A DNA stretch of 64,000 nucleotides from an uncultured Gammaproteobacteria bacterium (GCA_964411255.1 CAYPKD010000002.1:98141-162140); one strand, 5' to 3'. Shown: positions 1 through 64,000, counted from the first letter of the stretch. Made by a program: numbers and translations. Notes: generated by a model not told the origin, from the sequence alone.

Positions 1-72
1 GTCTTTTATTTGACAATAATTTTGTTAAATGATAAGTTAATCTGAACTTCTTGCCACATAAGGAGGGGAAAG

Positions 73-549
73 ATGGAAACAGTGGTTGCTAAGATAAGTC
101 AGATAGCGGTTGAATCTTTAGAAGCAGCAAGAGAGGTATATAGAGTAACAAAGTCTATGCTATTGTTTCGAAAAATGGTCAATGAAGCTCATCGAAAAAT
201 TGTTTCGCCCAAGAAAAGAAATTTTATTGGAAGATACATTTACAACATCAGGGGATTGCTTTCTTTTCTGAACGCCAATAATTTAATTGCCGCTTTTCAG
301 GTAGGACAAAGTATGAACACTCATGATAGACGCCTAACTGAAATACTGAAGGATAATGATGATTTACGAAGACAGCTGGAGCAGAGTGAAGAGCTTAGGC
401 TTAAATTCTGGAATGAATTGTCACAGCCGGCATTTTTTAGACAAATATTTAAAGGATTTATTAAATTTGAATGTTTGTCTCGAGAAGAGGAAAAAAAGGC
501 AATGCAAAGATTAAACTTTTTTACAGAACAAATTTTTCATAACTGCTAA
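73..549 (+). CDS. hypothetical protein
   Basis: ATG preceded by AGGAGG RBS at 61-66; 158-aa ORF; no recognisable motif. Confidence 0.5.
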   Translation: METVVAKISQIAVESLEAAREVYRVTKSMLLFRKMVNEAHRKIVSPKKRNFIGRYIYNIRGLLSFLNANNLIAAFQVGQSMNTHDRRLTEILKDNDDLRRQLEQSEELRLKFWNELSQPAFFRQIFKGFIKFECLSREEEKKAMQRLNFFTEQIFHNC

Positions 550-559
550 CACTTTAGCG

Positions 560-595
560 GTTTTTTAATTAAAAAACACTGATTATGAATCAGTG
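560..595 (-). terminator. hairpin CACTGATT-ATG-AATCAGTG with T-run on minus strand (A-run also flanks it on plus strand); probably bidirectional terminator
   Basis: perfect 8-bp inverted repeat at 577-595 flanked by A/T runs, between convergent genes. Confidence 0.5.
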
Positions 596-596
596 C

Positions 597-1685
597 TTAT
601 TGATTTATCATTTTTTCCATACGTCTAATCCTTCTTTCAGTTGACGGATGGTCTGTCCAAAGAAACATCGATGAATTTTCTGTCGGAGTTTTTGAGCCTA
701 GAAAACTGTGTATCTTTAAAAGACCAGAAATGCTGGCTTGTGGATTACTAGCATTTTTAACTGAGAATTTATCTGCTTTATATTCCTGTTTTCTACAAAT
801 AGCATTTAAGATATGCCCTGTGAAAAATCCAAAAATTTTACGAACCGCTAGAATTAGAGGTATCCAGATTACAATGTCAGTGTTATAAATCCAGCTGACA
901 TTGAAGAGAGTCCCTGCTACCCAAAGGATAAAGAACCAACTGGCTATCATAAATGTGATTCCAATCGCAGATCGTAAATAATGATCATATCTTTTTACAT
1001 GACCAATTTCATGCATAATAGATGCCTCCAATTCATCATCTGACATAATTTCAGCTAATTTTGAATGTATTAATAAAGATTTCCCACTTACTGCGAGAGG
1101 AATGTCTGCTTTGCTTGAGTCATATACATTGGCAAAATAAAATGATGTCTTTTCAAGAATATTATCAAGTACATTGTTTAGCTTTGATTTATCAAGAATA
1201 TTTTTTTTATAAAATGTTGATCTGATCAGTTTATTATGTAGAAGAATAATGCCAGTATTTATTGCTAATATTGGCAGCCACCAATTTGACTGGAAAAGCT
1301 TAACAAATAATAGGAAAAAAGCTGACAAACAGAATAGAAAGATTATTATCATAAGAAATGTTCCCAATATTTTAAATAATATTGGTGACCAATATTTTCT
1401 AATATTACTAAGTTTAAAATCATCATCATCTGATAATAATGCCATTGCTATGGCTCCTGGGAAAAAAAGAACTGAAAGAACAAAGGCCATCATAAAACTG
1501 GCCCAGGCCCAATGGCTATCATTTGTTATCATAGAATATAGATAGGTCTGAGCAATGTTGGTGACATAAAGAAGAAAAATCACAACTGCTAATCCATATT
1601 CAAAGAGCATTTGCCCAAAAAGCAAATAGATTCTATTTTTTGATTTATCTTCCTTGTTATTCAATGAATGTATCTGACTAACCAT
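597..1685 (-). CDS. M48-family zinc metalloprotease (HtpX/Ste24-like), multi-pass membrane
   Basis: HEIGH (HExxH) zinc motif in a protein with multiple hydrophobic segments; 362 aa. Confidence 0.7.
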   Translation of the reverse strand: MVSQIHSLNNKEDKSKNRIYLLFGQMLFEYGLAVVIFLLYVTNIAQTYLYSMITNDSHWAWASFMMAFVLSVLFFPGAIAMALLSDDDDFKLSNIRKYWSPILFKILGTFLMIIIFLFCLSAFFLLFVKLFQSNWWLPILAINTGIILLHNKLIRSTFYKKNILDKSKLNNVLDNILEKTSFYFANVYDSSKADIPLAVSGKSLLIHSKLAEIMSDDELEASIMHEIGHVKRYDHYLRSAIGITFMIASWFFILWVAGTLFNVSWIYNTDIVIWIPLILAVRKIFGFFTGHILNAICRKQEYKADKFSVKNASNPQASISGLLKIHSFLGSKTPTENSSMFLWTDHPSTERRIRRMEKMINQ

Positions 1686-1960
1686 TTTGCCCCCTTTTCA
1701 CCTTATTCAGGTGCGATTTTCAAAGAACTGAATTATTGTATCTTAAATAATTTTATAATTTATGTCAATAAGAAAAGCAATTTTTATATATGAAATTATT
1801 GCCTTTTTTTGCCTCTTCAAGTCTTGTTAAGCCTTATTTTTATATTTATCCCCTTTGTTTTAGCCAAATATTTGACAAAGTTTTATAAAAAGTATAGTAT
1901 TTATATGCAAATGTAAAATATATTATATTAAAATATCCCATAGTTAAGCTTAATTTAGGG

Positions 1961-1988
1961 TTGACTTATTTTTAATATTCTATATAAT
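1961..1988 (+). promoter_or_regulatory. sigma70-like promoter upstream of infA (TTGACT -35, 16-nt spacer, TATAAT -10)
   Basis: TTGACT at 1961-1966 and TATAAT at 1983-1988; a second candidate is TTGACA 1872-1877 / TAGTAT 1895-1900. Confidence 0.35.
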
Positions 1989-2014
1989 TAAATTACATTT
2001 TTAAATTATTATTC

Positions 2015-2233
2015 ATGGGAAAGAAAAATGATTTTATTGAGATGAAGGGAATAGTTGAAGAGACTCTGCCATCAACGATGTTTAAAGTTCGTTTAGAAAA
2101 TGGTCATGAAATTTTAGCTCATCTTTCAGGTAAAATGAGAATGCATCGTATTCGATTGTTACCAGGCGATGAGGTGAAAGTACAGCTAACCCCTTACGAT
2201 CTTAGTAAAGGTAGAATCGTTTATCGATTCTAA
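2015..2233 (+). CDS. infA: translation initiation factor IF-1
   Basis: 72-aa S1-like protein with the typical IF-1 sequence ([16 protein letters not shown]...[18 protein letters not shown]...). Confidence 0.95.
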
Positions 2234-2251
2234 ATTTTTATACTAAAATTT

Positions 2252-2365
2252 ATGAAAGTTAGAGCATCAGTCAAGAAAATTTGCAAGGACTGTAAGATTG
2301 TTGTTCGTCAAAGACGAGTTCATGTAATTTGTAAAAATCCTAAACATAAACAAAGGCAAGGATAA
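2252..2365 (+). CDS. rpmJ: 50S ribosomal protein L36
   Basis: 37-aa [40 protein letters not shown], below the ORF-track size cutoff; classic L36 zinc-ribbon sequence between infA and rpsM. Confidence 0.9.
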
Positions 2366-2445
2366 TTTTTAGATTTGTAGATCGGTAGCATTTAGATCAG
2401 TAGGAACTACGAATCTACCAATCTACAATTTACCAACCTAAACCT

Positions 2446-2835
2446 ATGGCCCGAATAGCAGGCATAACAATTCCAAAAGATAAAAGAGTCGAAGTGGCAT
2501 TGACTTATATTTATGGTATTGGCAGAAAAACTTCAGACATTATTTTAAGTGCTGCAAAGATTGATCCTGGCACCAGAGTAAAGGATTTAACAGATAACCA
2601 GGTAAATACGCTTCGGGAAGTTATTGAAAAACAATATAAAGTGGAAGGGGATTTGAAAAGAGAAAAAATTTCAAATATCAAAAGATATAAAGATATTAAA
2701 TGTTATCGCGGAATCAGACACATGAGAGGCCTGCCATCAAGAGGTCAGCGGACAAAGACAAATAGCCGTTCTGTCCGTGGAAATAAGAGAGTAACCATGG
2801 GAAGCGGTCGAAGGCAAGCAGCTCAAAAAACGTAA
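2446..2835 (+). CDS. rpsM: 30S ribosomal protein S13
   Basis: [10 protein letters not shown]...[12 protein letters not shown]13 signature. Confidence 0.95.
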
Positions 2836-2840
2836 TCAGG

Positions 2841-2875
2841 TTACGGAATTACGGATTTGTTACGGATATTACGGA
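2841..2875. repeat. tandem heptamer TTACGGA x4 (period 8-11) in the rpsM-rpsK spacer
   Basis: TTACGGA at 2841, 2849, 2860 and 2869, read directly. Confidence 0.8.
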
Positions 2876-2912
2876 AATATGTAGTAAATCTGATAGTTCA
2901 GTTTAATCAAAT

Positions 2913-3305
2913 ATGGTAAATAATGCAGTAAAATCTAAAAAGAAAAAAATAACTAAACAGGTTTCGCTTGGTCGTGCTTATATTAAAGCAACATATAATA
3001 ATACAATCGTCACTTTAACTGATCAAAATGGAAATGTATTAGCCTGGTCATCTGCAGGCATAAACGGTTTTCGGGGGCCAAAGAAAGCAACTCCATTTGC
3101 TGCTTCAATTATTGTAAAAGATGCGGTAGAAAAAGCGAAATCATACGGATTGCGAGACGTTAATGTATTTGTTAAAGGAGTTGGTTTAGGGAGAGATTCT
3201 GCTATCCGAGGCTTAAATGCTAATGGATTAAATGTTTTAACAATAAAGGATGTAACGCCTATTCCGCATAATGGCTGTCGCAGACGTAAACCAAGAAGGG
3301 TATAA
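2913..3305 (+). CDS. rpsK: 30S ribosomal protein S11
   Basis: [20 protein letters not shown]...AWSSAG S11 signature. Confidence 0.95.
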
Positions 3306-3307
3306 AT

Positions 3308-3937
3308 ATGGCAGTAAGACAAACATGTAAATTATGTCGGAGGGAAGGCAAAAAGCTTTTTTTGAAAGGCGAGCGTTGTAATACCACAAAGTGTGCTTTA
3401 ATAAAAAGAAATTATGCACCTGGAGCTCATGGGCCAAAACAGGGTATTTCCCGTAGAATGTCAGTGTTTGGCAGACAGCTTCGAGAAAAACAATCAGCGA
3501 AAAGAATTTATAATATTAAGGAGAAAAATTTAGTTAGATATTTTAAAAAGGCATCTGCCAAAGTAGGGAATACAGAAGACAATTTATACCGTTTATTAGA
3601 AACCAGACTGGATAATGTAGTTTTTCGGTTGGGTTTTGCCAAATCCAGAAGACAAGCCCGGCAATATGTCAGTCACGGACATATGCAGATAAATGATAAA
3701 AAGGTTGATATCCCTTCATACGCAGTCAGAATTAATGATGAAATTACCATAAAGCCAAAGAGTAAAGAGATGGTAATATTTAAAAATTTAGCTGAGAAAT
3801 TAAAGGACCAGGAAGTGCCTGATTGGTTGTTTTTAGATCCTAAACAGCTGAGTGGAAAAGTAGTAGGTTTGCCACAGCTTGGAAAGGCAGCCTTAGAGTT
3901 TGATATGAAACAAATAATCGAATTTTATTCAAGATAA
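3308..3937 (+). CDS. rpsD: 30S ribosomal protein S4
   Basis: MAVRQTCKLCRREGKKLFLKGERC... zinc-finger N-terminus and S4 domain. Confidence 0.95.
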   Translation: MAVRQTCKLCRREGKKLFLKGERCNTTKCALIKRNYAPGAHGPKQGISRRMSVFGRQLREKQSAKRIYNIKEKNLVRYFKKASAKVGNTEDNLYRLLETRLDNVVFRLGFAKSRRQARQYVSHGHMQINDKKVDIPSYAVRINDEITIKPKSKEMVIFKNLAEKLKDQEVPDWLFLDPKQLSGKVVGLPQLGKAALEFDMKQIIEFYSR

Positions 3938-3994
3938 TAAATAAACGAGGAGGTAGAAGGAAGAAGAATTTTTCTTTCCCTTCTAAAAAACAAT

Positions 3995-4843
3995 ATGGAA
4001 CCATTATTACTACCTTCTAAAATTCAATATGAAGAAGGACCTGAGGAAAATCAGGCAACCTTGACTATAGAGCCAATGTATATGGGGTATGGCATAACAG
4101 TTGGTAATGCTTTACGAAGAGTCTTGTTATCATCACTTACTGGAGCGGCTGCTACGGCAGTAAAAATTAAAGGAGTTGATCAGGAATTTTCCTCTATTCC
4201 GAAAGTTAAAGAAAATGCTCTTGAGGTTTGTTTGAATTTGAAATTACTTCGATTAAAAGTCTTTACTGAAGATCCTCAAAAGCTAAAATTAAAAGCTAAA
4301 GGCAAAAAAATAGTTACTGCAGCTGATATTGAAAAAAATGCTGATGTTGAAATCGTTAATCCAGAGCTTGAAATTGCTACGTTGACAGACAAAAATGCAG
4401 AAATAGAGATGGACATTACTGTTAGCCAGGGCAGAGGATATTCAGCGACTGAAGAAAGAAAAAAAGAGGATTTAGAAATCGGTACCATTTTAATTGATGC
4501 TTTGTTTTCTCCTGTAAAAAATGTCGGATTTAAAAGAGAAGATGTTCGTGTTGGTGAAATTACAAATTACGACAAATTGGTAATGACCATTGAAACTGAC
4601 GGCACTTTGATGCCAAAGGAAGTAGTAAAGCAAGCTTCTCAAATTTTAATTGACCATTTAAATTTATTGGTAGGTGAAAAAAAAGAGATAGAAATTGAAG
4701 AAGTTAAAAAAGAAGATGTAAAGAAAGAAAAAGAAGAGGCGCCCAAGAAAAATATAAAAGAATCTAAGAAAGAATCTAAAAAAAAGGAAAAGGAAAATAA
4801 AAAGAAAGCAAAAGCAGAGAAAAAGGAAGCAAAGAAAAAATAA
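3995..4843 (+). CDS. rpoA: DNA-directed RNA polymerase subunit alpha, N-terminal (dimerisation) domain only, with Lys/Glu-rich low-complexity tail; no alpha-CTD
   Basis: GYGITVGNALRRVLLSS alpha-NTD signature; residues ~230-282 are KE-rich low complexity; position between rpsD and rplQ. Confidence 0.85.
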   Translation: MEPLLLPSKIQYEEGPEENQATLTIEPMYMGYGITVGNALRRVLLSSLTGAAATAVKIKGVDQEFSSIPKVKENALEVCLNLKLLRLKVFTEDPQKLKLKAKGKKIVTAADIEKNADVEIVNPELEIATLTDKNAEIEMDITVSQGRGYSATEERKKEDLEIGTILIDALFSPVKNVGFKREDVRVGEITNYDKLVMTIETDGTLMPKEVVKQASQILIDHLNLLVGEKKEIEIEEVKKEDVKKEKEEAPKKNIKESKKESKKKEKENKKKAKAEKKEAKKK

Positions 4844-4846
4844 TTT

Positions 4847-5266
4847 ATGAGACATAGAAAAAAAGGAAAAACGTTAGGCAGGAAAGCAGGACCTCGCAAG
4901 GCAATGATGAGAAGCTTGGCGACTAGTTTAGTAATGCATGGAAAAATCAAAACTACTGAAACAAAAGCAAAAGAATTAAGGCCGATTATAGAAAAACATA
5001 TTACTGCTGCCAGAAAAAATAATTTAGCTGTTAGACGTAAATTATTGGGCTACTATTACAAGGAATCTGCAGTGAATACATTATTAGAAGAACTGGGCCC
5101 ATTATACAGTAAAAGAAAGGGCGGCTATACCAGGATTATTAAAGCTGGTACTCGTCAGGGCGATGCTGCCAGAATGGCCTTAATTGAATTAATCGATTAT
5201 AAAAAGAAAAAAGTGGAGAAAAAGGATGCTGTTAAAAAAAATGATAGTAAAGAAAAGAAAAAGTAA
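4847..5266 (+). CDS. rplQ: 50S ribosomal protein L17
   Basis: MRHRKKGKTLGRKAGPRKAMMRSLATSL L17 signature. Confidence 0.95.
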   Translation: MRHRKKGKTLGRKAGPRKAMMRSLATSLVMHGKIKTTETKAKELRPIIEKHITAARKNNLAVRRKLLGYYYKESAVNTLLEELGPLYSKRKGGYTRIIKAGTRQGDAARMALIELIDYKKKKVEKKDAVKKNDSKEKKK

Positions 5267-5301
5267 CAACGGATCAACGGATAGCAACAGATACAACGGA
5301 A
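5267..5301. repeat. tandem octamer CAACGGAT x4 in the rplQ-rplM spacer, followed by ATCTGTA x3 at 5329-5356
   Basis: direct repeats read in sequence; the first unit starts at the rplQ stop codon. Confidence 0.8.
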
Positions 5302-5368
5302 ACTAGGTTATATAAGTTATATGTATTGTATCTGTAACATCTGTAGTAGATCTGTATATTTCGTAAAT

Positions 5369-5731
5369 ATGCCAAAAGCAATAATAAGAAAAATTCATAA
5401 AATCGACGCAACTGATAAAGTTCTTGGAAGACTAGCCTCCGAGATTGCTGTTTTATTGCGCGGCAAGCATAAAGTGGATTTTCAGCCAAATCAGGATAGA
5501 GGAGATATTGTGGAAGTGAGTAACGCTGGGGAAATGAAATTTACAGGGAGAAAACTTGAACAAAAAAAATACCATCATCATTCAGGTTATCCAGGCGGAA
5601 TAAAGGAAGAGTCTTTGAGTGATTTAATAAAAGATAATCCTGAAAAAGTGTTAAAAAACGCAGTAGTCCATATGCTACCTAATAATAAATTAAGATCAGA
5701 GATGATTAAGCGACTTCGAATACATACATAG
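5369..5731 (+). CDS. rplM: 50S ribosomal protein L13
   Basis: L13 similarity begins at MPKAIIRKIHKIDATDKVLGRLAS (internal Met of the 5321 ORF); the upstream 16 codons are probably not translated. Confidence 0.85.
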   Translation: MPKAIIRKIHKIDATDKVLGRLASEIAVLLRGKHKVDFQPNQDRGDIVEVSNAGEMKFTGRKLEQKKYHHHSGYPGGIKEESLSDLIKDNPEKVLKNAVVHMLPNNKLRSEMIKRLRIHT

Positions 5732-5733
5732 AT

Positions 5734-6300
5734 ATGCCAAAGAAAATCACAAAAACCGAAAAGACGAAAAAGCCAGCTCCAAAAAAGAAAGCTGAGGTTA
5801 AGGCTGTGAAGAAAATAAGCAAGGCAGTTAAGCCTGAAGAGAAGAAAGAATCATCCTTAGTTAAAGCTTCGGAAAAAAAGAAACCAGAAGAAAAGAAAGC
5901 TGATAAAAAGAATGAATATTTATATGCGGTCGGTAAACGAAAATCCGCTATTGCCAGAGTGAGGGTTTATAAAAAAGGAGCAGGAAAGATTGTGGTTAAT
6001 GAAAGGGATTATGAAAAAGTATTCCCCCGCGCTACATGGCAGGAAATTATTATAAAACCTTTAAAATTAATTGGTCAAAAAGATAAATTAGATGTTACTG
6101 TAAAAATTGTGGGTGGCGGTACAAAAGGCCAGGCAGAAGCGATCAGACACGGGCTTTCAAAAGCCTTGATTCAGCTTAACCCTAATTTTAGAAAACCTTT
6201 GAAAAAAGCCGGTTATTTAACTCGCGATGCAAGAAAGAAAGAAAGAAAAAAGCCTGGTTTGAAAGGTGCGCGGCGTGCACCGCAATGGAGTAAACGTTAA
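5734..6300 (+). CDS. rpsI: 30S ribosomal protein S9 with ~60-aa Lys-rich N-terminal extension
   Basis: C-terminal 130 aa match S9 (YLYAVGKRKSAIARVRV...GGGTKGQAEAIRHG...KKPGLKGARRAPQWSKR); N-terminus is KKPAPKKK-rich. Confidence 0.9.
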   Translation: MPKKITKTEKTKKPAPKKKAEVKAVKKISKAVKPEEKKESSLVKASEKKKPEEKKADKKNEYLYAVGKRKSAIARVRVYKKGAGKIVVNERDYEKVFPRATWQEIIIKPLKLIGQKDKLDVTVKIVGGGTKGQAEAIRHGLSKALIQLNPNFRKPLKKAGYLTRDARKKERKKPGLKGARRAPQWSKR

Positions 6301-6320
6301 TTATAATTTAATTTATATAA

Positions 6321-6348
6321 AAAAATCCCCAATCGGGGATTTTTTGTT
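6321..6348 (+). terminator. intrinsic terminator after rpsI
   Basis: AAATCCCC-AATC-GGGGATTT hairpin followed by TTTTTGTTT. Confidence 0.6.
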
Positions 6349-6354
6349 TGGCAC

Positions 6355-6456
6355 CGGATGGGCGCAGCTGGTAACGACGAAGTCGTCGTTACCGGCCCGT
6401 AGAGACAGGTTTCGAACCTGTCTCTACAACATCCGTGCCGGATGTGCGCCCATCCG
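6355..6456. other. nested multi-hairpin (cloverleaf-like) element: outer 12-bp stem enclosing three perfect hairpins (10, 13 and 6 bp)
   Basis: CGGATGGGCGCA (6355-6366) pairs with TGCGCCCATCCG (6445-6456); inside are GGTAACGACG-AAGT-CGTCGTTACC, GTAGAGACAGGTT-TCG-AACCTGTCTCTAC and CATCCG-TGC-CGGATG; the third hairpin can alternatively pair with the outer 5' arm. Confidence 0.3.
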
Positions 6457-6507
6457 TTGTATTCCATTGAAATTTCAGAGAAATTTTGATACAATTGATT
6501 TATATTT

Positions 6508-7956
6508 ATGCCAAATGTAATTGCCAAGAACACAACTTATTTGACATTTGCCTACATATTACAGAAAGTAATATCCTTTTTTTATTTTATTTTTATTGCC
6601 AGAATGCTGGGAGTGGATGATGTGGGCAAATATACTTTTGCTATCAGTTTCACCACCTTATCTGCTGTATTTATTGATTGGGGATTGAGCCAGATATTAA
6701 TTCGAGAATCTGCAAAATACAAGGAAAAGGCTCAGGATTATCTTTCTGCAACCTTAACATTTCGATTAATTGCCTCAGCAGTAGTTTATTTATTGGTCTT
6801 TATTGGCATTGGTTTTTTTGTAAATTTATCCGGCTATGATCCAATTACTAAGCAATTAGTGTATTTATCAGGAATTGTCATGATTTTGGATTCATTTACC
6901 TTGGGATTTTGGAGCATGTTTCGAGGTTTTCAAAATTTAAAATACGAAGCAATAGCGGTTGTGGTAAATCAGATTATTGTAATTTCTGTTGGATCTATTG
7001 CCTTATTTCTTGGTTTGCCATTGCATTTTTTAATAATAGCATATGTCGTTGGCTCATTGTTTAATGTATTTTTTTCAGGTATTTCAGTTAAGAAAAAGCT
7101 GAATTTAAGCTTAACATTTAAGGTAGATAAAAAATTAATTTGGTTTTTACTGAAATTATCTTTCCCCTTTGCCTTATTGGCAATTTTTGGAAGAATTTAT
7201 GGATATGTTGACCAGGTGCTTTTATATTTTTTATCAGGTGAAAAGGAAATTGCCTGGTATACAGCTTCTTATAAAATGATTTTTGCCCTGCAGTTTATTC
7301 CATCAGCTTTTGCCGCTGCAATTTTCCCAGCCATGAGCTCTTATTTTATAAGATCGCATGAAAAATTAAAAGATTTGTTTGACAAGTCAATGGCATATCT
7401 TACTGTTCTGGCCGTACCAATGATGTTTGGCCTGGCCAGCTTGGCTGACAGAATTATAAAAACCGCATATGGTGATGAATATATTCCGTCCATTATTGTA
7501 TTGCAAATATTATCCATTGGACTAATTTTTGTATTTTTAAATTTTCCTATTGGTTCATTGCTAAATGCTACTGATCGTCAAAAAACAAACACCAAATTGG
7601 TCGGACTGACGATGGTAATTAATCTAATTCTAAACTTAATTTTAATTCCAAAGTTTAATTATCTTGGCGCCTGTATTGCATTTTTGTTCAGTCATGGATT
7701 TTTATTCTTTGCTGGACTTTTTGTTGCCAGAAAAATTATTCCATACTCAAAGCGATTGCTTTTAATTACTTTTGCCAAGACAATATTAAGCGGCGGTTTA
7801 ATGTCTTTGGCAGTTGTTTTATTGAAGCCGCGGGTTCATCTTTTAATTTCGATTGGCATTGGCGCAGCAGTATATTTTATTGTAATGATTTTAACCAAGG
7901 GGCTGGACAAAAAAGATTTGATTGAATTTAAGAGGATTTTTATAAAGAAGGGCTAG
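6508..7956 (+). CDS. MOP-superfamily polysaccharide/lipid-linked oligosaccharide flippase (Wzx/MurJ-like)
   Basis: 482 aa, ~14 predicted TM segments, N-terminal Polysacc_synt-like sequence; neighbours are cell-envelope genes. Confidence 0.65.
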   Translation: MPNVIAKNTTYLTFAYILQKVISFFYFIFIARMLGVDDVGKYTFAISFTTLSAVFIDWGLSQILIRESAKYKEKAQDYLSATLTFRLIASAVVYLLVFIGIGFFVNLSGYDPITKQLVYLSGIVMILDSFTLGFWSMFRGFQNLKYEAIAVVVNQIIVISVGSIALFLGLPLHFLIIAYVVGSLFNVFFSGISVKKKLNLSLTFKVDKKLIWFLLKLSFPFALLAIFGRIYGYVDQVLLYFLSGEKEIAWYTASYKMIFALQFIPSAFAAAIFPAMSSYFIRSHEKLKDLFDKSMAYLTVLAVPMMFGLASLADRIIKTAYGDEYIPSIIVLQILSIGLIFVFLNFPIGSLLNATDRQKTNTKLVGLTMVINLILNLILIPKFNYLGACIAFLFSHGFLFFAGLFVARKIIPYSKRLLLITFAKTILSGGLMSLAVVLLKPRVHLLISIGIGAAVYFIVMILTKGLDKKDLIEFKRIFIKKG

Positions 7957-7974
7957 AAGAGAATTTAAATTTAT

Positions 7975-8670
7975 ATGAGCGATTTTTTGCAAATATTTGA
8001 AAATGAAAAGAAGGTTTTAGCTGCGTTTTCTCTCAGAGCAGCAGGAGATTTGAAAAATAATCCAGAAAATCAGAAAAAATTTTTTCAGCAGTTTGGCATT
8101 GATTTTAAAAAAGTTGTGTTTATGAATCAGGTGCATAGCGCATATGTTGAATATGTTGGTGGTTCAAGCAATTGGATTAAAGGAACAGATGGCATTTTCA
8201 CAGATAAAAAGGGCATTATTTTAGCTGTCAATACTGCGGACTGTTTGCCAATATTTGTTTATAGTTCAAATCCGAAATTTGTTGGCATTATTCATGGTGG
8301 ATGGAGATGTTTAACAGCAGGCATTTTGCAAATTTTTTTTAAAAAGGCAAATGAAAAATTTGATTTGGATTTTTCAAATATAAAAGCAGTTATTGGCCCA
8401 GGTATTCATTGTTGTCATTTTGAAATTAAAAAAGATGTTATAAGTAAATTTAATAAATATTCTCAATTTATTATTATAAAAAAAGATAATAAAATGTTTG
8501 TTGATCTACCAGCGATGGCAAAAGAAATCTTGACGAAGATTGGTTTATCAATGTATAATATTAAATCTGAGAAGGATTGTACTTTCTGTCAGGAAAAAAA
8601 ATATTATTCTTTCCGAAGAGAAAAGAAAGATTTGGAGGGTGAAATGTTAGGATTTATAGGTTTAATATGA
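7975..8670 (+). CDS. PgeF/YfiH-family (DUF152, Cu-oxidase_4) purine nucleoside phosphorylase / peptidoglycan editing factor
   Basis: NQVHS, TADCLPIF, IHGGWRCLTAG and GPGIHCCHFE motifs typical of the YfiH family. Confidence 0.8.
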   Translation: MSDFLQIFENEKKVLAAFSLRAAGDLKNNPENQKKFFQQFGIDFKKVVFMNQVHSAYVEYVGGSSNWIKGTDGIFTDKKGIILAVNTADCLPIFVYSSNPKFVGIIHGGWRCLTAGILQIFFKKANEKFDLDFSNIKAVIGPGIHCCHFEIKKDVISKFNKYSQFIIIKKDNKMFVDLPAMAKEILTKIGLSMYNIKSEKDCTFCQEKKYYSFRREKKDLEGEMLGFIGLI

Positions 8671-9809
8671 AAAAAACCTTATTAGTAACAATTGATTTTC
8701 CTCCAATGATTGGCGGAGTGGCAAATTACTGGGCTAATTTGAATAAGAATTTACCAAGTGAAGATATAGTGGTATTAGCTCCAGAATATGATGGCTCCCA
8801 TGGTTTTGACATACATCAAAATTATTTAATTTATAGAAAAAATTTGATTTCAAAAATAAAGTGGCTTTGGCCTAAATGGCTGCCGCTTCTTTATTTTATG
8901 TACAGGTTGATAAAGGCAGAAAAGGTAGAAAGAGTAATCGTCGGTCAAATATTGCCAGTGGGTACCGCAGCTTATATTTTACATAAGTTCTTGAAATTTG
9001 ATTATATAGTTTCTGCACATGGGATGGATGTAAAAACTCCGGAAGTTGGATCTAGGAAATATAAAATTATGAAAAAAGTTTTAAATAAAGCCTGCCATGT
9101 TATTTCCAATAGTCAATTTACAAAAGGCGCCATTGAAAAACTGGGTGTGCCAGCTAAAAAAATTAGCATCGTGTATCCTTGCCCAAATATTCAAGCAATT
9201 GAAATTGACCCAGTTTTGCAGGAAGATATTGTTAAGCAGTATGATCTTGAGGATAAAAAAGTTTTATTAACCGTAGGCAGATTAGTTGAAAGAAAAGGAC
9301 ACGACCGGGTGATTCAATCTTTGGTAAAAGTGGTACAAAGGTTTCCTGATTTGCGATACATCATAATTGGCAAAGGATCAAATCTTAGTAATTTAAAATA
9401 TTTGGTTAAAAGATTGAGATTAAAAAAACACGTTATATTTTTAGAAAGAGTTGATGATGACGAATTGCAAATATTTTATGATTTGGCAAATGTTTTCATA
9501 ATGACTTCTAGAGAGCTTAGCTGCGGCGATGTCGAAGGATTTGGGATTGTCTATTTAGAGGCGAATAATTTTAAAAAGCCGGTTATTGCAGGCAGAACTG
9601 GCGGAGCAATTGAAGCGGTTGAGCACGAAGTTAATGGTCTATTAGTTAATCCAGATGATTTTAGGCATATTGCCAAGGCAATAACAAAATTATTTAAACA
9701 TCGTGATTATGCGCAACAATTAGGCGAGAAAGGGTTTGAAAGAAACCAAAACCGTTTTTGCTGGCCAGTACAGGCTGAAAAATTAGAAAGAATAATATGT
9801 GCGGAATAG
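8667..9809 (+). CDS. glycosyltransferase family 4 (GT-B, group 1)
   Basis: C-terminal EGFGIVYLEANNFKKPVIAGRTGG motif characteristic of GT4; 4-nt overlap with upstream gene. Confidence 0.8.
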   Translation: MKKTLLVTIDFPPMIGGVANYWANLNKNLPSEDIVVLAPEYDGSHGFDIHQNYLIYRKNLISKIKWLWPKWLPLLYFMYRLIKAEKVERVIVGQILPVGTAAYILHKFLKFDYIVSAHGMDVKTPEVGSRKYKIMKKVLNKACHVISNSQFTKGAIEKLGVPAKKISIVYPCPNIQAIEIDPVLQEDIVKQYDLEDKKVLLTVGRLVERKGHDRVIQSLVKVVQRFPDLRYIIIGKGSNLSNLKYLVKRLRLKKHVIFLERVDDDELQIFYDLANVFIMTSRELSCGDVEGFGIVYLEANNFKKPVIAGRTGGAIEAVEHEVNGLLVNPDDFRHIAKAITKLFKHRDYAQQLGEKGFERNQNRFCWPVQAEKLERIICAE

Positions 9810-11620
9810 TAGGCTATATTGGGAATAAACAAGCACTCCCTATTTTATTAAACGGTCTGCGCCGTTTAGAATACCGCGGCTATGATAGTGCTGGTGTTTG
9901 TTTATATAATTCTGAAGGTTTGGAAAGGGTTAGGCAGGTGGGAAAAATTGAAAGTTTGGTTAATGAAACAAAAAAACATAATTTATCAGGTGATTTTGGA
10001 ATTGCCCATACTCGCTGGGCCACTCATGGTGGAGTTACAGAAGAAAATGCCCATCCTCATTTTGATTGCCAGAACCAAATTGTACTTGCACATAATGGAA
10101 TTATTGAAAACTACAGAGAAATTCAGGACAGATTAAAAAGTAATCACACCTTTAAATCTGAAACAGATTCAGAAATTTTAGCTCATTTAATTGAGGAAAA
10201 TTATAATGGAGATTTTAGACGGGCAGTTGAGGTTTCATTAAAGCAGATTCGTGGAACGTATGGCTTGGCCGTGATGCATAAGAACCATCCAAATACTTTA
10301 ATTGCAGCCAGAATGGGTAGCCCTTTAGTGATTGGATTGGGTGAAAATGAATATTATCTGGCTAGCGATGCTACACCAATGTTGGCTTATACAAAAAAAG
10401 TAATTTTTCTAGAAGACGGAGAATTAGCTGAAATTTCCAGAGAAAATCTTGACGTGTTTAATTTGAAAGACGAGCAGATTACAAAAGATATTCAGGAAAT
10501 TGAGTGGGATGCAGAGCAAGCTCAGAAAGGCGGATTTGATCATTTTATGCTAAAAGAAATTCATGATCAGCCGGCAGTCTTTTTAGATGCTATTAGAGGC
10601 AGGGTGAATAAAGATAATGGTATTGCCCATTTGGGTGGTTTGAACATGACAGAAAATGAGATGAGAAAAATAAACAGAATTGTTTTGATTGCCTGCGGGA
10701 CTGCATCTTATGCGGCAATGGTAGGGAAATATATATTTGAAAGGTTGGCAAACATTCCAACAGAAGTGGACGTGGCAAGTGAATTTCGATATCGAGATCC
10801 TTTAGTTAATGAAAATACTTTAGTGTTTGCCATTTCTCAATCAGGTGAAACAGCAGATACTTTAGCTGCTCTCCGTGAAGCAAAAAGAAAGGGCGCTTAT
10901 GTACGCGGAATAGTAAATGTAATTGGTTCAACCATTGCCAGGGAAACAGACGGTGGTACTTATATGCATGCTGGCCCTGAGTTAGCTGTTGCTTCGACCA
11001 AAGCTTATACAAACATGGTGGCTGTATTATTTTTATATGCTTTACAATTTGGCAGATTGCGTAATTTAACTTTAATAAAAGGTCAGAGATTAATTGATGA
11101 GCTTTTTGAAATTCCGGAGAAAATGAAAAAAGTTTTAAATTTATCTGATCAAATAAAAAACCTGGCTGAAAAATACAGGAATTATATAGATTTTCTTTTT
11201 CTTGGCAGAGGTATTAATTTCCCAGTTTCCCTTGAAGGCTCACATAAGTTAAAAGAAATTTCATATATCCATAGTGAGGCATATCCGGCAGGGGAGATGA
11301 AGCATGGCATGAATGCATTGCTCAGCGAGCAAATGCCAGTGTTTGGTATTATTACCAAAAATCAATTGTATGATAAGATGCGCAGCAATATTGAAGAAGT
11401 GAAAGCACGTAAATCAAAAGTGATTTTATTGGCAAATGAAATGGATGAAAAAGCCAGACAATTGGCAGATGATATTATTTTTATTCCTGAAGCAAATTAT
11501 ATGCTTGAGCCAATATTAAATACCATACCTTTGCAGCTTTTTGCTTATTATGTCGCTACTTTGCTTGGCAGGGATGTGGATAGGCCCAGAAATTTGGCTA
11601 AAAGTGTGACTGTGGAATAG
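9797..11620 (+). CDS. glmS: glutamine--fructose-6-phosphate aminotransferase (isomerising)
   Basis: N-terminal MCGIVGYIG class-II amidotransferase Cys, two SIS domains, 607 aa. Confidence 0.95.
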   Translation: MCGIVGYIGNKQALPILLNGLRRLEYRGYDSAGVCLYNSEGLERVRQVGKIESLVNETKKHNLSGDFGIAHTRWATHGGVTEENAHPHFDCQNQIVLAHNGIIENYREIQDRLKSNHTFKSETDSEILAHLIEENYNGDFRRAVEVSLKQIRGTYGLAVMHKNHPNTLIAARMGSPLVIGLGENEYYLASDATPMLAYTKKVIFLEDGELAEISRENLDVFNLKDEQITKDIQEIEWDAEQAQKGGFDHFMLKEIHDQPAVFLDAIRGRVNKDNGIAHLGGLNMTENEMRKINRIVLIACGTASYAAMVGKYIFERLANIPTEVDVASEFRYRDPLVNENTLVFAISQSGETADTLAALREAKRKGAYVRGIVNVIGSTIARETDGGTYMHAGPELAVASTKAYTNMVAVLFLYALQFGRLRNLTLIKGQRLIDELFEIPEKMKKVLNLSDQIKNLAEKYRNYIDFLFLGRGINFPVSLEGSHKLKEISYIHSEAYPAGEMKHGMNALLSEQMPVFGIITKNQLYDKMRSNIEEVKARKSKVILLANEMDEKARQLADDIIFIPEANYMLEPILNTIPLQLFAYYVATLLGRDVDRPRNLAKSVTVE

Positions 11621-11667
11621 GGATTTGACACTTTTTTTATAGTTTGATATACTTTTTTTACAATCAA

Positions 11668-11752
11668 ATACCGCAGACAGTAAGGGCCGAAAGGCTTAAA
11701 AATTCAACCTTACCGAGGTACAAACATTTAGTATTTTGTATTTTTGCGGTAT
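11668..11752 (+). promoter_or_regulatory. structured leader upstream of rplJ (possible L10 autoregulatory leader)
   Basis: ATACCGCA (11668-75) pairs with TGCGGTAT (11745-52), enclosing GTAAGG/CCTTAC and GCCGAAAGGC hairpins; the L10-leader assignment is by position only. Confidence 0.3.
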
Positions 11753-11813
11753 TTTTCCCGCAATTTTTTATTGATATTTATTCGTAATAAATTTATAAAA
11801 TATTTGTAATTTT

Positions 11814-12341
11814 ATGGCACTGACAAAACAACAAAAAGAACAATTAGTAAAGAAATTAATTGAAAATATTAAGAATTCAAAATCTTTTGTGATTTCAGAT
11901 TTTACAGGTTTAACTGTAAATGATACTCAGGAATTGAGAAAACAATGCAAAGAGCAGGGAGTTAAGTTTAATGCAGTTAAAAAGACTTTGTTAACCTTGG
12001 CTTTGGCTGAATTGAAGATTGAAGGAATTGAGCCAAAAGAATTAGAGGGCGGCTTGGCAATTGCTTTAGGAAATGAAGATGAGATTGCGCCGGCAAAAAT
12101 ACTGGCCAACTTTTCAAAAAAACATGAGGAAGTTAAGATTTTAACAGGAGTTTTGGATAGCAAAGTTTTAAACCAGGAAGAGGTTATTGCCTTATCAAAG
12201 ATTCCGTCAAAAGATGAATTATTGGCCAAAGTTGTCGGTAGTATTAATGCTCCAGTATCTGGTTTTGTAAATGTGTTGGCTGGTAATTTAAGAGGCTTGG
12301 TGAATGTTTTGAATTCAATTAAAGACGCAAAGGAAGCATAA
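11814..12341 (+). CDS. rplJ: 50S ribosomal protein L10
   Basis: MALTKQQKEQLVKKL...FVISDFTGLTVND L10 signature. Confidence 0.9.
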   Translation: MALTKQQKEQLVKKLIENIKNSKSFVISDFTGLTVNDTQELRKQCKEQGVKFNAVKKTLLTLALAELKIEGIEPKELEGGLAIALGNEDEIAPAKILANFSKKHEEVKILTGVLDSKVLNQEEVIALSKIPSKDELLAKVVGSINAPVSGFVNVLAGNLRGLVNVLNSIKDAKEA

Positions 12342-12491
12342 TCCAGATCGGTAGATCTGTAGATCAGTAGAAATAAAATTAAGTATAATTATTATTAATA
12401 AAATCAGGATAGTAGGCTTAAAGGATTGTAGGATTTTGAAAAAATTTCCTACTAACCTATCGCCCTACCAACCTACCACTCTAAAAAATAT

Positions 12492-12911
12492 ATGGCAGAA
12501 GAAAAAAAGACTGAGGAAAAAAAAGACGTAGAAGTTCCAGAGAAATTTAAAAAATTAGTTGATGAAATTGAAAAAATGTCAATTTTAGATTTGTCTGAAT
12601 TAGTAAAAATTTTAGAAGAAAAATTTGGCGTATCAGCTGCTGCTCCAGTGGCTGCCATGGCCGCTGCTCCTGCTGCAGGAGAAGATGCTGCTGAAGAAAA
12701 ATCAGAATATGATGTTGAATTAGCAGGTGCAGGTGAAAATAAAATTGCAGTTATCAAGGTGGTGAAAGAAATTGCCGGCATTGGATTAAAAGACGCTAAA
12801 GATTTAGTTGACGGTGCACCAAAAGTTGTTAAGGAAAAAGTAAAGAAAGAGGAAGCTGAAGAAATGAAGAAAAAGCTTGAAGAAGCTGGCGCAACAGTAA
12901 ATTTGAAATAA
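12492..12911 (+). CDS. rplL: 50S ribosomal protein L7/L12
   Basis: Ala-rich hinge [16 protein letters not shown] and C-terminal [28 protein letters not shown]. Confidence 0.95.
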
Positions 12912-12934
12912 ATTCAACTATAAATATATAAAAG

Positions 12935-12958
12935 CTCTGTATAACGCAGAGTTTTTTT
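12935..12958 (+). terminator. intrinsic terminator after rplL
   Basis: CTCTG-TATAACG-CAGAG hairpin plus TTTTTTTG. Confidence 0.6.
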
Positions 12959-13023
12959 GTTTGCTTTGGATTCCATGAATTAAACTACTGCTACGAAGTG
13001 TACAGAAACGTAGATATTGACAA

Positions 13024-13052
13024 AATGCACTAAATTTGGTTAAAATAGAACC
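13024..13052 (+). promoter_or_regulatory. sigma70-like promoter of the 1475-aa repeat-protein gene
   Basis: TTGACA 13024-29, 17-nt spacer, TTAAAAT -10; a TATTTGACAA motif recurs at 13064. Confidence 0.35.
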
Positions 13053-13094
13053 TTAATGTTATTTGACAATCAAACCTTGGCACAGGAGCGTTAA

Positions 13095-16000
13095 ATGCCG
13101 AAAATGGCCAGAAATTACGCATATTATGATTGCTGGCAAAAGGCTAGTATAGCTCTATTAATACTTGATATTCGAAGCAAAGAGGAATATGAAAATCGTT
13201 ATGAAGAGGATTCTTGTCTGCCAATTGATCCAGAAAAATTTTATCCGGGTTTTCCAGGTTGGGACCAATTTCTTGCTCAGGAAGAATTAGCTGTTCCAAA
13301 AGAACTTTCAGACAGAGCTGAACCTGAAAAAGAAAAGATTCAAAGGCCAGAAAGATATGCTACCTGGCAGCAAGCCAGTGAAGCTGTAAAGGTGCTTGGA
13401 ATTAAAAGTAGGACTCAATATAATAGAAGATATAGAGAAGATCCAATGCTGCCATCATCTCTTAATAACTCTTATCCAGATTTTCCTGGAGCAGAAATAT
13501 TTTTTGGTGTAAAAAATGAAGGGAAAAGAAAAAAGAATTTTTATCCTACATGGCAGCAAGCAAGTCAGGCAGTTCAGAAATTAGGTGTTAAAAGTTCATC
13601 ACATTATTTGAGGTCGTATAAACAAGATGATAGGCTGCCTTCTGCTCCACGCACATACTATAAAGATTTTCCCGGCTGGGATAAATTTTTAGGAAGAGAT
13701 GAAGTTAAAAAAGAGCAAATTCAGCCACCTGAAAGATATGCTACTTGGCAGCAAGCCAGTGAAGCAGTAAAAAAACTTGGCATTACAAGTTGGCATCAAT
13801 ATCACAGGCGGTATAGAGAAGATCCAAAGCTTGGTTCAAATCCAAATATTTTATATGAAGATTTTCCTGGAGCTGAAATTTTCTTTGGAGTAAAACGAAA
13901 ACCCAGGAAGAAAAAGAATTATTATTCCAGTTGGCAGGAAGCAGGCAAAGCAGCACAGATGCTGGGTATTAAGAGCTCACTTCAATATGTTCGCAAATAC
14001 AAACAAGATATCAGATTGCCTTCAAATCCAAATGTTAAATATAAAGATTTTCCAGGCTGGGATGTATTTTTAGGCAAAGCAGAAATTGAAGAGCAAACTG
14101 TTGAGACAGAATATTATGCCACCTGGCAGCTGGCCAGCAAGGCAGCTGTCAATCTTGGTATTAAAAGTCTTGTTAGCTATTGCTCAGGTGCGTATATGGA
14201 AGATGATAAATTGCATCCAGATCCGCAGACATTTTATGAAGACTTTCCTGGTTGGAAAAAGTTTTTGGGAATTAAGGGAAAAAAGAAAAAAGGGAATGAA
14301 AAAAAATACTCAACTTGGCAGGAAGCAAGTATGGCTGCTAAAAAGTTAGGTATTAAAACATCTACCCAATACTGTATAGAAAAAAGATATAAGCAGGACT
14401 TGAGATTGCCATCCAGTCCTCAAACCTATTATTCAGATTTCCCAGGCTGGGGTGTCTTTTTAGGAACGCATGAAGTAAAAGGCGCTGCAGTGGCTAGAAG
14501 GAAGAAAAAAAAGTATCCCACTTGGCAGCAAGCAAGCAAAGCAGCTCGAAGACTTGGGATCAGCAGCTCGACTGAATATATGCGTGGGAAAGCATATAAA
14601 AAAGATTCACTTCTACCATCAAATCCGCAACAGTATTATCATGATTTTCCAGGCTGGGGTGAATTTTTAGGAACAAATAATAAGCGAGGTGCACCTAGAA
14701 AAAATTTTTATCCTACTTGGCAGCAGGCAAGAAATGCAGCATTGAAGCTGGGGATCACCGCTTCCACTGGATATATCAATGCAGAACAGTATAAGTTTGA
14801 CCGACGATTGCCTTCTAACCCTCAGCTCTATTACGAAGATTTTCCTGGTTGGAAAAAATTTTTAACTCCAGAAGTTAAAAGTGTAGAAATAACTGATCAA
14901 ATGGCTGCATCTATTGAAAAAGGATTAGATAAGAAAGATGGATTTGCTTCACAAAAGAGTAGTGATGTAAAAAGGCCTAAAAATGGATATTATGAGGACT
15001 GGGAAACTGCCTCTCGTGCTGCAATAAAGCTTGGTATTACGACTCAAGAGCAGTATGAAAATAATTGTCATAAAGATTCTAGATTGCCGAAAAAACCAAA
15101 GCTTTGTTATTCTGAGTTTAAGGATTGGGATGAATTTGAAAAAATGGCTCAAAATGAATATTATTCTACTTGGCAGGAAGCTAGCGAAGCAGTTCAAAAC
15201 ATGGGAATTAAATCCTGGAGTGAATATTCTGTACGGCAGAACGAAGATGAAATGTTACCTTTGCATCCTGACAAAGAATATGAAGATTTCCCAGGATGGA
15301 GAATTTATCTTGGAAAAGAAAATGATACTCAAAATGGTTTAAGTTACAAAAAAGACAAAAGAAAGAGTGGCAAGAATTTATATCCTACTTGGAAAGAAGC
15401 AAGCAAGATCGTGAGAGAAATGGGTATAAAGACTTCTAAACAATATCGAGACAGGTATAAAGAAGATCCAAGGCTGCCATCAACTCCTGAGAGATATTAT
15501 AAAGATTTCCCAGATTGGGATAAATTTTTTGTCAGAGAAAAAAATAAAAAATACACTACTTGGCAAGAGGCCAGTGAGGCTGCACGAAAATTGAATATAA
15601 AAAGGCGGGAAGATTATTTCAAAGAATATGAGAGAGATCCTAGGTTACACAAATATCCAGCAGACATATATAAAGATTTTCCAGGATGGCGCGTTTTTCT
15701 TAATAATAGAAGACCTCGCTATGCTACCTGGCAGGAAGCAAGTCAGGCAACAATTAGATTAGAAATTTCCAGCCGAGACGAATATTTGAAAAGATATACA
15801 GAAGATGAGAAGTTAAGGTGTGCTCCATATCAAGTATATGAAGATTTTCCAGGATGGAGAGTTTATTTGGGCAAAGCTGAGAAGGAATCAAAGGAAGATA
15901 AAGAACAAGAGAGAACAGGGGATGATAATGTGAGTAAGCGAAGAAAACGGGAAGATATGTATCAAACCTGGCAAGAAGCTGCAGTAGCAGCTCAAAAGGT

Positions 16001-17522
16001 TGGAATAAAAAGCGAAAAAGAATATAGAAAAAGATATAAATCTGATCAAAAGTTGCCTAGCTCTCCAGAAACAATATATTTAGATTTTCCAGGTTATGGA
16101 ATTTTTTTAAGCAATGTGAGTAAACGAAGAAAACGGGAAAATATGTATCCTACCTGGCAAGAAGCTGCAGTAGCAGCTCAAAGATTGGGAATAAAAAATA
16201 GAAGAGATTATGGAAAAAAATACAAACTTAATCAAAGGCTACCCTGTGACCCTTCCAGCGTTTATATGAATTTTCCAGGTTATGAAATTTTTTTAGGTAA
16301 TGTAGGTAAGCGAAGAACACGGAAAAACTTATATCAAACCTGGCAAGAAGCTTCAGCAGCAACTCAGAGGCTTGGAATAAAAACTCAAATAGAATATAGA
16401 AAGAGGTATAAATCTGATCAAAAGTTGCCTAGCTCTCCAGACACATTATATTTTGATTTTCCAGGATGGCGAGTTTATTTAGGAAAAGTTGATAAAGAAT
16501 TAAATGAAACCGAAAAAACAGACAGAACAGGAGGTGACGATGTGAGTAAACGCAGAAAACGGCAAGACTTATATCAAACCTGGCAGGAAGCAGCCGTGGC
16601 TGCTCATAGGCTGGGAATAAAAAGCAGAAGCGAATATAGAAAGAAATATAGGTCTAATCAAAAATTGCCTGGAGCTCCTGACAACTTCTACAAGGATTTC
16701 CCCGGATGGAAAGTGTTTTTAGATGAAACTTCTTTAAATTACTATCCAACCTGGCAGGAAGCCAGTGAGTCTGCGCAGAAGTTGAAGATTCAAACCAGTA
16801 CAGAATATGAACAAAGGTATAATTTGAACAGCCGATTGCCAGCTGATCCTTCTGTCTACTATAAAGATTTTCCAGGTTGGATTATCTTTCTAAACGTAGA
16901 GAAAAAGGATTATTATCTTACCTGGCAGGAAGCCAGCGCAGCAGCGCAGAAAATGATGATTTTTAGTGAAAGCCAATATAAAATGGTTTATAAGGCTGAT
17001 CCAAGGTTGCCTTCAACTCCAGATAAGTTTTATGATGATTTTCCCAGTTGGTTGATATTTTTAGGCAAAGTTGATGCAGATTCATTAGTATTAATGCCGC
17101 ATGAAAAAATGGTAAAGCCAAATTATGATCAAATGGTTGAAATGCTTGAGGGAACAAATAAGTTTTTACCAGTTAATGAATTATTCAGATATTCGGGGAT
17201 AATATTAGCAAGTAAATCTGATACAGCCGTTGATGATATGATGCTCGATTTGTTGCGGGTTAAAATAACTACAGCAATTTATAAAGTATTTGAGATCAAC
17301 ATGTGTTCAGTTGAGGTGAAAAAGTATGATGATAAGTATCGCATTGACATTGTGTTTGGCAAGCTTCAAGTTGGAGCAACATCTGTCAGCACTGAAGTGC
17401 AGATACCGCTAGGATTTCCGCATAATGCTGTATTGTATTTAGAGGCGATTGATCCTGTCCTAAAGCAAGAATTACCAGATTTTGAGTTTAATGAAATAGT
17501 GGTTTTCATAGGTGAGTCATGA
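13095..17522 (+). CDS. giant repeat protein: ~20 tandem ~55-aa repeats (TWQEAS-A--KLGIK...Y...Y-D-RLPS-P--Y-DFPGW--FLG) plus a ~150-aa C-terminal domain shared with the 17748 gene
   Basis: 1475-aa ORF; repeats read directly from the translation; repeat resembles the integrase repeat unit with conserved LPS motif (Pfam Integrase_1-like, recalled from memory, unverified). Confidence 0.85.
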   Translation: MPKMARNYAYYDCWQKASIALLILDIRSKEEYENRYEEDSCLPIDPEKFYPGFPGWDQFLAQEELAVPKELSDRAEPEKEKIQRPERYATWQQASEAVKVLGIKSRTQYNRRYREDPMLPSSLNNSYPDFPGAEIFFGVKNEGKRKKNFYPTWQQASQAVQKLGVKSSSHYLRSYKQDDRLPSAPRTYYKDFPGWDKFLGRDEVKKEQIQPPERYATWQQASEAVKKLGITSWHQYHRRYREDPKLGSNPNILYEDFPGAEIFFGVKRKPRKKKNYYSSWQEAGKAAQMLGIKSSLQYVRKYKQDIRLPSNPNVKYKDFPGWDVFLGKAEIEEQTVETEYYATWQLASKAAVNLGIKSLVSYCSGAYMEDDKLHPDPQTFYEDFPGWKKFLGIKGKKKKGNEKKYSTWQEASMAAKKLGIKTSTQYCIEKRYKQDLRLPSSPQTYYSDFPGWGVFLGTHEVKGAAVARRKKKKYPTWQQASKAARRLGISSSTEYMRGKAYKKDSLLPSNPQQYYHDFPGWGEFLGTNNKRGAPRKNFYPTWQQARNAALKLGITASTGYINAEQYKFDRRLPSNPQLYYEDFPGWKKFLTPEVKSVEITDQMAASIEKGLDKKDGFASQKSSDVKRPKNGYYEDWETASRAAIKLGITTQEQYENNCHKDSRLPKKPKLCYSEFKDWDEFEKMAQNEYYSTWQEASEAVQNMGIKSWSEYSVRQNEDEMLPLHPDKEYEDFPGWRIYLGKENDTQNGLSYKKDKRKSGKNLYPTWKEASKIVREMGIKTSKQYRDRYKEDPRLPSTPERYYKDFPDWDKFFVREKNKKYTTWQEASEAARKLNIKRREDYFKEYERDPRLHKYPADIYKDFPGWRVFLNNRRPRYATWQEASQATIRLEISSRDEYLKRYTEDEKLRCAPYQVYEDFPGWRVYLGKAEKESKEDKEQERTGDDNVSKRRKREDMYQTWQEAAVAAQKVGIKSEKEYRKRYKSDQKLPSSPETIYLDFPGYGIFLSNVSKRRKRENMYPTWQEAAVAAQRLGIKNRRDYGKKYKLNQRLPCDPSSVYMNFPGYEIFLGNVGKRRTRKNLYQTWQEASAATQRLGIKTQIEYRKRYKSDQKLPSSPDTLYFDFPGWRVYLGKVDKELNETEKTDRTGGDDVSKRRKRQDLYQTWQEAAVAAHRLGIKSRSEYRKKYRSNQKLPGAPDNFYKDFPGWKVFLDETSLNYYPTWQEASESAQKLKIQTSTEYEQRYNLNSRLPADPSVYYKDFPGWIIFLNVEKKDYYLTWQEASAAAQKMMIFSESQYKMVYKADPRLPSTPDKFYDDFPSWLIFLGKVDADSLVLMPHEKMVKPNYDQMVEMLEGTNKFLPVNELFRYSGIILASKSDTAVDDMMLDLLRVKITTAIYKVFEINMCSVEVKKYDDKYRIDIVFGKLQVGATSVSTEVQIPLGFPHNAVLYLEAIDPVLKQELPDFEFNEIVVFIGES

Positions 17523-17547
17523 CTTAATAAGTCGTGGCTTTTTTATT
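17516..17547 (+). terminator. intrinsic terminator after the 1475-aa gene
   Basis: GTCATGACTTA-ATA-AGTCGTGGC hairpin (with G-U pairs) followed by TTTTTTATTTG; near-identical terminator after the paralogue at 19863. Confidence 0.5.
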
Positions 17548-17747
17548 TGTAAAAACAGATCAACCCCTCGACTTCGCTCGGGGCAGGCAGATCAGCAACA
17601 GATATAAAACTTTATCAAAAAGGTGAGTTATTTGACTAAATTTAGGTAAATTTTATTAAAACAACTATAATATTGACAAAATAATAAAAATAGGCTAAAC
17701 TCTAATGTTACTGATATTTGACAAATTACGCATTCAGGAGGAAAAGA

Positions 17748-19862
17748 ATGCCAAAGACGCAGAAAAAGAGCAGAAAAAGCAAAGCAGATTTTTACCCAAC
17801 CTGGCAGGAAGCAGGTGCAGCAGCACAGAAATTAGGTATACGTACTTTGGGCGAGTATAATATTCGTTATCATGAAGATCCTCGTTTGCCATCAAACGCT
17901 TATGAGGTTTACGGTGAAGATTTCCCTGGAATGAAGGTTTTTCTGGGTGAAGCTTATAAGCCAAGAAATCGGAGTGTGAAAAGGCACTTTTACCGAACGT
18001 GGAAAGAAGCAGCGCAAGGAGCTGCTAATTTGGGCATTATGTCCAGAAGGCATTATAGCGGTAAATACCGTGATGATCCTTGGCTGCCTTCTCAGCCACA
18101 TCGCCAGTATAAGGATTTCCCTGGCTGGGATGAGTTCATGAGAACTGTCCAGCAGATTCGGGAAGAAAATGCCAAGAAAGAGGGTAAGATTGTCAAAAAG
18201 GATTATTATCCCACTTGCAAGCAGGCAAGTGACGCTGCCCAAAAGCTTGGCATCATGTCGCTTCGCGAATATCAAAGGCGTTATAAAGAAGATCCTCGTT
18301 TGCCTTCAACTCCTTCTGTCAAGTACAAAAATTTCCCAGGCTGGATTATTTTTCTTGGCAAAGACAAGGATGTCGCAGAAGAAAAATCGAAGAAGGATAA
18401 GCCTAAGCAGGATACGCCTAAGCTTGATAAACCCAAACTGGACAAGCCTAAGCAGGATAAGATCAAGAGGCGTAAAAATTATTTGACCTGGCAAGAAGCT
18501 GCAAAAGCAGTTGCTAAGCTGAATATCACCAGTATGCCAGAATACCAGAAACGCTGGAAAGAAGATCCTCGTCTGCCTGGCAATTTGTATGGCAGTTATA
18601 AGGACTTTCCTGGTACTGAAAAGTTCTTTGGCTTTGCAGCTTCTATCAAAGAGGCAGAATCAGAGCCAGAGGAAAATATGGCTGAGCCTGAAGAGGTAGA
18701 GGCTGCAACGTATTCAACTTGGCAGGCTGCTGCAGAAGCAGCAGCTGAGCTGGATATTATGACTCGTGAAGAGTACATAAAGGCTCATAGTGAAGATCCA
18801 AAATTGCCTGCTGACCCTGAAGCAGATTATGAGGATTTTCCTGGCTGGGACACTTTCTGTCAGTCTGCTGAAAAAGCCAGTACTGCGCAAAAGTCTGCTC
18901 CAAAGAAAAAGGGAAAGAAAAAGATCTACCAATCTTGGAAAGCTGCCAGTAGAGCCTGCCGAAGACTTGGCATCACCACTCGAGCTGAATATTTGAAAAG
19001 GTATAAAGAAAATCCCATGCTGCCTTCTCATCCTGAGAGAAGTTATAGGGATTGGCCAGGCTGGTCTGCTTTTTTCAATGGCGAGAGAGAAAGCAGGCCC
19101 AGGTTCCCGCCCAGAAGGAAATTCTATCCGACCTGGCAGGAAGCTCGAGAAGCTTGTCGTCGGCTGGATATTAGGGAACGCAAAGAATATGTAATTAGGT
19201 ACAGAGAAGATGAATTTCTTAACTCCAAACCTGAGCGATATTACGAGGATTTTCCTGGCTGGGATATCTTTCTTGCTCCAGTAGGAAAAGATCCGGCTGA
19301 AAAGGCTGCTAAGCCTACAAAGGCAAAGAAGCCTGAAAAGGCCGTATCGAAAAAGGCAACACCGAAAAAGGCTAAGCCCAAGGCAGTTGAGCCAGCTGAT
19401 CAGCCTGAAAAGGTTGAGGCAGAGCCTGGTGAAAAAGCAAAGAGCAAATTGGATTGGTTTGAGACTCTGGCTGAACCCTTGGCTGCAATAGAAGACTGGG
19501 ATGGTCAGCTGCTAACTTTACCGCCAAATTGGGTTTTTGTCTATTCAGGGGTTTTCAAGGCCGTTTCTGATGTAATGCTTGATGAACTGCTGTTGCAAAA
19601 TGCACGTTTGCAGATCATCATGAGCATGCACAAGGTATTTGGCCTGAATTTCTGTGAGGCAAATATCAGAAAAATCAAGGATGATTATCGACTTGATATT
19701 TCCTTTGCCAATATCTCAGGCAAAGGTGTTAATACCAATTTGGTACGCCCACTAGGCTATCCGTATTCAAGTATTCTGTTCACTGAAGTCATTCAGAAAG
19801 TGGCAGAAGAAGATTTTTCAGACTTTGTATTTTGGGAATGTTTGGTTTTCACCAAACGATAA
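17748..19862 (+). CDS. repeat protein paralogue (7 repeats, Pro/Lys-rich linkers, same C-terminal domain as the 13095 gene)
   Basis: the ORF track starts at a TTG at 17718; the ATG at 17748 follows an AGGAGG RBS; C-terminal ~150 aa align with the C-terminus of the 1475-aa protein; codon usage is visibly more GC-rich than neighbours. Confidence 0.8.
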   Translation: MPKTQKKSRKSKADFYPTWQEAGAAAQKLGIRTLGEYNIRYHEDPRLPSNAYEVYGEDFPGMKVFLGEAYKPRNRSVKRHFYRTWKEAAQGAANLGIMSRRHYSGKYRDDPWLPSQPHRQYKDFPGWDEFMRTVQQIREENAKKEGKIVKKDYYPTCKQASDAAQKLGIMSLREYQRRYKEDPRLPSTPSVKYKNFPGWIIFLGKDKDVAEEKSKKDKPKQDTPKLDKPKLDKPKQDKIKRRKNYLTWQEAAKAVAKLNITSMPEYQKRWKEDPRLPGNLYGSYKDFPGTEKFFGFAASIKEAESEPEENMAEPEEVEAATYSTWQAAAEAAAELDIMTREEYIKAHSEDPKLPADPEADYEDFPGWDTFCQSAEKASTAQKSAPKKKGKKKIYQSWKAASRACRRLGITTRAEYLKRYKENPMLPSHPERSYRDWPGWSAFFNGERESRPRFPPRRKFYPTWQEAREACRRLDIRERKEYVIRYREDEFLNSKPERYYEDFPGWDIFLAPVGKDPAEKAAKPTKAKKPEKAVSKKATPKKAKPKAVEPADQPEKVEAEPGEKAKSKLDWFETLAEPLAAIEDWDGQLLTLPPNWVFVYSGVFKAVSDVMLDELLLQNARLQIIMSMHKVFGLNFCEANIRKIKDDYRLDISFANISGKGVNTNLVRPLGYPYSSILFTEVIQKVAEEDFSDFVFWECLVFTKR

Positions 19863-19891
19863 GTCATGATTTAATTAATCGTGGCTTTTTT
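19863..19891 (+). terminator. intrinsic terminator after the 704-aa paralogue
   Basis: GTCATGATTTA-ATT-AATCGTGGC hairpin plus TTTTTTATTATTTG. Confidence 0.5.
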
Positions 19892-20056
19892 ATTATTTGT
19901 TACAAGATAATACCCTTCGACCTCTCGACCCCGCTCGAGGCAGGCAAGCTCAGGGCAGGCAAGATTGGAATATGATTATTTTATTTGCTGTGTATGCCCC
20001 GAATAAATGACCCGAATGAAATTACTACAGATATCCCGGATTACTGATCCTGATGC

Positions 20057-20085
20057 TTGACAATTTTATTAAAATATATTATTAT
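20057..20085 (+). promoter_or_regulatory. promoter of the mini repeat gene (TTGACA / TATTAT) with upstream CCCCGAAT / CCGAATG motifs at 19997-20018
   Basis: TTGACA 20057-62, 17-nt spacer, TATTAT 20080-85. Confidence 0.35.
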
Positions 20086-20125
20086 GATTTAACTCAATCA
20101 ACCCACCAGGACAAGGGAGGTAAAT

Positions 20126-20329
20126 ATGTCAAGAAATGGTGAAAATACGGATTGGAGCTGGCAAGAAGCCAGTGAAGCAGCTCAAAAGCTGGGCATTGAA
20201 ACCAGGGATGAATACAGAAGCCGAACACCGCATCATGGATTGCCAGATGATCCTGTTGCTGAATTTTCCAACTTTCCGCGAAAGTCAAATGGCGAACCTA
20301 ATTGGGAGTTATTTTTAGGAGTAAAATAA
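20126..20329 (+). CDS. 67-aa protein consisting of a single copy of the repeat module
   Basis: SWQEASEAAQKLGIETRDEY...LPDDPVAEFSNFP...WELFLG; GGGAGG RBS 8 nt upstream; own terminator. Confidence 0.6.
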   Translation: MSRNGENTDWSWQEASEAAQKLGIETRDEYRSRTPHHGLPDDPVAEFSNFPRKSNGEPNWELFLGVK

Positions 20330-20330
20330 A

Positions 20331-20359
20331 ATCCACTAGACAAAACTAGCGGATTTTTT
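20331..20359 (+). terminator. intrinsic terminator
   Basis: ATCCACTAG-ACAAAA-CTAGCGGAT hairpin plus TTTTTTATTTG. Confidence 0.55.
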
Positions 20360-20427
20360 ATTTGTTACGGATACCCCGAATGTTCTGACTTTTTATTCGA
20401 ATGACCTGAATATTATTAATTGTTAAT

Positions 20428-20456
20428 TTGACAAGAATGACGAAAACTGTTAAAGT
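20428..20456 (+). promoter_or_regulatory. promoter of the helicase gene with upstream CCCCGAATG at 20375
   Basis: TTGACA 20428-33, 17-nt spacer, TAAAGT. Confidence 0.3.
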
Positions 20457-20491
20457 TTGATATTGTTTCATTGACAATCAAGGAGCAAATC

Positions 20492-22294
20492 ATGTTTGAA
20501 CTATATGACTATCAGAAACGGCAATTAAAGGCAATTAATAAAGCATTTGAAACTACAATGCGAGCATTAATGGTAATGGCCAGCGGTTTGGGAAAAACTG
20601 TTGTTGCCGCATTTTGGGCAAAAGATCAGGTCCAAAATGGAAAAATGCTTTTCCTCTGCCATGAGAACGAAATTCTTGCTCAGGCATTGAGTATTTTTAG
20701 GCAAGTGCTAGGTGAAACTGTTTCGCTTGGCGTATTTACTGGCCAGCAAAAAGACTATGAAGAAGTTGATGTACTTTTTGCTTCTTTCCAGACAATGCGT
20801 GAATGGAAACAAGCCTTTTTCCCAAATGAGTTTGCCACTATCATTGTAGATGAATCTCATCATGGCCAAGCGCCGACCTACAAAGAGGTAATAGAATATT
20901 TTACTCCTCAAAAGCTTTTTGGCATGACAGCCACACCAGATCGAATGGATGAAAAAGACATTCGTGAGATTTTTGGTGATGAGGTTGTTAATCTATCGCT
21001 TGAAGAAGGCATTGCCAAAGGCTGGCTAACGCCAGTTGAATATTATGTAATGAATGATGGGCTGAATACCAAGGTTCTGCGAGAAATCGTTGATAGAGTA
21101 TTAAAAAAAGGTGAGCGTATTTCAATTAAACAACTCAATGAAACCATTTTTATTAAAGCTCGGGATGAAGAGATCGCTCGAATCATTCAGGGGCGTGGCA
21201 GAAAGACAATTATTTTCTGTGAGCGCATTGAGCATGCAGAAGAATTTGTTCAGCATTTGCCAAAAGCAGAGTGTTTTCACTCTTGTAAAAGTGCACATCA
21301 CAATGAACTTGTTTTGAAGGCTTTCCGAGATGGAACACTGCAATATATTTTAGCAGTTGATAAATTCAATGAAGGAATTGACATTCCTGATGCTGAAATG
21401 GTTGTGTTCCTGCGCTGTACAGACTCAAGAACTGTCTTTTTGCAGCAGTTGGGCAGGGGATTGCGAAAGATTGAGGGTAAGGATAATGTTGTAGTCCTTG
21501 ATTTTGTTGCTAACTGTGAACGGCTAAAAATAGTTAGAGATATGGCCGGAAGAGTAAAATCAATGGCTAACGGCCAGGCTTTGTGTGAAGATGTGCTAAA
21601 GGTTTCAGGCAAAGCATTTGATTTTCTATTCACTGATAAACAGCAGGATATTTTTACAATTCTTGAAACAATCAAGCCTCGATATATCTCAGATATCCCG
21701 CATCTTTTGGCTGAATATTCAGATAAAAACGAATTGCCGCCAGAGCAAGTGAGTGCCGGCACATCCAAAAATCTGTGGTGGAAATGTCAAAAAGTGAAAT
21801 GTGGATATGAATGGCAGGTTAGTGGGAATTGTAGAATATCTAAAGTGACAGGATGCCCCGCCTGTGCTAATCGTATTGCCACTTTAAACAATAGTTTGGC
21901 GGTAACTCATCCAGAATTAGCAGAAGAATATTCTGATAAAAATCAGTTCACTGTTGATGAGGTAGTTGCAGGCACAAGAAAAAAGTTGTGGTGGAAATGT
22001 AAAACATGCAATCATGAATGGCAGGCAGCAGGAGATAGAAGGGTTCACGGAACAGGCTGCCCAGTTTGCGCAATAAAAAGAACAATAGAAAAACGCAGAA
22101 AGAAATTTTTTCAGACTTGGCAGGAATCTAGTCGATTGGCAATATCCTTAGGAGTAAAAAATTGGCATGAGTATAGAAATATGTATAAAAAGGATCCAAG
22201 ATTGCCTTCTGTTCCACAAACATTTTATTTAAATTTTCCTAAAAAGCCAAACGGCCGTCCTGATTGGGATTTGTTTTTTGGGAGGAAAAAATAA
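20492..22294 (+). CDS. SF2 DExH-box helicase (ResIII / type-III restriction res-subunit-like N-terminus plus Helicase_C) fused to two zinc-ribbon modules and one C-terminal copy of the repeat module
   Basis: motifs GLGKT (I), DESHH (II), TATP (III), QQLGRGLR (VI); two repeats of LAEYSDKN...WWKC-K-C-GYEWQ...GCP-C (recalled as DUF4379-like zinc ribbon); final 60 aa TWQESSRLAISLGVKNWHEY...LPSVP...FLNFP...WDLFFG; ATG 20492 (RBS AAGGAG) preferred over the TTG at 20471. Confidence 0.85.
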   Translation: MFELYDYQKRQLKAINKAFETTMRALMVMASGLGKTVVAAFWAKDQVQNGKMLFLCHENEILAQALSIFRQVLGETVSLGVFTGQQKDYEEVDVLFASFQTMREWKQAFFPNEFATIIVDESHHGQAPTYKEVIEYFTPQKLFGMTATPDRMDEKDIREIFGDEVVNLSLEEGIAKGWLTPVEYYVMNDGLNTKVLREIVDRVLKKGERISIKQLNETIFIKARDEEIARIIQGRGRKTIIFCERIEHAEEFVQHLPKAECFHSCKSAHHNELVLKAFRDGTLQYILAVDKFNEGIDIPDAEMVVFLRCTDSRTVFLQQLGRGLRKIEGKDNVVVLDFVANCERLKIVRDMAGRVKSMANGQALCEDVLKVSGKAFDFLFTDKQQDIFTILETIKPRYISDIPHLLAEYSDKNELPPEQVSAGTSKNLWWKCQKVKCGYEWQVSGNCRISKVTGCPACANRIATLNNSLAVTHPELAEEYSDKNQFTVDEVVAGTRKKLWWKCKTCNHEWQAAGDRRVHGTGCPVCAIKRTIEKRRKKFFQTWQESSRLAISLGVKNWHEYRNMYKKDPRLPSVPQTFYLNFPKKPNGRPDWDLFFGRKK

Positions 22295-22367
22295 ATTCCC
22301 TTAGTAAAACTAAAGGGAATTTTTTTTAAATTTTATTGTTAATCAACCTACCAATCTACCAATCTCG

Positions 22368-24500
22368 TTATAAGTGTTTAAGATTAATTGAAATAATTTT
22401 TTGACCATCTATCAAATAAATCTTTCTATTTCCCTCATCCACTGCCATATCTGAAACAGACTGGGCATTTTCAATCTGATATTGGATTACCACCAGACCA
22501 TTTTTGCCATAAACAATAACTCTGTTTGTGTTTTTGTCTAAAACATAAATATAACTTGAATCAACATCAGTATATATCTTGCTTGCGCTTTCAATCTTTG
22601 GCTCAATGTTTTGAGCAGAAAAGCTCTGCTTATCTCCGCTAAGGAATTTTTGGATTGTACCATTTGAACTCAATACATAAATATCGCCATCAATGGCCAT
22701 TGAAGTGGCGCTGCTAAAATCTGCTGCGTCATTTACCCAGCTAGCTGGAGGACCATAAGAATTTGACCCAACATTTCTGAGTTTATAGATCTGATTATCA
22801 GCAGGTGATAAAAAGTAAAGATGAGTGTTGTATACGTAAAAATCAGTCCATGAGCCCTCTGAATCCAGACTTACTTTTTCAAATTGATCATTATCAGTAG
22901 AGTATTGATATAGACTATTATTTTCAAATAATATATATAAAGTTTGATCATCAAAAGCAAACTGGCTTAAAACATTTGCGTTTATATTAGTTTCCACTGT
23001 AGATAAAATTTGCGCTGAAGATAAATTAATGGAATTAAGATTGTTTTGATCAGATACGATTAGGATTTGATCGTTTAAAACCTGCAGCTTCATTGAATCC
23101 TGGTTTAGATTGGCTAAAGTAATAAGATCTTGCGCCTGAACTGATTCAAGCTTTAATAGTTTATTATTTAAAGCCTTGTATTGATTCTCAAGTTTTACAA
23201 TATTTTGATTTTCCTCTTCAGATTCTTTTGGTAGTTTTGAAATCAAATCTTTTACTTCAGCCATTAAATTTAAGCTTTTATCAGTATTTCTGAATAAGAA
23301 AGCAGCTTCAGCCTGATTTAATTTGGTTTCAATTGCTTTAATTGAGCTGTTATATGCTGCATCGTCTTTTTTTGTTTCCTGATTTTTATATATCCAGACT
23401 ATGCTTAAGGCAAAGACTATAACTAATGCAATTATTAAAATTATAATAATTTTTTTTGTTTTTGGAGCCATTGGCTTTTCTTTTTTTTCTGATTTTGATT
23501 CAGTAGTCACTTTTTTTCCTTTTGATATGCCAAGTTTATTGAGAATGCTTTTTATCAAACTTGGAGAGCTTCGTATTTCGTCAACAGCAATACCTTTTGG
23601 TTTTTTTTGTCTGCTAAATATAGATATGAACTTTTTTCCAATATTTTTAAATTTTTGTTTAATATTTATGCCAATTGCTGGGGTGAGAAATTTTTCAGTA
23701 TCCATTTGAGTATTGACCAGCGTATTGATTGATTGCTGGGATGCTTTTTCCTGTTCAATTAATTGAAGATCTTCTTGTTTTATAAAAATAGCAGAAAATG
23801 TTTTGGCATACCCTTGAGGTCTTTTTTGCAAAAGAATTTTAAAATCTTCGATAAGTTCTTTTACTGGTCTGTTTGAAGCTATTTGGTTTATTTTTTCAGC
23901 AGAAAAAAATCTGGCAAATCCTTCATTAGAGATGATTAATGCGTCAGGCAGAAAGATTTTACCAGAAATAATGCTGGCAAAAATTTTGACTTTATTTTCA
24001 GGAGAATTTTCAGATCCAGCTAAAATGTCAATTATTTTATAGTTTGATTTTTTAGTTTTATGGATTAAAAAACTTTGGATATTACCCCGATGGCTGAATA
24101 TTATATCAGATTCAATATTGCTTGGCTTTATCACAGCCACTAAAAAGTTAATATTTTCTAAAATTAGCTGAATTTGGCCATTTTGTATCAATTGGAGCAC
24201 TTTTTCATTGGTTTTTTGAAGCGCATGTTCAAAAACTGTCTCTAAATTCAATTTTTGCGGATCAGGAGAGGTAACGATTTGCCTGTAATAATGGTCTTTT
24301 AAGCTGGAAATTATGGTATTTGAGATTTTCTGTCCATGCTCAGTGGGGGTAGCATTAATTTCAATAATTCCTAAAACATGGCCGCCAAATTTTTCTTTGC
24401 CATCTGGGAAAATAATAAAATTTTCACAAAAATAATCATTTTGCACTTGATTTGAAGGAAGAAATATTTCTTCAATCCTTAGTGCTTTTTGTTTGTCCAT
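22368..24500 (-). CDS. hypothetical membrane protein: N-terminal cytoplasmic domain, one TM helix, coiled coil, C-terminal beta-propeller-like repeats
   Basis: 710-aa ORF; TM segment IIIILIIALVIVFALSIVWIY; Gln/Leu-rich heptads; C-terminal repeated IYVLD / IYLID-type strands. Confidence 0.65.
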   Translation of the reverse strand: MDKQKALRIEEIFLPSNQVQNDYFCENFIIFPDGKEKFGGHVLGIIEINATPTEHGQKISNTIISSLKDHYYRQIVTSPDPQKLNLETVFEHALQKTNEKVLQLIQNGQIQLILENINFLVAVIKPSNIESDIIFSHRGNIQSFLIHKTKKSNYKIIDILAGSENSPENKVKIFASIISGKIFLPDALIISNEGFARFFSAEKINQIASNRPVKELIEDFKILLQKRPQGYAKTFSAIFIKQEDLQLIEQEKASQQSINTLVNTQMDTEKFLTPAIGINIKQKFKNIGKKFISIFSRQKKPKGIAVDEIRSSPSLIKSILNKLGISKGKKVTTESKSEKKEKPMAPKTKKIIIILIIALVIVFALSIVWIYKNQETKKDDAAYNSSIKAIETKLNQAEAAFLFRNTDKSLNLMAEVKDLISKLPKESEEENQNIVKLENQYKALNNKLLKLESVQAQDLITLANLNQDSMKLQVLNDQILIVSDQNNLNSINLSSAQILSTVETNINANVLSQFAFDDQTLYILFENNSLYQYSTDNDQFEKVSLDSEGSWTDFYVYNTHLYFLSPADNQIYKLRNVGSNSYGPPASWVNDAADFSSATSMAIDGDIYVLSSNGTIQKFLSGDKQSFSAQNIEPKIESASKIYTDVDSSYIYVLDKNTNRVIVYGKNGLVVIQYQIENAQSVSDMAVDEGNRKIYLIDGQKIISINLKHL

Positions 24501-24647
24501 ATTAAGAATTGACGGGTGAATTGTACATGTATTATACTATAAGTAAGGTAAAAATGAAAGGAATTGGGAGTTAGCTTGTAGGACATTAGCTTGTAGTAAC
24601 CAAAAACTACCAGCTATTAGCTACCAGCTACAAGCTATAAGCTAATT

Positions 24648-25268
24648 ATGTTTGAACAACTTTTTGGGTCAAAGACCAGAGCAAAGCTGATAAAAACATT
24701 TTTGGAATATCCAGATCGGGCTTTTTACGTACGTGAATTGACCAGAGTTACTGGCTCAATGATAAATTCAGTCAGGCGTGAATTGAAAATTCTCGAAGAT
24801 TTGGATATTATTTACGTTGAAAAATCCTTGATTGAAAAAAATATTGTTCAGCATAATTTGCCTGAAGGCCTGAATACAAAGAAATTTTTTAAATTAAATC
24901 AGGAAAATGTTTTTCACAAGGAGTTAAGGACTATTTTTAAGAAAAATGATATAATAAATGAGAAGAATCTTGCAACCAACTTAGACGAAATAAATGGTGT
25001 ATATTTGGCTGTGCTGGTTGGTGTCTTTATAAAAAATGAAAGTTCACCTACAGATGTGCTAATTGTTGCTGAGTCTGGCCGAAATAATAGAATTTTACCA
25101 ATTGTAAAGACTTTGCAAGATGATATAAAAAAAGAAATGAGTTATACAATACTGCCTCCAGAAGAATATTTACTCAGAAAAGATATTAATGACAGGTTTT
25201 TGTATGCAATTATTAATGATCGAAAAAAAATTACATTACTAGATAAACTAAGTGAAATAACTAAATAG
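24648..25268 (+). CDS. winged-helix (wHTH) domain protein, possible transcriptional regulator
   Basis: N-terminal FLEYPDRAFYVRELTRVTGSMINSVRRELKILEDLDII resembles a wHTH; remainder unassigned. Confidence 0.5.
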   Translation: MFEQLFGSKTRAKLIKTFLEYPDRAFYVRELTRVTGSMINSVRRELKILEDLDIIYVEKSLIEKNIVQHNLPEGLNTKKFFKLNQENVFHKELRTIFKKNDIINEKNLATNLDEINGVYLAVLVGVFIKNESSPTDVLIVAESGRNNRILPIVKTLQDDIKKEMSYTILPPEEYLLRKDINDRFLYAIINDRKKITLLDKLSEITK

Positions 25269-25274
25269 AAAAAT

Positions 25275-26738
25275 ATGAAATTAAAAACACTTGCTGTATT
25301 GTTAATAGTTTTTGGAGCTGCCTTTGCTTTTGGAGTAAAAGCGCAGGCATTTGAACAAGATGAATTAGCAATAAAAATTTTTGATAAAAATCTCAATTTA
25401 ACAAAACAATTTAATTTTTTGCCTGAAGATTTTTTTGGAGATGTAGACATGACTTTGGGAGATATAACGGGAGATGGCCAAACTGAAATCATTGTAAGTT
25501 TAAGCGATAGGGAAAATGATTCAAAAGTTATTATTTATTCAGCAGACGGATTGATACTAAATGAATTCCACCCGTATGTGAAGGGATTTAAAGGCATGAT
25601 TTACATTACCAGTGCTGATTTAGATAATGATGGTGTAGCTGAAATTATCACTGGTGCCGGTTATATGGGTGGTCCACAGGTCAGAATTTTTGATCATTTA
25701 GGAGAAACAAAGTTTGTATCTGGCTTTTGGGCGGAAGACAAGGATAAGTACAGAAATGGCGTTCGGGTAGCAGCTGGAGATGTTAATGGCGATGGTCTAA
25801 AGGAAATAATAACTACCACGGTTGATAATAAAATGGATGTAAAGTTCTTTAATCGATTCGGACAGGAAACTTTAGAAAAAATTGAATTAAGTGAGGGCAG
25901 CTTTTTTGAGCCAGGAAAAATTATTTCTATTGATCTTGGCGTTGATGGAATAAATGAACTGGTTGTAAATTACGGATATGGCAATAGTCCTAAATTAATG
26001 ATATTACGCGCAGATGGATCAGAAATAACTTCATTTGACGCTTATCACCCAGGTTTTGGCGGCGGAGTAGACATGGCCAGCTATAAAGAAGGGGATAGAC
26101 AAATATTTGTCACTGGAGCAGGATATAGTGGCGGTCCGCATGTTCGATTTTTAGACCAGGAAGGAAATAATGTTAGTGATCCAACTTTCTTTGTCTACCC
26201 AGATGATTATAAGGGCGGAGTGAATGTTGCAGCATTGGATTTGGACAACAATAAGGAAATTGAATATGTGGTTGCTCCAAAGGTTATTGTTGATCAGGAT
26301 GAAAATTTTTGGCCAAAGCACATTGAAGTTGATATTTCAAAGCAGAAATTATACGTATATGAATATAACAGATTGATTCGTGAGTTTTGGGTGTCTACTG
26401 GAAAATGGAGCCATCCAACACCTTTGGGTAAATTTAAAGTGTACAGAAAGAGAAGAAGCGTGCATATGAGATGGTCATATGGGCCAAACCATCCAGATAA
26501 TTATGATTTGCCAGGAGTGCCCTATGTATTGTCATTTGTCGGTGCGTACACAATTCACGGCACGTATTGGCATAGTAATTTTGGCCATCGGATGAGTCAC
26601 GGCTGCGTAAACATGTATACCCCTGATTCTCAATGGGTTTATAATTGGGCGCCAATGGGAACGCCGGTTATAGTTCATAATGGAAATATTGATGCTATTT
26701 TGGGAAGAGATAAGACTGAGGAAGACAAGGAGGAATAA
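25275..26738 (+). CDS. secreted FG-GAP/VCBS-repeat protein with C-terminal L,D-transpeptidase (YkuD) catalytic domain
   Basis: signal peptide; repeated DxDxDG-like DLDNDGVAEI / DVNGDGLKEI; C-terminal HGT...SHGCVNM (YkuD His/Cys catalytic motif). Confidence 0.8.
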   Translation: MKLKTLAVLLIVFGAAFAFGVKAQAFEQDELAIKIFDKNLNLTKQFNFLPEDFFGDVDMTLGDITGDGQTEIIVSLSDRENDSKVIIYSADGLILNEFHPYVKGFKGMIYITSADLDNDGVAEIITGAGYMGGPQVRIFDHLGETKFVSGFWAEDKDKYRNGVRVAAGDVNGDGLKEIITTTVDNKMDVKFFNRFGQETLEKIELSEGSFFEPGKIISIDLGVDGINELVVNYGYGNSPKLMILRADGSEITSFDAYHPGFGGGVDMASYKEGDRQIFVTGAGYSGGPHVRFLDQEGNNVSDPTFFVYPDDYKGGVNVAALDLDNNKEIEYVVAPKVIVDQDENFWPKHIEVDISKQKLYVYEYNRLIREFWVSTGKWSHPTPLGKFKVYRKRRSVHMRWSYGPNHPDNYDLPGVPYVLSFVGAYTIHGTYWHSNFGHRMSHGCVNMYTPDSQWVYNWAPMGTPVIVHNGNIDAILGRDKTEEDKEE

Positions 26739-26747
26739 TTTGAAAGT

Positions 26748-27149
26748 ATGAAATTAATAGTAAGTACTGAATCAAACCAAAAGTTTTCAATAGGATTAGC
26801 TGACGCAAGTCAGCTAATTGATTTTGAATTGGTTGAAAAGCCCTTTATGCAATCTGAATTAGTTTTAAAGACAATTGATAAATTTTTTAGCAAGTATAAA
26901 GTTTCAATTAAAAACTTAGAAGAAATTATTGTCATTTCTGGACCAGGCGATTTTTCAGCAGTTAGAATTGGAATATCAATTGCCAATGCTTTAGCCTATG
27001 CCTGGAACATTTCAGTGAAAGCTGTAGAATCAGAAAAGAATTATAAATCTGAAGAAAAGAAATTGAAAGAAGTTTTAAAAATGAGCGAACAGATTAAAGT
27101 AAGCAAAATAGCTAAACCTGTCTATATAGCTGAGCCGAATATAACATAA
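26748..27149 (+). CDS. TsaB/YeaZ-like protein (N-terminal half only, 133 aa)
   Basis: ISGPGDFSAVRIGISIANALAYAW matches the GPGSFTGVRIG TsaB motif; about half the usual length. Confidence 0.5.
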   Translation: MKLIVSTESNQKFSIGLADASQLIDFELVEKPFMQSELVLKTIDKFFSKYKVSIKNLEEIIVISGPGDFSAVRIGISIANALAYAWNISVKAVESEKNYKSEEKKLKEVLKMSEQIKVSKIAKPVYIAEPNIT

Positions 27150-27316
27150 AAAAAATGAATATCACTATCCAGCAGAAAGCTTGTCTTTCTGCTTTTAATT
27201 TTCTGCTGATTTTATCAACATTACATTAACAAATATTGTTTGTATTCTGTAAATAAAATGCTATAATACTAAAGTAATTATTTCATTAAATATAAACAAA
27301 AAATAATTTAGATTGT

Positions 27317-30300
27317 ATGAAACAAAAAACAAACATTTGTAAAAAAACTGCCTTAATTATGGCAGGTTTTATTTTTGCCATTTCAATTACAGCATTAATC
27401 GTTGCTGCGCCGGCAAACGCGCAGTCAGTTACCCCTGAGGGGGATAATTCTTATTTGGGCGGAATTGGAACTGATTTCTCACTAGATGATGTCTCTATAA
27501 ATTCCAGTATTCCAATTTATGGCTCAATGTCTGAGGCCAGGTATAATTTTGTACTTTTTAATGTGCAGAGAGCTCCTGGGGCTTCTGCTGATTCGACGTT
27601 TCTAACCATTACAGGATTAATTCCAGACACATCCTATAATGTCCATGAGGACGGGTTTGTACCCCTTGTTTACACTTCAGACTCTACTGGTGAGATTAAT
27701 TTTAACCAGGATATAGGTACTCCTCATACTTTGACGATTAAAACCGACAGCTCAATTTTTGAGATAACCGCAGATTCCACTTGCGGGGATGTTGAAGCTT
27801 TTGGTGGTGTATGTGATGATTCTGGACCAGAATTAAATGTAACCATGCCTGCATCATGTATGATTAATGACTCTGTTTGGATTCATGATTTTTCTGGCAA
27901 TATTTATTTTAACGATTGCACTATCACTGCAAAGCCAGGCTATGGTATAGCCTTGTATCTTACAAATGTCAGCGGAATTATGCGAGACGTAAAAGTAAAA
28001 GCAGCAAGGACGGGAATAGCCTTTGGGGCTGGTACGAAATATTTATATATAGAGAATGTTGAAGTGACACCTACTATAGGCGATGGATTGGAACGAATTG
28101 GTTTTAATTTTGTTGGCCAGGATGTTGAAGAGATTGCCGTATACGACTATGTGTGTAATTTCTTTGAATTACCTTCTGATGTTAACAAGGGAGATATTTG
28201 CGTTTTAGCTCAGGATGGACAATCAAAGATTGATTTTGCATTAGGCACTATTTCTTATTCTGATAGGGGATTTATTTTTGAGAATTCAACTTTTTCATCA
28301 TCTGAAATACAGATTGTCAATACTCAGATTTATCTTAATTATAGCGAGTCTATCGGTCTTAGTTTAAGAAGAGCAAACATCATAAAGTCTACTAATAATA
28401 ATTATCTTTCTTACCCAGGTAATGACATTCCATTTTATAAGGCGATTGAAATAAAAGATGTTCCTTTTGGTGTTTCAGTTAATGATTTTATAAGTATTTC
28501 TGACAGATTTGGCCTTTGTCAATATGGGGCAACTGTAGAAAATGGAAGTAATATTAATTTTATTTCGCCTCACGAGGATCAAGAGACTAGTGCTCAAATT
28601 GCTGGTATTGTTGCTATTGATTCTGAAAATGTGAATATTGTCGGTACTGCAGCTGAACCTTCACTTTTTTACCCAAAGATCTTTGCAAATGCATTTGAAT
28701 ATGAAAACACAACAGGTATAGTAGGTAATTACATGAACGCGACTAGTACGGGTAGGGATCAAACAATTTTTAGAACTGATGAAGGCAATATTATTCTTTC
28801 GACTGACATTGGCTATTATGATGCGGCAGTTGAAATATCAGAAGGCGTGCTGCCTCCTGAAATTTCGCATCTATCAGATGATAGCATTCGTATTAGGAAT
28901 ATAGGGGACGATATAGATATATTATTTTATGATACTTATGGCGTGCCAATTGCACAAGCGCGTCTACACCCCGGAACTGAATTTATGGTATTTCATAATG
29001 AAGACGGCGGTGTTACTGTAGTTAATACCAACCTAGGGTCAGAAGTTACGGTGTTTAGATTGTATGACGATCCTGGTTGGTTTGTTGGCGCTTCTCCAAT
29101 CGGTACTGTGATATCAATGCCTGGAGATGTAATGTCATTTAATTCAGGAAATTCAGTGTATGTAAAAAACGAAGCTGGAAATTGGGATTTGGAGTTATAT
29201 GATAGCAATAGCAATTGGGTAATGAATGTTCCAATGAGCCAGGGAGATCATGTAATGGTTGAGGGAAATGTTGATGGCAGCACATCATTAACCAATGTAA
29301 ATACTTCAGCCCAAGATGTTTATGCTATTGAATGGGTAGAATCAGCAGGTATGCTGACCTTAGATCAAAATGAAACATTATCGGCAATTTCTGGTGTTGA
29401 TGTAGTTAATGTAAATGTAGCTGATGGAGCGATTGATTTAGATATATTAGATGTTGGTAGCCAAATTGCTATTGCCAAAACAGTATTAGCTCAAGGTAGT
29501 CAGGCCAGTCTTGCTGTTAATACTGCCGGTGGCACTGAATTAGTTAATCTAGGCACTGGTGTTTTTGATATAATAATAGATGATCTTGCACAATTCAGTC
29601 TTGAATCAACTGAAGGCGCTGTTTTTTCAGGTACTGTAAAAAAAGATATTACACCGATTTATGGCAATTTTGACATTGAATTTTTAGACAGCCAGGATAC
29701 AGTTGCCAGAGTGATAATGAATGATCCGACTCAGACAGCCAGACTGCAAAGAGATCCAGAAGGCTATGCTAATGTTCAAAATATTTCTCAAACAGAGATA
29801 ACAGTTGAAGGATATGATACAGCCAGAATTAGTAGATCAAGGCTTGGCTATGGAGACACGATTGGATTTAAGAGAGGATCTTTGCAACTAAAAGATACAT
29901 TAGGTTCCTTTGATGTTGAATATATTGCTTTAAATGGCGGAATTGTTGGTGTTACAACATTGCAGAATTTTGAAAAAATGAATTTAACTCATGTTGGCCA
30001 GACTGATGTGCAGGTAGAAAATATTGGCACTGTATCATTTGATATATTGAATCTGTTTACTAATCAGACTGAAACCGTTATTTCAGGTCAAACAACTGTT
30101 GTTATTCCTGGCCCTACTGGCCAGATTGAAGCAAAGGTTAAGGGCGGACATCCAAAGAAAGCGCTGGAATATGCAACTGTGAAAACTTATAATAAAAATG
30201 ACAGCTGTGTTTCTGAATATTTTCCAAATGCAGGACAAGTAAATGAATTTTGCGAACCAGTAGCTATGTGCGTTACTGGAGCAGATGGTAAATGCTTAAT

Positions 30301-30427
30301 GACTGTGTTAGCAGAAGAACATTATTTTGTACTGTCAGAGCATGAAGATTATCTTGGTGATTATTCTAGTCATTCAGTGGGTAAAGTAACAGAAAACAAA
30401 ACAAAGAAGGCAACACTCGTATTTTGA
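27317..30427 (+). CDS. large secreted protein (1036 aa), possible beta-helix/adhesin-like surface protein
   Basis: N-terminal signal peptide (IFAISITALIVAAPANA); Thr/Ser/Asn/Gly-rich beta-strand-like composition; no catalytic motif recognised. Confidence 0.7.
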   Translation: MKQKTNICKKTALIMAGFIFAISITALIVAAPANAQSVTPEGDNSYLGGIGTDFSLDDVSINSSIPIYGSMSEARYNFVLFNVQRAPGASADSTFLTITGLIPDTSYNVHEDGFVPLVYTSDSTGEINFNQDIGTPHTLTIKTDSSIFEITADSTCGDVEAFGGVCDDSGPELNVTMPASCMINDSVWIHDFSGNIYFNDCTITAKPGYGIALYLTNVSGIMRDVKVKAARTGIAFGAGTKYLYIENVEVTPTIGDGLERIGFNFVGQDVEEIAVYDYVCNFFELPSDVNKGDICVLAQDGQSKIDFALGTISYSDRGFIFENSTFSSSEIQIVNTQIYLNYSESIGLSLRRANIIKSTNNNYLSYPGNDIPFYKAIEIKDVPFGVSVNDFISISDRFGLCQYGATVENGSNINFISPHEDQETSAQIAGIVAIDSENVNIVGTAAEPSLFYPKIFANAFEYENTTGIVGNYMNATSTGRDQTIFRTDEGNIILSTDIGYYDAAVEISEGVLPPEISHLSDDSIRIRNIGDDIDILFYDTYGVPIAQARLHPGTEFMVFHNEDGGVTVVNTNLGSEVTVFRLYDDPGWFVGASPIGTVISMPGDVMSFNSGNSVYVKNEAGNWDLELYDSNSNWVMNVPMSQGDHVMVEGNVDGSTSLTNVNTSAQDVYAIEWVESAGMLTLDQNETLSAISGVDVVNVNVADGAIDLDILDVGSQIAIAKTVLAQGSQASLAVNTAGGTELVNLGTGVFDIIIDDLAQFSLESTEGAVFSGTVKKDITPIYGNFDIEFLDSQDTVARVIMNDPTQTARLQRDPEGYANVQNISQTEITVEGYDTARISRSRLGYGDTIGFKRGSLQLKDTLGSFDVEYIALNGGIVGVTTLQNFEKMNLTHVGQTDVQVENIGTVSFDILNLFTNQTETVISGQTTVVIPGPTGQIEAKVKGGHPKKALEYATVKTYNKNDSCVSEYFPNAGQVNEFCEPVAMCVTGADGKCLMTVLAEEHYFVLSEHEDYLGDYSSHSVGKVTENKTKKATLVF

Positions 30428-30447
30428 GAATTTATTAAGATAATATA

Positions 30448-30479
30448 AAACCAGTCTTTAATAGGCTGGTTTTTGTTTT
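30448..30479 (+). terminator. intrinsic terminator
   Basis: AAACCAGTCT-TTAAT-AGGCTGGTTT plus TTTTGTTTT. Confidence 0.55.
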
Positions 30480-30523
30480 AATTCACCTCTATAATATAAA
30501 AGTGTGCAATACTTGACAAAAAG

Positions 30524-30566
30524 GAACCACTGATATAAGATATCCGGTTCCTTGACGTACGCGGTT
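30524..30566 (+). promoter_or_regulatory. promoter (TTGACA, 17 nt, TAAGAT) with 7-bp inverted repeat AGGAACC...GGTTCCT spanning the -10
   Basis: read from sequence at 30524-30566. Confidence 0.3.
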
Positions 30567-30586
30567 AGGCCGCTTGGAGGCAGCCA

Positions 30587-31549
30587 ATGCAATGCAATTT
30601 TGTTAAAGTCGTGATTTTGATAGTCACGTTTGGATGTAGCACCGTATCAAATCAAAAAGCAAAAGAATATGTTGATGTGGTTTATATGGATACTCAAAAA
30701 GATGAATCGAATTCTATATTGGATATAGAAAATGATTTGAATGATCAATATCAAAAAGATTCAGTTGACCAGATTCATTTGGTACAAGATGCAGAAGTAG
30801 GAACAGAATCTGTTCAGGAGATTGAAACTGATCAGACAGATGAAATTGACAGAGTAGGGGATATTCAAATTAAGGATCTGGAGGTCGAGGTTGAGGACAC
30901 TTTTGATACATTCGATTCTGAGGAATTGGGTACATTGGATATTCAATTCGATGAACAACCAGAAGCTGATCAGCAAATACCTGCTCAATTTGTCCAGATT
31001 GTGTTTATTTCAATTACTGAAGATGAACCAAATGTAAACGTCTGCATTGATTCAGCGTTTGCATCATGTTCTGATCCAATTATTACGCCTGTGATTATTG
31101 AATTTGAAGTTAATTCAAGCCATCCTGTTTGCGCTTTTCAGACAGGGTATAATGATTTTTGCTTTATGGTTCAGGTAGGAAATGAACCAATGGACGTAAT
31201 CATTGATCTGGAGCAAACCACACATGCAGATATTTGTCCCTGGATGACGGGCAATTATACATATGATGGCGGAAGTGTCGGGCCTTTTGATGATATTTTC
31301 GTTGTTGTACAGGTAGCCAGTGACCATTGCTTGGTATGTGGTTTAGAGCCGCCGGCTTTTGCTGGTATGTGTCTCATGGCAGTCTATCGCCCTCTAACTG
31401 AAGATTTTATCATTCATTGTTTACCAAATGATGATGCTTGTCCAAATGTTAAATGCGACATTATTCCCTGGCCAGGGATAATTGAATGCACTTACGATGA
31501 TGAATCTGGAATAGAGCAGACCATTTCCTGGCTTCAAGATCTTTTCTAG
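30587..31549 (+). CDS. secreted/lipid-anchored acidic Cys-rich protein
   Basis: N-terminal hydrophobic segment ending FGCS; Asp/Glu-rich middle; many Cys in C-terminal half. Confidence 0.65.
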   Translation: MQCNFVKVVILIVTFGCSTVSNQKAKEYVDVVYMDTQKDESNSILDIENDLNDQYQKDSVDQIHLVQDAEVGTESVQEIETDQTDEIDRVGDIQIKDLEVEVEDTFDTFDSEELGTLDIQFDEQPEADQQIPAQFVQIVFISITEDEPNVNVCIDSAFASCSDPIITPVIIEFEVNSSHPVCAFQTGYNDFCFMVQVGNEPMDVIIDLEQTTHADICPWMTGNYTYDGGSVGPFDDIFVVVQVASDHCLVCGLEPPAFAGMCLMAVYRPLTEDFIIHCLPNDDACPNVKCDIIPWPGIIECTYDDESGIEQTISWLQDLF

Positions 31550-31789
31550 AGTCCTTGTTTCATGAATAAGGGCTTTTTATTTTGGCTTATCCACAAAAAT
31601 GGTGATAAGTCATAAAAATATTAAATATCAAAAATAAAATATCAAATAAAATTTAGACACTTTTTTTATCCACATAATTTTGCTGATTTTATATCTAAAA
31701 TTAGGAAAAAAATGAGATCATCTTGACTTTTATTATATAAAATGATACAGTATATTGTTTAGTAATTCCTGCTTGGAAAGGGGATAATA

Positions 31790-32545
31790 ATGATAGAGCA
31801 AGCTAAATCTAGGAAAATTGGTCTTATCGTTTCCATCATTTTGGTAATAATGTGGATTGTTGTAGCAATTATTGACAGTGTAACGGTTTCTGCACAGAAA
31901 AAGAAGATTCTGGATCTCTGGAAGCAGAAGGAGGATCTACAAACAGATCTTCAGAAGCAGAAGGAGGATCTACAAACAGATCTTCAGAAGCAGAAGGAGG
32001 ATCATCAGGCAAGATATGATTTTGCCATTGGAAAGTTCAGAGAAACCATTAAGAGCGCATCTTTTATCCTTGCAAAATCAGGCCTGGAATTGCCTGAAAA
32101 GTGTTGGGTAAAAAGAAATTTTGAAGTGAATGACGAGCATAACATGCTTGAGATCATTCAGGATTTGTTGGATTGTATTGATTCTGCAATGGAGATGTCA
32201 GAAGATATCAGGGATAATTTGGTAATAAAATTGACTAATACGCAAATTGAGCTGCTCGAGGCTCAAATGAGTCTGAAGCTAATCACCAAATCGTATGAAA
32301 AATGCGAAACCATGGCTAAAGGCGGAACTCATGTATATAAGAAGGCAACAGCCAAGCGCTGGCGTGCCAGTGCATTCCGGTGGAAAAATCAGGTTCAAGG
32401 TCTTGAAGAACAAGTTGAAACCTTGAAGAGAGAAAATGAAGCATTGAGAAATAATCGAAAACCCAGAGTACAAGCACCAGTGCCACATAAGACTCCAAGA
32501 TCATTGGATATACAAGAAAATGATCAAAGGGGTTGTTCAAAATAA
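31790..32545 (+). CDS. membrane-anchored coiled-coil protein with in-frame 33-bp tandem repeat
   Basis: TM helix at residues 10-30; LQTDLQKQKED repeated 2.5 times; 251 aa. Confidence 0.65.
   Translation: MIEQAKSRKIGLIVSIILVIMWIVVAIIDSVTVSAQKKKILDLWKQKEDLQTDLQKQKEDLQTDLQKQKEDHQARYDFAIGKFRETIKSASFILAKSGLELPEKCWVKRNFEVNDEHNMLEIIQDLLDCIDSAMEMSEDIRDNLVIKLTNTQIELLEAQMSLKLITKSYEKCETMAKGGTHVYKKATAKRWRASAFRWKNQVQGLEEQVETLKRENEALRNNRKPRVQAPVPHKTPRSLDIQENDQRGCSK
31921..31999 (+). repeat. 33-bp tandem repeat (GAAGCAGAAGGAGGATCTACAAACAGATCTTCA) x2.4 inside the CDS
   Basis: two perfect copies plus a partial third, read directly. Confidence 0.85.
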
Positions 32546-32760
32546 GTAACCCAAGTCACCCAGTCCTAATCGCTATTTAGGACTTTTTTAATTGTTTATT
32601 TTTATCCCCATTTTTGGGGATAAGTTTATTAATTAACTAAAAAAAATAGATTTTTTTCCAATAAACTTTACACACGATTTATCCACATAAAACAATAAAT
32701 ATTTGAAAAATGCCTTAAAATAGGGTGTTTATTAATCTTTATACAGGTGTTGATTAGTGG

Positions 32761-32824
32761 TTGATTGGATGTGTATTGTGGGGTATAATGGATGTAGTAA
32801 GTTAATTTGTGGGGAAAAGTGGGG
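32761..32824 (+). promoter_or_regulatory. candidate mra promoter (TTGATT -35, 17 nt, TATAAT -10) overlapped by three GTGGGG direct repeats (MraZ-box-like)
   Basis: TTGATT 32761-66, TATAAT 32784-89; GTGGGG at 32778, 32809 and 32819 (10-bp phasing of the last two); MraZ is known to bind GTGGG direct repeats near Pmra in E. coli. Confidence 0.4.
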
Positions 32825-32829
32825 ATAAT

Positions 32830-32870
32830 CTGGCGGAAAACTAAACTGAGCTTTATTGGTTTTCCGCCAG
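32830..32870 (+). promoter_or_regulatory. 12-bp perfect stem-loop in the mraZ leader, loop contains CTAAACTGAG
   Basis: CTGGCGGAAAAC ... GTTTTCCGCCAG; no following T-run. Confidence 0.4.
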
Positions 32871-33025
32871 GTTCACTTAATATTACAAATAATCAAATCT
32901 ATTTTGATTATTTATTGCGTGATTTGAAATATTACAAATAATTACAAATGATTCAGATATTTGTAGTTATTCGTAATAGATCCCTAATACTTTATTATCC
33001 AACTAGTATAGGATATTTGTAATAT

Positions 33026-33457
33026 ATGTTTATCGGCGAGTATCAACATAACCTTGATCAAAAAGACAGGCTGGCTGTGCCTGTTAAGTTTAGAGCTAAA
33101 TTAAAGCAGGGTGCTGTTGTCACTCGCGGATTAGATAATTGTTTATTTCTATACCCGCAAGCTGAGTGGAAAAAGTTAGCTGAAAAGCTGGCCTCATTGC
33201 CAATCAGCAAATCAAATACCAGGGCATTCAGTCGGTTTATGCTCTCTGGAGCAATGGATGTAAATGTTGACAAGCAGGGAAGAATAAAGCTGCCGGATTA
33301 TTTAAAAAAATTTGCAGGTATGAAAAAGACCGTTATCGTTGCCGGGCTATATAATCGTTTAGAGCTTTGGGATAAGGAATCATGGAATAAATATAAACAG
33401 GGTACTGAAAAGGCAAGTACAGATATAGCTGAGGAATTAGAAAATCTTGATGTCTAG
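33026..33457 (+). CDS. mraZ: transcriptional regulator MraZ
   Basis: MFIGEYQHNLDQKDRLAVPVKFR... tandem MraZ domain sequence, 143 aa. Confidence 0.9.
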   Translation: MFIGEYQHNLDQKDRLAVPVKFRAKLKQGAVVTRGLDNCLFLYPQAEWKKLAEKLASLPISKSNTRAFSRFMLSGAMDVNVDKQGRIKLPDYLKKFAGMKKTVIVAGLYNRLELWDKESWNKYKQGTEKASTDIAEELENLDV

Positions 33458-33544
33458 ATCCTACGAGATCTACAGATCCTCTACAGATACTACAGATATC
33501 TGTAAAAACAGTGGCAGATCTGTAGATCATGTAGCAGCTAATAT

Positions 33545-34471
33545 ATGACTATTCACAAACCCGTTTTAGTTAAGGAGGTACTTGAATTGCTCGAACCGAG
33601 TAAAAACCAAAATTTTATTGACTGTACATTAGGCGCTGGCGGACACACAAAAGCGTTGCTTGACCAGACGAAGCCGAATGGAAGAATTTTAGCAATTGAC
33701 TGGGATGAAAATGCAGTTGAATCAGCAAAAAATAATTTAAAACAATATTTGCCCAGACTGGTTTTGATAAATGATAATTACACGAATTTAAAAAACATTG
33801 TAGCTGATAATAATTTTGAAAAGATAAATGGTATTTTACTTGATCTGGGATTATCATCAGATCAATTCGCATCATCAGGCAGGGGATTTAGTTTTCAAAA
33901 AGATGAGCCTTTAGACATGCGATATAGCACTGATAGCAGTTTAACAGCTGCGCAAATAATTAATTCATGGTCAGAAAAAGAATTGAAGAGGATTTTTAAA
34001 GAATTGGGAGAAGAAAAAAGGGTTCATAAAATCGCTGCAGAAATAATAAAATATCGCCGGAAAAGAAAAATAAAAACAACTAAGCAATTAGTTGAAATAA
34101 TTCAAAGAGTAAAAGGGAAGCAACAATCCAGAATTCATCCTGCTACCAAAGTATTTCAGGCATTGCGTATAACCGTAAATAATGAATTGGAAAATATTGA
34201 AAGTACATTGAAGCAGGCTATTGAAATAATGCCTTCAGAATCAAAAATCGCAGTTATTAGCTTTCATTCACTCGAAGATAAAATAGTTAAGCATTTTTTT
34301 CAAAAAGAAAGTAAAAATTGCATTTGCCCGCCAGAAATTCCAGAATGCAGATGTGAGCATAAAACCAGTTTAAAAATTAAAACAAAAAAACCGATTATTG
34401 CATCTGAAGAGGAAGTAGCAGAAAATCCTCGTTCAAGATCTGCAAAATTAAGAGTGGCAGAGCGGATATAA
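33545..34471 (+). CDS. rsmH: 16S rRNA (cytosine1402-N4)-methyltransferase
   Basis: HKPVLVKEVLELL...DCTLGAGGHT SAM-binding signature; follows mraZ. Confidence 0.95.
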   Translation: MTIHKPVLVKEVLELLEPSKNQNFIDCTLGAGGHTKALLDQTKPNGRILAIDWDENAVESAKNNLKQYLPRLVLINDNYTNLKNIVADNNFEKINGILLDLGLSSDQFASSGRGFSFQKDEPLDMRYSTDSSLTAAQIINSWSEKELKRIFKELGEEKRVHKIAAEIIKYRRKRKIKTTKQLVEIIQRVKGKQQSRIHPATKVFQALRITVNNELENIESTLKQAIEIMPSESKIAVISFHSLEDKIVKHFFQKESKNCICPPEIPECRCEHKTSLKIKTKKPIIASEEEVAENPRSRSAKLRVAERI

Positions 34472-34495
34472 ACAAAAATAAAATAGAACTTTATT

Positions 34496-34861
34496 ATGTC
34501 TCCATTTTTTAAGTTTCAAAAATGTTCCAGGGCCAATAGGAATGAAGAAAAACCATGCGCCAAAATAAAAATAGGCAATAAATCAAAATTGTTTATTAAG
34601 ATTTTAATCATTATATTTTTAGTTGGTTCAGTATTCTTATATTTACTTCAAATAAACAGCTTGGCAACAAAGGGATTTAAAATTCAGGCTTTAGAAATGC
34701 AGGTAAGTGAATTAAATGAATCCAATAAGAAATTAAGCTTAGAGGCAGTAAGACTAAGATCCATGGCTGAATTAAATGAAAAAGTGCAGAATTTGGATAT
34801 GGTGCCAATTAACAATTTTTCATATATTGATGCAACCTCTACTGGAATGGCAAAAAAATAA
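34496..34861 (+). CDS. FtsL-like cell-division protein (single TM plus coiled coil)
   Basis: position after rsmH; TM helix ILIIIFLVGSVFLYLL followed by heptad region; sequence alone is weak; true start may be internal. Confidence 0.4.
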   Translation: MSPFFKFQKCSRANRNEEKPCAKIKIGNKSKLFIKILIIIFLVGSVFLYLLQINSLATKGFKIQALEMQVSELNESNKKLSLEAVRLRSMAELNEKVQNLDMVPINNFSYIDATSTGMAKK

Positions 34862-34982
34862 TAGATATTATTATAATAAAATTTCGGTCCACGAGGGCCG
34901 ATTTTTTTTAAAAAATCATTATTGACAAATAGTTAAAAATTTGCTAAGGTTACATAAATCTTAAATAAATAATACTATAAAT

Positions 34983-36050
34983 ATGGCAAAAACAATATCA
35001 TCGATTTTATTAATTGCAGTTATAGTGATTGTCTTATCATTAATCGGCGGTGGCCTTTTTTACTGGTTTTTGACCAATAAAGTGGATGTAGAACCCAGCG
35101 CAGCTTTGCAAAAACAGCAGCAAATATCAACCGAGGACGCGTTGCAGGATATTGAAGAAAAGTATGCATTGTATGAGAATGATGATTTTGGTTTTGAATT
35201 TTATTATCCAGCAAAATGGCTTATTGTTCGAGAAGGATCTGATATGGGAAGCGCTTATGTCCAGTTTGGAAAAAATATGAATCCAGAAGACTTAGTGGCG
35301 CCAGAAGACTTCAAGTTTACGATTTGGGCTAATCCTCCAGGCATGGGATTTGAATATTTAAATAATGTTCTTGAAGAAGATACTATTAACTTTGGAAAAC
35401 CAAGTGTGGAGGCTGACAGAGCTTTGGCAACTGGTGAAGTTGAAGATAAAACAGTAAAAGGTGAAAGACTGCGTTTTAACAGGAATCAAGATTCTTATTT
35501 TATTTTATATCAGGTAGATTTGGATAAATGGGAAGAATATGAGCCATATTTGAAAAAATTCAAGGAGACCTGGAAGTTTGCAGATGAAAATGTAGATATC
35601 CGAGAGTTTTCATATGATGATAAAGCAAATGATTTTAAGGTACTTAAGGAAGCTTTTGATATTAAAGGAACTTTTAGGACTGAGAAGTTGGTTGGACAAA
35701 GTAAAGAATGCGGTACTAATAAAAGTGAAAAATATTTTGAAAAATTAATGTCAGAATATAAGGATGGGGAAAAGGGCGTTGTTTATTCTTTTGAATATGG
35801 TAAAGCATCTCAAAAACCAAGTTATTGGACTATGCAGATTATGCCAAATAGGCTTGGATATAAAAATTTAGATGAATTCAAAAAAGATTTTGATTTTTGC
35901 GCTGCAGGCGGTGTTTATCCATTTGCAGTATCAGAAAATTATCTAGCTTTTTCAATATCTTGCGGTACTGGATTTTCAGACGGATCTGGATTGCCGATTG
36001 GGTGTGAAGAGGTGAGGATAATTGTTGAGCCTTCAATAAAATTAAAGTAA
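34983..36050 (+). CDS. membrane-anchored (N-terminal signal-anchor) protein, member of the paralogous ectodomain family
   Basis: N-terminal TM SSILLIAVIVIVLSLIGGGLFYWF followed by QKQQQ linker and an F-x-F-YP-x-W containing domain like the 36870, 40462 and 41147 proteins. Confidence 0.65.
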   Translation: MAKTISSILLIAVIVIVLSLIGGGLFYWFLTNKVDVEPSAALQKQQQISTEDALQDIEEKYALYENDDFGFEFYYPAKWLIVREGSDMGSAYVQFGKNMNPEDLVAPEDFKFTIWANPPGMGFEYLNNVLEEDTINFGKPSVEADRALATGEVEDKTVKGERLRFNRNQDSYFILYQVDLDKWEEYEPYLKKFKETWKFADENVDIREFSYDDKANDFKVLKEAFDIKGTFRTEKLVGQSKECGTNKSEKYFEKLMSEYKDGEKGVVYSFEYGKASQKPSYWTMQIMPNRLGYKNLDEFKKDFDFCAAGGVYPFAVSENYLAFSISCGTGFSDGSGLPIGCEEVRIIVEPSIKLK

Positions 36051-36148
36051 AGCAAATTAAATAGAAAATCAGCCTAAAGCAGGTTGATTTTTGTTTTGAA
36101 TTAATATTGAGTTTAATCATTGTTAATGCAAGTTCAATTTTTTCTAAA

Positions 36149-36315
36149 CAGGCTAAAGCCTGCTTTGCCCTTTCCAATGTTGGCTTGCGCCAAGTTACTT
36201 TTTGCCACCAAAAAGTAACCAAAAACCGCTGGGGGGCTTCAAATGCGAAGTAATGATTGAGTTTATGTATCGCGCAAGGGGCAATCAGCCCCCCAGACCC
36301 CCGGTGCTATAGAAG
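36149..36315 (+). ncRNA. GC-rich structured element, copy A (candidate novel ncRNA or miniature repeat)
   Basis: ~90% identical to 45314-45478; contains hairpins CAGGC-TAAA-GCCTG, TTGGC-TTGC-GCCAA, GTTACTTTTT-GCCACC-AAAAAGTAAC and GGGGGC-AATCA-GCCCCC; G/C-rich in an AT-rich intergenic region. Confidence 0.3.
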
Positions 36316-36385
36316 ATAAGATGTTTTAAATTTGAAATTTTGGCATGTTTATATATTTACACAGATTTTTTCGCCCGGTTTTCAT

Positions 36386-36877
36386 CTTTATGGTATAATT
36401 AGTAACAGAGAAACAAAGAAATTTATAAAAAGATATATTACATGTCTAATACAATTTTTCGTTTTAGAGAATTCCCTGTATATAACGATGCCAGGAAATT
36501 TAGAGCAGATTTGAAAAAATTATCAAAAGAAAAATTTCCTTCAGAAGAACAATACATTTTAAGAAGACAGCTTTGGCGAGCATTAGATTCAATAATATTA
36601 AATATTGCAGAGGGAGCAGATAAGCATTCTGATAAGGATTTCAGTCATTATCTAAATCATGCTCTTGGATCAATTAATGAAGTTATCGGATGCTTAGATT
36701 GCGCCTTAGATGATTATTATATTGAAATCACTGAACATAAAAGGTATTTAGAACAAGCTGAAAACATTATTAAACAATTAAAAGCATTTATTTCCAAGCT
36801 TAGAAAAGATGATAAACGTTTTTAGTTTTTATTTGTGTTTCTTTGTTTCTATGTGCTTTTGTTAATTTTATGCCAAA
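36386..36877 (+). repeat. ~0.5-kb direct duplication, copy 1 (promoter plus four-helix-bundle gene plus 5' end of next gene)
   Basis: near-identical to 39193-39697 (few substitutions, one 16-bp tandem insertion in copy 2). Confidence 0.9.
36442..36825 (+). CDS. four-helix-bundle protein (23S rRNA IVS protein / Avd-like family)
   Basis: LDSIILNIAEGADKHSDKDFSHYLNHALGSINEV matches the family core motif (NIAEG...S.KDF); extended -10 TATGGTATAAT at 36388-36398. Confidence 0.7.
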   Translation: MSNTIFRFREFPVYNDARKFRADLKKLSKEKFPSEEQYILRRQLWRALDSIILNIAEGADKHSDKDFSHYLNHALGSINEVIGCLDCALDDYYIEITEHKRYLEQAENIIKQLKAFISKLRKDDKRF

Positions 36878-37541
36878 CAAAAAATTTAAACCGTCAATGA
36901 TACCAATTTATGTAATTTTGGCCATTGCTATTATTACAGTCACTTTTTTAATAGTAGGCGGCGCATATTTGTGGCACTATTCTTTAATTACAAAAATCGA
37001 CACTTTAGAGCAAAATCAGGCTGTTTTAGAGCAAAAAATAGAGTATATACAACCAAAGGCAACTGAAGAAGAGATTATTAAAAAAGAAAAAGACAGCATT
37101 GAAGAAGAAGAAAAAGGATTCATCGAAGTAAAGGATTATGAATTTAAATATCCAACTGATTGGATAAAGAAAAAAGCTGAGTATTCGAAATATTCTGATA
37201 GTGTAGATTTTAATTTTTATGATCAATCAAATAATTTAATCGCTATGCTTGCCTGCCCAATACCGGAAATTGGATTTGAAGCAATGATCTACGAAGAGAC
37301 TAAAAGGCATATAAAAAAAAATAATAAGACATATGAAATTTTATTATGGGAAGGTAAAATCAGACCAGAATTGATAGAGCCAGATTTTGATCAGCCTGAA
37401 GAAGAAATGATTATTTTTATGAGAGAAAGCGATTGGCTGGATTCTGGAACAGATAGTTATATGAATTCATGCATGTTAATAATCAGACATTTGGATGACC
37501 TGGTAGGTACAGCTCAAGATATTTATCATTCAATTAAATAA
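36870..37541 (+). CDS. membrane-anchored paralogue (conserved MPNKKFKPSMIPIYVIL... anchor, variable ectodomain)
   Basis: start at the internal Met of the 36843 ORF, by analogy with 37547 and 38400; C-terminal domain homologous to the 41147 protein (YEFKYP..W...GFEAM.YEET). Confidence 0.7.
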   Translation: MPNKKFKPSMIPIYVILAIAIITVTFLIVGGAYLWHYSLITKIDTLEQNQAVLEQKIEYIQPKATEEEIIKKEKDSIEEEEKGFIEVKDYEFKYPTDWIKKKAEYSKYSDSVDFNFYDQSNNLIAMLACPIPEIGFEAMIYEETKRHIKKNNKTYEILLWEGKIRPELIEPDFDQPEEEMIIFMRESDWLDSGTDSYMNSCMLIIRHLDDLVGTAQDIYHSIK

Positions 37542-37546
37542 ATTTT

Positions 37547-38350
37547 ATGCCAAAGAAAAAATTCAAACCATCAATGATACCAATTTATGTGATTTTAGTA
37601 ATTGCTATTATTACAGTCACGTTTTTAATCGTAGGCGGAGCATATTTATGGCACTATTCTTTAATAACAAAAATCGACACTTTAGAACAAAGTCAGGCTG
37701 TTCTACAGCAAAAATTAAATGCTACCGCTGATGCTGAAGAAGATGAAGCTACAGATACTGAAGAAGAAGATGTTGAAGAAGCAGTTCAGCAAGATTTATC
37801 TCCATTAAAATCAGCTATAGAGGCTGAGGAAATAGCGCAGGATTATCAATATAGGCATGGTCAGCTAGAAGGTTTTATTTCACTTGAAAAAGGCAATTCG
37901 CTTGTTTTTGCAAAAAAAGCATTGGCAAAACTGTATGAAAATGAAGAAATTATTCAAGGCTTTTATTTTCCAAAAAGTCCGGCAAATGAAAATGTAATCT
38001 TTTTATCAACCAGCGTGGATGCATATAACCTGAAAACTCCCCATCTAAATAAAATTTATTCTTATAATATAAAAACAGGGGAAATAACTGAACTTTATGA
38101 GGAAAAAGTGACCAATGACCGATTATTGCGAACAATGGGTATTGAAGGATCAAAGCTAATTTTAATGGTAGATATGATTGATAATTCTCCTGGCCCTTGT
38201 TTTTCAATCTGGGCTCATTGGGATGATTTTGAATATCTTGAATTATCAGATGTTAATGCTGGTTTAGAATCTTATAAAGTCCCAGCGTATCAGGTAAATG
38301 AAGGCAGAAAGGAAAGTGAAAAGTGCGAAGAACAAATGAAGCAAGACTAA
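37547..38350 (+). CDS. membrane-anchored paralogue
   Basis: first ~55 aa ~90% identical to the 36870 and 38400 proteins; acidic linker; distinct ectodomain. Confidence 0.7.
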   Translation: MPKKKFKPSMIPIYVILVIAIITVTFLIVGGAYLWHYSLITKIDTLEQSQAVLQQKLNATADAEEDEATDTEEEDVEEAVQQDLSPLKSAIEAEEIAQDYQYRHGQLEGFISLEKGNSLVFAKKALAKLYENEEIIQGFYFPKSPANENVIFLSTSVDAYNLKTPHLNKIYSYNIKTGEITELYEEKVTNDRLLRTMGIEGSKLILMVDMIDNSPGPCFSIWAHWDDFEYLELSDVNAGLESYKVPAYQVNEGRKESEKCEEQMKQD

Positions 38351-38399
38351 TATTTATAACTATCTTTTAAAAAAATAAAAATAATAAATTCGTAACCTT

Positions 38400-39080
38400 A
38401 TGCCAAAGAAAAAATTTAAACCGTCAATGATTCCAATTTATGTAATTTTAGCCATTGCTATTATTACAGTCGCATTCCTTATTGTTGGCGGAGCCTATTT
38501 ATGGCACTATTCTTTAATAACAAAAATTGACACATTAGAGCAAAATCAGGCTGCTTTAGAGCTGGAGATTAAGAAAGCAAAGCCAGAGGCTGATAAAAAG
38601 GTGGAGGAGGTTGATGATGAAGTAGATGGAGAGGATGAAATAGGGGTAACTGATAAAGTATTTGAAGGTGATGGTTTCTCATTCATATATCCAGAAAAAT
38701 TTATTGCTGATGAAAAAGGACTTTGGACAAAAGAAGGATATGACCGCCATATTAATCCGTCCTATGGATGTGATACGTGTCAAATCCCGGAAATTGAAAT
38801 AAAGTCAGTGTCTACTTCTATTTCTTTGGAAAAATACATTCTTTCAGATTATGATTTGCCTGGCAATACCTTAAAGGAGATGACAAAACAAATAAATATT
38901 CCATATTCAACTATGAATCTGGGAGATAATGAGTTTATAAAAATTACTGTTGGAGACATGTATAATTTAACAGGGTATTATACAAAAGATGATAAGAACA
39001 TTGTTGCTTTTAGAGTCTATTTTGACAGTAGAGACACCTCAGAGTTAAGAGAGATTATTTCATCATTAAAGTTTGATTAA
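38400..39080 (+). CDS. membrane-anchored paralogue
   Basis: same conserved anchor; distinct ectodomain. Confidence 0.7.
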   Translation: MPKKKFKPSMIPIYVILAIAIITVAFLIVGGAYLWHYSLITKIDTLEQNQAALELEIKKAKPEADKKVEEVDDEVDGEDEIGVTDKVFEGDGFSFIYPEKFIADEKGLWTKEGYDRHINPSYGCDTCQIPEIEIKSVSTSISLEKYILSDYDLPGNTLKEMTKQINIPYSTMNLGDNEFIKITVGDMYNLTGYYTKDDKNIVAFRVYFDSRDTSELREIISSLKFD

Positions 39081-39192
39081 ATTAATTATACAAAAAAACC
39101 AGCGTAGTTTCTATGTTGGTTTTTTAGTTACAAGGTTGGAATAGAATTTTATTTATACACAAGAAAATAATAAATAATTACAAATATTAGCG

Positions 39193-39697
39193 TTTATGGT
39201 ATAATTAGTAACAGAGAAACAGAAGAACAGAGAAACAAAGAAATTTTTAAAGATATATAACATGTCTAATACTATTTTTCGTTTTAGAGAATTCCCTGTA
39301 TATAAGGATGCCAGGAAATTTAGAGCAGATTTGAAAAAATTATCAAAAGAAAAATTTCCTTCAGAAGAACAATACATTTTAAGAAGACAGCTTTGGCGAG
39401 CATTAGATTCAATAATATTAAATATTGCAGAGGGAGCAGATAAGCATTCTGATAAGGATTTCAGTCATTATCTAAATCATGCTCTTGGATCAATTAATGA
39501 AGTTATCGGATGCTTAGATTGCGCCTTAGATGATTATTATATTGAAATCACTGAACATAAAAGGTATTTAGAACAAGCTGAAAACATTATTAAACAATTA
39601 AAAGCATTTATTTCCAAGCTTAGAAAAGATGATAAACGTTTTTAGTTTTTATTTGTGTTTCTTTGTTTCTATGTGCTTTTGTTAATTTTATGCCAAA
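39193..39697 (+). repeat. ~0.5-kb direct duplication, copy 2
   Basis: see copy 1; contains an extra GAAGAACAGAGAAACA tandem insertion. Confidence 0.9.
39262..39645 (+). CDS. four-helix-bundle protein (Avd-like), second copy
   Basis: identical to the 36442 product except N15K. Confidence 0.7.
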   Translation: MSNTIFRFREFPVYKDARKFRADLKKLSKEKFPSEEQYILRRQLWRALDSIILNIAEGADKHSDKDFSHYLNHALGSINEVIGCLDCALDDYYIEITEHKRYLEQAENIIKQLKAFISKLRKDDKRF

Positions 39698-40445
39698 GAA
39701 AAAGAAAACAAAAAACAAAACAGATTTTAAAATCATTCCATTTATTACAATGGTTATTTCAGGCCTGACATTGCTTTTTGTATTGATTAGCGTGGGTTAT
39801 ATTTTATATTACACAGCAGTGCTTACGCCTATTTTTCAGTTAGCCCAGAATCAAATGATTATACAGCAGGAAATTATTGATTTAACTGATGAGATTAAGA
39901 TAGCGGATGGAGATTCTGATCAAGGTGAAGTTATTCAAATCAGAGAGACCAATGCAACTGACAGCTGGATAGATTATTTTGATAATGATTTAGGAATTGC
40001 CATAAAATATCCAAAAGATTTTTTTCATCAAGAACCAAAGGTTACAGAAATTTCATGTAAAGATGTTAATTTTCCGAGAGAATGTCCCAAAATTGATCAG
40101 GCGGTTGAAGTTGTGACAGGCAGTCCTATTGAAAATTCTTTAGCTGCAGGTTTGCCAACTTCATATTATTGGCATAATCCAAATGGTGAAAAGGTAATGA
40201 TTAATAATGATTCATATTGCTTGTATCGCCATGTTGAAGGAGCAGCAGGTTCCACTTTTGTAAGTTATTATTATACAACCGTTTCGAAAAATATGTGTAA
40301 AGTAATTAATTTAGTTGTAAAATATCAAAATTGTAGTATTCTGGGATCTAAAGGTGATGAGGATTATGAAAAATGTATAATGGAAAATGAACAGACAACG
40401 CCAGATGTGATTGATAAAGTTATTTCAACTTTAGAATTTAATTAA
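39690..40445 (+). CDS. membrane-anchored paralogue (second sub-array)
   Basis: MPKKKKTKNKTDFKIIPFITMVISGLTLLF anchor (start at the internal Met of the 39663 ORF); Cys-containing ectodomain. Confidence 0.65.
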   Translation: MPKKKKTKNKTDFKIIPFITMVISGLTLLFVLISVGYILYYTAVLTPIFQLAQNQMIIQQEIIDLTDEIKIADGDSDQGEVIQIRETNATDSWIDYFDNDLGIAIKYPKDFFHQEPKVTEISCKDVNFPRECPKIDQAVEVVTGSPIENSLAAGLPTSYYWHNPNGEKVMINNDSYCLYRHVEGAAGSTFVSYYYTTVSKNMCKVINLVVKYQNCSILGSKGDEDYEKCIMENEQTTPDVIDKVISTLEFN

Positions 40446-40461
40446 ATATTTATTTATCATT

Positions 40462-41127
40462 ATGCCAAACAAAAAAAACAAAAAACAATTACTAATAGTT
40501 CCATGGATAACAATGATAATTTCAGGTGTAGTTCTGATTTTTGTCATTGTTATTTTCGGTTATTTAGCTTATTACACTACTGTGCTCGAACCAATTTTAA
40601 AACTATCTGACCATCAGGCTCTTTTAGAACAAAAGATTGAAAAAGTGCAGCCAGACGTTGATTTAGAAGAGGTGGTGGAAGAAGATGCTGTTGTTGTTGA
40701 GGAAATGAATGTTTATACTAGTAGGATTTTTGATTTTCAATTTGAATATTCAAAAAATTGGGTTATTGATGATTCATATTCAGATTTATTAAACTTTCTA
40801 TTAGTAAAATTGGAAGATAGGTCAATTACCACAAAAAGTCCGTTTTCTGATTACGCATCATTATGGGTTGAAGTTAATAGTCCAGGTAGGGGAATAGAGT
40901 ATTTTAATACAGTAATCAGCACTGATAAAATTATTGTTGATGGTATTATTGCTGATAGACAGGAAATTTCAGGTATTTATGATAATAATAAAATAAATGC
41001 ATATGTAGTTAGATTTGAAAAGGGAGGCGATTCATATTTCATTCATTATCAAGTTGATTCAAAGAAATGGCAAGAAAATAAAAAGAAATTTAATACTTTC
41101 CTTAGTAGTTTTGAATTTATTGATTAA
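40462..41127 (+). CDS. membrane-anchored paralogue
   Basis: anchor MPNKKNKKQLLIVPWITMIISGVVLIF similar to 39690; ectodomain resembles the 34983 protein (FDFQFEYSKNW). Confidence 0.65.
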   Translation: MPNKKNKKQLLIVPWITMIISGVVLIFVIVIFGYLAYYTTVLEPILKLSDHQALLEQKIEKVQPDVDLEEVVEEDAVVVEEMNVYTSRIFDFQFEYSKNWVIDDSYSDLLNFLLVKLEDRSITTKSPFSDYASLWVEVNSPGRGIEYFNTVISTDKIIVDGIIADRQEISGIYDNNKINAYVVRFEKGGDSYFIHYQVDSKKWQENKKKFNTFLSSFEFID

Positions 41128-41146
41128 TATTTTGACTTAAAAAAAT

Positions 41147-41854
41147 ATGCCTGAAAAAACCAAAACAAATAAACCAGATAATAAATCCGCATTTAACGCC
41201 TGGGCGCTTATTGCAGCAATTTTAATTACAGTTATTTTTGTCGGAATTATACTGATCTGGCAAAATAATGCAATGAAGCAATTAAAAAATGAAGTTGCTG
41301 GCACTCAGAAAACTTTATCTCAAAAAGTTGAGAAAATTGAAAATGGAACATCTAAAGAAACAGTAGTAACTGAAGCAGAAGCAGATCCAACAGAAGATTG
41401 GGAAACATTTAGTATTGCTGGATATGAATTCATTTATCCAGATAGCTGGACTTATACTGAGCAGGAATCGCAAGTTCCAGGCCAGACTATTTATGGATTT
41501 TACGATGAAAATGATGTTAGAGTAGGATTATTGTTTACGCCTGTTTTAGAAACCGGATTTGAAGCTATGGTTTATGAAGAAACAAACCGACTTTATAAAA
41601 AGAAAGATGATGTCTACACAATAAAATTATTAGAAGGCCGGCCAGATTTAACTGAATATCCGGAATATTATGAGCAATTACCTGAAAAAGAAATGATTAT
41701 TATAATGCAGGAGAAAAAGCCTCCTCAGGAGTTTTATCAGGGGGATTTCCCGGAAAGTTTGTCTGATGATGGTTCAGTTTTATTAATTATTAGAAATTTA
41801 GATGAAACAACCATGGTGGAGATAGCAGATCTAATTTATGAATCAATAGAGTAG
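41147..41854 (+). CDS. membrane-anchored paralogue
   Basis: TM anchor; C-terminal domain homologous to the 36870 protein. Confidence 0.65.
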   Translation: MPEKTKTNKPDNKSAFNAWALIAAILITVIFVGIILIWQNNAMKQLKNEVAGTQKTLSQKVEKIENGTSKETVVTEAEADPTEDWETFSIAGYEFIYPDSWTYTEQESQVPGQTIYGFYDENDVRVGLLFTPVLETGFEAMVYEETNRLYKKKDDVYTIKLLEGRPDLTEYPEYYEQLPEKEMIIIMQEKKPPQEFYQGDFPESLSDDGSVLLIIRNLDETTMVEIADLIYESIE

Positions 41855-41855
41855 T

Positions 41856-42422
41856 ATGATTAAATCAAGAGCTATAATTTTAGTATTTGTATTTTTAATT
41901 ATTGGTGTAGGCATATATTTGCTATACCTTGGTTTAGAGGATACTGAAATAATTCCTGATGATGGTAAAATTACAAATTTTGAACAGTGTGCTGCTGCTG
42001 GTAATCCAGTAATGGAAAGTTATCCACGGCAATGCAGAGCTGATGGTCAAACGTTTGTAGAGGAAATTGATGATATGCCTGCAACAGAAGACGAAACCAT
42101 AGATGTTAATCAAAAAGATTTAGATCCCTTGGATGATCTTGGGAATAGCGCTCAATTAGCCAATCCTGCATCAGTCTATTGTGAACAAGAGGGTGGTGAG
42201 ATAGAGAATAGGGAATTTGAAGATGGTACTGCAGGGTTCTGCCTGTTTGAAGATGGTTCAGAATGTGGGCAATGGGCATTTTATAGAAATGAATGCAATC
42301 CTGGCCAGAATTTTTGCAAAGATATGTGTGGTGATGGCAGATGCGACGAAGTGGTTTGCGAGGCTGTAGGCTGTCCGTGTGGTGAAACACCAAAAGGATG
42401 CCCTGCTGATTGCCGGAAATAA
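41856..42422 (+). CDS. membrane-anchored Cys-rich protein with DUF333-like (putative hemolysin) module
   Basis: ANPASVYCEQEGGEIE...DGTAGFCLFEDGSECGQWAFYRNEC resembles the DUF333 consensus (from memory). Confidence 0.55.
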   Translation: MIKSRAIILVFVFLIIGVGIYLLYLGLEDTEIIPDDGKITNFEQCAAAGNPVMESYPRQCRADGQTFVEEIDDMPATEDETIDVNQKDLDPLDDLGNSAQLANPASVYCEQEGGEIENREFEDGTAGFCLFEDGSECGQWAFYRNECNPGQNFCKDMCGDGRCDEVVCEAVGCPCGETPKGCPADCRK

Positions 42423-42472
42423 CGCAATATAACACAAACAATAACGCACACATAACGCATAATAACGCAATA
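42419..42472 (+). repeat. tandem TAAC(G/A)CA repeats x5 starting at the stop codon of the 41856 gene
   Basis: ATAACGCA / ATAACACA units with 8-11 bp period, read directly. Confidence 0.8.
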
Positions 42473-42497
42473 TATCGAAAAGACCGAAATAACCAGG
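42468..42497 (+). terminator. intrinsic terminator
   Basis: AAGACC-GAAATAACC-AGGTCTT plus T8. Confidence 0.55.
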
Positions 42498-42592
42498 TCT
42501 TTTTTTTATTCTTCCTGTTTATAACTCTCTTGAAAATAGATTAATCAGCTGCTATAATTTTGTTGTGTATTTTTAAATTAATATCGTAAAGT

Positions 42593-44143
42593 ATGACATT
42601 TTTTCAAGATGTTTTTTTATTTTTCAAAAGGGTTTGCAATTTTTTTCCTTTAAAGATTTTGCCAAATTTCAAAAGTATCCGAAGCTGGCTGATTATAGTA
42701 TTCATAGCTGGAGCCATAGTTGTGCCGCAAGTTTGGGCCAGTCAGCCTGAGCATGCTGAAACTCCAGTTCCGGTTGCCGTTGAAGAATCTGTTGAAGTAG
42801 CTGAAGAGCATGAAACAGAATCAAGCCACGAAGGCGGACATGGAGCTGAAGCAGCAAAAACTTTCATGTGGATTGCAATAATTTTAATTGTTGCAAAACT
42901 TTCAAGCCTGGTTGAAAAAGTGGGCCAGCCTTCTGTTTTAGGTGAATTAGTAATGGGTGTGATTTTAGGAAATTTAGTATTGGTTGGCATAAACTTTTTT
43001 GAACCTTTGAAAGAAAATAATATAATTACATTTTTATCTGAATTGGGTGTTGTCATTCTATTATTCCAAATCGGTTTAGAATCAAATATTAAAGAAATGA
43101 AATCGGTTGGTATGAAAGCATTTTTAGTAGCAATTGTAGGCGTAGTAGCTCCTTTTGTCTTGGGAACATATGTTGTCGGCCCTTGGCTTTTACCAGGCTT
43201 ATCAATGAATGCCTATTTATTTTTAGGCGCAGCTTTAACAGCCACCTCAGTAGGCATTACTGCCAGGGTGTTCCAGGATCTTGGAAAGTTGAAAATCAAA
43301 GAAGCGCAAATTATTTTGGGAGCTGCGGTTATTGATGATGTTCTGGGATTGATTATTCTGGCTGTTGTTTCTGCTATGGTTACAATCGGCGCAGTTAGCA
43401 TTGGCGTGATTAGTTTGATAGTGGCAAAAGCTATTCTATTTTTGATTGGAGCTATTGTTATCGGACAATTATTAGCAAAAGTTTTGGGTCGAGTTTTTGC
43501 AAAAATCCAGACCGGAGTGGGCATGAAATTCACATTAGCCATTTGTTTTGGACTGTTATTTGCATTTTTAGCCCAAAAAATCGGATTAGCTCCAATTGTC
43601 GGCGCATTTGCTGCAGGTTTGGTGCTTGACCCAGTTCATTTTAAATATTTTAAAGACGCAAAGATTGTAAAAGACATGAAAAAGGTGGCTGCCGAGGCTC
43701 GGCCTGATGTTCGTGATAAATTTTATAATGCAATTGAACCGCATGCTCATAGACATATTGAAGATTTGATTGAGCCGATCGGCATGTTTTTAATTCCAAT
43801 TTTCTTTATTATGACTGGCATGGCCGTAAAACTTGAAACATTGTTTGATTTTAAAATATTGCTGGTTGCTTTAGGTATCACAGTTATTGCTTTTATTGGA
43901 AAATATATAACCGGTTTTGCAGCTGGGAAGGGGGTTAATAAGTCAATTATTGGTTTTGGCATGGTTCCACGGGGAGAAGTAGGTTTAATTTTCGCTACTA
44001 TTGGAAAAGGGCTTGGAGTGGTCTCAGATTCTGTATTTTCAGTTATTGTCATTATGGTAATATTTACTACACTATTAACTCCGCCAATTTTAACATTTTT
44101 ATTAAAGCGTCAAAGCAATAAACAAGCTGCTTCAGAAACATAA
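42593..44143 (+). CDS. cation:proton antiporter (CPA/Na+-H+ exchanger family)
   Basis: 516 aa, ~12 TM helices, typical CPA family sequence; N-terminal acidic/His-rich secreted stretch. Confidence 0.75.
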   Translation: MTFFQDVFLFFKRVCNFFPLKILPNFKSIRSWLIIVFIAGAIVVPQVWASQPEHAETPVPVAVEESVEVAEEHETESSHEGGHGAEAAKTFMWIAIILIVAKLSSLVEKVGQPSVLGELVMGVILGNLVLVGINFFEPLKENNIITFLSELGVVILLFQIGLESNIKEMKSVGMKAFLVAIVGVVAPFVLGTYVVGPWLLPGLSMNAYLFLGAALTATSVGITARVFQDLGKLKIKEAQIILGAAVIDDVLGLIILAVVSAMVTIGAVSIGVISLIVAKAILFLIGAIVIGQLLAKVLGRVFAKIQTGVGMKFTLAICFGLLFAFLAQKIGLAPIVGAFAAGLVLDPVHFKYFKDAKIVKDMKKVAAEARPDVRDKFYNAIEPHAHRHIEDLIEPIGMFLIPIFFIMTGMAVKLETLFDFKILLVALGITVIAFIGKYITGFAAGKGVNKSIIGFGMVPRGEVGLIFATIGKGLGVVSDSVFSVIVIMVIFTTLLTPPILTFLLKRQSNKQAASET

Positions 44144-44181
44144 CACAAATTTAACACAAAATAACACATTATAACGCAAAA
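44140..44181 (+). repeat. tandem TAACACA / TAACGCA repeats x4 starting at the stop codon of the antiporter gene
   Basis: read directly; same unit as at 42419. Confidence 0.8.
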
Positions 44182-44248
44182 AAGGGCTTACACAGTCCTT
44201 TTTTATTGACAATATTAATACTTCTATGTATAATAATCTAATTGTTTC

Positions 44249-45247
44249 TTGTCAAAAAAGGAGGGAAACATGACCTTTGAACAACTACAAGAAAAATTCG
44301 GGTTTGGCTTTGCTGTACGAGTATATGAAAATCAAACTGATCCAAAATTTTTTAAAGGTTTAAATCTAGATCAATGGGTTGAAATTGCAATGATCACCAA
44401 TGATCAAACAGATTTAAACAAGCAAGCAATGAAAAAAATTCAATCAGCTATAAAGCCTTTTCAATTTTGGGCCAAAGTTGAAAGAGAAAGAAATATTGAC
44501 TTTTGGTCATTTGAAAATGCGGAATTTACAGAGTTTGTGCGCAAACGCATGTATGAAACAGCTTATCGTTTTTGGCATTGGCTTAGCGTTTTCATATGTT
44601 ATAATAGTTTTTCAGATGATGAAAAGGAAGAAATTCTCAGGCAGTTATTTAAGTATGCCAGAAATAATACAAAAAATTTAAAGCAAATGTATAAAACAGC
44701 AGAAATTGCTTTGCCTGAAGGTTTGGATCCAGGACTGAATGATTTTAGAGAGCAAATTTTAGAAAAAATGATTGATATTGCTCAAACATTTGAAGACTGG
44801 TTTTTTATCATTGATAATTGTAAAGATGGTTATCGATATGTTGATAAAATTATGCCTTTGATTCAAACTCCATCACAATGGTGGAAAGCCTGGTTGAAAT
44901 TTCTATATTGTTTTGATGATTTTAGGCAAAAAGCTTTTTATAAACTTGAGGAGCTCTGCAGCAGCTTTGATGATTGGTATCAATTCTATTGTAGATTTGC
45001 TAGACTTGATAAAAGCTTGAGATTCAAAGTTTTTCATTACATGATGAATACGGCAAATAGTAAGCTAGAGTGGTGGATCACATACAAAGTGGCCAGCAAG
45101 TTTGATGATTTTGATACATATTTAGAAGTTGTAAAAAAACTATTAGAGCATGATTTATCAATAGAGCAGTATGCAGAAATGTGGGAGGATGCGTCTGATT
45201 GGGATGATCAGGAAATGATTATTGTAGCAATTCAAAAGAGAATTTAA
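44249..45247 (+). CDS. hypothetical protein (Trp/Phe-rich, alpha-helical)
   Basis: 332-aa ORF with AGGAGG RBS; no motif recognised. Confidence 0.55.
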   Translation: MSKKEGNMTFEQLQEKFGFGFAVRVYENQTDPKFFKGLNLDQWVEIAMITNDQTDLNKQAMKKIQSAIKPFQFWAKVERERNIDFWSFENAEFTEFVRKRMYETAYRFWHWLSVFICYNSFSDDEKEEILRQLFKYARNNTKNLKQMYKTAEIALPEGLDPGLNDFREQILEKMIDIAQTFEDWFFIIDNCKDGYRYVDKIMPLIQTPSQWWKAWLKFLYCFDDFRQKAFYKLEELCSSFDDWYQFYCRFARLDKSLRFKVFHYMMNTANSKLEWWITYKVASKFDDFDTYLEVVKKLLEHDLSIEQYAEMWEDASDWDDQEMIIVAIQKRI

Positions 45248-45256
45248 ATTACATGA

Positions 45257-45283
45257 CCAGCTAAACTGAGCTGGTTTTTTTTA
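45257..45283 (+). terminator. intrinsic terminator with CTAAACTGAG loop
   Basis: CCAGC-TAAACTGA-GCTGG plus T9. Confidence 0.6.
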
Positions 45284-45313
45284 TAAATTTAATAATATTT
45301 ATTTTTACTTATG

Positions 45314-45478
45314 CAGGCGAAAGCCTGCGTTGCCTTTTCCAATGTTGGCTTGCGCCAAGTTACTTTTTGGCGCCAAAAAGTAACCAAAAACCGCTGGGGG
45401 GCTTCAAATGCGAAGTAATGATGATGTTTCCATCTCGCTCCGGGGGCAATCAGCCCCCCAGACCCCCGTTGCGATAGA
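45314..45478 (+). ncRNA. GC-rich structured element, copy B (candidate novel ncRNA or miniature repeat)
   Basis: paralogue of 36149-36315; here CAGGC-GAAA-GCCTG and the perfect 26-nt palindrome GTTACTTTTTGGCGCCAAAAAGTAAC; bracketed by terminators at 45257 and 45502. Confidence 0.3.
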
Positions 45479-45501
45479 TTAAAAATCGCTTTAACATATA
45501 C

Positions 45502-45529
45502 AACCAGCTAAACTGAGTTGGTTTTTTTA
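45502..45529 (+). terminator. intrinsic terminator with CTAAACTGAG loop
   Basis: AACCAGC-TAAACTGA-GTTGGTT plus T7. Confidence 0.6.
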
Positions 45530-45619
45530 ATTTATTCTCGCATTTTGAATAATTAAATGCTAAAATAAAATGTAGTTCTTTGTAAAAAAGCGCAGTTTGA
45601 TCTGCATAGGGAGTAGTAA

Positions 45620-47086
45620 ATGAAAATAGCGTTGATTGAAGCTGGGTCGCCTGGCTTTCATGTGTTTAAAAAATTTGTTTTGCCAAGGCTTGGATTGCCA
45701 ATACTTGGAGCAATACTTCGTGATTTAAAACATGATGTGAAAATATTTTGTGAAGACTTATCAGGAATTGACTGGGGTTATGTGAGACAAGCTGATCTTG
45801 TCGGTATTTCTACAATTACCTGTACAGCTGAAAGAGCTTTTGATATTGTGAGAAAGATTAAAAAGCTTTGGCCCAAAAAGACCGTTATTATGGGTGGGCC
45901 GCATGTAACATTTTTACCAAAAGAAGCTTTGGATAAAGGTGTCGATTTTGTTGTTCGCGGAGAGGGAGAGCGAACAATGGTTGAAATTATAGACTGGATG
46001 AATGATTCAGGAAGCTTGGATAAAATTTTAGGGCTGTCTTATGAAGTAGCAGGTAAGCCTATCCATAATCCGGATCGTCCTAAAGATAAGGCTGTATTTG
46101 ATAATATCCCATTTCCTGCATTGGAAATGATTGAAGGCTATGAGAGAATGAGATTTATTCCAATTCAGACTTCACGAGGATGCCAGCATAAATGTGAGTT
46201 TTGTTCAGTAACGCCCATGTTTGGCCGAAAATTACGTTGCGCCACCGTGGTTACAGTTGTGGAAGAGCTAGAACGATTGATAGAGTTGATGCCAGGCAGA
46301 AAAGTTTTTTTCTACGATGACAATCTAGTCAGTAAACCACGCTGGACAAAAGAACTTTTGAGCCTGATGATTGAAAGAAAAGTGGAAGTTGATTGGATGG
46401 CGCAGGTTACTGTCAAAGCGGTTAAGGATACTGAATTAATGGATTTGTTTAAACAAGCCGGGTGTAAGCAGGTTTATGTCGGCCTTGAATCTGTTAATCC
46501 TCAAACGTTAAAAGATTGGAAAAAAAGTCAAACAGTGGAAGAGATGAAAAGAGCAATTCGAATTTTCCATGAATATGGTATTACAGTTCATGGGATGTTT
46601 GTTCTTGGTGGAGATAATGATAATCAGCAGACAGTAAAAGATACGGTAAAATTTGCAATTAAAATGAAAGTTGACACAGTAATGTTTTCAATCTTATGCC
46701 CGCTTCCTGGATCAGCTGTTTACGACAAGCTTGTAAGCGAAGGCAGACTACTTTCCAGATCATGGCGATATTTTGATGCTCATCATGTTGTTTTTCTACC
46801 GGCAAAGATACCAGCCTGGAAGCTTCAAAAAGCAGTAATGCTTCAGGCCATGCCCCGGTTTTATTCTTTAGGCAGAGTGATGAAAAGAGCATTAAAAGCA
46901 ATAACAGCATTTATTTTTTCCCTGTCTTTTAGAAAACAAGCTGGACGGAATCTATTTCTTACAATATACGGGCATATTACAGTAAGGAAATTTAGGAAGC
47001 AAAAAGGAGAGAGAGCGTTTTTTAAGCGGTTAAAAGAATTGCCATCAAGGATACGTAGAGATAAGAGTAAAGAATCTGCAAGCTGA
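45620..47086 (+). CDS. B12-binding-domain radical SAM protein
   Basis: CQHKCEFCSV (CxxxCxxC) radical SAM cluster motif after an N-terminal B12-binding-like domain; 488 aa. Confidence 0.8.
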   Translation: MKIALIEAGSPGFHVFKKFVLPRLGLPILGAILRDLKHDVKIFCEDLSGIDWGYVRQADLVGISTITCTAERAFDIVRKIKKLWPKKTVIMGGPHVTFLPKEALDKGVDFVVRGEGERTMVEIIDWMNDSGSLDKILGLSYEVAGKPIHNPDRPKDKAVFDNIPFPALEMIEGYERMRFIPIQTSRGCQHKCEFCSVTPMFGRKLRCATVVTVVEELERLIELMPGRKVFFYDDNLVSKPRWTKELLSLMIERKVEVDWMAQVTVKAVKDTELMDLFKQAGCKQVYVGLESVNPQTLKDWKKSQTVEEMKRAIRIFHEYGITVHGMFVLGGDNDNQQTVKDTVKFAIKMKVDTVMFSILCPLPGSAVYDKLVSEGRLLSRSWRYFDAHHVVFLPAKIPAWKLQKAVMLQAMPRFYSLGRVMKRALKAITAFIFSLSFRKQAGRNLFLTIYGHITVRKFRKQKGERAFFKRLKELPSRIRRDKSKESAS

Positions 47087-47175
47087 GTACAATGTGCTCA
47101 GCTTTTTTAAAATCTTGCTTTTTTAGTATAGATTGAGTAAAATAAGTAAATATTGAAAGGGGAGGGAAGCAAGCG

Positions 47176-47535
47176 ATGAGGATTTTAATAGCACTATGCA
47201 TCATTTTGACAAGTTTTAGTTCTTTAGCAAATTATCAGGTGTGTCTTGATAAAAAGCAGAAATTTTTTTCAAAAAAAATCGATGAAGCACAGTTGTTAAG
47301 TGATTTAAAATCTTGTTTTATAAATCCATATGTGTCAATGGGAAATCCAGTTACATATAAGACAGGTAAATGTATTTTTGATGATAAAGGCCAGAGATAC
47401 TTGTTAATATCTGCAATTGGAAATTATGAACATATCAGAAAGCAGTTTGAAAGAGAAGTGAATAATGATCTGTGGCTTTATTCTCTAAAAATAGAGAGGA
47501 GAAGAAGGCTAAGGGCAGTGCACTTGCCATTGTAA
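47176..47535 (+). CDS. small secreted hypothetical protein
   Basis: signal peptide MRILIALCIILTSFSSLANY; GGGGAGGG RBS. Confidence 0.5.
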   Translation: MRILIALCIILTSFSSLANYQVCLDKKQKFFSKKIDEAQLLSDLKSCFINPYVSMGNPVTYKTGKCIFDDKGQRYLLISAIGNYEHIRKQFEREVNNDLWLYSLKIERRRRLRAVHLPL

Positions 47536-47653
47536 TAAAGAGTAGGATAAGATCCTGCGCTTGCCCTGAATTGAACGAAGTTTTAGTTCAGGGTTTTTTG
47601 ATTGATTTTTTAAAATAAAATGCTAAAATAAAAAATAGGTAATGGGTAAAAAT

Positions 47654-47814
47654 ATGAGATATAATATTCCAATAGCATTTGCAATAATAGTAGCTATAAC
47701 GCTTGGTGTTTTAATCTTTGGAATTTATAGCACCTATACCATGTTTTCCGCTAATGCTGCTGATGAGGAATTAGATATTGATATTCGTTTGGAAAGATTG
47801 AATAATAAAGATTA
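47654..47814 (+). CDS. possible 53-aa single-TM peptide (MRYNIPIAFAIIVAITLGVLIFGIY...)
   Basis: short ORF below the track cutoff, read manually; weak RBS. Confidence 0.25.
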
Positions 47815-47925
47815 AAATTGAGATATAATCCGAATGCCCCGAATAATTTGACAAGTTTGAGAAAGACAAAGCAAGCTAGAGGGGAGTTAGGATTTATAAT
47901 TTCTTATTCGTGTTTAAAAAAAAGA

Positions 47926-47952
47926 CGCCACAGATATGACTGGGCGGTTTTT
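47926..47952. terminator. probable bidirectional terminator
   Basis: CGCCA...TGGCG hairpin flanked by A8 upstream and T6 downstream. Confidence 0.4.
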
Positions 47953-48155
47953 TATTGATTAACAATAGAATCTTCTGTTATTAGCTCGTCACTGCCTGGA
48001 CATTTTTTGCCATCATACACTGGATCAGCATGCGGAACGACAACATATATTTGTTTCCCCTCATCATCAAATTCATTGTCAATTAATATAGCAGTTACAA
48101 CACTGGTACAAATAGGGCACTCTCCAGATTCTTCTATGTAGCAGACAAAAGCCAT
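47952..48155 (-). CDS. small Cys-rich protein (CxxC...C-PGS), paralogue 4
   Basis: internal Met of the 47952..48182 ORF gives a 67-aa product MAFVCYIEESGECPIC...HADPVYDGKKCPGSDE aligning with the three upstream paralogues. Confidence 0.4.
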   Translation of the reverse strand: MAFVCYIEESGECPICTSVVTAILIDNEFDDEGKQIYVVVPHADPVYDGKKCPGSDELITEDSIVNQ

Positions 48156-48334
48156 CTGGGTGCCACTCCGCTGCCATCGCATGGTTTTTTGCTGTATGGA
48201 TCTTTATGCTTTGTTAGAACATATTCTTTTTGATCTGCAATCTGTCTTGCTTTTGGATCTGGATCAGTAACTCTTTGTATGGGAAAATGTCCATCGCAAA
48301 GATAGCAAACGCCTAACTGTTTTTTCATGCGCAC
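48134..48334 (-). CDS. small Cys-rich protein (CxxC...C-GSG), paralogue 3
   Basis: MRMKKQLGVCYLC...KHKDPYSKKPCDGSG. Confidence 0.5.
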   Translation of the reverse strand: MRMKKQLGVCYLCDGHFPIQRVTDPDPKARQIADQKEYVLTKHKDPYSKKPCDGSGVAPRWLLSAT

Positions 48335-48484
48335 CTCCTTGATTGCAATCTATATGTTTTTATATCAATTTTGATTAATTTTGTCAATAAGATATGTACG
48401 TTATGTTTGCGTTATTTGGACGTTGTTATAAGAAATTAAATAATTCGAAAACCACTGTAGCATTGCTCAGTGGCTTTGTTTGTT

Positions 48485-48682
48485 CTAGAGACCTGGCCTG
48501 ACAGGTTCGTAGTGTTCACGGGGGATATTGCCGCTGCCTTTGCAGCGGTAGCCGGTCTGGCTGAAATGGTTTTTCAGAACCAGATGCGGATCTGGGAGGG
48601 TTTTTTTTCCAGGCGGCTGAGGATCACAGATTTCCAGCTCTACTTCTTTGCCACAAAGGTGGCAGGTTCCCTTGTTTTTCAT
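48485..48682 (-). CDS. small Cys-rich protein (CxxC...C-GSG), paralogue 2
   Basis: MKNKGTCHLCGKE...RCKGSG; followed by a terminator hairpin CCACTG...CAGTGG. Confidence 0.5.
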   Translation of the reverse strand: MKNKGTCHLCGKEVELEICDPQPPGKKTLPDPHLVLKNHFSQTGYRCKGSGNIPREHYEPVRPGL

Positions 48683-48683
48683 T

Positions 48684-48896
48684 TTATTTTCCTTTCACCA
48701 GGATTTGTGGTTCTTGGCCAGATCCTTGGCATTGTACATCTGACCCATTGAATTTGTGAGGAGCCATTATATAGTCCTCACAAGGCTCATGTAGAATTTG
48801 ACAGAGAAAAGGATCTTCTTTTGTGTCAGATGGTTTACAGCTATGAATAACCGGATGAACTGACTGACAATAGCAGCAGACGCCCTTTTTATGCAT
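48684..48896 (-). CDS. small Cys-rich protein (CxxC...C-GSG), paralogue 1
   Basis: MHKKGVCCYCQS...QCQGSG; 1-nt gap to paralogue 2. Confidence 0.5.
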   Translation of the reverse strand: MHKKGVCCYCQSVHPVIHSCKPSDTKEDPFLCQILHEPCEDYIMAPHKFNGSDVQCQGSGQEPQILVKGK

Positions 48897-49018
48897 GTTT
48901 TTCTCCTATATAAGGTTCAAAGTATTATACCATACATTATTCTTTTTGTCAACATTTTCGTGTATTTTTAGGTAAAATTGTGATAAAATATGTATTAGAT
49001 TCATAAATATTAAATAAT

Positions 49019-49618
49019 ATGGACAATTTATATTCACTTCCTGATCTTCCATATGGATATGCAGATCTTGCTCCTCATATTTCTGAAGAGCAATTAACAA
49101 TTCATCATACTAAACATCACCAAGGCTATGTCAATGGAGCAAATACAATTTTTAAAATACTGGATGATGCTCGGAAAAATGGTTCAGAATATGATGTCAA
49201 AGCCACACAAAGGGAATTATCATTTAATGTTGCTGGACATTTGCTTCATGCTCTTTTTTGGACAAAAATAGCTCCAGCAGGCAAAGGTGGCGAACCAGGG
49301 GATATTGGGAAATTATTAGAAAAGGAGTTTGGATCAATTGAGCGATTTAAAGAAGAATTTACTAAAGTTGCAGTTTCTGTGGAAGGCTCTGGCTGGGCAG
49401 TCCTGGCCTATGATCCTTTAGTAAAGAAATTAATGATTATGCAAATTGAAAAGCATAATATGAATCTAGTGCCAAGTTTGCCAGTTTTAATGGCAGTTGA
49501 TGTCTGGGAGCATGCTTATTATTTAGATTATAAAAATGAAAGAGGCAAGTTTGTGGAGGCTTTTTGGAATATAGTGAATTGGAATGGAATCAATGAAAGA
49601 TTTAAAAAATTTCAATAA
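49019..49618 (+). CDS. sodA: Fe/Mn superoxide dismutase
   Basis: [14 protein letters not shown] and [11 protein letters not shown] signatures. Confidence 0.9.
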
Positions 49619-49638
49619 ATATTACTTGAAATAGATTT

Positions 49639-49673
49639 GCGGCTCTGATAGGATAGTTAGAGCCGCATTTTTA
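49639..49673 (+). terminator. intrinsic terminator after sodA
   Basis: GCGGCTCT-GATAGGATAGTT-AGAGCCGC plus ATTTTTAT. Confidence 0.6.
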
Positions 49674-49684
49674 TCCTGGATTAC

Positions 49685-49783
49685 TCGGGGCAGCAGAGCT
49701 ACCCCTCGACCTTGAATTGCAGGATAAAAATGCGGCACTTCAGCTTTGGACTGCCTGATGCTGAGGGGTAGCTCTGCTGCCCC
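49685..49783. repeat. long GC-rich inverted repeat (22-bp perfect arms, ~54-nt loop) containing the CGGGGCAGC / TACCCCTC motif
   Basis: CGGGGCAGCAGAGCTACCCCTC (49686-49707) and its exact reverse complement at 49762-49783. Confidence 0.8.
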
Positions 49784-49820
49784 GACCAAAACTACAGGCC
49801 AAGGCTGGGAATTTTTTCTT

Positions 49821-50444
49821 ATGCAAAAATTATTAGAACAAATCCAGGAATTAAAAAAATCCCCTGTCAAAAAGCAAATTGATCAGCGGATTTTAGAATT
49901 TAAAAAAGCAGGACAGTCTTCTAATAATACAATATTTAAGGAATTGTGCTTTTGCATTTTGACTGCTAATTCTACTGCTGAGCGTTGTATTGAAGTGTGT
50001 ACTAAAGTAGGTAATGGTTTTTTGAATTTGCCTGAACAAGATTTGCAAAAGCTATTAAAGACCTGCGGCGCCAGATTCCATACCAAACGCGCAAATTATA
50101 TTGCAGAATCTCAAAAGTATAAAAATGAATTGAAAAAATTAATGAAAGAATTGGATGAATTTGAAATGCGCGAATGGTTGATTGAAAATATTAAGGGTTT
50201 GGGATGGAAAGAAGCAAGTCATTTTTTAAGAAATATTGGTTACAAAAATGTGGCCATAATTGATTTTCATATTATTGATTTATTAGAAAAGCAAAAATTA
50301 GCTGTTCGTCCCAAGACTTTAAATAAAAAAACATATTTAGAAATTGAAAATGTTTTAAGAAAAGTAGGAGAGAAGGTCAAATTGAATTTAGCAGAACTTG
50401 ATTTATATTTATGGTATTTGGAGACTGGAACAGTTTTGAAATAA
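49821..50444 (+). CDS. ogg: Ogg2-type (archaeal-type) 8-oxoguanine DNA glycosylase / HhH-GPD N-glycosylase-DNA lyase
   Basis: GWKEASHFLRNIGYKNVAIIDFHI motif typical of Ogg2; start taken at the second Met (MQKLLEQ), downstream of the inverted repeat. Confidence 0.7.
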   Translation: MQKLLEQIQELKKSPVKKQIDQRILEFKKAGQSSNNTIFKELCFCILTANSTAERCIEVCTKVGNGFLNLPEQDLQKLLKTCGARFHTKRANYIAESQKYKNELKKLMKELDEFEMREWLIENIKGLGWKEASHFLRNIGYKNVAIIDFHIIDLLEKQKLAVRPKTLNKKTYLEIENVLRKVGEKVKLNLAELDLYLWYLETGTVLK

Positions 50445-50553
50445 AAAGCAATTTACATATTCAATAAAAAACGCAGATTTATTTAATGCTGCGTTTTTTT
50501 GATATTTGTGATTTTTGAGTAAAAAAAGAAGCCCAGATATGATCCAGGCTTGG

Positions 50554-50796
50554 TTAGACAGATTGCATATTTTTAACATCAAGGTGCACACATACAGGAT
50601 AACCGTCAAAAGGAATTTCCAATAATGCCTGTATGGATTGAAAACTCACACAAGGAATTGAAATAGGTGTTATTCTGGCAATAATTGTTCTGTTTACAAT
50701 TTCAGCATGAAGTTCATATCCCAGGTTAAATGCCTTTTGTGCAAATTTAGTTAAAAAATGTGATAACACATGATCTGTCAGTGTTTGTTTGGCCAT
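50554..50796 (-). CDS. hypothetical 80-aa protein
   Basis: ORF with terminator-like hairpin downstream on minus strand; no motif. Confidence 0.35.
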   Translation of the reverse strand: MAKQTLTDHVLSHFLTKFAQKAFNLGYELHAEIVNRTIIARITPISIPCVSFQSIQALLEIPFDGYPVCVHLDVKNMQSV

Positions 50797-50977
50797 TATT
50801 CCTCCTACACTTCATTTTACACAATTACAAGACAAAAACCAATGGATATGATAAAATGCTATTCTATTGTCATTTGAACATTGTATTCATCCTTATTTTT
50901 AAGGCTTGGCAAATCTAAGGGTGCAGGATATATTGGAATTAATTAGTTATATTAGATATAATTAATATAGTCAATTT

Positions 50978-52108
50978 ATGAAATTTACAGTAAAAAAACA
51001 AGCAAAAAAATCAAAGGCCAGATTAACTGAAATAGAAACTTCAAGAGGTAAAATTGAAGGTCCTTTTTTTATGCCAATTGCTACCAAAGGAGCTGTAAAA
51101 TATTTAACATATCAGGATTTGAAAGCGCTTGAAGCACAAATCATATTATCAAATACATATCATTTGTTATTAAAACCAGGCCAGGAATTAATGGAGAATT
51201 TTGGCGGATTGCATAAAATGATGAATTGGGATAAACCAATTTTAACTGACAGTGGTGGTTTTCAGGTTTTTTCATTAGCAAAGATTAGAAAATTAACAAA
51301 AGACGGAGTAGAATTTGCATCGCATATTGACGGATCAAAAATTATGCTTACTCCGGAAAAATCCATTGAAATGCAAATGACAATTGGTTCTGATATTATG
51401 ATGGTTCTGGATGTGTGCTGTGAGTTGCCGGCGACAAAGTCAAAACTCGAAGAGTCATTGGAGCATACTTATGAATGGGCAAAAAGATGTAAAGAATATT
51501 ACCAAAAAGCTCAGCTGGCTGAAGCCAGGCATAAAACTTCGCTTTTTGGAATCATACAAGGCGGAATCGATAAGGATTTAAGAATGAAAAGTGTTGAACA
51601 AATTACAAGTCTGGATTTTGATGGTTATGCAATCGGCGGCTTATCAGTTGGGGAAAGCGCTGAGGAAATGTATGAAGTTTTGGACTGGGTTTGCCCTGCA
51701 TTGCCAAAAGACAAGCCAAGATATTTAATGGGAGTTGGCCGGCCTGAAAATATTGTTGAAGCTGTAAAGCGCGGAATTGATATGTTTGACTGTGTCATTC
51801 CAACGCGTGAAGCCAGACATGGCAGATTATATGTTGTTGATGAAAATATTAAAATAGAAGATTTGATGGATGAGAAAAAAATAGCAGAAAAAGACTGCTG
51901 CTTTACCATGAATATTAAAAGTGAAGTTTTTAAAGAAAACTTTTCTCCTATAAATGAAAAAAGCAAATTTGAAGTATTAAAAAAATGTTCCAAAGCATAT
52001 TTGCGGCATTTGTTCGTTGTCAATGAGCCTTTGGCGCAAAGACTGGCTACTTTAAATAACTTAGAATTTTATTTAGAATGGATGAAGAATATTCGGAAAT
52101 CAATTTGA
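50978..52108 (+). CDS. tgt: queuine tRNA-ribosyltransferase
   Basis: PIATKGAVK..., DSGGFQV, GGLSVGE Tgt signatures; the usual CxCxxC zinc site reads DCCFTMN...KKCSKAYLRHL with an insertion. Confidence 0.85.
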   Translation: MKFTVKKQAKKSKARLTEIETSRGKIEGPFFMPIATKGAVKYLTYQDLKALEAQIILSNTYHLLLKPGQELMENFGGLHKMMNWDKPILTDSGGFQVFSLAKIRKLTKDGVEFASHIDGSKIMLTPEKSIEMQMTIGSDIMMVLDVCCELPATKSKLEESLEHTYEWAKRCKEYYQKAQLAEARHKTSLFGIIQGGIDKDLRMKSVEQITSLDFDGYAIGGLSVGESAEEMYEVLDWVCPALPKDKPRYLMGVGRPENIVEAVKRGIDMFDCVIPTREARHGRLYVVDENIKIEDLMDEKKIAEKDCCFTMNIKSEVFKENFSPINEKSKFEVLKKCSKAYLRHLFVVNEPLAQRLATLNNLEFYLEWMKNIRKSI

Positions 52109-52227
52109 TTTATGGTCAATGGTTTTTGGGAGCTGGCAGCCAGTATGGTCTTTAGGTTTTGGTCATTGGAGAAATTATTTAATGACTAATGACTTTTGCC
52201 TAAACCGTCAGCCAAGACTAACGACCA

Positions 52228-52923
52228 ATGACTGGTAAAATTATGAGTAAATATTTTGAAGATAAACTTTACGAAATTGAAACAAAATTTTTAGTAAAAG
52301 ATGAAAAAGCTTTGGCTGTTTTGGAATCCTTTAAGAGTATTGCCGGCCTTGAATTAAAAAGTACAAAAGATATTAAAATTCATGATATATATTTTGAAAC
52401 CCCAGACTTTTATTTAATTAAAGAATGGTATGCTTATCGTTTCAGACAAAAAGATGACCAATATCATGTGGCATTTAAGCATAAACTTGGGGTGAGCGGT
52501 GATTCTACGCATGTTGTGGAAGAAGTTGAAGAAAAAATTTCTGAAGATCAAGTCAGTGATTTATTAAATCATAAACTGCAGATAAGGCCCTTTTTAGAGA
52601 CAAAAAAAATTATTGACCCAGAAAAATTGACTGAAAAGATAGAGGTTGACAATTTTAGAAAAATATTTGTATACTGTGATGATAAAGATAATTGCATTGA
52701 ACTGGCTTTTGATAATATTATGTCAAAGGCTAAAGGTATTGAATTAAGAGAAAAAGAGCTTGAAATAGAAGCACAAGGTATTGAAAAAGATGTTTATAAT
52801 AAATTCATTGAACAAATAAAAACAAAAATACCAGGACTTGAACCGACTGAACATGGTAAAATTGAAAGATTAATAATGCATATGGGAGAAAAGGTTAAAG
52901 ATATGAAGTATATGCAACTTTAA
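52228..52923 (+). CDS. CYTH-domain (triphosphate tunnel metalloenzyme) protein
   Basis: YEIETKFLV N-terminal signature (EIExKF) of CYTH/CyaB-ThTPase domains. Confidence 0.65.
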   Translation: MTGKIMSKYFEDKLYEIETKFLVKDEKALAVLESFKSIAGLELKSTKDIKIHDIYFETPDFYLIKEWYAYRFRQKDDQYHVAFKHKLGVSGDSTHVVEEVEEKISEDQVSDLLNHKLQIRPFLETKKIIDPEKLTEKIEVDNFRKIFVYCDDKDNCIELAFDNIMSKAKGIELREKELEIEAQGIEKDVYNKFIEQIKTKIPGLEPTEHGKIERLIMHMGEKVKDMKYMQL

Positions 52924-52941
52924 ATATATCAGGAGGAGAAA

Positions 52942-53130
52942 ATGGAGGAAGTACATGAATTTAGGAGAGGAGAACTTGTTTTAGTTCCAATGTATGGCAA
53001 AAGATCTAAAAATCTTGGAGAATTCAGATGTAGGCGGGGTAATAAGTATATCGTCAAGGTATTAGATGGTATTAATAAAGCATATGTTTTTAATTTGGAA
53101 GAGGTAAAGCCTTATCCAAAAAGCGCGTAA
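52942..53130 (+). CDS. small hypothetical protein (62 aa)
   Basis: GGAGGAG RBS; no motif. Confidence 0.35.
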   Translation: MEEVHEFRRGELVLVPMYGKRSKNLGEFRCRRGNKYIVKVLDGINKAYVFNLEEVKPYPKSA

Positions 53131-53174
53131 ATCAAAACAGAACTGCTTGAGTTCTGTTTTTTTATGCGAAATAT

Positions 53175-53915
53175 TTAAGCTGCTTTTTCTTCTTCAAATA
53201 AAGGTGTTAGTTTCTCTTTTATATTCTTTTTATTTTTGCTTAAAATATCTATAATTGACTGCACTCCATCAACCTGTTCTCCTGATAAGGATATTTGATG
53301 TCGGCTGTGCATATTAAGAAATTTTTTACTATAGGTTAATACTTTATTTATTTGTTCATTTATTTCAGGTGTATCCTCATATTCATCAGGTAGGGCATTG
53401 TATAAATCTTCCACTCTTCGATAAAATCCTTTGGCTCCTTTTTCTTTGTCTTCCTCCATTTCTTTCATCACTTTGCCAATTTTTGCTAAGCCAGACATTC
53501 TTTCAGCCTGCATTTTATGCAAATCCTCAACATCCACTTTAGGACGTCGAATCGGTTCATGCTTAATGCCTTCTTTCTCAAAAAGCATTTTTTCTTTTTC
53601 AGCAACCCACTCATCAATATATGAAGGTCGCCGAGTTTTTGCTTTTAATGCTCTTTCTGAAGAAGATAAAGTACCCTGCATTTCTTTTGCAGTGTCAATC
53701 ATAAGTCCTTCAGCTTTTTGGCTTATGCCCTTAAGTTTTTTTGTTGTGTTTCCATCATATGCTTTTTGGGTGCCTGTTGCTTTAATATCCTCAACTTCTG
53801 TTTCCATTTCTTGAAGTTTAGATAATGCAAGATTTTCAGCTGAGGTCTTTTTCATTTCAGGAGTTTTAATTTGTTCTGCTGATTGCTGAGGTGAATTTTT
53901 TTCTCTCATTGCCAT
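53175..53915 (-). CDS. hypothetical Lys/Glu-rich protein
   Basis: 246-aa ORF, low complexity. Confidence 0.5.
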   Translation of the reverse strand: MAMREKNSPQQSAEQIKTPEMKKTSAENLALSKLQEMETEVEDIKATGTQKAYDGNTTKKLKGISQKAEGLMIDTAKEMQGTLSSSERALKAKTRRPSYIDEWVAEKEKMLFEKEGIKHEPIRRPKVDVEDLHKMQAERMSGLAKIGKVMKEMEEDKEKGAKGFYRRVEDLYNALPDEYEDTPEINEQINKVLTYSKKFLNMHSRHQISLSGEQVDGVQSIIDILSKNKKNIKEKLTPLFEEEKAA

Positions 53916-53919
53916 ATAT

Positions 53920-54150
53920 TTATTGGTTAAGTTCTTTTTCTAGTTTTTTAATCTTCTCTTCATCTCTCTTTTTATTATGTTGTTTTATAATTTCAAGCTG
54001 TTCAATTCGTAATTGGGCAATCTTTTTTTGAAAATTTTTCCAGATTTTTTCAAGCTTTTCAATCTTTTCTTCTTCTGGATCCTTAGGATTTTGTTTAGCC
54101 ATATTTTTTCGAAAAAGTTTATTAAAGAAATTTTTAATTTTGTTCCACAT
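53920..54150 (-). CDS. small coiled-coil protein
   Basis: 76 aa, KIEKLEK heptads. Confidence 0.35.
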   Translation of the reverse strand: MWNKIKNFFNKLFRKNMAKQNPKDPEEEKIEKLEKIWKNFQKKIAQLRIEQLEIIKQHNKKRDEEKIKKLEKELNQ

Positions 54151-54196
54151 ATTGTTTATTTAGAAGGCTTAATAAGGCGTAAGAGGGCCAGCCTTC

Positions 54197-54292
54197 GCAC
54201 TATTATGGTCGGGGCAGCGTCAGCCTTCGTTAAAACTTCGGCTGACAAGGAGTTACCCCTCAGCAATAGTGGCTTCGGCTGGTAAACTTAAG
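54197..54292. repeat. GC-rich imperfect palindromic element containing CGGGGCAGC ... TACCCCTC
   Basis: CCAGCCTTCGCACTATT / AATAGTGGCTTCGGCTGG arms; inner GTCAGCC...GGCTGAC hairpin; same flanking motif as 49686. Confidence 0.6.
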
Positions 54293-54381
54293 AAGGCAGA
54301 GAAGGAAACTATAGTACTTATATTATAACGAAAAACAGCCTTTTTCGCAACGTAACATAAAAATTACTATTTACTTTTTTC

Positions 54382-54729
54382 TTGGTTCTGCTAAAATATA
54401 AGAAACATATGATTCCAGAGCGATGGGAAGAAATTAAAGAGATGGCTCAAAAAAGCTTTGAAATATCTGACTTTGGGAAAGAGCCAATTGAAGATATTCC
54501 AAATGCCAAATTGGAATTTATTGAGTTTGATGGGCCGCTGGGCAAAATGCGTCTGGAATTTTCTACAAAGCCAAAAGTTTTAGATAAAAAAACCCTATAT
54601 TCTGGCAGAGCTGGAAGTGATGTAAAGGTTGATTATGTATATTCTGAAGATGAGCTGGTTTATACCCTAAAAGCGTATAAATGGGATGATGAGCTGGATG
54701 ATTGGGTTGAAGCTGAGTTTAATTTATAA
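54382..54729 (+). CDS. hypothetical protein
   Basis: 115-aa ORF (possible internal start MIPERWEE). Confidence 0.45.
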   Translation: MVLLKYKKHMIPERWEEIKEMAQKSFEISDFGKEPIEDIPNAKLEFIEFDGPLGKMRLEFSTKPKVLDKKTLYSGRAGSDVKVDYVYSEDELVYTLKAYKWDDELDDWVEAEFNL

Positions 54730-54834
54730 ATATAAGTAAGACAAGCAAGAAAGCAAGACTAGCAAGACAAGTTTTCAATAGATTATTTGTTTTACTTATC
54801 TCGCTTGTCTCGCTCGTCTCGCTTTTTAAAAAAT

Positions 54835-55608
54835 ATGGCCGCAATTATTCCACTTATCGTTATTGTACTGTTCATTATTTTGATCAGTCTGCGCCAGATC
54901 AACCAATATGAGAGAGGCGTAAAATTTACCATGGGTAAATACAGTGGCACTGTAAACCCTGGCTGGAGAATTGTACTTCCCATTTTCCAAAGCATGAAAA
55001 AAGTTGACCTGCGTGTCAAAGCAGTTGACGTGCCTGAGCAAAAGGCAATTACCAAGGATAATGTATCTGTTGGTGTAAATGCAGTTATTTACTGGAAAGT
55101 CGCTTCAGCTGAAAAAGCAGTGTTAGAAGTTGAAAGTTATTTCTGGGCAGTCTCACAGCTGGCTCAGACAACAATGAGAAATATTGTTGGTGAAGTTACT
55201 TTAGATGAACTTTTAAGTGAAAGAGATGCTATTTCTCAAAGGATTAAAGAAATTGTTGATAAAGCAACTGATGAATGGGGGATAAAAGTTAATAATGTTG
55301 AATTAAAAGATATTTTGCTGCCTGGTGATATGGAAAGAACCATTGCTAAACAGGCTGAGGCTGAGAGAGAAAGACGAGCTGTCATCATTAAAGCTAAAGG
55401 TGAGGTTGTGGCAGCTGAAAATTTGTCCAAAGCAGCATCTACTTTATCATCAGTTACTGGTGCATTGCATTTGAGAACTTTGCAATCAATTAATGATTTG
55501 AGCTCTGACCAGTCAAATACAGTAATTTTTGCTATGCCGCTTGAAATTTTACGGGCTTTTGAAAGCTGGAATCAAAAAGTTGAGTCAGATATTAAGCCAA
55601 GACAATAA
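54835..55608 (+). CDS. SPFH/band-7 (stomatin/prohibitin-like) membrane protein
   Basis: N-terminal TM helix then typical SPFH core (YERGVKFTMGKY...VNAVIYWKV...); start at the internal Met MAAIIPL. Confidence 0.8.
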   Translation: MAAIIPLIVIVLFIILISLRQINQYERGVKFTMGKYSGTVNPGWRIVLPIFQSMKKVDLRVKAVDVPEQKAITKDNVSVGVNAVIYWKVASAEKAVLEVESYFWAVSQLAQTTMRNIVGEVTLDELLSERDAISQRIKEIVDKATDEWGIKVNNVELKDILLPGDMERTIAKQAEAERERRAVIIKAKGEVVAAENLSKAASTLSSVTGALHLRTLQSINDLSSDQSNTVIFAMPLEILRAFESWNQKVESDIKPRQ

Positions 55609-55684
55609 TAAATTAATTGAACTAAAAAAGAGGAGCCAGCTAGGCTCTCTTTTTTGTTGTTTGTTATTTGAAATATTTAGTATT

Positions 55685-56353
55685 TTACAGCTCTATTCCT
55701 ACCATATCGAGAGTAGTGAACTTTACAATGCCTTCTTGTTTTATTGTCTTAATCGTATCTGCAAATCTATTATTTTTTAGAATAAAGGTATAAAGATCTA
55801 AATCTGCTATTTTTTGATAAACAATTAAATCGTATTTTTCAGCTAATTGATTAATATCTTCTGCAGATGTGTTTTTATGAAAAGTAACTATTATTGTATT
55901 TTTCATGAAATTACTGACTGGTACATCTTCAGTTTCTAATATTTTCTCCTTTTCTTTTTTTGAGGAAACAACTTGCCTTTTTATTATTTCATCCGGAATA
56001 ATAAAATTATCAGGGAACATACTTGGTGTAAGTCGCCCTTTACCTAAGGGATTTGTCCCATCAATGATTTCCTTTTTGTCTGTTATTCCATCATTATCAG
56101 TATCTTCTTTTTGAGAGTCTGTACCAAATTTATTTTCAATTTCATCTTTAATCCCATCACCATCTGAGTCCTTGCTTAAAATAATTTTACTGGGCAGTTC
56201 TTCAAGAGTTTTTTGGGTTTCTTCTGAAATACGAATAGACTTTTTTTCAGGTTTTATTTCAACTTTTTTGAAGTAAAGTATAATGACTATAGCTCCAACG
56301 ATTAAGACAATTAATATAATTGTAAAAATTACTATATTCTTTTTGTTTTTCAT
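55685..56353 (-). CDS. membrane-anchored protein with Asp-rich calcium-binding (thrombospondin type-3-like) repeats
   Basis: N-terminal TM; DSDGDGIKDEIE and DTDNDGITDKKE repeats. Confidence 0.55.
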   Translation of the reverse strand: MKNKKNIVIFTIILIVLIVGAIVIILYFKKVEIKPEKKSIRISEETQKTLEELPSKIILSKDSDGDGIKDEIENKFGTDSQKEDTDNDGITDKKEIIDGTNPLGKGRLTPSMFPDNFIIPDEIIKRQVVSSKKEKEKILETEDVPVSNFMKNTIIVTFHKNTSAEDINQLAEKYDLIVYQKIADLDLYTFILKNNRFADTIKTIKQEGIVKFTTLDMVGIEL

Positions 56354-56372
56354 ATTATTAACTTATTTATAT

Positions 56373-59300
56373 TTATTCTTTTTCCCAAATAATGACCACA
56401 GCATGGTTGCCATCAGCATCCCAGTTTGCATAACCATTAAAGCTTGTTTCTGGTTCATATGTTAATTTTATCCTTGGGTTTAATGAAAAATGGTTTTGAT
56501 AATATTCAGCAACTTTATCTCTATTTGAGCTTGAGTTAGTGGATTTATCCAGCGGTACTGTGACAATATCTATTTTTCTTTTTTTCGCTGTTTCTATTGC
56601 ATAATCAAGTATTTCCTTAATCAAGGCATCCTGGCCAGCTTTGGTCAATAAATTTTCGCGTGGATTGTTTGCTCTGATATTTAGCACCTTTTTTCCATCT
56701 GGAGTGGTGGTTTCAATAAATAATACTGAACCCTCAATGTTTTGCTGTGGTTTATTGCGGTTGGTTACAAATACGATGGCAGTAATTCCTTCATATTCAC
56801 CATTGGCCAGTTCAAAATGTTGTGAGGTATAGCAGGCATCGCCAATGTCTCCGGCAAATATGCGGAGCAATCCTTTCTGAGGAACAAAATTGACTTCTGT
56901 TTTTACTATAGATTTTCTTTCGCCAATCTGAATGTTCTCTAATTTTTTTTGAGCGCTTAAAAGGATATGTTTTTCCGAGTCCTGGCTGGTTTGCCATAAA
57001 GATCCAAGCGCTTTAACCAAATTTTTTGAAAAAGGCTGATGATAAGTATGCTCTGGAATTTGATCTGAATGAAGATAATGTTCTCTTATATTAAAAACCA
57101 TTAAGTCACCAACTCGATCAATGTCTTGTTTTGTTAGCGTATCTTCAGCCTGACTGATTTTTTCTAGGATTTCCTTCCAGCCTTGTGCTGATATTTGATT
57201 GAGATGAAACGCTGATAAAGTATGCAGGACTGGCCAGGCTTCTTTTATTTGTGATAATTTATTCATTAATTCAATTAATTCATTCTCATCTGCTCCAGGG
57301 GAGAGAATAGAGTTTTCAAGTGTTTGTTTTGCTTCAGTCAGTCTTTGAATATTTTTTTCAATTCCTGGCCTGGCTTTTTCTGGCAAAGTTTCCAATCGGT
57401 CTTTGTTAGCCTTAATTTTTATATCAATTGAATCAATCAGCTTTTGTTTTTCTTCTTTCCAAAAACTGCCAATATCATCTATCTCAACACCTTGCTTAAT
57501 TGCATTTTTAAAATAATTAAAAGCTTCAATTAATTTTTCTCTATCTAGAATTTTTCTTTCCTGTTGCTTTAATTCTTGTTCACTAAAAGCTGGTCTTAAT
57601 ATATCAGCCTCTATTTTTACTGCTTTTTCCGTATATCCATTCGGCAGTTTAGTAGCTTGAGGATTTTTTTCTATTGTATTTTGCCAAGTGTAGAATAGAT
57701 CTTCATAATTATCAGACCGGCCCCAACGTGTGGTACCCAGCATGCCTTTGAAAATATCTATGCCTAAAGCTGAGTCAATTTTCTTTGGCATTTTATCTTT
57801 TAGAAGTTGGGTCATTAATTTTGTCCTAAACAATTTGATTTCATTTAAAATGGCAGCATTATTTGGCAGTTTTTCAATTTTTTTTGGACCAATAATTTCA
57901 ATTAAATAATTTTTTACATTTGGAGGTACATCTTCCAGTTTTTTTGTTTTTTTCAAAGCAACATAGGTAGACAGCAGTTCTGGAGTGTTAAATGGCCCAA
58001 AATCCTTAACAAAAGAAAGAAATAGCTGGCCGTCTTTTTTATTTTTCAAAGACAGATCTATATCTTCTCGTTTCTCAGCTTCATTGATAAGCGGAGTGAG
58101 CGCAACTACCCATGGGCAATATGCTTTTTTGTCTGCAAATGCCTGGACTTTTTTTAATTTTTGCAAGGAATCATACCATGGAATGTGTTTTTTATCTGAT
58201 TTGTCTATAAGAGCTAAATCTTTAAGCGAATCAAGGCCTTGATGATAATAATATTCAGGCGCAAACTGCTGGAATTCTTCTTCAGTATATAAACTACTAT
58301 TGGTTAATAAAAAGCCAAATTGGCCTTTTTCTAAAGCTAGTTTAGCAACTTCTACTTTTGACATGTTTAATTTATCTGGATTTTCAAAGAGTACACGTAA
58401 GTTCGTTTTTGAAATAAGTTGTTCAGCTAATAATTTTTTTCTTTTTGGCGTGATTTCAAAATGTTTAATAAAATCAGTGAACAATGCATATGAAGTTTGT
58501 ACTGCTGCATGATTAAATAATTCATCTTTTTGCTCATCAGTTAATGGTAGCTTTTCTTGGTCCATGGACCAGAGCATCCATCTGGGGTTGACTGGAATGA
58601 CCATATCAATGAAATCTTTTTCACTAAGTTCAAGATTATCTAAATGTTTGTATATTAATTCATAATTTTGAGAATATTTTAACAATGCCTGGGTAAGTGC
58701 TGTTTTATGCTCTTTGGTTAAAGGAAGTTTACCCATGACTTTTAGTAATTCATTTGGTGCTTTTTCTATACCCATTTCAATTAAATATTTTTTTTGGAGG
58801 TCAGAAAGTTCCAGATCATCAAGTCGTTTTAAAGCTTTTGCTGTTAATTTAGATGATATTTGAAAGATAAAGTTGTTATATTGACTTTTTGATAATTCAA
58901 TATCATTATTTAAATAATCTATAAAAACTGGTTCTGGAGATTGTTGAATTGTCAAATCAATTAGCTCTTGTTTATTTTCATCCGATAGGTTTTCTAAAAA
59001 AAGAGTATGAATATAAAGGCCTTGGATGACATTTGGTTTAGCAGCTGCTGCTTTAATCATTTTTTCCATATCATCATCTGTGAGATTAATTTTGTCTTGA
59101 GCTCTCGCTAGCCATACAGGATCTGATTCGATTACTAATTTTTTAAATTCGTCTTTTGGATAGCCTATTTTATCTAAATATTGAAGGATAAGGCCATATT
59201 TTTTTTTGTCCAATAATTTTTCTACTAAAAGCTCTTGTTGATCATCTGTTAAAGTAAAATTGTCTATAATGGTGACAAAACGATCAGGGCAATGTCTTAT

Positions 59301-61532
59301 TGATGCTTTTATGAATTTTGCTTTGAAATCATTAAAATCAGGATCATCTTTAATATGTTCATTAAAATTATTAATCATCCATTTGGTTGCCATGTAAGAA
59401 TGGGCTGCTTTCATTATAAATTGTCCTTTGCTGCGGTTTACTTTATCCAGATTTTCAAATAAAAGACCTGGATTTTTATCAATAAGTTCATTAACTAAAT
59501 AACTTTCTTGTTTATTCTCTAATTTTACTTTGTCAATATTCTTTATTAAATTTTCAGGATGAAAAACAGTTAATTCATGAATAAGCATGGGCATCTGCTC
59601 CTCAGTTATTCCAAATTGGGATAAGTTGTCAATTATTATTACAGGATTTTTAGCCAGCACACATAAGGTGAATTCTTTTTTTGTTATGCCGAATTTGGGA
59701 TAAAGATCAAACATTTCATCAATATTTTTTTCAATTAGATATTTCATGATCTGCTTTTTTTCCTGATCATTTAATTCATATTGGCCAATGTTTTCAAAAA
59801 GTTCAATATACTTTTCAATTAATTCCAAAGATACTTCATATGAATAATCTCCAAGCAGAATTTGGCTTGTTAATTTATGCTTTTCATCCTGAGTGAATTG
59901 GTGCTTGCCTTTTATTTTTTCTATTTCATCTTTCTTGTCGAGTTCATCTTCAAGTTCTTTTTCATCTAGTTTACCTTCAATAATAGGCATGTTTCTCAAT
60001 AACCAAATAGCATTTTCTTTTATTATGCTATTTATTATAGTTTCATCAGTTAATTTCATTTTTTTAGCATATTCAAATAATATGGCTGGATTGCGTCCGG
60101 CAGTTAGTTGTATTAATAAATTTAGTTGAGGCTGAGTGAATTCAAATTTGTCATAATTCTTTATTAAATATTCACTGGCATATTGTGTTTTTAAAGCAAT
60201 ATCAACTACTTTTGTTTTTTGCTCAGCAGTAAGTTTGAGTTCATTTATATTTTCAATCACCCATCTTGGTGATCGTTGGATTATCATATCAATTGCTTCA
60301 TCTTTTGTTATCCCTAATTTATCTAGATTTTCAAGAAGCTTATCTTGGCGATACATTGATAATCTGTTTGCTATTTTATCTAGATCTGGTTTCTCAAGTT
60401 TAAATTCATCAAGTTTTGTAACAATAACTTCAGGGAATCTGTTGATCATATAAGCTATTATTTCCCGCTTTTGATCATCAGTTAATTCAAATTTATTCAT
60501 ATTTTCAAACAGCCATTTGCTTCTGTCTAAAATTTTCTTATTTATTAGCCGCTCTTTTGTCATATCAAATTTATCCAGGTGTTTGAGTAGAAGATCAGGC
60601 TTTCTGTCATATAAATAAATTCGGACTTCATTAATTGCTGCCTGAGAAGGGGATATTTTGTTCCAGTTTTCTAAAATCATTTCAACATTGCCATGCTTTA
60701 AATCTTGAACAATTCTATCATGAATTCCCTGTGGTAAATTCAATTTATCAATATTGTCAAACAATGGCTGAGCTTTGTTTTCAAAACCCCAGCCGAGCAT
60801 ACCATCTACCAGCTCTTCAATTTGTTTTTGTGAAAATTTGAATTTTTCAATGTTATCAAAAATTGGCTTTGGATCACGGAGAAAGGTTTTGCTTACCAAT
60901 TCAAATAATTTTTCTTTTGGCAGATTAATTGAATCCATATTTTCGGCGATTTCAATCATATTTTTTTCAAAAAGCCTGGTAATAATCATTTCTGTTTGAT
61001 CTGGAGTGAACTGGGAAAAATCTATTTTGCTGATTATGCCTTTGAAATTTTCAGGCGAATATGACATTGATCTGATAAAATTGTGATATTGCGATTTTTT
61101 CGCTTCTTGTTCTGGCTTTTTTTCCATTTTAGCAACTTCAGGCAGGTATTTGTCTAAATTCTTTCTAAAAATTTTGATTGCTTTTTCTGGATTTGAATCA
61201 AATAATGAATAACAGCCATTGCTAATAAGATAAAATTTGAATATCGGGTGATTAACTTTTTTTTCAAATTCAGTAATAGCCAGTTCTGGATATTTTTCAA
61301 GTATATCATCAAGTGGCCTGAATATCTTTTCAAATTTATCCTCATCAGCTTCAGACATTTCTAATTGATCAGGATGAATATAGTAATTTTTACCACTAAA
61401 AAACTTATCAACCAATTGGTTAATGTTTTTTATTACCTTTGTCAATTCCTTAACATCAACTTCTTTTTCTTTTGGCTCTTTCAGTTCTTTTGGTTCAGAA
61501 GGAATGTCAATTTTTTGTACAGGCTCAGCCAT
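56373..61532 (-). CDS. giant (1719 aa) alpha-helical repeat protein, function unknown
   Basis: single uninterrupted ORF; dozens of ~35-40-aa Leu/Lys/Glu-rich helical units (L.N.DK..L...Q...L...); no TM or catalytic motif; distinct C-terminal ~200 aa. Confidence 0.75.
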   Translation of the reverse strand: MAEPVQKIDIPSEPKELKEPKEKEVDVKELTKVIKNINQLVDKFFSGKNYYIHPDQLEMSEADEDKFEKIFRPLDDILEKYPELAITEFEKKVNHPIFKFYLISNGCYSLFDSNPEKAIKIFRKNLDKYLPEVAKMEKKPEQEAKKSQYHNFIRSMSYSPENFKGIISKIDFSQFTPDQTEMIITRLFEKNMIEIAENMDSINLPKEKLFELVSKTFLRDPKPIFDNIEKFKFSQKQIEELVDGMLGWGFENKAQPLFDNIDKLNLPQGIHDRIVQDLKHGNVEMILENWNKISPSQAAINEVRIYLYDRKPDLLLKHLDKFDMTKERLINKKILDRSKWLFENMNKFELTDDQKREIIAYMINRFPEVIVTKLDEFKLEKPDLDKIANRLSMYRQDKLLENLDKLGITKDEAIDMIIQRSPRWVIENINELKLTAEQKTKVVDIALKTQYASEYLIKNYDKFEFTQPQLNLLIQLTAGRNPAILFEYAKKMKLTDETIINSIIKENAIWLLRNMPIIEGKLDEKELEDELDKKDEIEKIKGKHQFTQDEKHKLTSQILLGDYSYEVSLELIEKYIELFENIGQYELNDQEKKQIMKYLIEKNIDEMFDLYPKFGITKKEFTLCVLAKNPVIIIDNLSQFGITEEQMPMLIHELTVFHPENLIKNIDKVKLENKQESYLVNELIDKNPGLLFENLDKVNRSKGQFIMKAAHSYMATKWMINNFNEHIKDDPDFNDFKAKFIKASIRHCPDRFVTIIDNFTLTDDQQELLVEKLLDKKKYGLILQYLDKIGYPKDEFKKLVIESDPVWLARAQDKINLTDDDMEKMIKAAAAKPNVIQGLYIHTLFLENLSDENKQELIDLTIQQSPEPVFIDYLNNDIELSKSQYNNFIFQISSKLTAKALKRLDDLELSDLQKKYLIEMGIEKAPNELLKVMGKLPLTKEHKTALTQALLKYSQNYELIYKHLDNLELSEKDFIDMVIPVNPRWMLWSMDQEKLPLTDEQKDELFNHAAVQTSYALFTDFIKHFEITPKRKKLLAEQLISKTNLRVLFENPDKLNMSKVEVAKLALEKGQFGFLLTNSSLYTEEEFQQFAPEYYYHQGLDSLKDLALIDKSDKKHIPWYDSLQKLKKVQAFADKKAYCPWVVALTPLINEAEKREDIDLSLKNKKDGQLFLSFVKDFGPFNTPELLSTYVALKKTKKLEDVPPNVKNYLIEIIGPKKIEKLPNNAAILNEIKLFRTKLMTQLLKDKMPKKIDSALGIDIFKGMLGTTRWGRSDNYEDLFYTWQNTIEKNPQATKLPNGYTEKAVKIEADILRPAFSEQELKQQERKILDREKLIEAFNYFKNAIKQGVEIDDIGSFWKEEKQKLIDSIDIKIKANKDRLETLPEKARPGIEKNIQRLTEAKQTLENSILSPGADENELIELMNKLSQIKEAWPVLHTLSAFHLNQISAQGWKEILEKISQAEDTLTKQDIDRVGDLMVFNIREHYLHSDQIPEHTYHQPFSKNLVKALGSLWQTSQDSEKHILLSAQKKLENIQIGERKSIVKTEVNFVPQKGLLRIFAGDIGDACYTSQHFELANGEYEGITAIVFVTNRNKPQQNIEGSVLFIETTTPDGKKVLNIRANNPRENLLTKAGQDALIKEILDYAIETAKKRKIDIVTVPLDKSTNSSSNRDKVAEYYQNHFSLNPRIKLTYEPETSFNGYANWDADGNHAVVIIWEKE

Positions 61533-61761
61533 ATTATTTCAACGAGACAAGCCCCATAGGGGCGCCTTTGGGGTACGACCAGTAGTTTAATTTGTTGCAC
61601 TTGTTTTACTTGTCTTGCTCGTCTTGCTGGTGATTACTTAAATTATACTAAATTTTACTCAGTTTTACTATTTAAATTGTTATTAAGTGCAGCTATTATG
61701 TTTTTCTGTTCTTTTGTTTTTCAGTTCTTTAGTTCTTCCCCCTGTTCTTTAGCTGAAAAAT

Positions 61762-63564
61762 ATGCTATTTTATATTATAGAAAAGCTTTTAGCAATGAGA
61801 AAATTAAGAAAACCAAAAAAATTTGAAAAAGAGAAAAAAGCGAGAATTATGGATCGCCGAATTTTTGTTTTACGCGGTTTTTTTATAATTTTTGCATTAA
61901 TAATTGCAGCAAAATTATTTACTGTCCAGGTTTTAGATCATCAGTATTATTACGCCTTGGCTTCTGACCAATATGAGATCTTCAAACAGCTTTATCCAGT
62001 GCGAGGAGATATTTTTGTCAGGGATGAAAAAGTGGGCGTAATTAATGAAGACTCTCTTTATCCGCTGGCTACCAACAAGGAATTGTCTTTAGTTTTTGCC
62101 AAGCCTTATGAAATACAGGATTCAGAAGAAGTAATGGAGGCATTAAAAGAGGTTTTTCATATAGATAATGAAGAAGAGGAAAAGGAAATTTTAGAAAAGC
62201 TGAACAAAGAAAATGATCCTTATGAACCGATCTGGCACCGGGTGGATGACAATACGGTTCAAAGGTTGAAAGATTTAAATCTTCAGGGTATATATTTTGC
62301 GCCTGAAAAGACGCGTTATTATCCAGAAGGCAATATTGGCAGTCATATTTTAGGATTTGTTAATTATTCAGAATCAAAAGGCAATTATGGCACTGAAGGT
62401 TGTTATGATGAAGTATTGGCTGGCAAGGCTGGATTTTTGCAATCAGAACTTGATAGCTTAGGCAGATGGATTTCAGTTTCTAATAAACGATTTGAAAAAG
62501 CAGAAGACGGAGCTGATATTATTTTAACAATAGATAAGTCAATTCAGTTTTTTGCCTGTGATCAGCTGAATAAAGCGGTTGAATCATATAATGCGCAGAG
62601 CGGCAGCTTAATAATAATGGAACCAAATACTGGAAAGATTATTGCCATGTGTGGTTCGCCTGATTATGATCCGAATAATTATAATAAAGTATCAGATATT
62701 GACGTTTTTAATGTTCAGGCAGTATCTGATGTTTACGAACCAGGTTCAATTTTTAAAACCATAACCATGGCCGCAGCAATTGACGCTGGTAAAGTTGATC
62801 CTTATACAACTTATAATGACACTGGATCGGTTACTATTGCAGATCATACGATTAGAAATTCTGATGGAGAAGGTCATGGAATAAAAAATATGACCAATGT
62901 TTTGGAAGAATCCTTAAATACAGGGTCTATTTTTGCAGCCAGGCAGCTGGGAGTTGGGGTATTTAAAAATTATGTTGAGAATTTTGGATTTGGGCAAAAA
63001 ACTGACATTGGTTTAACGCCAGAGTTTGCCGGAGATATTAGTTCATTAGAAAAACCAGGAGAAATTTATATGGCCACCGGATCTTTTGGCCAAGGTATTA
63101 CAACCACCGCAATTCAAATGGCAAATGCATATGCGGCAATTGTTAATGGAGGTAATTTGGTTAAACCATATATTATTGATGAAATTAGACATAATGATGG
63201 TACTGTTGAAAAAACAGAACCTCAGGTTTTGCGGCAGGTTATTTCAGAGCGAACTTCAGCCCTGGTCAAAGGCATGTTGATTTCTGTGGTAAAAAACGGC
63301 CATGCTGAACCTGCAGGCGTGCCAGGATATTTAGTTGGCGGCAAAACCGGAACTGCGCAGGTTCCAGATAAAGTGCACGGGGGATATAGCGCAGAAACCA
63401 TTCATTCATTTGTCGGGTTTGCGCCGCTGGAAGATCCCAAGTTTGTAATGATTGTAAAAATTGACAAGCCGCACCGGGCCTATGCAGTCTTGACTGCAGC
63501 CCCAACATTTGGTAAAATTTCTAAGTTCGTATTGGAATATTATGGAATTCCACCCACTGAATAA
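61762..63564 (+). CDS. ftsI: class B penicillin-binding protein (FtsI/PBP2-like transpeptidase)
   Basis: N-terminal TM anchor, GSIFKT (SxxK), SDG (SxN-like) and KTGTAQV (KTG) motifs; true start may be an internal Met. Confidence 0.8.
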   Translation: MLFYIIEKLLAMRKLRKPKKFEKEKKARIMDRRIFVLRGFFIIFALIIAAKLFTVQVLDHQYYYALASDQYEIFKQLYPVRGDIFVRDEKVGVINEDSLYPLATNKELSLVFAKPYEIQDSEEVMEALKEVFHIDNEEEEKEILEKLNKENDPYEPIWHRVDDNTVQRLKDLNLQGIYFAPEKTRYYPEGNIGSHILGFVNYSESKGNYGTEGCYDEVLAGKAGFLQSELDSLGRWISVSNKRFEKAEDGADIILTIDKSIQFFACDQLNKAVESYNAQSGSLIIMEPNTGKIIAMCGSPDYDPNNYNKVSDIDVFNVQAVSDVYEPGSIFKTITMAAAIDAGKVDPYTTYNDTGSVTIADHTIRNSDGEGHGIKNMTNVLEESLNTGSIFAARQLGVGVFKNYVENFGFGQKTDIGLTPEFAGDISSLEKPGEIYMATGSFGQGITTTAIQMANAYAAIVNGGNLVKPYIIDEIRHNDGTVEKTEPQVLRQVISERTSALVKGMLISVVKNGHAEPAGVPGYLVGGKTGTAQVPDKVHGGYSAETIHSFVGFAPLEDPKFVMIVKIDKPHRAYAVLTAAPTFGKISKFVLEYYGIPPTE

Positions 63565-63609
63565 ATTTCAAAGAACAAATTACAAATAACAAATAAAATC
63601 TAAATTTCA

Positions 63610-63999
63610 ATGAACGAAATTCCAAATAGTAAAAAAGTATATGATTTAGAGGATAGAACATATACATTCGCCAAAGACGCGGCTTTATTTTGTAAAAAAA
63701 TTCCTAGGACGGTGAGTAATATCGAATATGGAAAACAATTGATTAGAGCAACAGCATCTGTCGGTGCAAATTATATTGAAGCAAATGAATCTCTAAGTAA
63801 AAAGGATTTCTCATTTAGAATTAAAATTTGTATAAAAGAATCAAAAGAGTCTGGCTATTGGTTACGATTAATAATTGAAACAAATGATGAAAGTTTTAGA
63901 GAAGAAGGAATGAGTCTTTTTGATGAATCAGTAGAATTAAAAAAGATTTTTTGTTCAATATTAGTTGAAGCAGATCCAAGTAAAAAGTTGGATAAGTAA
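63610..63999 (+). CDS. four-helix-bundle protein (23S rRNA intervening-sequence protein / Avd-like family)
   Basis: IRATASVGANYIEANESLSKKDFSFRIKICIKESKESGYWLRLI classic family motif. Confidence 0.8.
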   Translation: MNEIPNSKKVYDLEDRTYTFAKDAALFCKKIPRTVSNIEYGKQLIRATASVGANYIEANESLSKKDFSFRIKICIKESKESGYWLRLIIETNDESFREEGMSLFDESVELKKIFCSILVEADPSKKLDK

Positions 64000-64000
64000 A

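Follow-up and report, generated by a model that had tools for sequence, protein, structure and literature searches.

A tandem cluster of four small paralogous genes beside sodA belongs to a previously undescribed family of Cys-rich micro-proteins

There are four small open reading frames (ORFs), here termed A through D, arranged in tandem on the minus strand of the window, by which we mean the whole 64,000-nucleotide stretch of DNA that was analysed. Gene A (48684-48896) encodes a 70 amino acid protein and is the A-type member, whereas gene B (48485-48682) encodes 65 amino acids. Gene C (48134-48328) yields a 64 amino acid product from an ATG located 5 nucleotides past an AGGAGG sequence, and gene D (47952-48155) yields 67 amino acids when translation begins at MAFVCY, with the longest ORF for this copy beginning at 48182. 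The cluster is flanked on one side by plus-strand genes that converge on it and on the other by a divergent sodA-ogg-tgt group. Within the convergent flank, a gene for a B12-binding radical-SAM protein (45620-47086) is accompanied by small ORFs at 47176-47535 and at 47642-47815, all on the plus strand. On the other side, sodA (Sod_Fe_N/C) is divergent from A at a distance of 122 bp and is followed by a gene for an Ogg-HhH glycosylase. The GC content of the cluster is 0.37-0.45, compared to approximately 0.31 in the flanks. A profile search of all six-frame ORFs revealed no fifth copy in the 64 kb.

The four predicted proteins have in common a G-x-C-x-x-C motif near the N-terminus, a His located some 30-37 residues further on, and a C-x-G-S motif about 8 residues later. 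The N-terminal motif reads MHKKGVCCYC in A, MKNKGTCHLC in B, MKKQLGVCYLC in C and ..EESGECPIC in D, and the A-type sequence of A follows the pattern GVCCxCQSVHPV...YIMAPH...CQGSGQEPQILV. A first-pass annotation had described four small Cys-rich ORFs on this strand, and these are indeed paralogous and coding. Of the motifs it listed, CxxC is present in all four copies, and the terminal C-x-G-S-G is found in A, B and C and is replaced by C-P-G-S-D in D. The proposed H-x-DP motif occurs only in C and D, such that the conserved feature is the His alone. Pairwise identity among A through D is 26-39%, which indicates that the duplications are old, and D is the most divergent of the four copies.

As originally described, the genes are packed head to tail. 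Only one nucleotide separates A from B (TAA-A-ATG), and D overlaps C in a different reading frame. This overlap spans 22 nucleotides if D begins with the ATG at 48155 (MAFVCY...), and 49 nucleotides (48134-48182) if D begins with the ATG at 48182. We prefer the ATG at 48155 over that of the longest ORF because it has a GGAG 10 nucleotides upstream and because it is the start chosen by the JGI, ENA and Logan gene callers. Shine-Dalgarno sequences are present for both A, where a GGAG is located 6 nucleotides upstream of the start, and C. The short A-B gap and the 22-nucleotide C-D overlap would permit translational coupling within each pair.

Candidate signals for transcription initiation and termination flank each of these pairs on the minus strand. 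A predicted sigma-70 promoter for A and B, P1 (48924..48952), consists of TTGACA, a 17-nucleotide spacer and TG-n-TATAAT, thereby matching 12 of 12 consensus positions and including an extended -10 TG. Both hexamers are kept in two close lineages (L001 and L023), and in L023 this is true despite the deletion of gene A. Downstream of B there is a terminator-like hairpin, T1 (48448..48477), followed by UUUUC. Its predicted stability (dG = -15.5 kcal/mol, z = -5.4) is accompanied by conservation in L001 and L023, with compensatory changes in the stem. The second promoter, P2 (48359..48387), was read by eye from the sequence and precedes C and D; it carries TTGACA, a 17-nucleotide spacer and TATAAA, wherein the -10 hexamer ends in A, a departure from consensus that kept P2 off the list of the promoter scan, and it too is kept in L001 and L023. 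A second terminator-like hairpin, T2 (47916..47946; dG = -10.9 kcal/mol, z = -4.4), is located after D, leads into eight consecutive U residues, and is kept in L001 and in L005. Thus, the promoters before A and C and the hairpins after B and D define the locus as two predicted bicistronic units, P1-A-B-T1 and P2-C-D-T2. Both units carry near-consensus sigma-70 promoters and are predicted to be strongly promoted.

In a close relative with a syntenic locus (L001-L006), A, B and C have orthologues that exhibit 73-78% amino acid identity to the proteins of the window. Nei-Gojobori dN/dS values relative to L001 are 0.18 for A, 0.14 for B and 0.45 for C, where the flanking genes range from 0.05 to 0.14. 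For C, a value of about 0.3 is obtained relative to L023 over the first 40 codons. A profile was also built from distant homologues only, excluding the proteins of the window along with their orthologues. Against all six-frame ORFs of the window, this profile picked exactly A (E = 2e-22), C (2e-14), B (5e-7) and D (3.5e-4), and the next best ORF scored E = 5.8. Against the four proteins alone, the corresponding values are 5e-25 for A, 2e-17 for C, 1.7e-9 for B and 1.6e-7 for D. These comparisons of sequence show the four ORFs to be coding genes of one family.

There are 59 proteins recovered by an exhaustive HMMER profile search of 1.84 billion representatives at a cut-off of E <= 1e-3. Most are 60-75 amino acids long and nearly all are matched end to end. 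A word-indexed search retrieved no more than the window proteins and close orthologues of these. Across 58 aligned members, C7, C10, H47, C56 and G58 (numbered according to A) never vary, and conservation reaches at least 90% at G5 and P63. This gives the signature G-x-C-x2-C ... H-x6-10-C-x-G, and the same residues are present in about 12 additional copies read from related loci. The five invariant residues are likewise all kept in A, B, C and D. The commonest subtype, which includes A, conforms to GVCCxCQSVHPV ... YVMxxH ... CxGSGTxPQALV, and the tail past the last Cys in this main subtype (G-S-G-T-x-P-Q-x-L-V) is conserved. A second Cys occupies position 8 in 34 of the 58 members (CC-x-C), and therefore offers a fifth possible ligand.

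Family members are typically acidic, with a median pI of 4.85 and a median net charge of -5 among the 58. The spacer between the C-x-x-C and the His comprises 25-48 residues and also carries a median net charge of -5, and the His is set 6-10 residues ahead of the last Cys, with 8 the commonest value. Against the family trend, protein C is basic, with a pI of about 9, and the same holds for its orthologue. A genome scan for further loci, run with an A-type sub-alignment, found the family in Paceibacterota-type bacteria and on phage-like contigs. No significant match to Pfam, NCBIfam, PHROGs or PADLOC was obtained for A through D or for any of the 58 members, and a profile search of the PDB returned only TutF/BSS-gamma (E = 0.55) and 6zxw_H, the latter through the knuckle only. 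A literature search on small Cys-rich or zinc-finger proteins of Patescibacteria likewise yielded no account of the family. The family is therefore previously undescribed and is represented in no curated library, in agreement with the initial failure to recognize it.

An AlphaFold2 model of A, built on the 58-sequence alignment, has a pLDDT of 83.6 and a pTM of 0.67. The core (residues 1-20 and 41-70) is predicted with pLDDT values of 88-96, and the acidic insert (residues 21-40) with values near 60. Strands are placed at residues 4-6, 13-18, 42-44 and 65-67, with the Cys knuckle between strands 1 and 2, His47 right after strand 3, and Cys56-x-Gly58 in the loop ahead of strand 4. A Foldseek search of the PDB with this model gave no match. 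The model fits a small ribbon-like sheet stapled by a single metal. We propose that, in the folded protein, the G-x-C-x-x-C knuckle and the H-x(6-10)-C-x-G segment converge on a Cys3His site within this small beta-sheet core, with the variable, acidic insert of 25-48 residues between the two half-sites being poorly ordered.

The earlier annotation had compared the Cys motifs to a rubredoxin or zinc-ribbon arrangement and had named unconserved Cys positions in homologues as a result that would refute it. This did not occur: the invariance of C7, C10 and C56, together with that of the His, in the 58 members makes a metal-binding knuckle-type arrangement the best reading; the second C-x-x-C knuckle that rubredoxins and zinc ribbons would call for is missing. 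Most likely, C7, C10, H47 and C56 form a tetrahedral Cys3His metal site, for which Zn(II), probably in a structural role, is the likeliest occupant given the size of the protein. Alternatively, iron or an Fe-S cluster could occupy the predicted site, notably given the frequent CC-x-C sequence.

Single-site metal micro-proteins are already known, and the closest precedents in general character are the haloarchaeal C(P)XCG zinc-finger micro-proteins, which include HVO_0758 of Haloferax volcanii (PMC10716476) and Brz of Halobacterium (PMC2253796). Like the proteins described here, these are stand-alone proteins of fewer than about 70 amino acids with one presumed tetrahedral metal site assembled from two distant segments. 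They too occur as many paralogous copies per genome and are often missed by annotation, and they act by interaction rather than catalysis, which resembles the role we propose below. However, the haloarchaeal proteins use four Cys residues from two C(P)XCG motifs, whereas the present family combines C-x2-C with H-x(6-10)-C-x-G (Cys3His), carries a long acidic insert and a GSGTxPQxLV tail, and resides in bacteria of the Paceibacterota type and on phage-like contigs. No sequence similarity between the two groups was detected. What is new is the ligand pattern, the distribution and the lack of any relative in curated libraries or the PDB.

Several other families of small metal proteins were considered and rejected. 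Rubredoxin (PF00301) is similarly small and acidic. It has a C-x-x-C-G-type knuckle at its N-terminus, then a loop with acidic and aromatic residues, and near the C-terminus another segment that supplies metal ligands. However, it binds iron on four Cys residues and has a second C-P-x-C-G knuckle where the present family has one His and one Cys. This second knuckle is absent, no member (0 of 58) matches the rubredoxin model at E <= 1, and there is no Foldseek match in the PDB. The beta topology of the model would suit a zinc ribbon, but it has no structural match in the PDB, only one knuckle is present, and the sole zinc-ribbon Pfam model to be hit (Zn_ribbon_RPB9) is reached by 1 of 58 members at E = 0.24.

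BssC/TutF (PF08201), the [4Fe-4S] accessory gamma subunit of benzylsuccinate synthase, has about 60 residues with an N-terminal C-x-x-C that is followed by F/H-P-V. Its central part is acidic, and an aromatic strand and a Cys near the C-terminus complete the resemblance. TutF, however, has four invariant Cys residues (C6, C9, C29 and C53) and no His, and its third ligand position is unlike that of the family. Profile-profile comparison with hhalign gives a probability of 5.3% over an 18-column stretch of the knuckle only, and 2.4% with a single sequence. No glycyl-radical enzyme partner was seen beside family members, except for an NrdD gene located 1.5 kb from a family member in one lineage.

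LysW/ArgW (TIGR01206, NF041070) are likewise small and acidic proteins with an N-terminal zinc knuckle, and serve as protein-bound handles for partner enzymes. There is a single weak match among the 58 members (E about 0.03), the EDWGE tail is replaced by GSGxxPQxLV, and there are no neighbours of the lysX/argX type. Proteins of the CDGSH (mitoNEET) type carry the motif C-x-C-x2-(S/T)-x3-P-x-C-D-G-(S/A/T)-H. Protein C does contain CDGSG, wherein Gly substitutes for the His, but the C-x-C segment is missing and no Pfam match is found.

Tandem and fused arrangements recur elsewhere in the family, and copy number differs among close lineages. In one distant lineage (L017), an A-type gene that is approximately 42% identical to A is followed by an overlapping and clearly B-type gene, and the recurrence of this order indicates that the A-then-B pair is older than the lineage of the window. 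Natural two-domain fusions are represented by P0007, P0008, L026, L027 and a locus from a Paceibacterota metagenome-assembled genome (L013). At L021 and L025, a 62 amino acid copy lies directly upstream of the two-domain fusion P0007. Gene loss is also evident. The D gene is missing from L001 and L005 through an exact in-frame deletion of 168 nucleotides that leaves MAFVCHIIINQ*, and A is missing from L023 through an in-frame deletion that leaves MQFLVKGE* and a TAAAATG junction to B. Based on the loss of D in L001 and of A in L023, we propose that the paralogues are partially redundant.

That A-type and B-type genes recur side by side, that fusions exist and that the genes of each pair are closely spaced suggests that the paralogues possibly act in hetero-pairs. 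Unfortunately, the AlphaFold2 model of fusion P0007 (pTM 0.52) predicts domain 2 with pLDDT values above 90 and domain 1 with values of about 60, where the alignment of domain 1 is shallow. The packing of the two domains is not resolved in this model, which leaves hetero-pairing without structural support from it. Furthermore, only one copy is present in many genomes (L014, L018, L020, L028 and L033), and therefore pairing cannot be obligatory.

Taken as a whole, we consider that A through D belong to a new group of Cys3His, probably zinc-binding and protein-binding micro-proteins that perhaps function in hetero-pairs, and give this reading about an even chance of being correct. The proteins would be expressed, mostly acidic and cytoplasmic, about 60-75 amino acids in length, with the metal stapling the core and with the acidic insert and conserved tail providing a protein-binding surface. 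The paralogues would then be partly redundant modules, plausibly forming hetero-pairs of A with B and of C with D. For these four proteins, we infer metal binding, the identity of the metal, the hetero-pairing and the role in protein interaction from the patterns of conservation and arrangement described above.

Gene context across 12 loci points to no interaction partner, and an all-against-all BLAST comparison of the ORFs at these loci uncovered no shared neighbour family besides the trivial synteny of close relatives. The neighbours include ribosomal proteins S13, S11 and S4 (L013/L027), smpB and ArgRS (L014), metK (L018), L25 and LeuRS (L020), NDK and Fe-hydrogenase (L021), and MsrB and a NUDIX protein (L012). 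In one lineage, a two-domain fusion is located in frame behind a captured N-terminal fragment of EF-Tu. One possibility is that the proteins constitute a new metal-binding Cys3His fold family, with a C-x2-C knuckle plus H-x8-C-x-G, that typifies small-genome bacteria of the Paceibacterota/CPR type and some of their phage-like elements. Its members would pair as hetero-dimers and serve as acidic adaptors on some core machine of the cell. Translation is a candidate because several members are found beside genes for ribosomal proteins, aminoacyl-tRNA synthetases and smpB, and because of the EF-Tu-linked fusion. We regard this more specific proposal as unlikely.

A different interpretation follows from the location of the cluster in the window. 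The first-pass annotation had suggested an oxidative-stress role from proximity to sodA and ogg, and the proteins might accordingly be redox-active, rubredoxin-like iron proteins or zinc-thiolate switches that function with the adjacent Fe/Mn superoxide dismutase and 8-oxoguanine glycosylase. Cys-rich zinc sites can indeed serve as redox switches, and the C-x-x-C knuckle, acidic loop and second Cys of these proteins superficially resemble rubredoxin. In addition, B weakly matches the N-terminal domain of desulfoferrodoxin over the knuckle only (E = 0.12), and a distant member (L012) lies 2 kb from a SelR/MsrB gene. However, A has its own promoter and forms no operon with sodA, the second site of the family is H...C-x-G rather than C-P-x-C-G, and the Pfam rubredoxin model is reached by no member at E <= 1.

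The genomic association itself is also local. The arrangement of tgt, ogg, sodA, the cluster and the radical-SAM gene is preserved in the closely related syntenic lineage (L001-L006), and it is only there that family members were found near sod. In L023, the third of the close lineages, the upstream position of sodA is taken by a fragment of an IS-like transposase. At 11 more distant loci there are no homologues of SOD, Ogg, TGT or the radical-SAM protein within about 6 kb. An oxidative-stress role is thus unsupported beyond local adjacency, and we consider the redox interpretation to be quite improbable.

The same low probability is assigned to the hypothesis that the proteins are accessory cargo of mobile or viral elements, for example proteins for host takeover, anti-defence or DNA mimicry. 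Such a function would account for the acidity of the proteins, for their multiplication in tandem, for how quickly copies are gained and lost, and for the absence of any constant genomic setting. It is in keeping with the higher GC content of the cluster relative to its flanks, the variation of copy number among three close lineages and the IS-like gene that adjoins the L023 locus. Two family loci are on phage-like contigs, one of which (L010; 143 kb) has a series of small ORFs on one strand that lack Pfam matches along with genes for an HNH endonuclease and a 5'-deoxyribonucleotidase, while the other (L015) has QueC-like and GyrB-like genes. However, A and P0010, a phage-like member, when used as tblastn queries matched none of 50,697 deposited phage genomes, and a pattern scan of IMG/VR gave no confirmed relative. 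Only 1 of 58 members matches PHROGs (an unnamed family) and none matches PADLOC. Moreover, most loci have housekeeping surroundings in small genomes, including genes for ribosomal proteins, aminoacyl-tRNA synthetases, metK and smpB, and the paralogues, at 26-39% identity, are old and under purifying selection.

A reading in which the ORFs, B and D at the least, are artefacts or decaying genes that resemble one another as non-coding repeats is very unlikely. The exact B protein has no entry in a collection of 15 billion proteins nor in any public gene call, and the NCBI annotation appears to hold only A and the long form of D, whereas C is present in public gene calls as P0001. However, dN/dS for B is 0.14-0.32 across three lineages (0.17-0.32 where L023 is involved), compared to 0.90, or near neutral, for a 93-codon antisense ORF that overlaps B. 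A B-type gene is also located behind an A-type gene in the distant lineage L017, and the five invariant residues are present in all four copies. On the strength of this coding signature, B is a real gene that is called by no pipeline. The case of D is less clear: it overlaps C out of frame, is the weakest match to the family and is deleted in L001, yet it keeps all five invariant residues despite its divergence. D, which alone of the four has no orthologue available for comparison, may be a decaying copy.

Finally, although the small Cys-rich paralogues lie about 0.9 kb from the gene for a B12-binding radical-SAM enzyme (45620-47086) in an arrangement kept in L001, they are almost certainly not RiPP precursors modified by that enzyme, because its gene is convergent on the opposite strand with two genes and terminators intervening, a homologue is present at none of the 11 other family loci, conservation spans the whole protein and both ends of the predicted folded core with no split between leader and variable core, and there is no transporter or peptidase gene nearby.

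The comparisons presented above remove a tempting 'oxidative stress' label that guilt-by-association would otherwise spread. Small proteins are routinely missed by annotation, and B is a case in point. The family resides in uncultivated bacteria with small genomes, many of whose genes have no assigned function. Its defined signature, a confident structural model and the patterns of pairing and fusion mean that it can be readily tested by biochemical methods. Clustered at 50% identity, it amounts to 59 clusters in a set of 1.84 billion representatives, and is thus a rare yet clearly conserved family that would deserve its own entry in domain databases.

The four minus-strand small-protein paralogues A to D, which share a Cys3His signature, are not all retained in close relatives. 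Paralogue D (window 47952-48155) has been lost in a syntenic relative (L001:8150-8200) through an exact in-frame internal deletion of 168 nucleotides, and paralogue A (window 48684-48896) has been lost in a third close lineage (L023:479-508) through an exact in-frame internal deletion of 186 nucleotides. These losses are two independent events. Both deletions leave the first and last few codons of the gene as a mini-ORF, which reads MAFVCHIIINQ for D and MQFLVKGE for A, each followed by a stop codon. In the L023 remnant of A, the SD-like AGGAG sequence for paralogue B is also retained, as is the TAAAATG junction.

Gene B itself (window 48485-48682) was passed over by the gene callers run on the source genome, as seen in its gene tables, and its exact 65 amino acid product was not found among approximately 15 billion predicted proteins. 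On the plus strand, opposite B and the 3′ end of A, there is an antisense ORF of 93 codons (window 48470-48751). This frame is also open in L001, and in L023 it forms part of a 214-codon ORF. The antisense ORF over B exhibits a dN/dS of 0.90, which indicates that it is not a gene but a shadow ORF.

Within the intergenic region separating sodA and A there is a 39-nucleotide block (window 48960-48998) that the window shares at 100% identity with the syntenic relatives L001 and L005, a level of conservation above that of the genes on either side. L023, in which the neighbouring gene is not sodA, lacks the block. This block is probably a promoter or operator for sodA, or the sodA 5′ UTR. The place held by sodA in the window, directly upstream of the promoter of the A-B unit, is taken in L023 by a putative N-terminal fragment of an IS-type transposase (L023:76-430, minus strand) with an HTH region, as read from its translation (MSKIMPKSTKEEKYRWIKP...). 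Relative to L001, L005 and L023, the window also carries a 56-nucleotide AT-rich insertion (window 48391-48446) between the terminator hairpin of the A-B unit and the promoter of the C-D unit.

The GC content of the cluster (window 47800-48800) is 0.37-0.445, versus approximately 0.31 in the flanks, and AT skew swings strongly negative over the same interval. Both features fit minus-strand coding and a composition rich in Cys, Gly and Pro, and a foreign origin of the GC-richer cluster is still conceivable.

Elsewhere in the window, two very large ORFs (13095-17522, 1475 amino acids; 17718-19862, 714 amino acids) are full of PF14882 'integrase repeat unit' matches (E = 1e-104 and 5e-29, respectively). 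A ResIII/DEAD-type helicase (20471-22294) carries DUF4379 treble-clef zinc-finger repeats at its C-terminus. Large ORFs at 22368-24500 (minus), 27317-30427 (plus) and 56373-61532 (minus, 1719 amino acids) have no Pfam match. A ribosomal protein L10 leader (11653-11778; RF00557, 74 bits) is the sole Rfam match in the window, and a search of the 64 kb for tRNA genes found none.

In three Paceibacterota-type loci (L013:5626-6171; L027:5608-6168; L026:201-755), the two-domain fusion members of the family are preceded in frame by a stretch of approximately 35 residues with homology to the EF-Tu N-terminus, including the P-loop (MTREFQRNKPHLNIATIGHKDHGKPS), and this extension matches EF-Tu chains in the PDB with E = 2.5e-6. 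The extension is conserved between L013 and L027 about as well as the fusion domains, and after it comes an internal Met (MAKEAVATK). The fusion gene is located directly 3′ of rpsM-rpsK-rpsD. The EF-Tu-like segment may be either a genuine N-terminal extension of the protein or the 5′ end of a tuf gene that was captured and serves as a leader.
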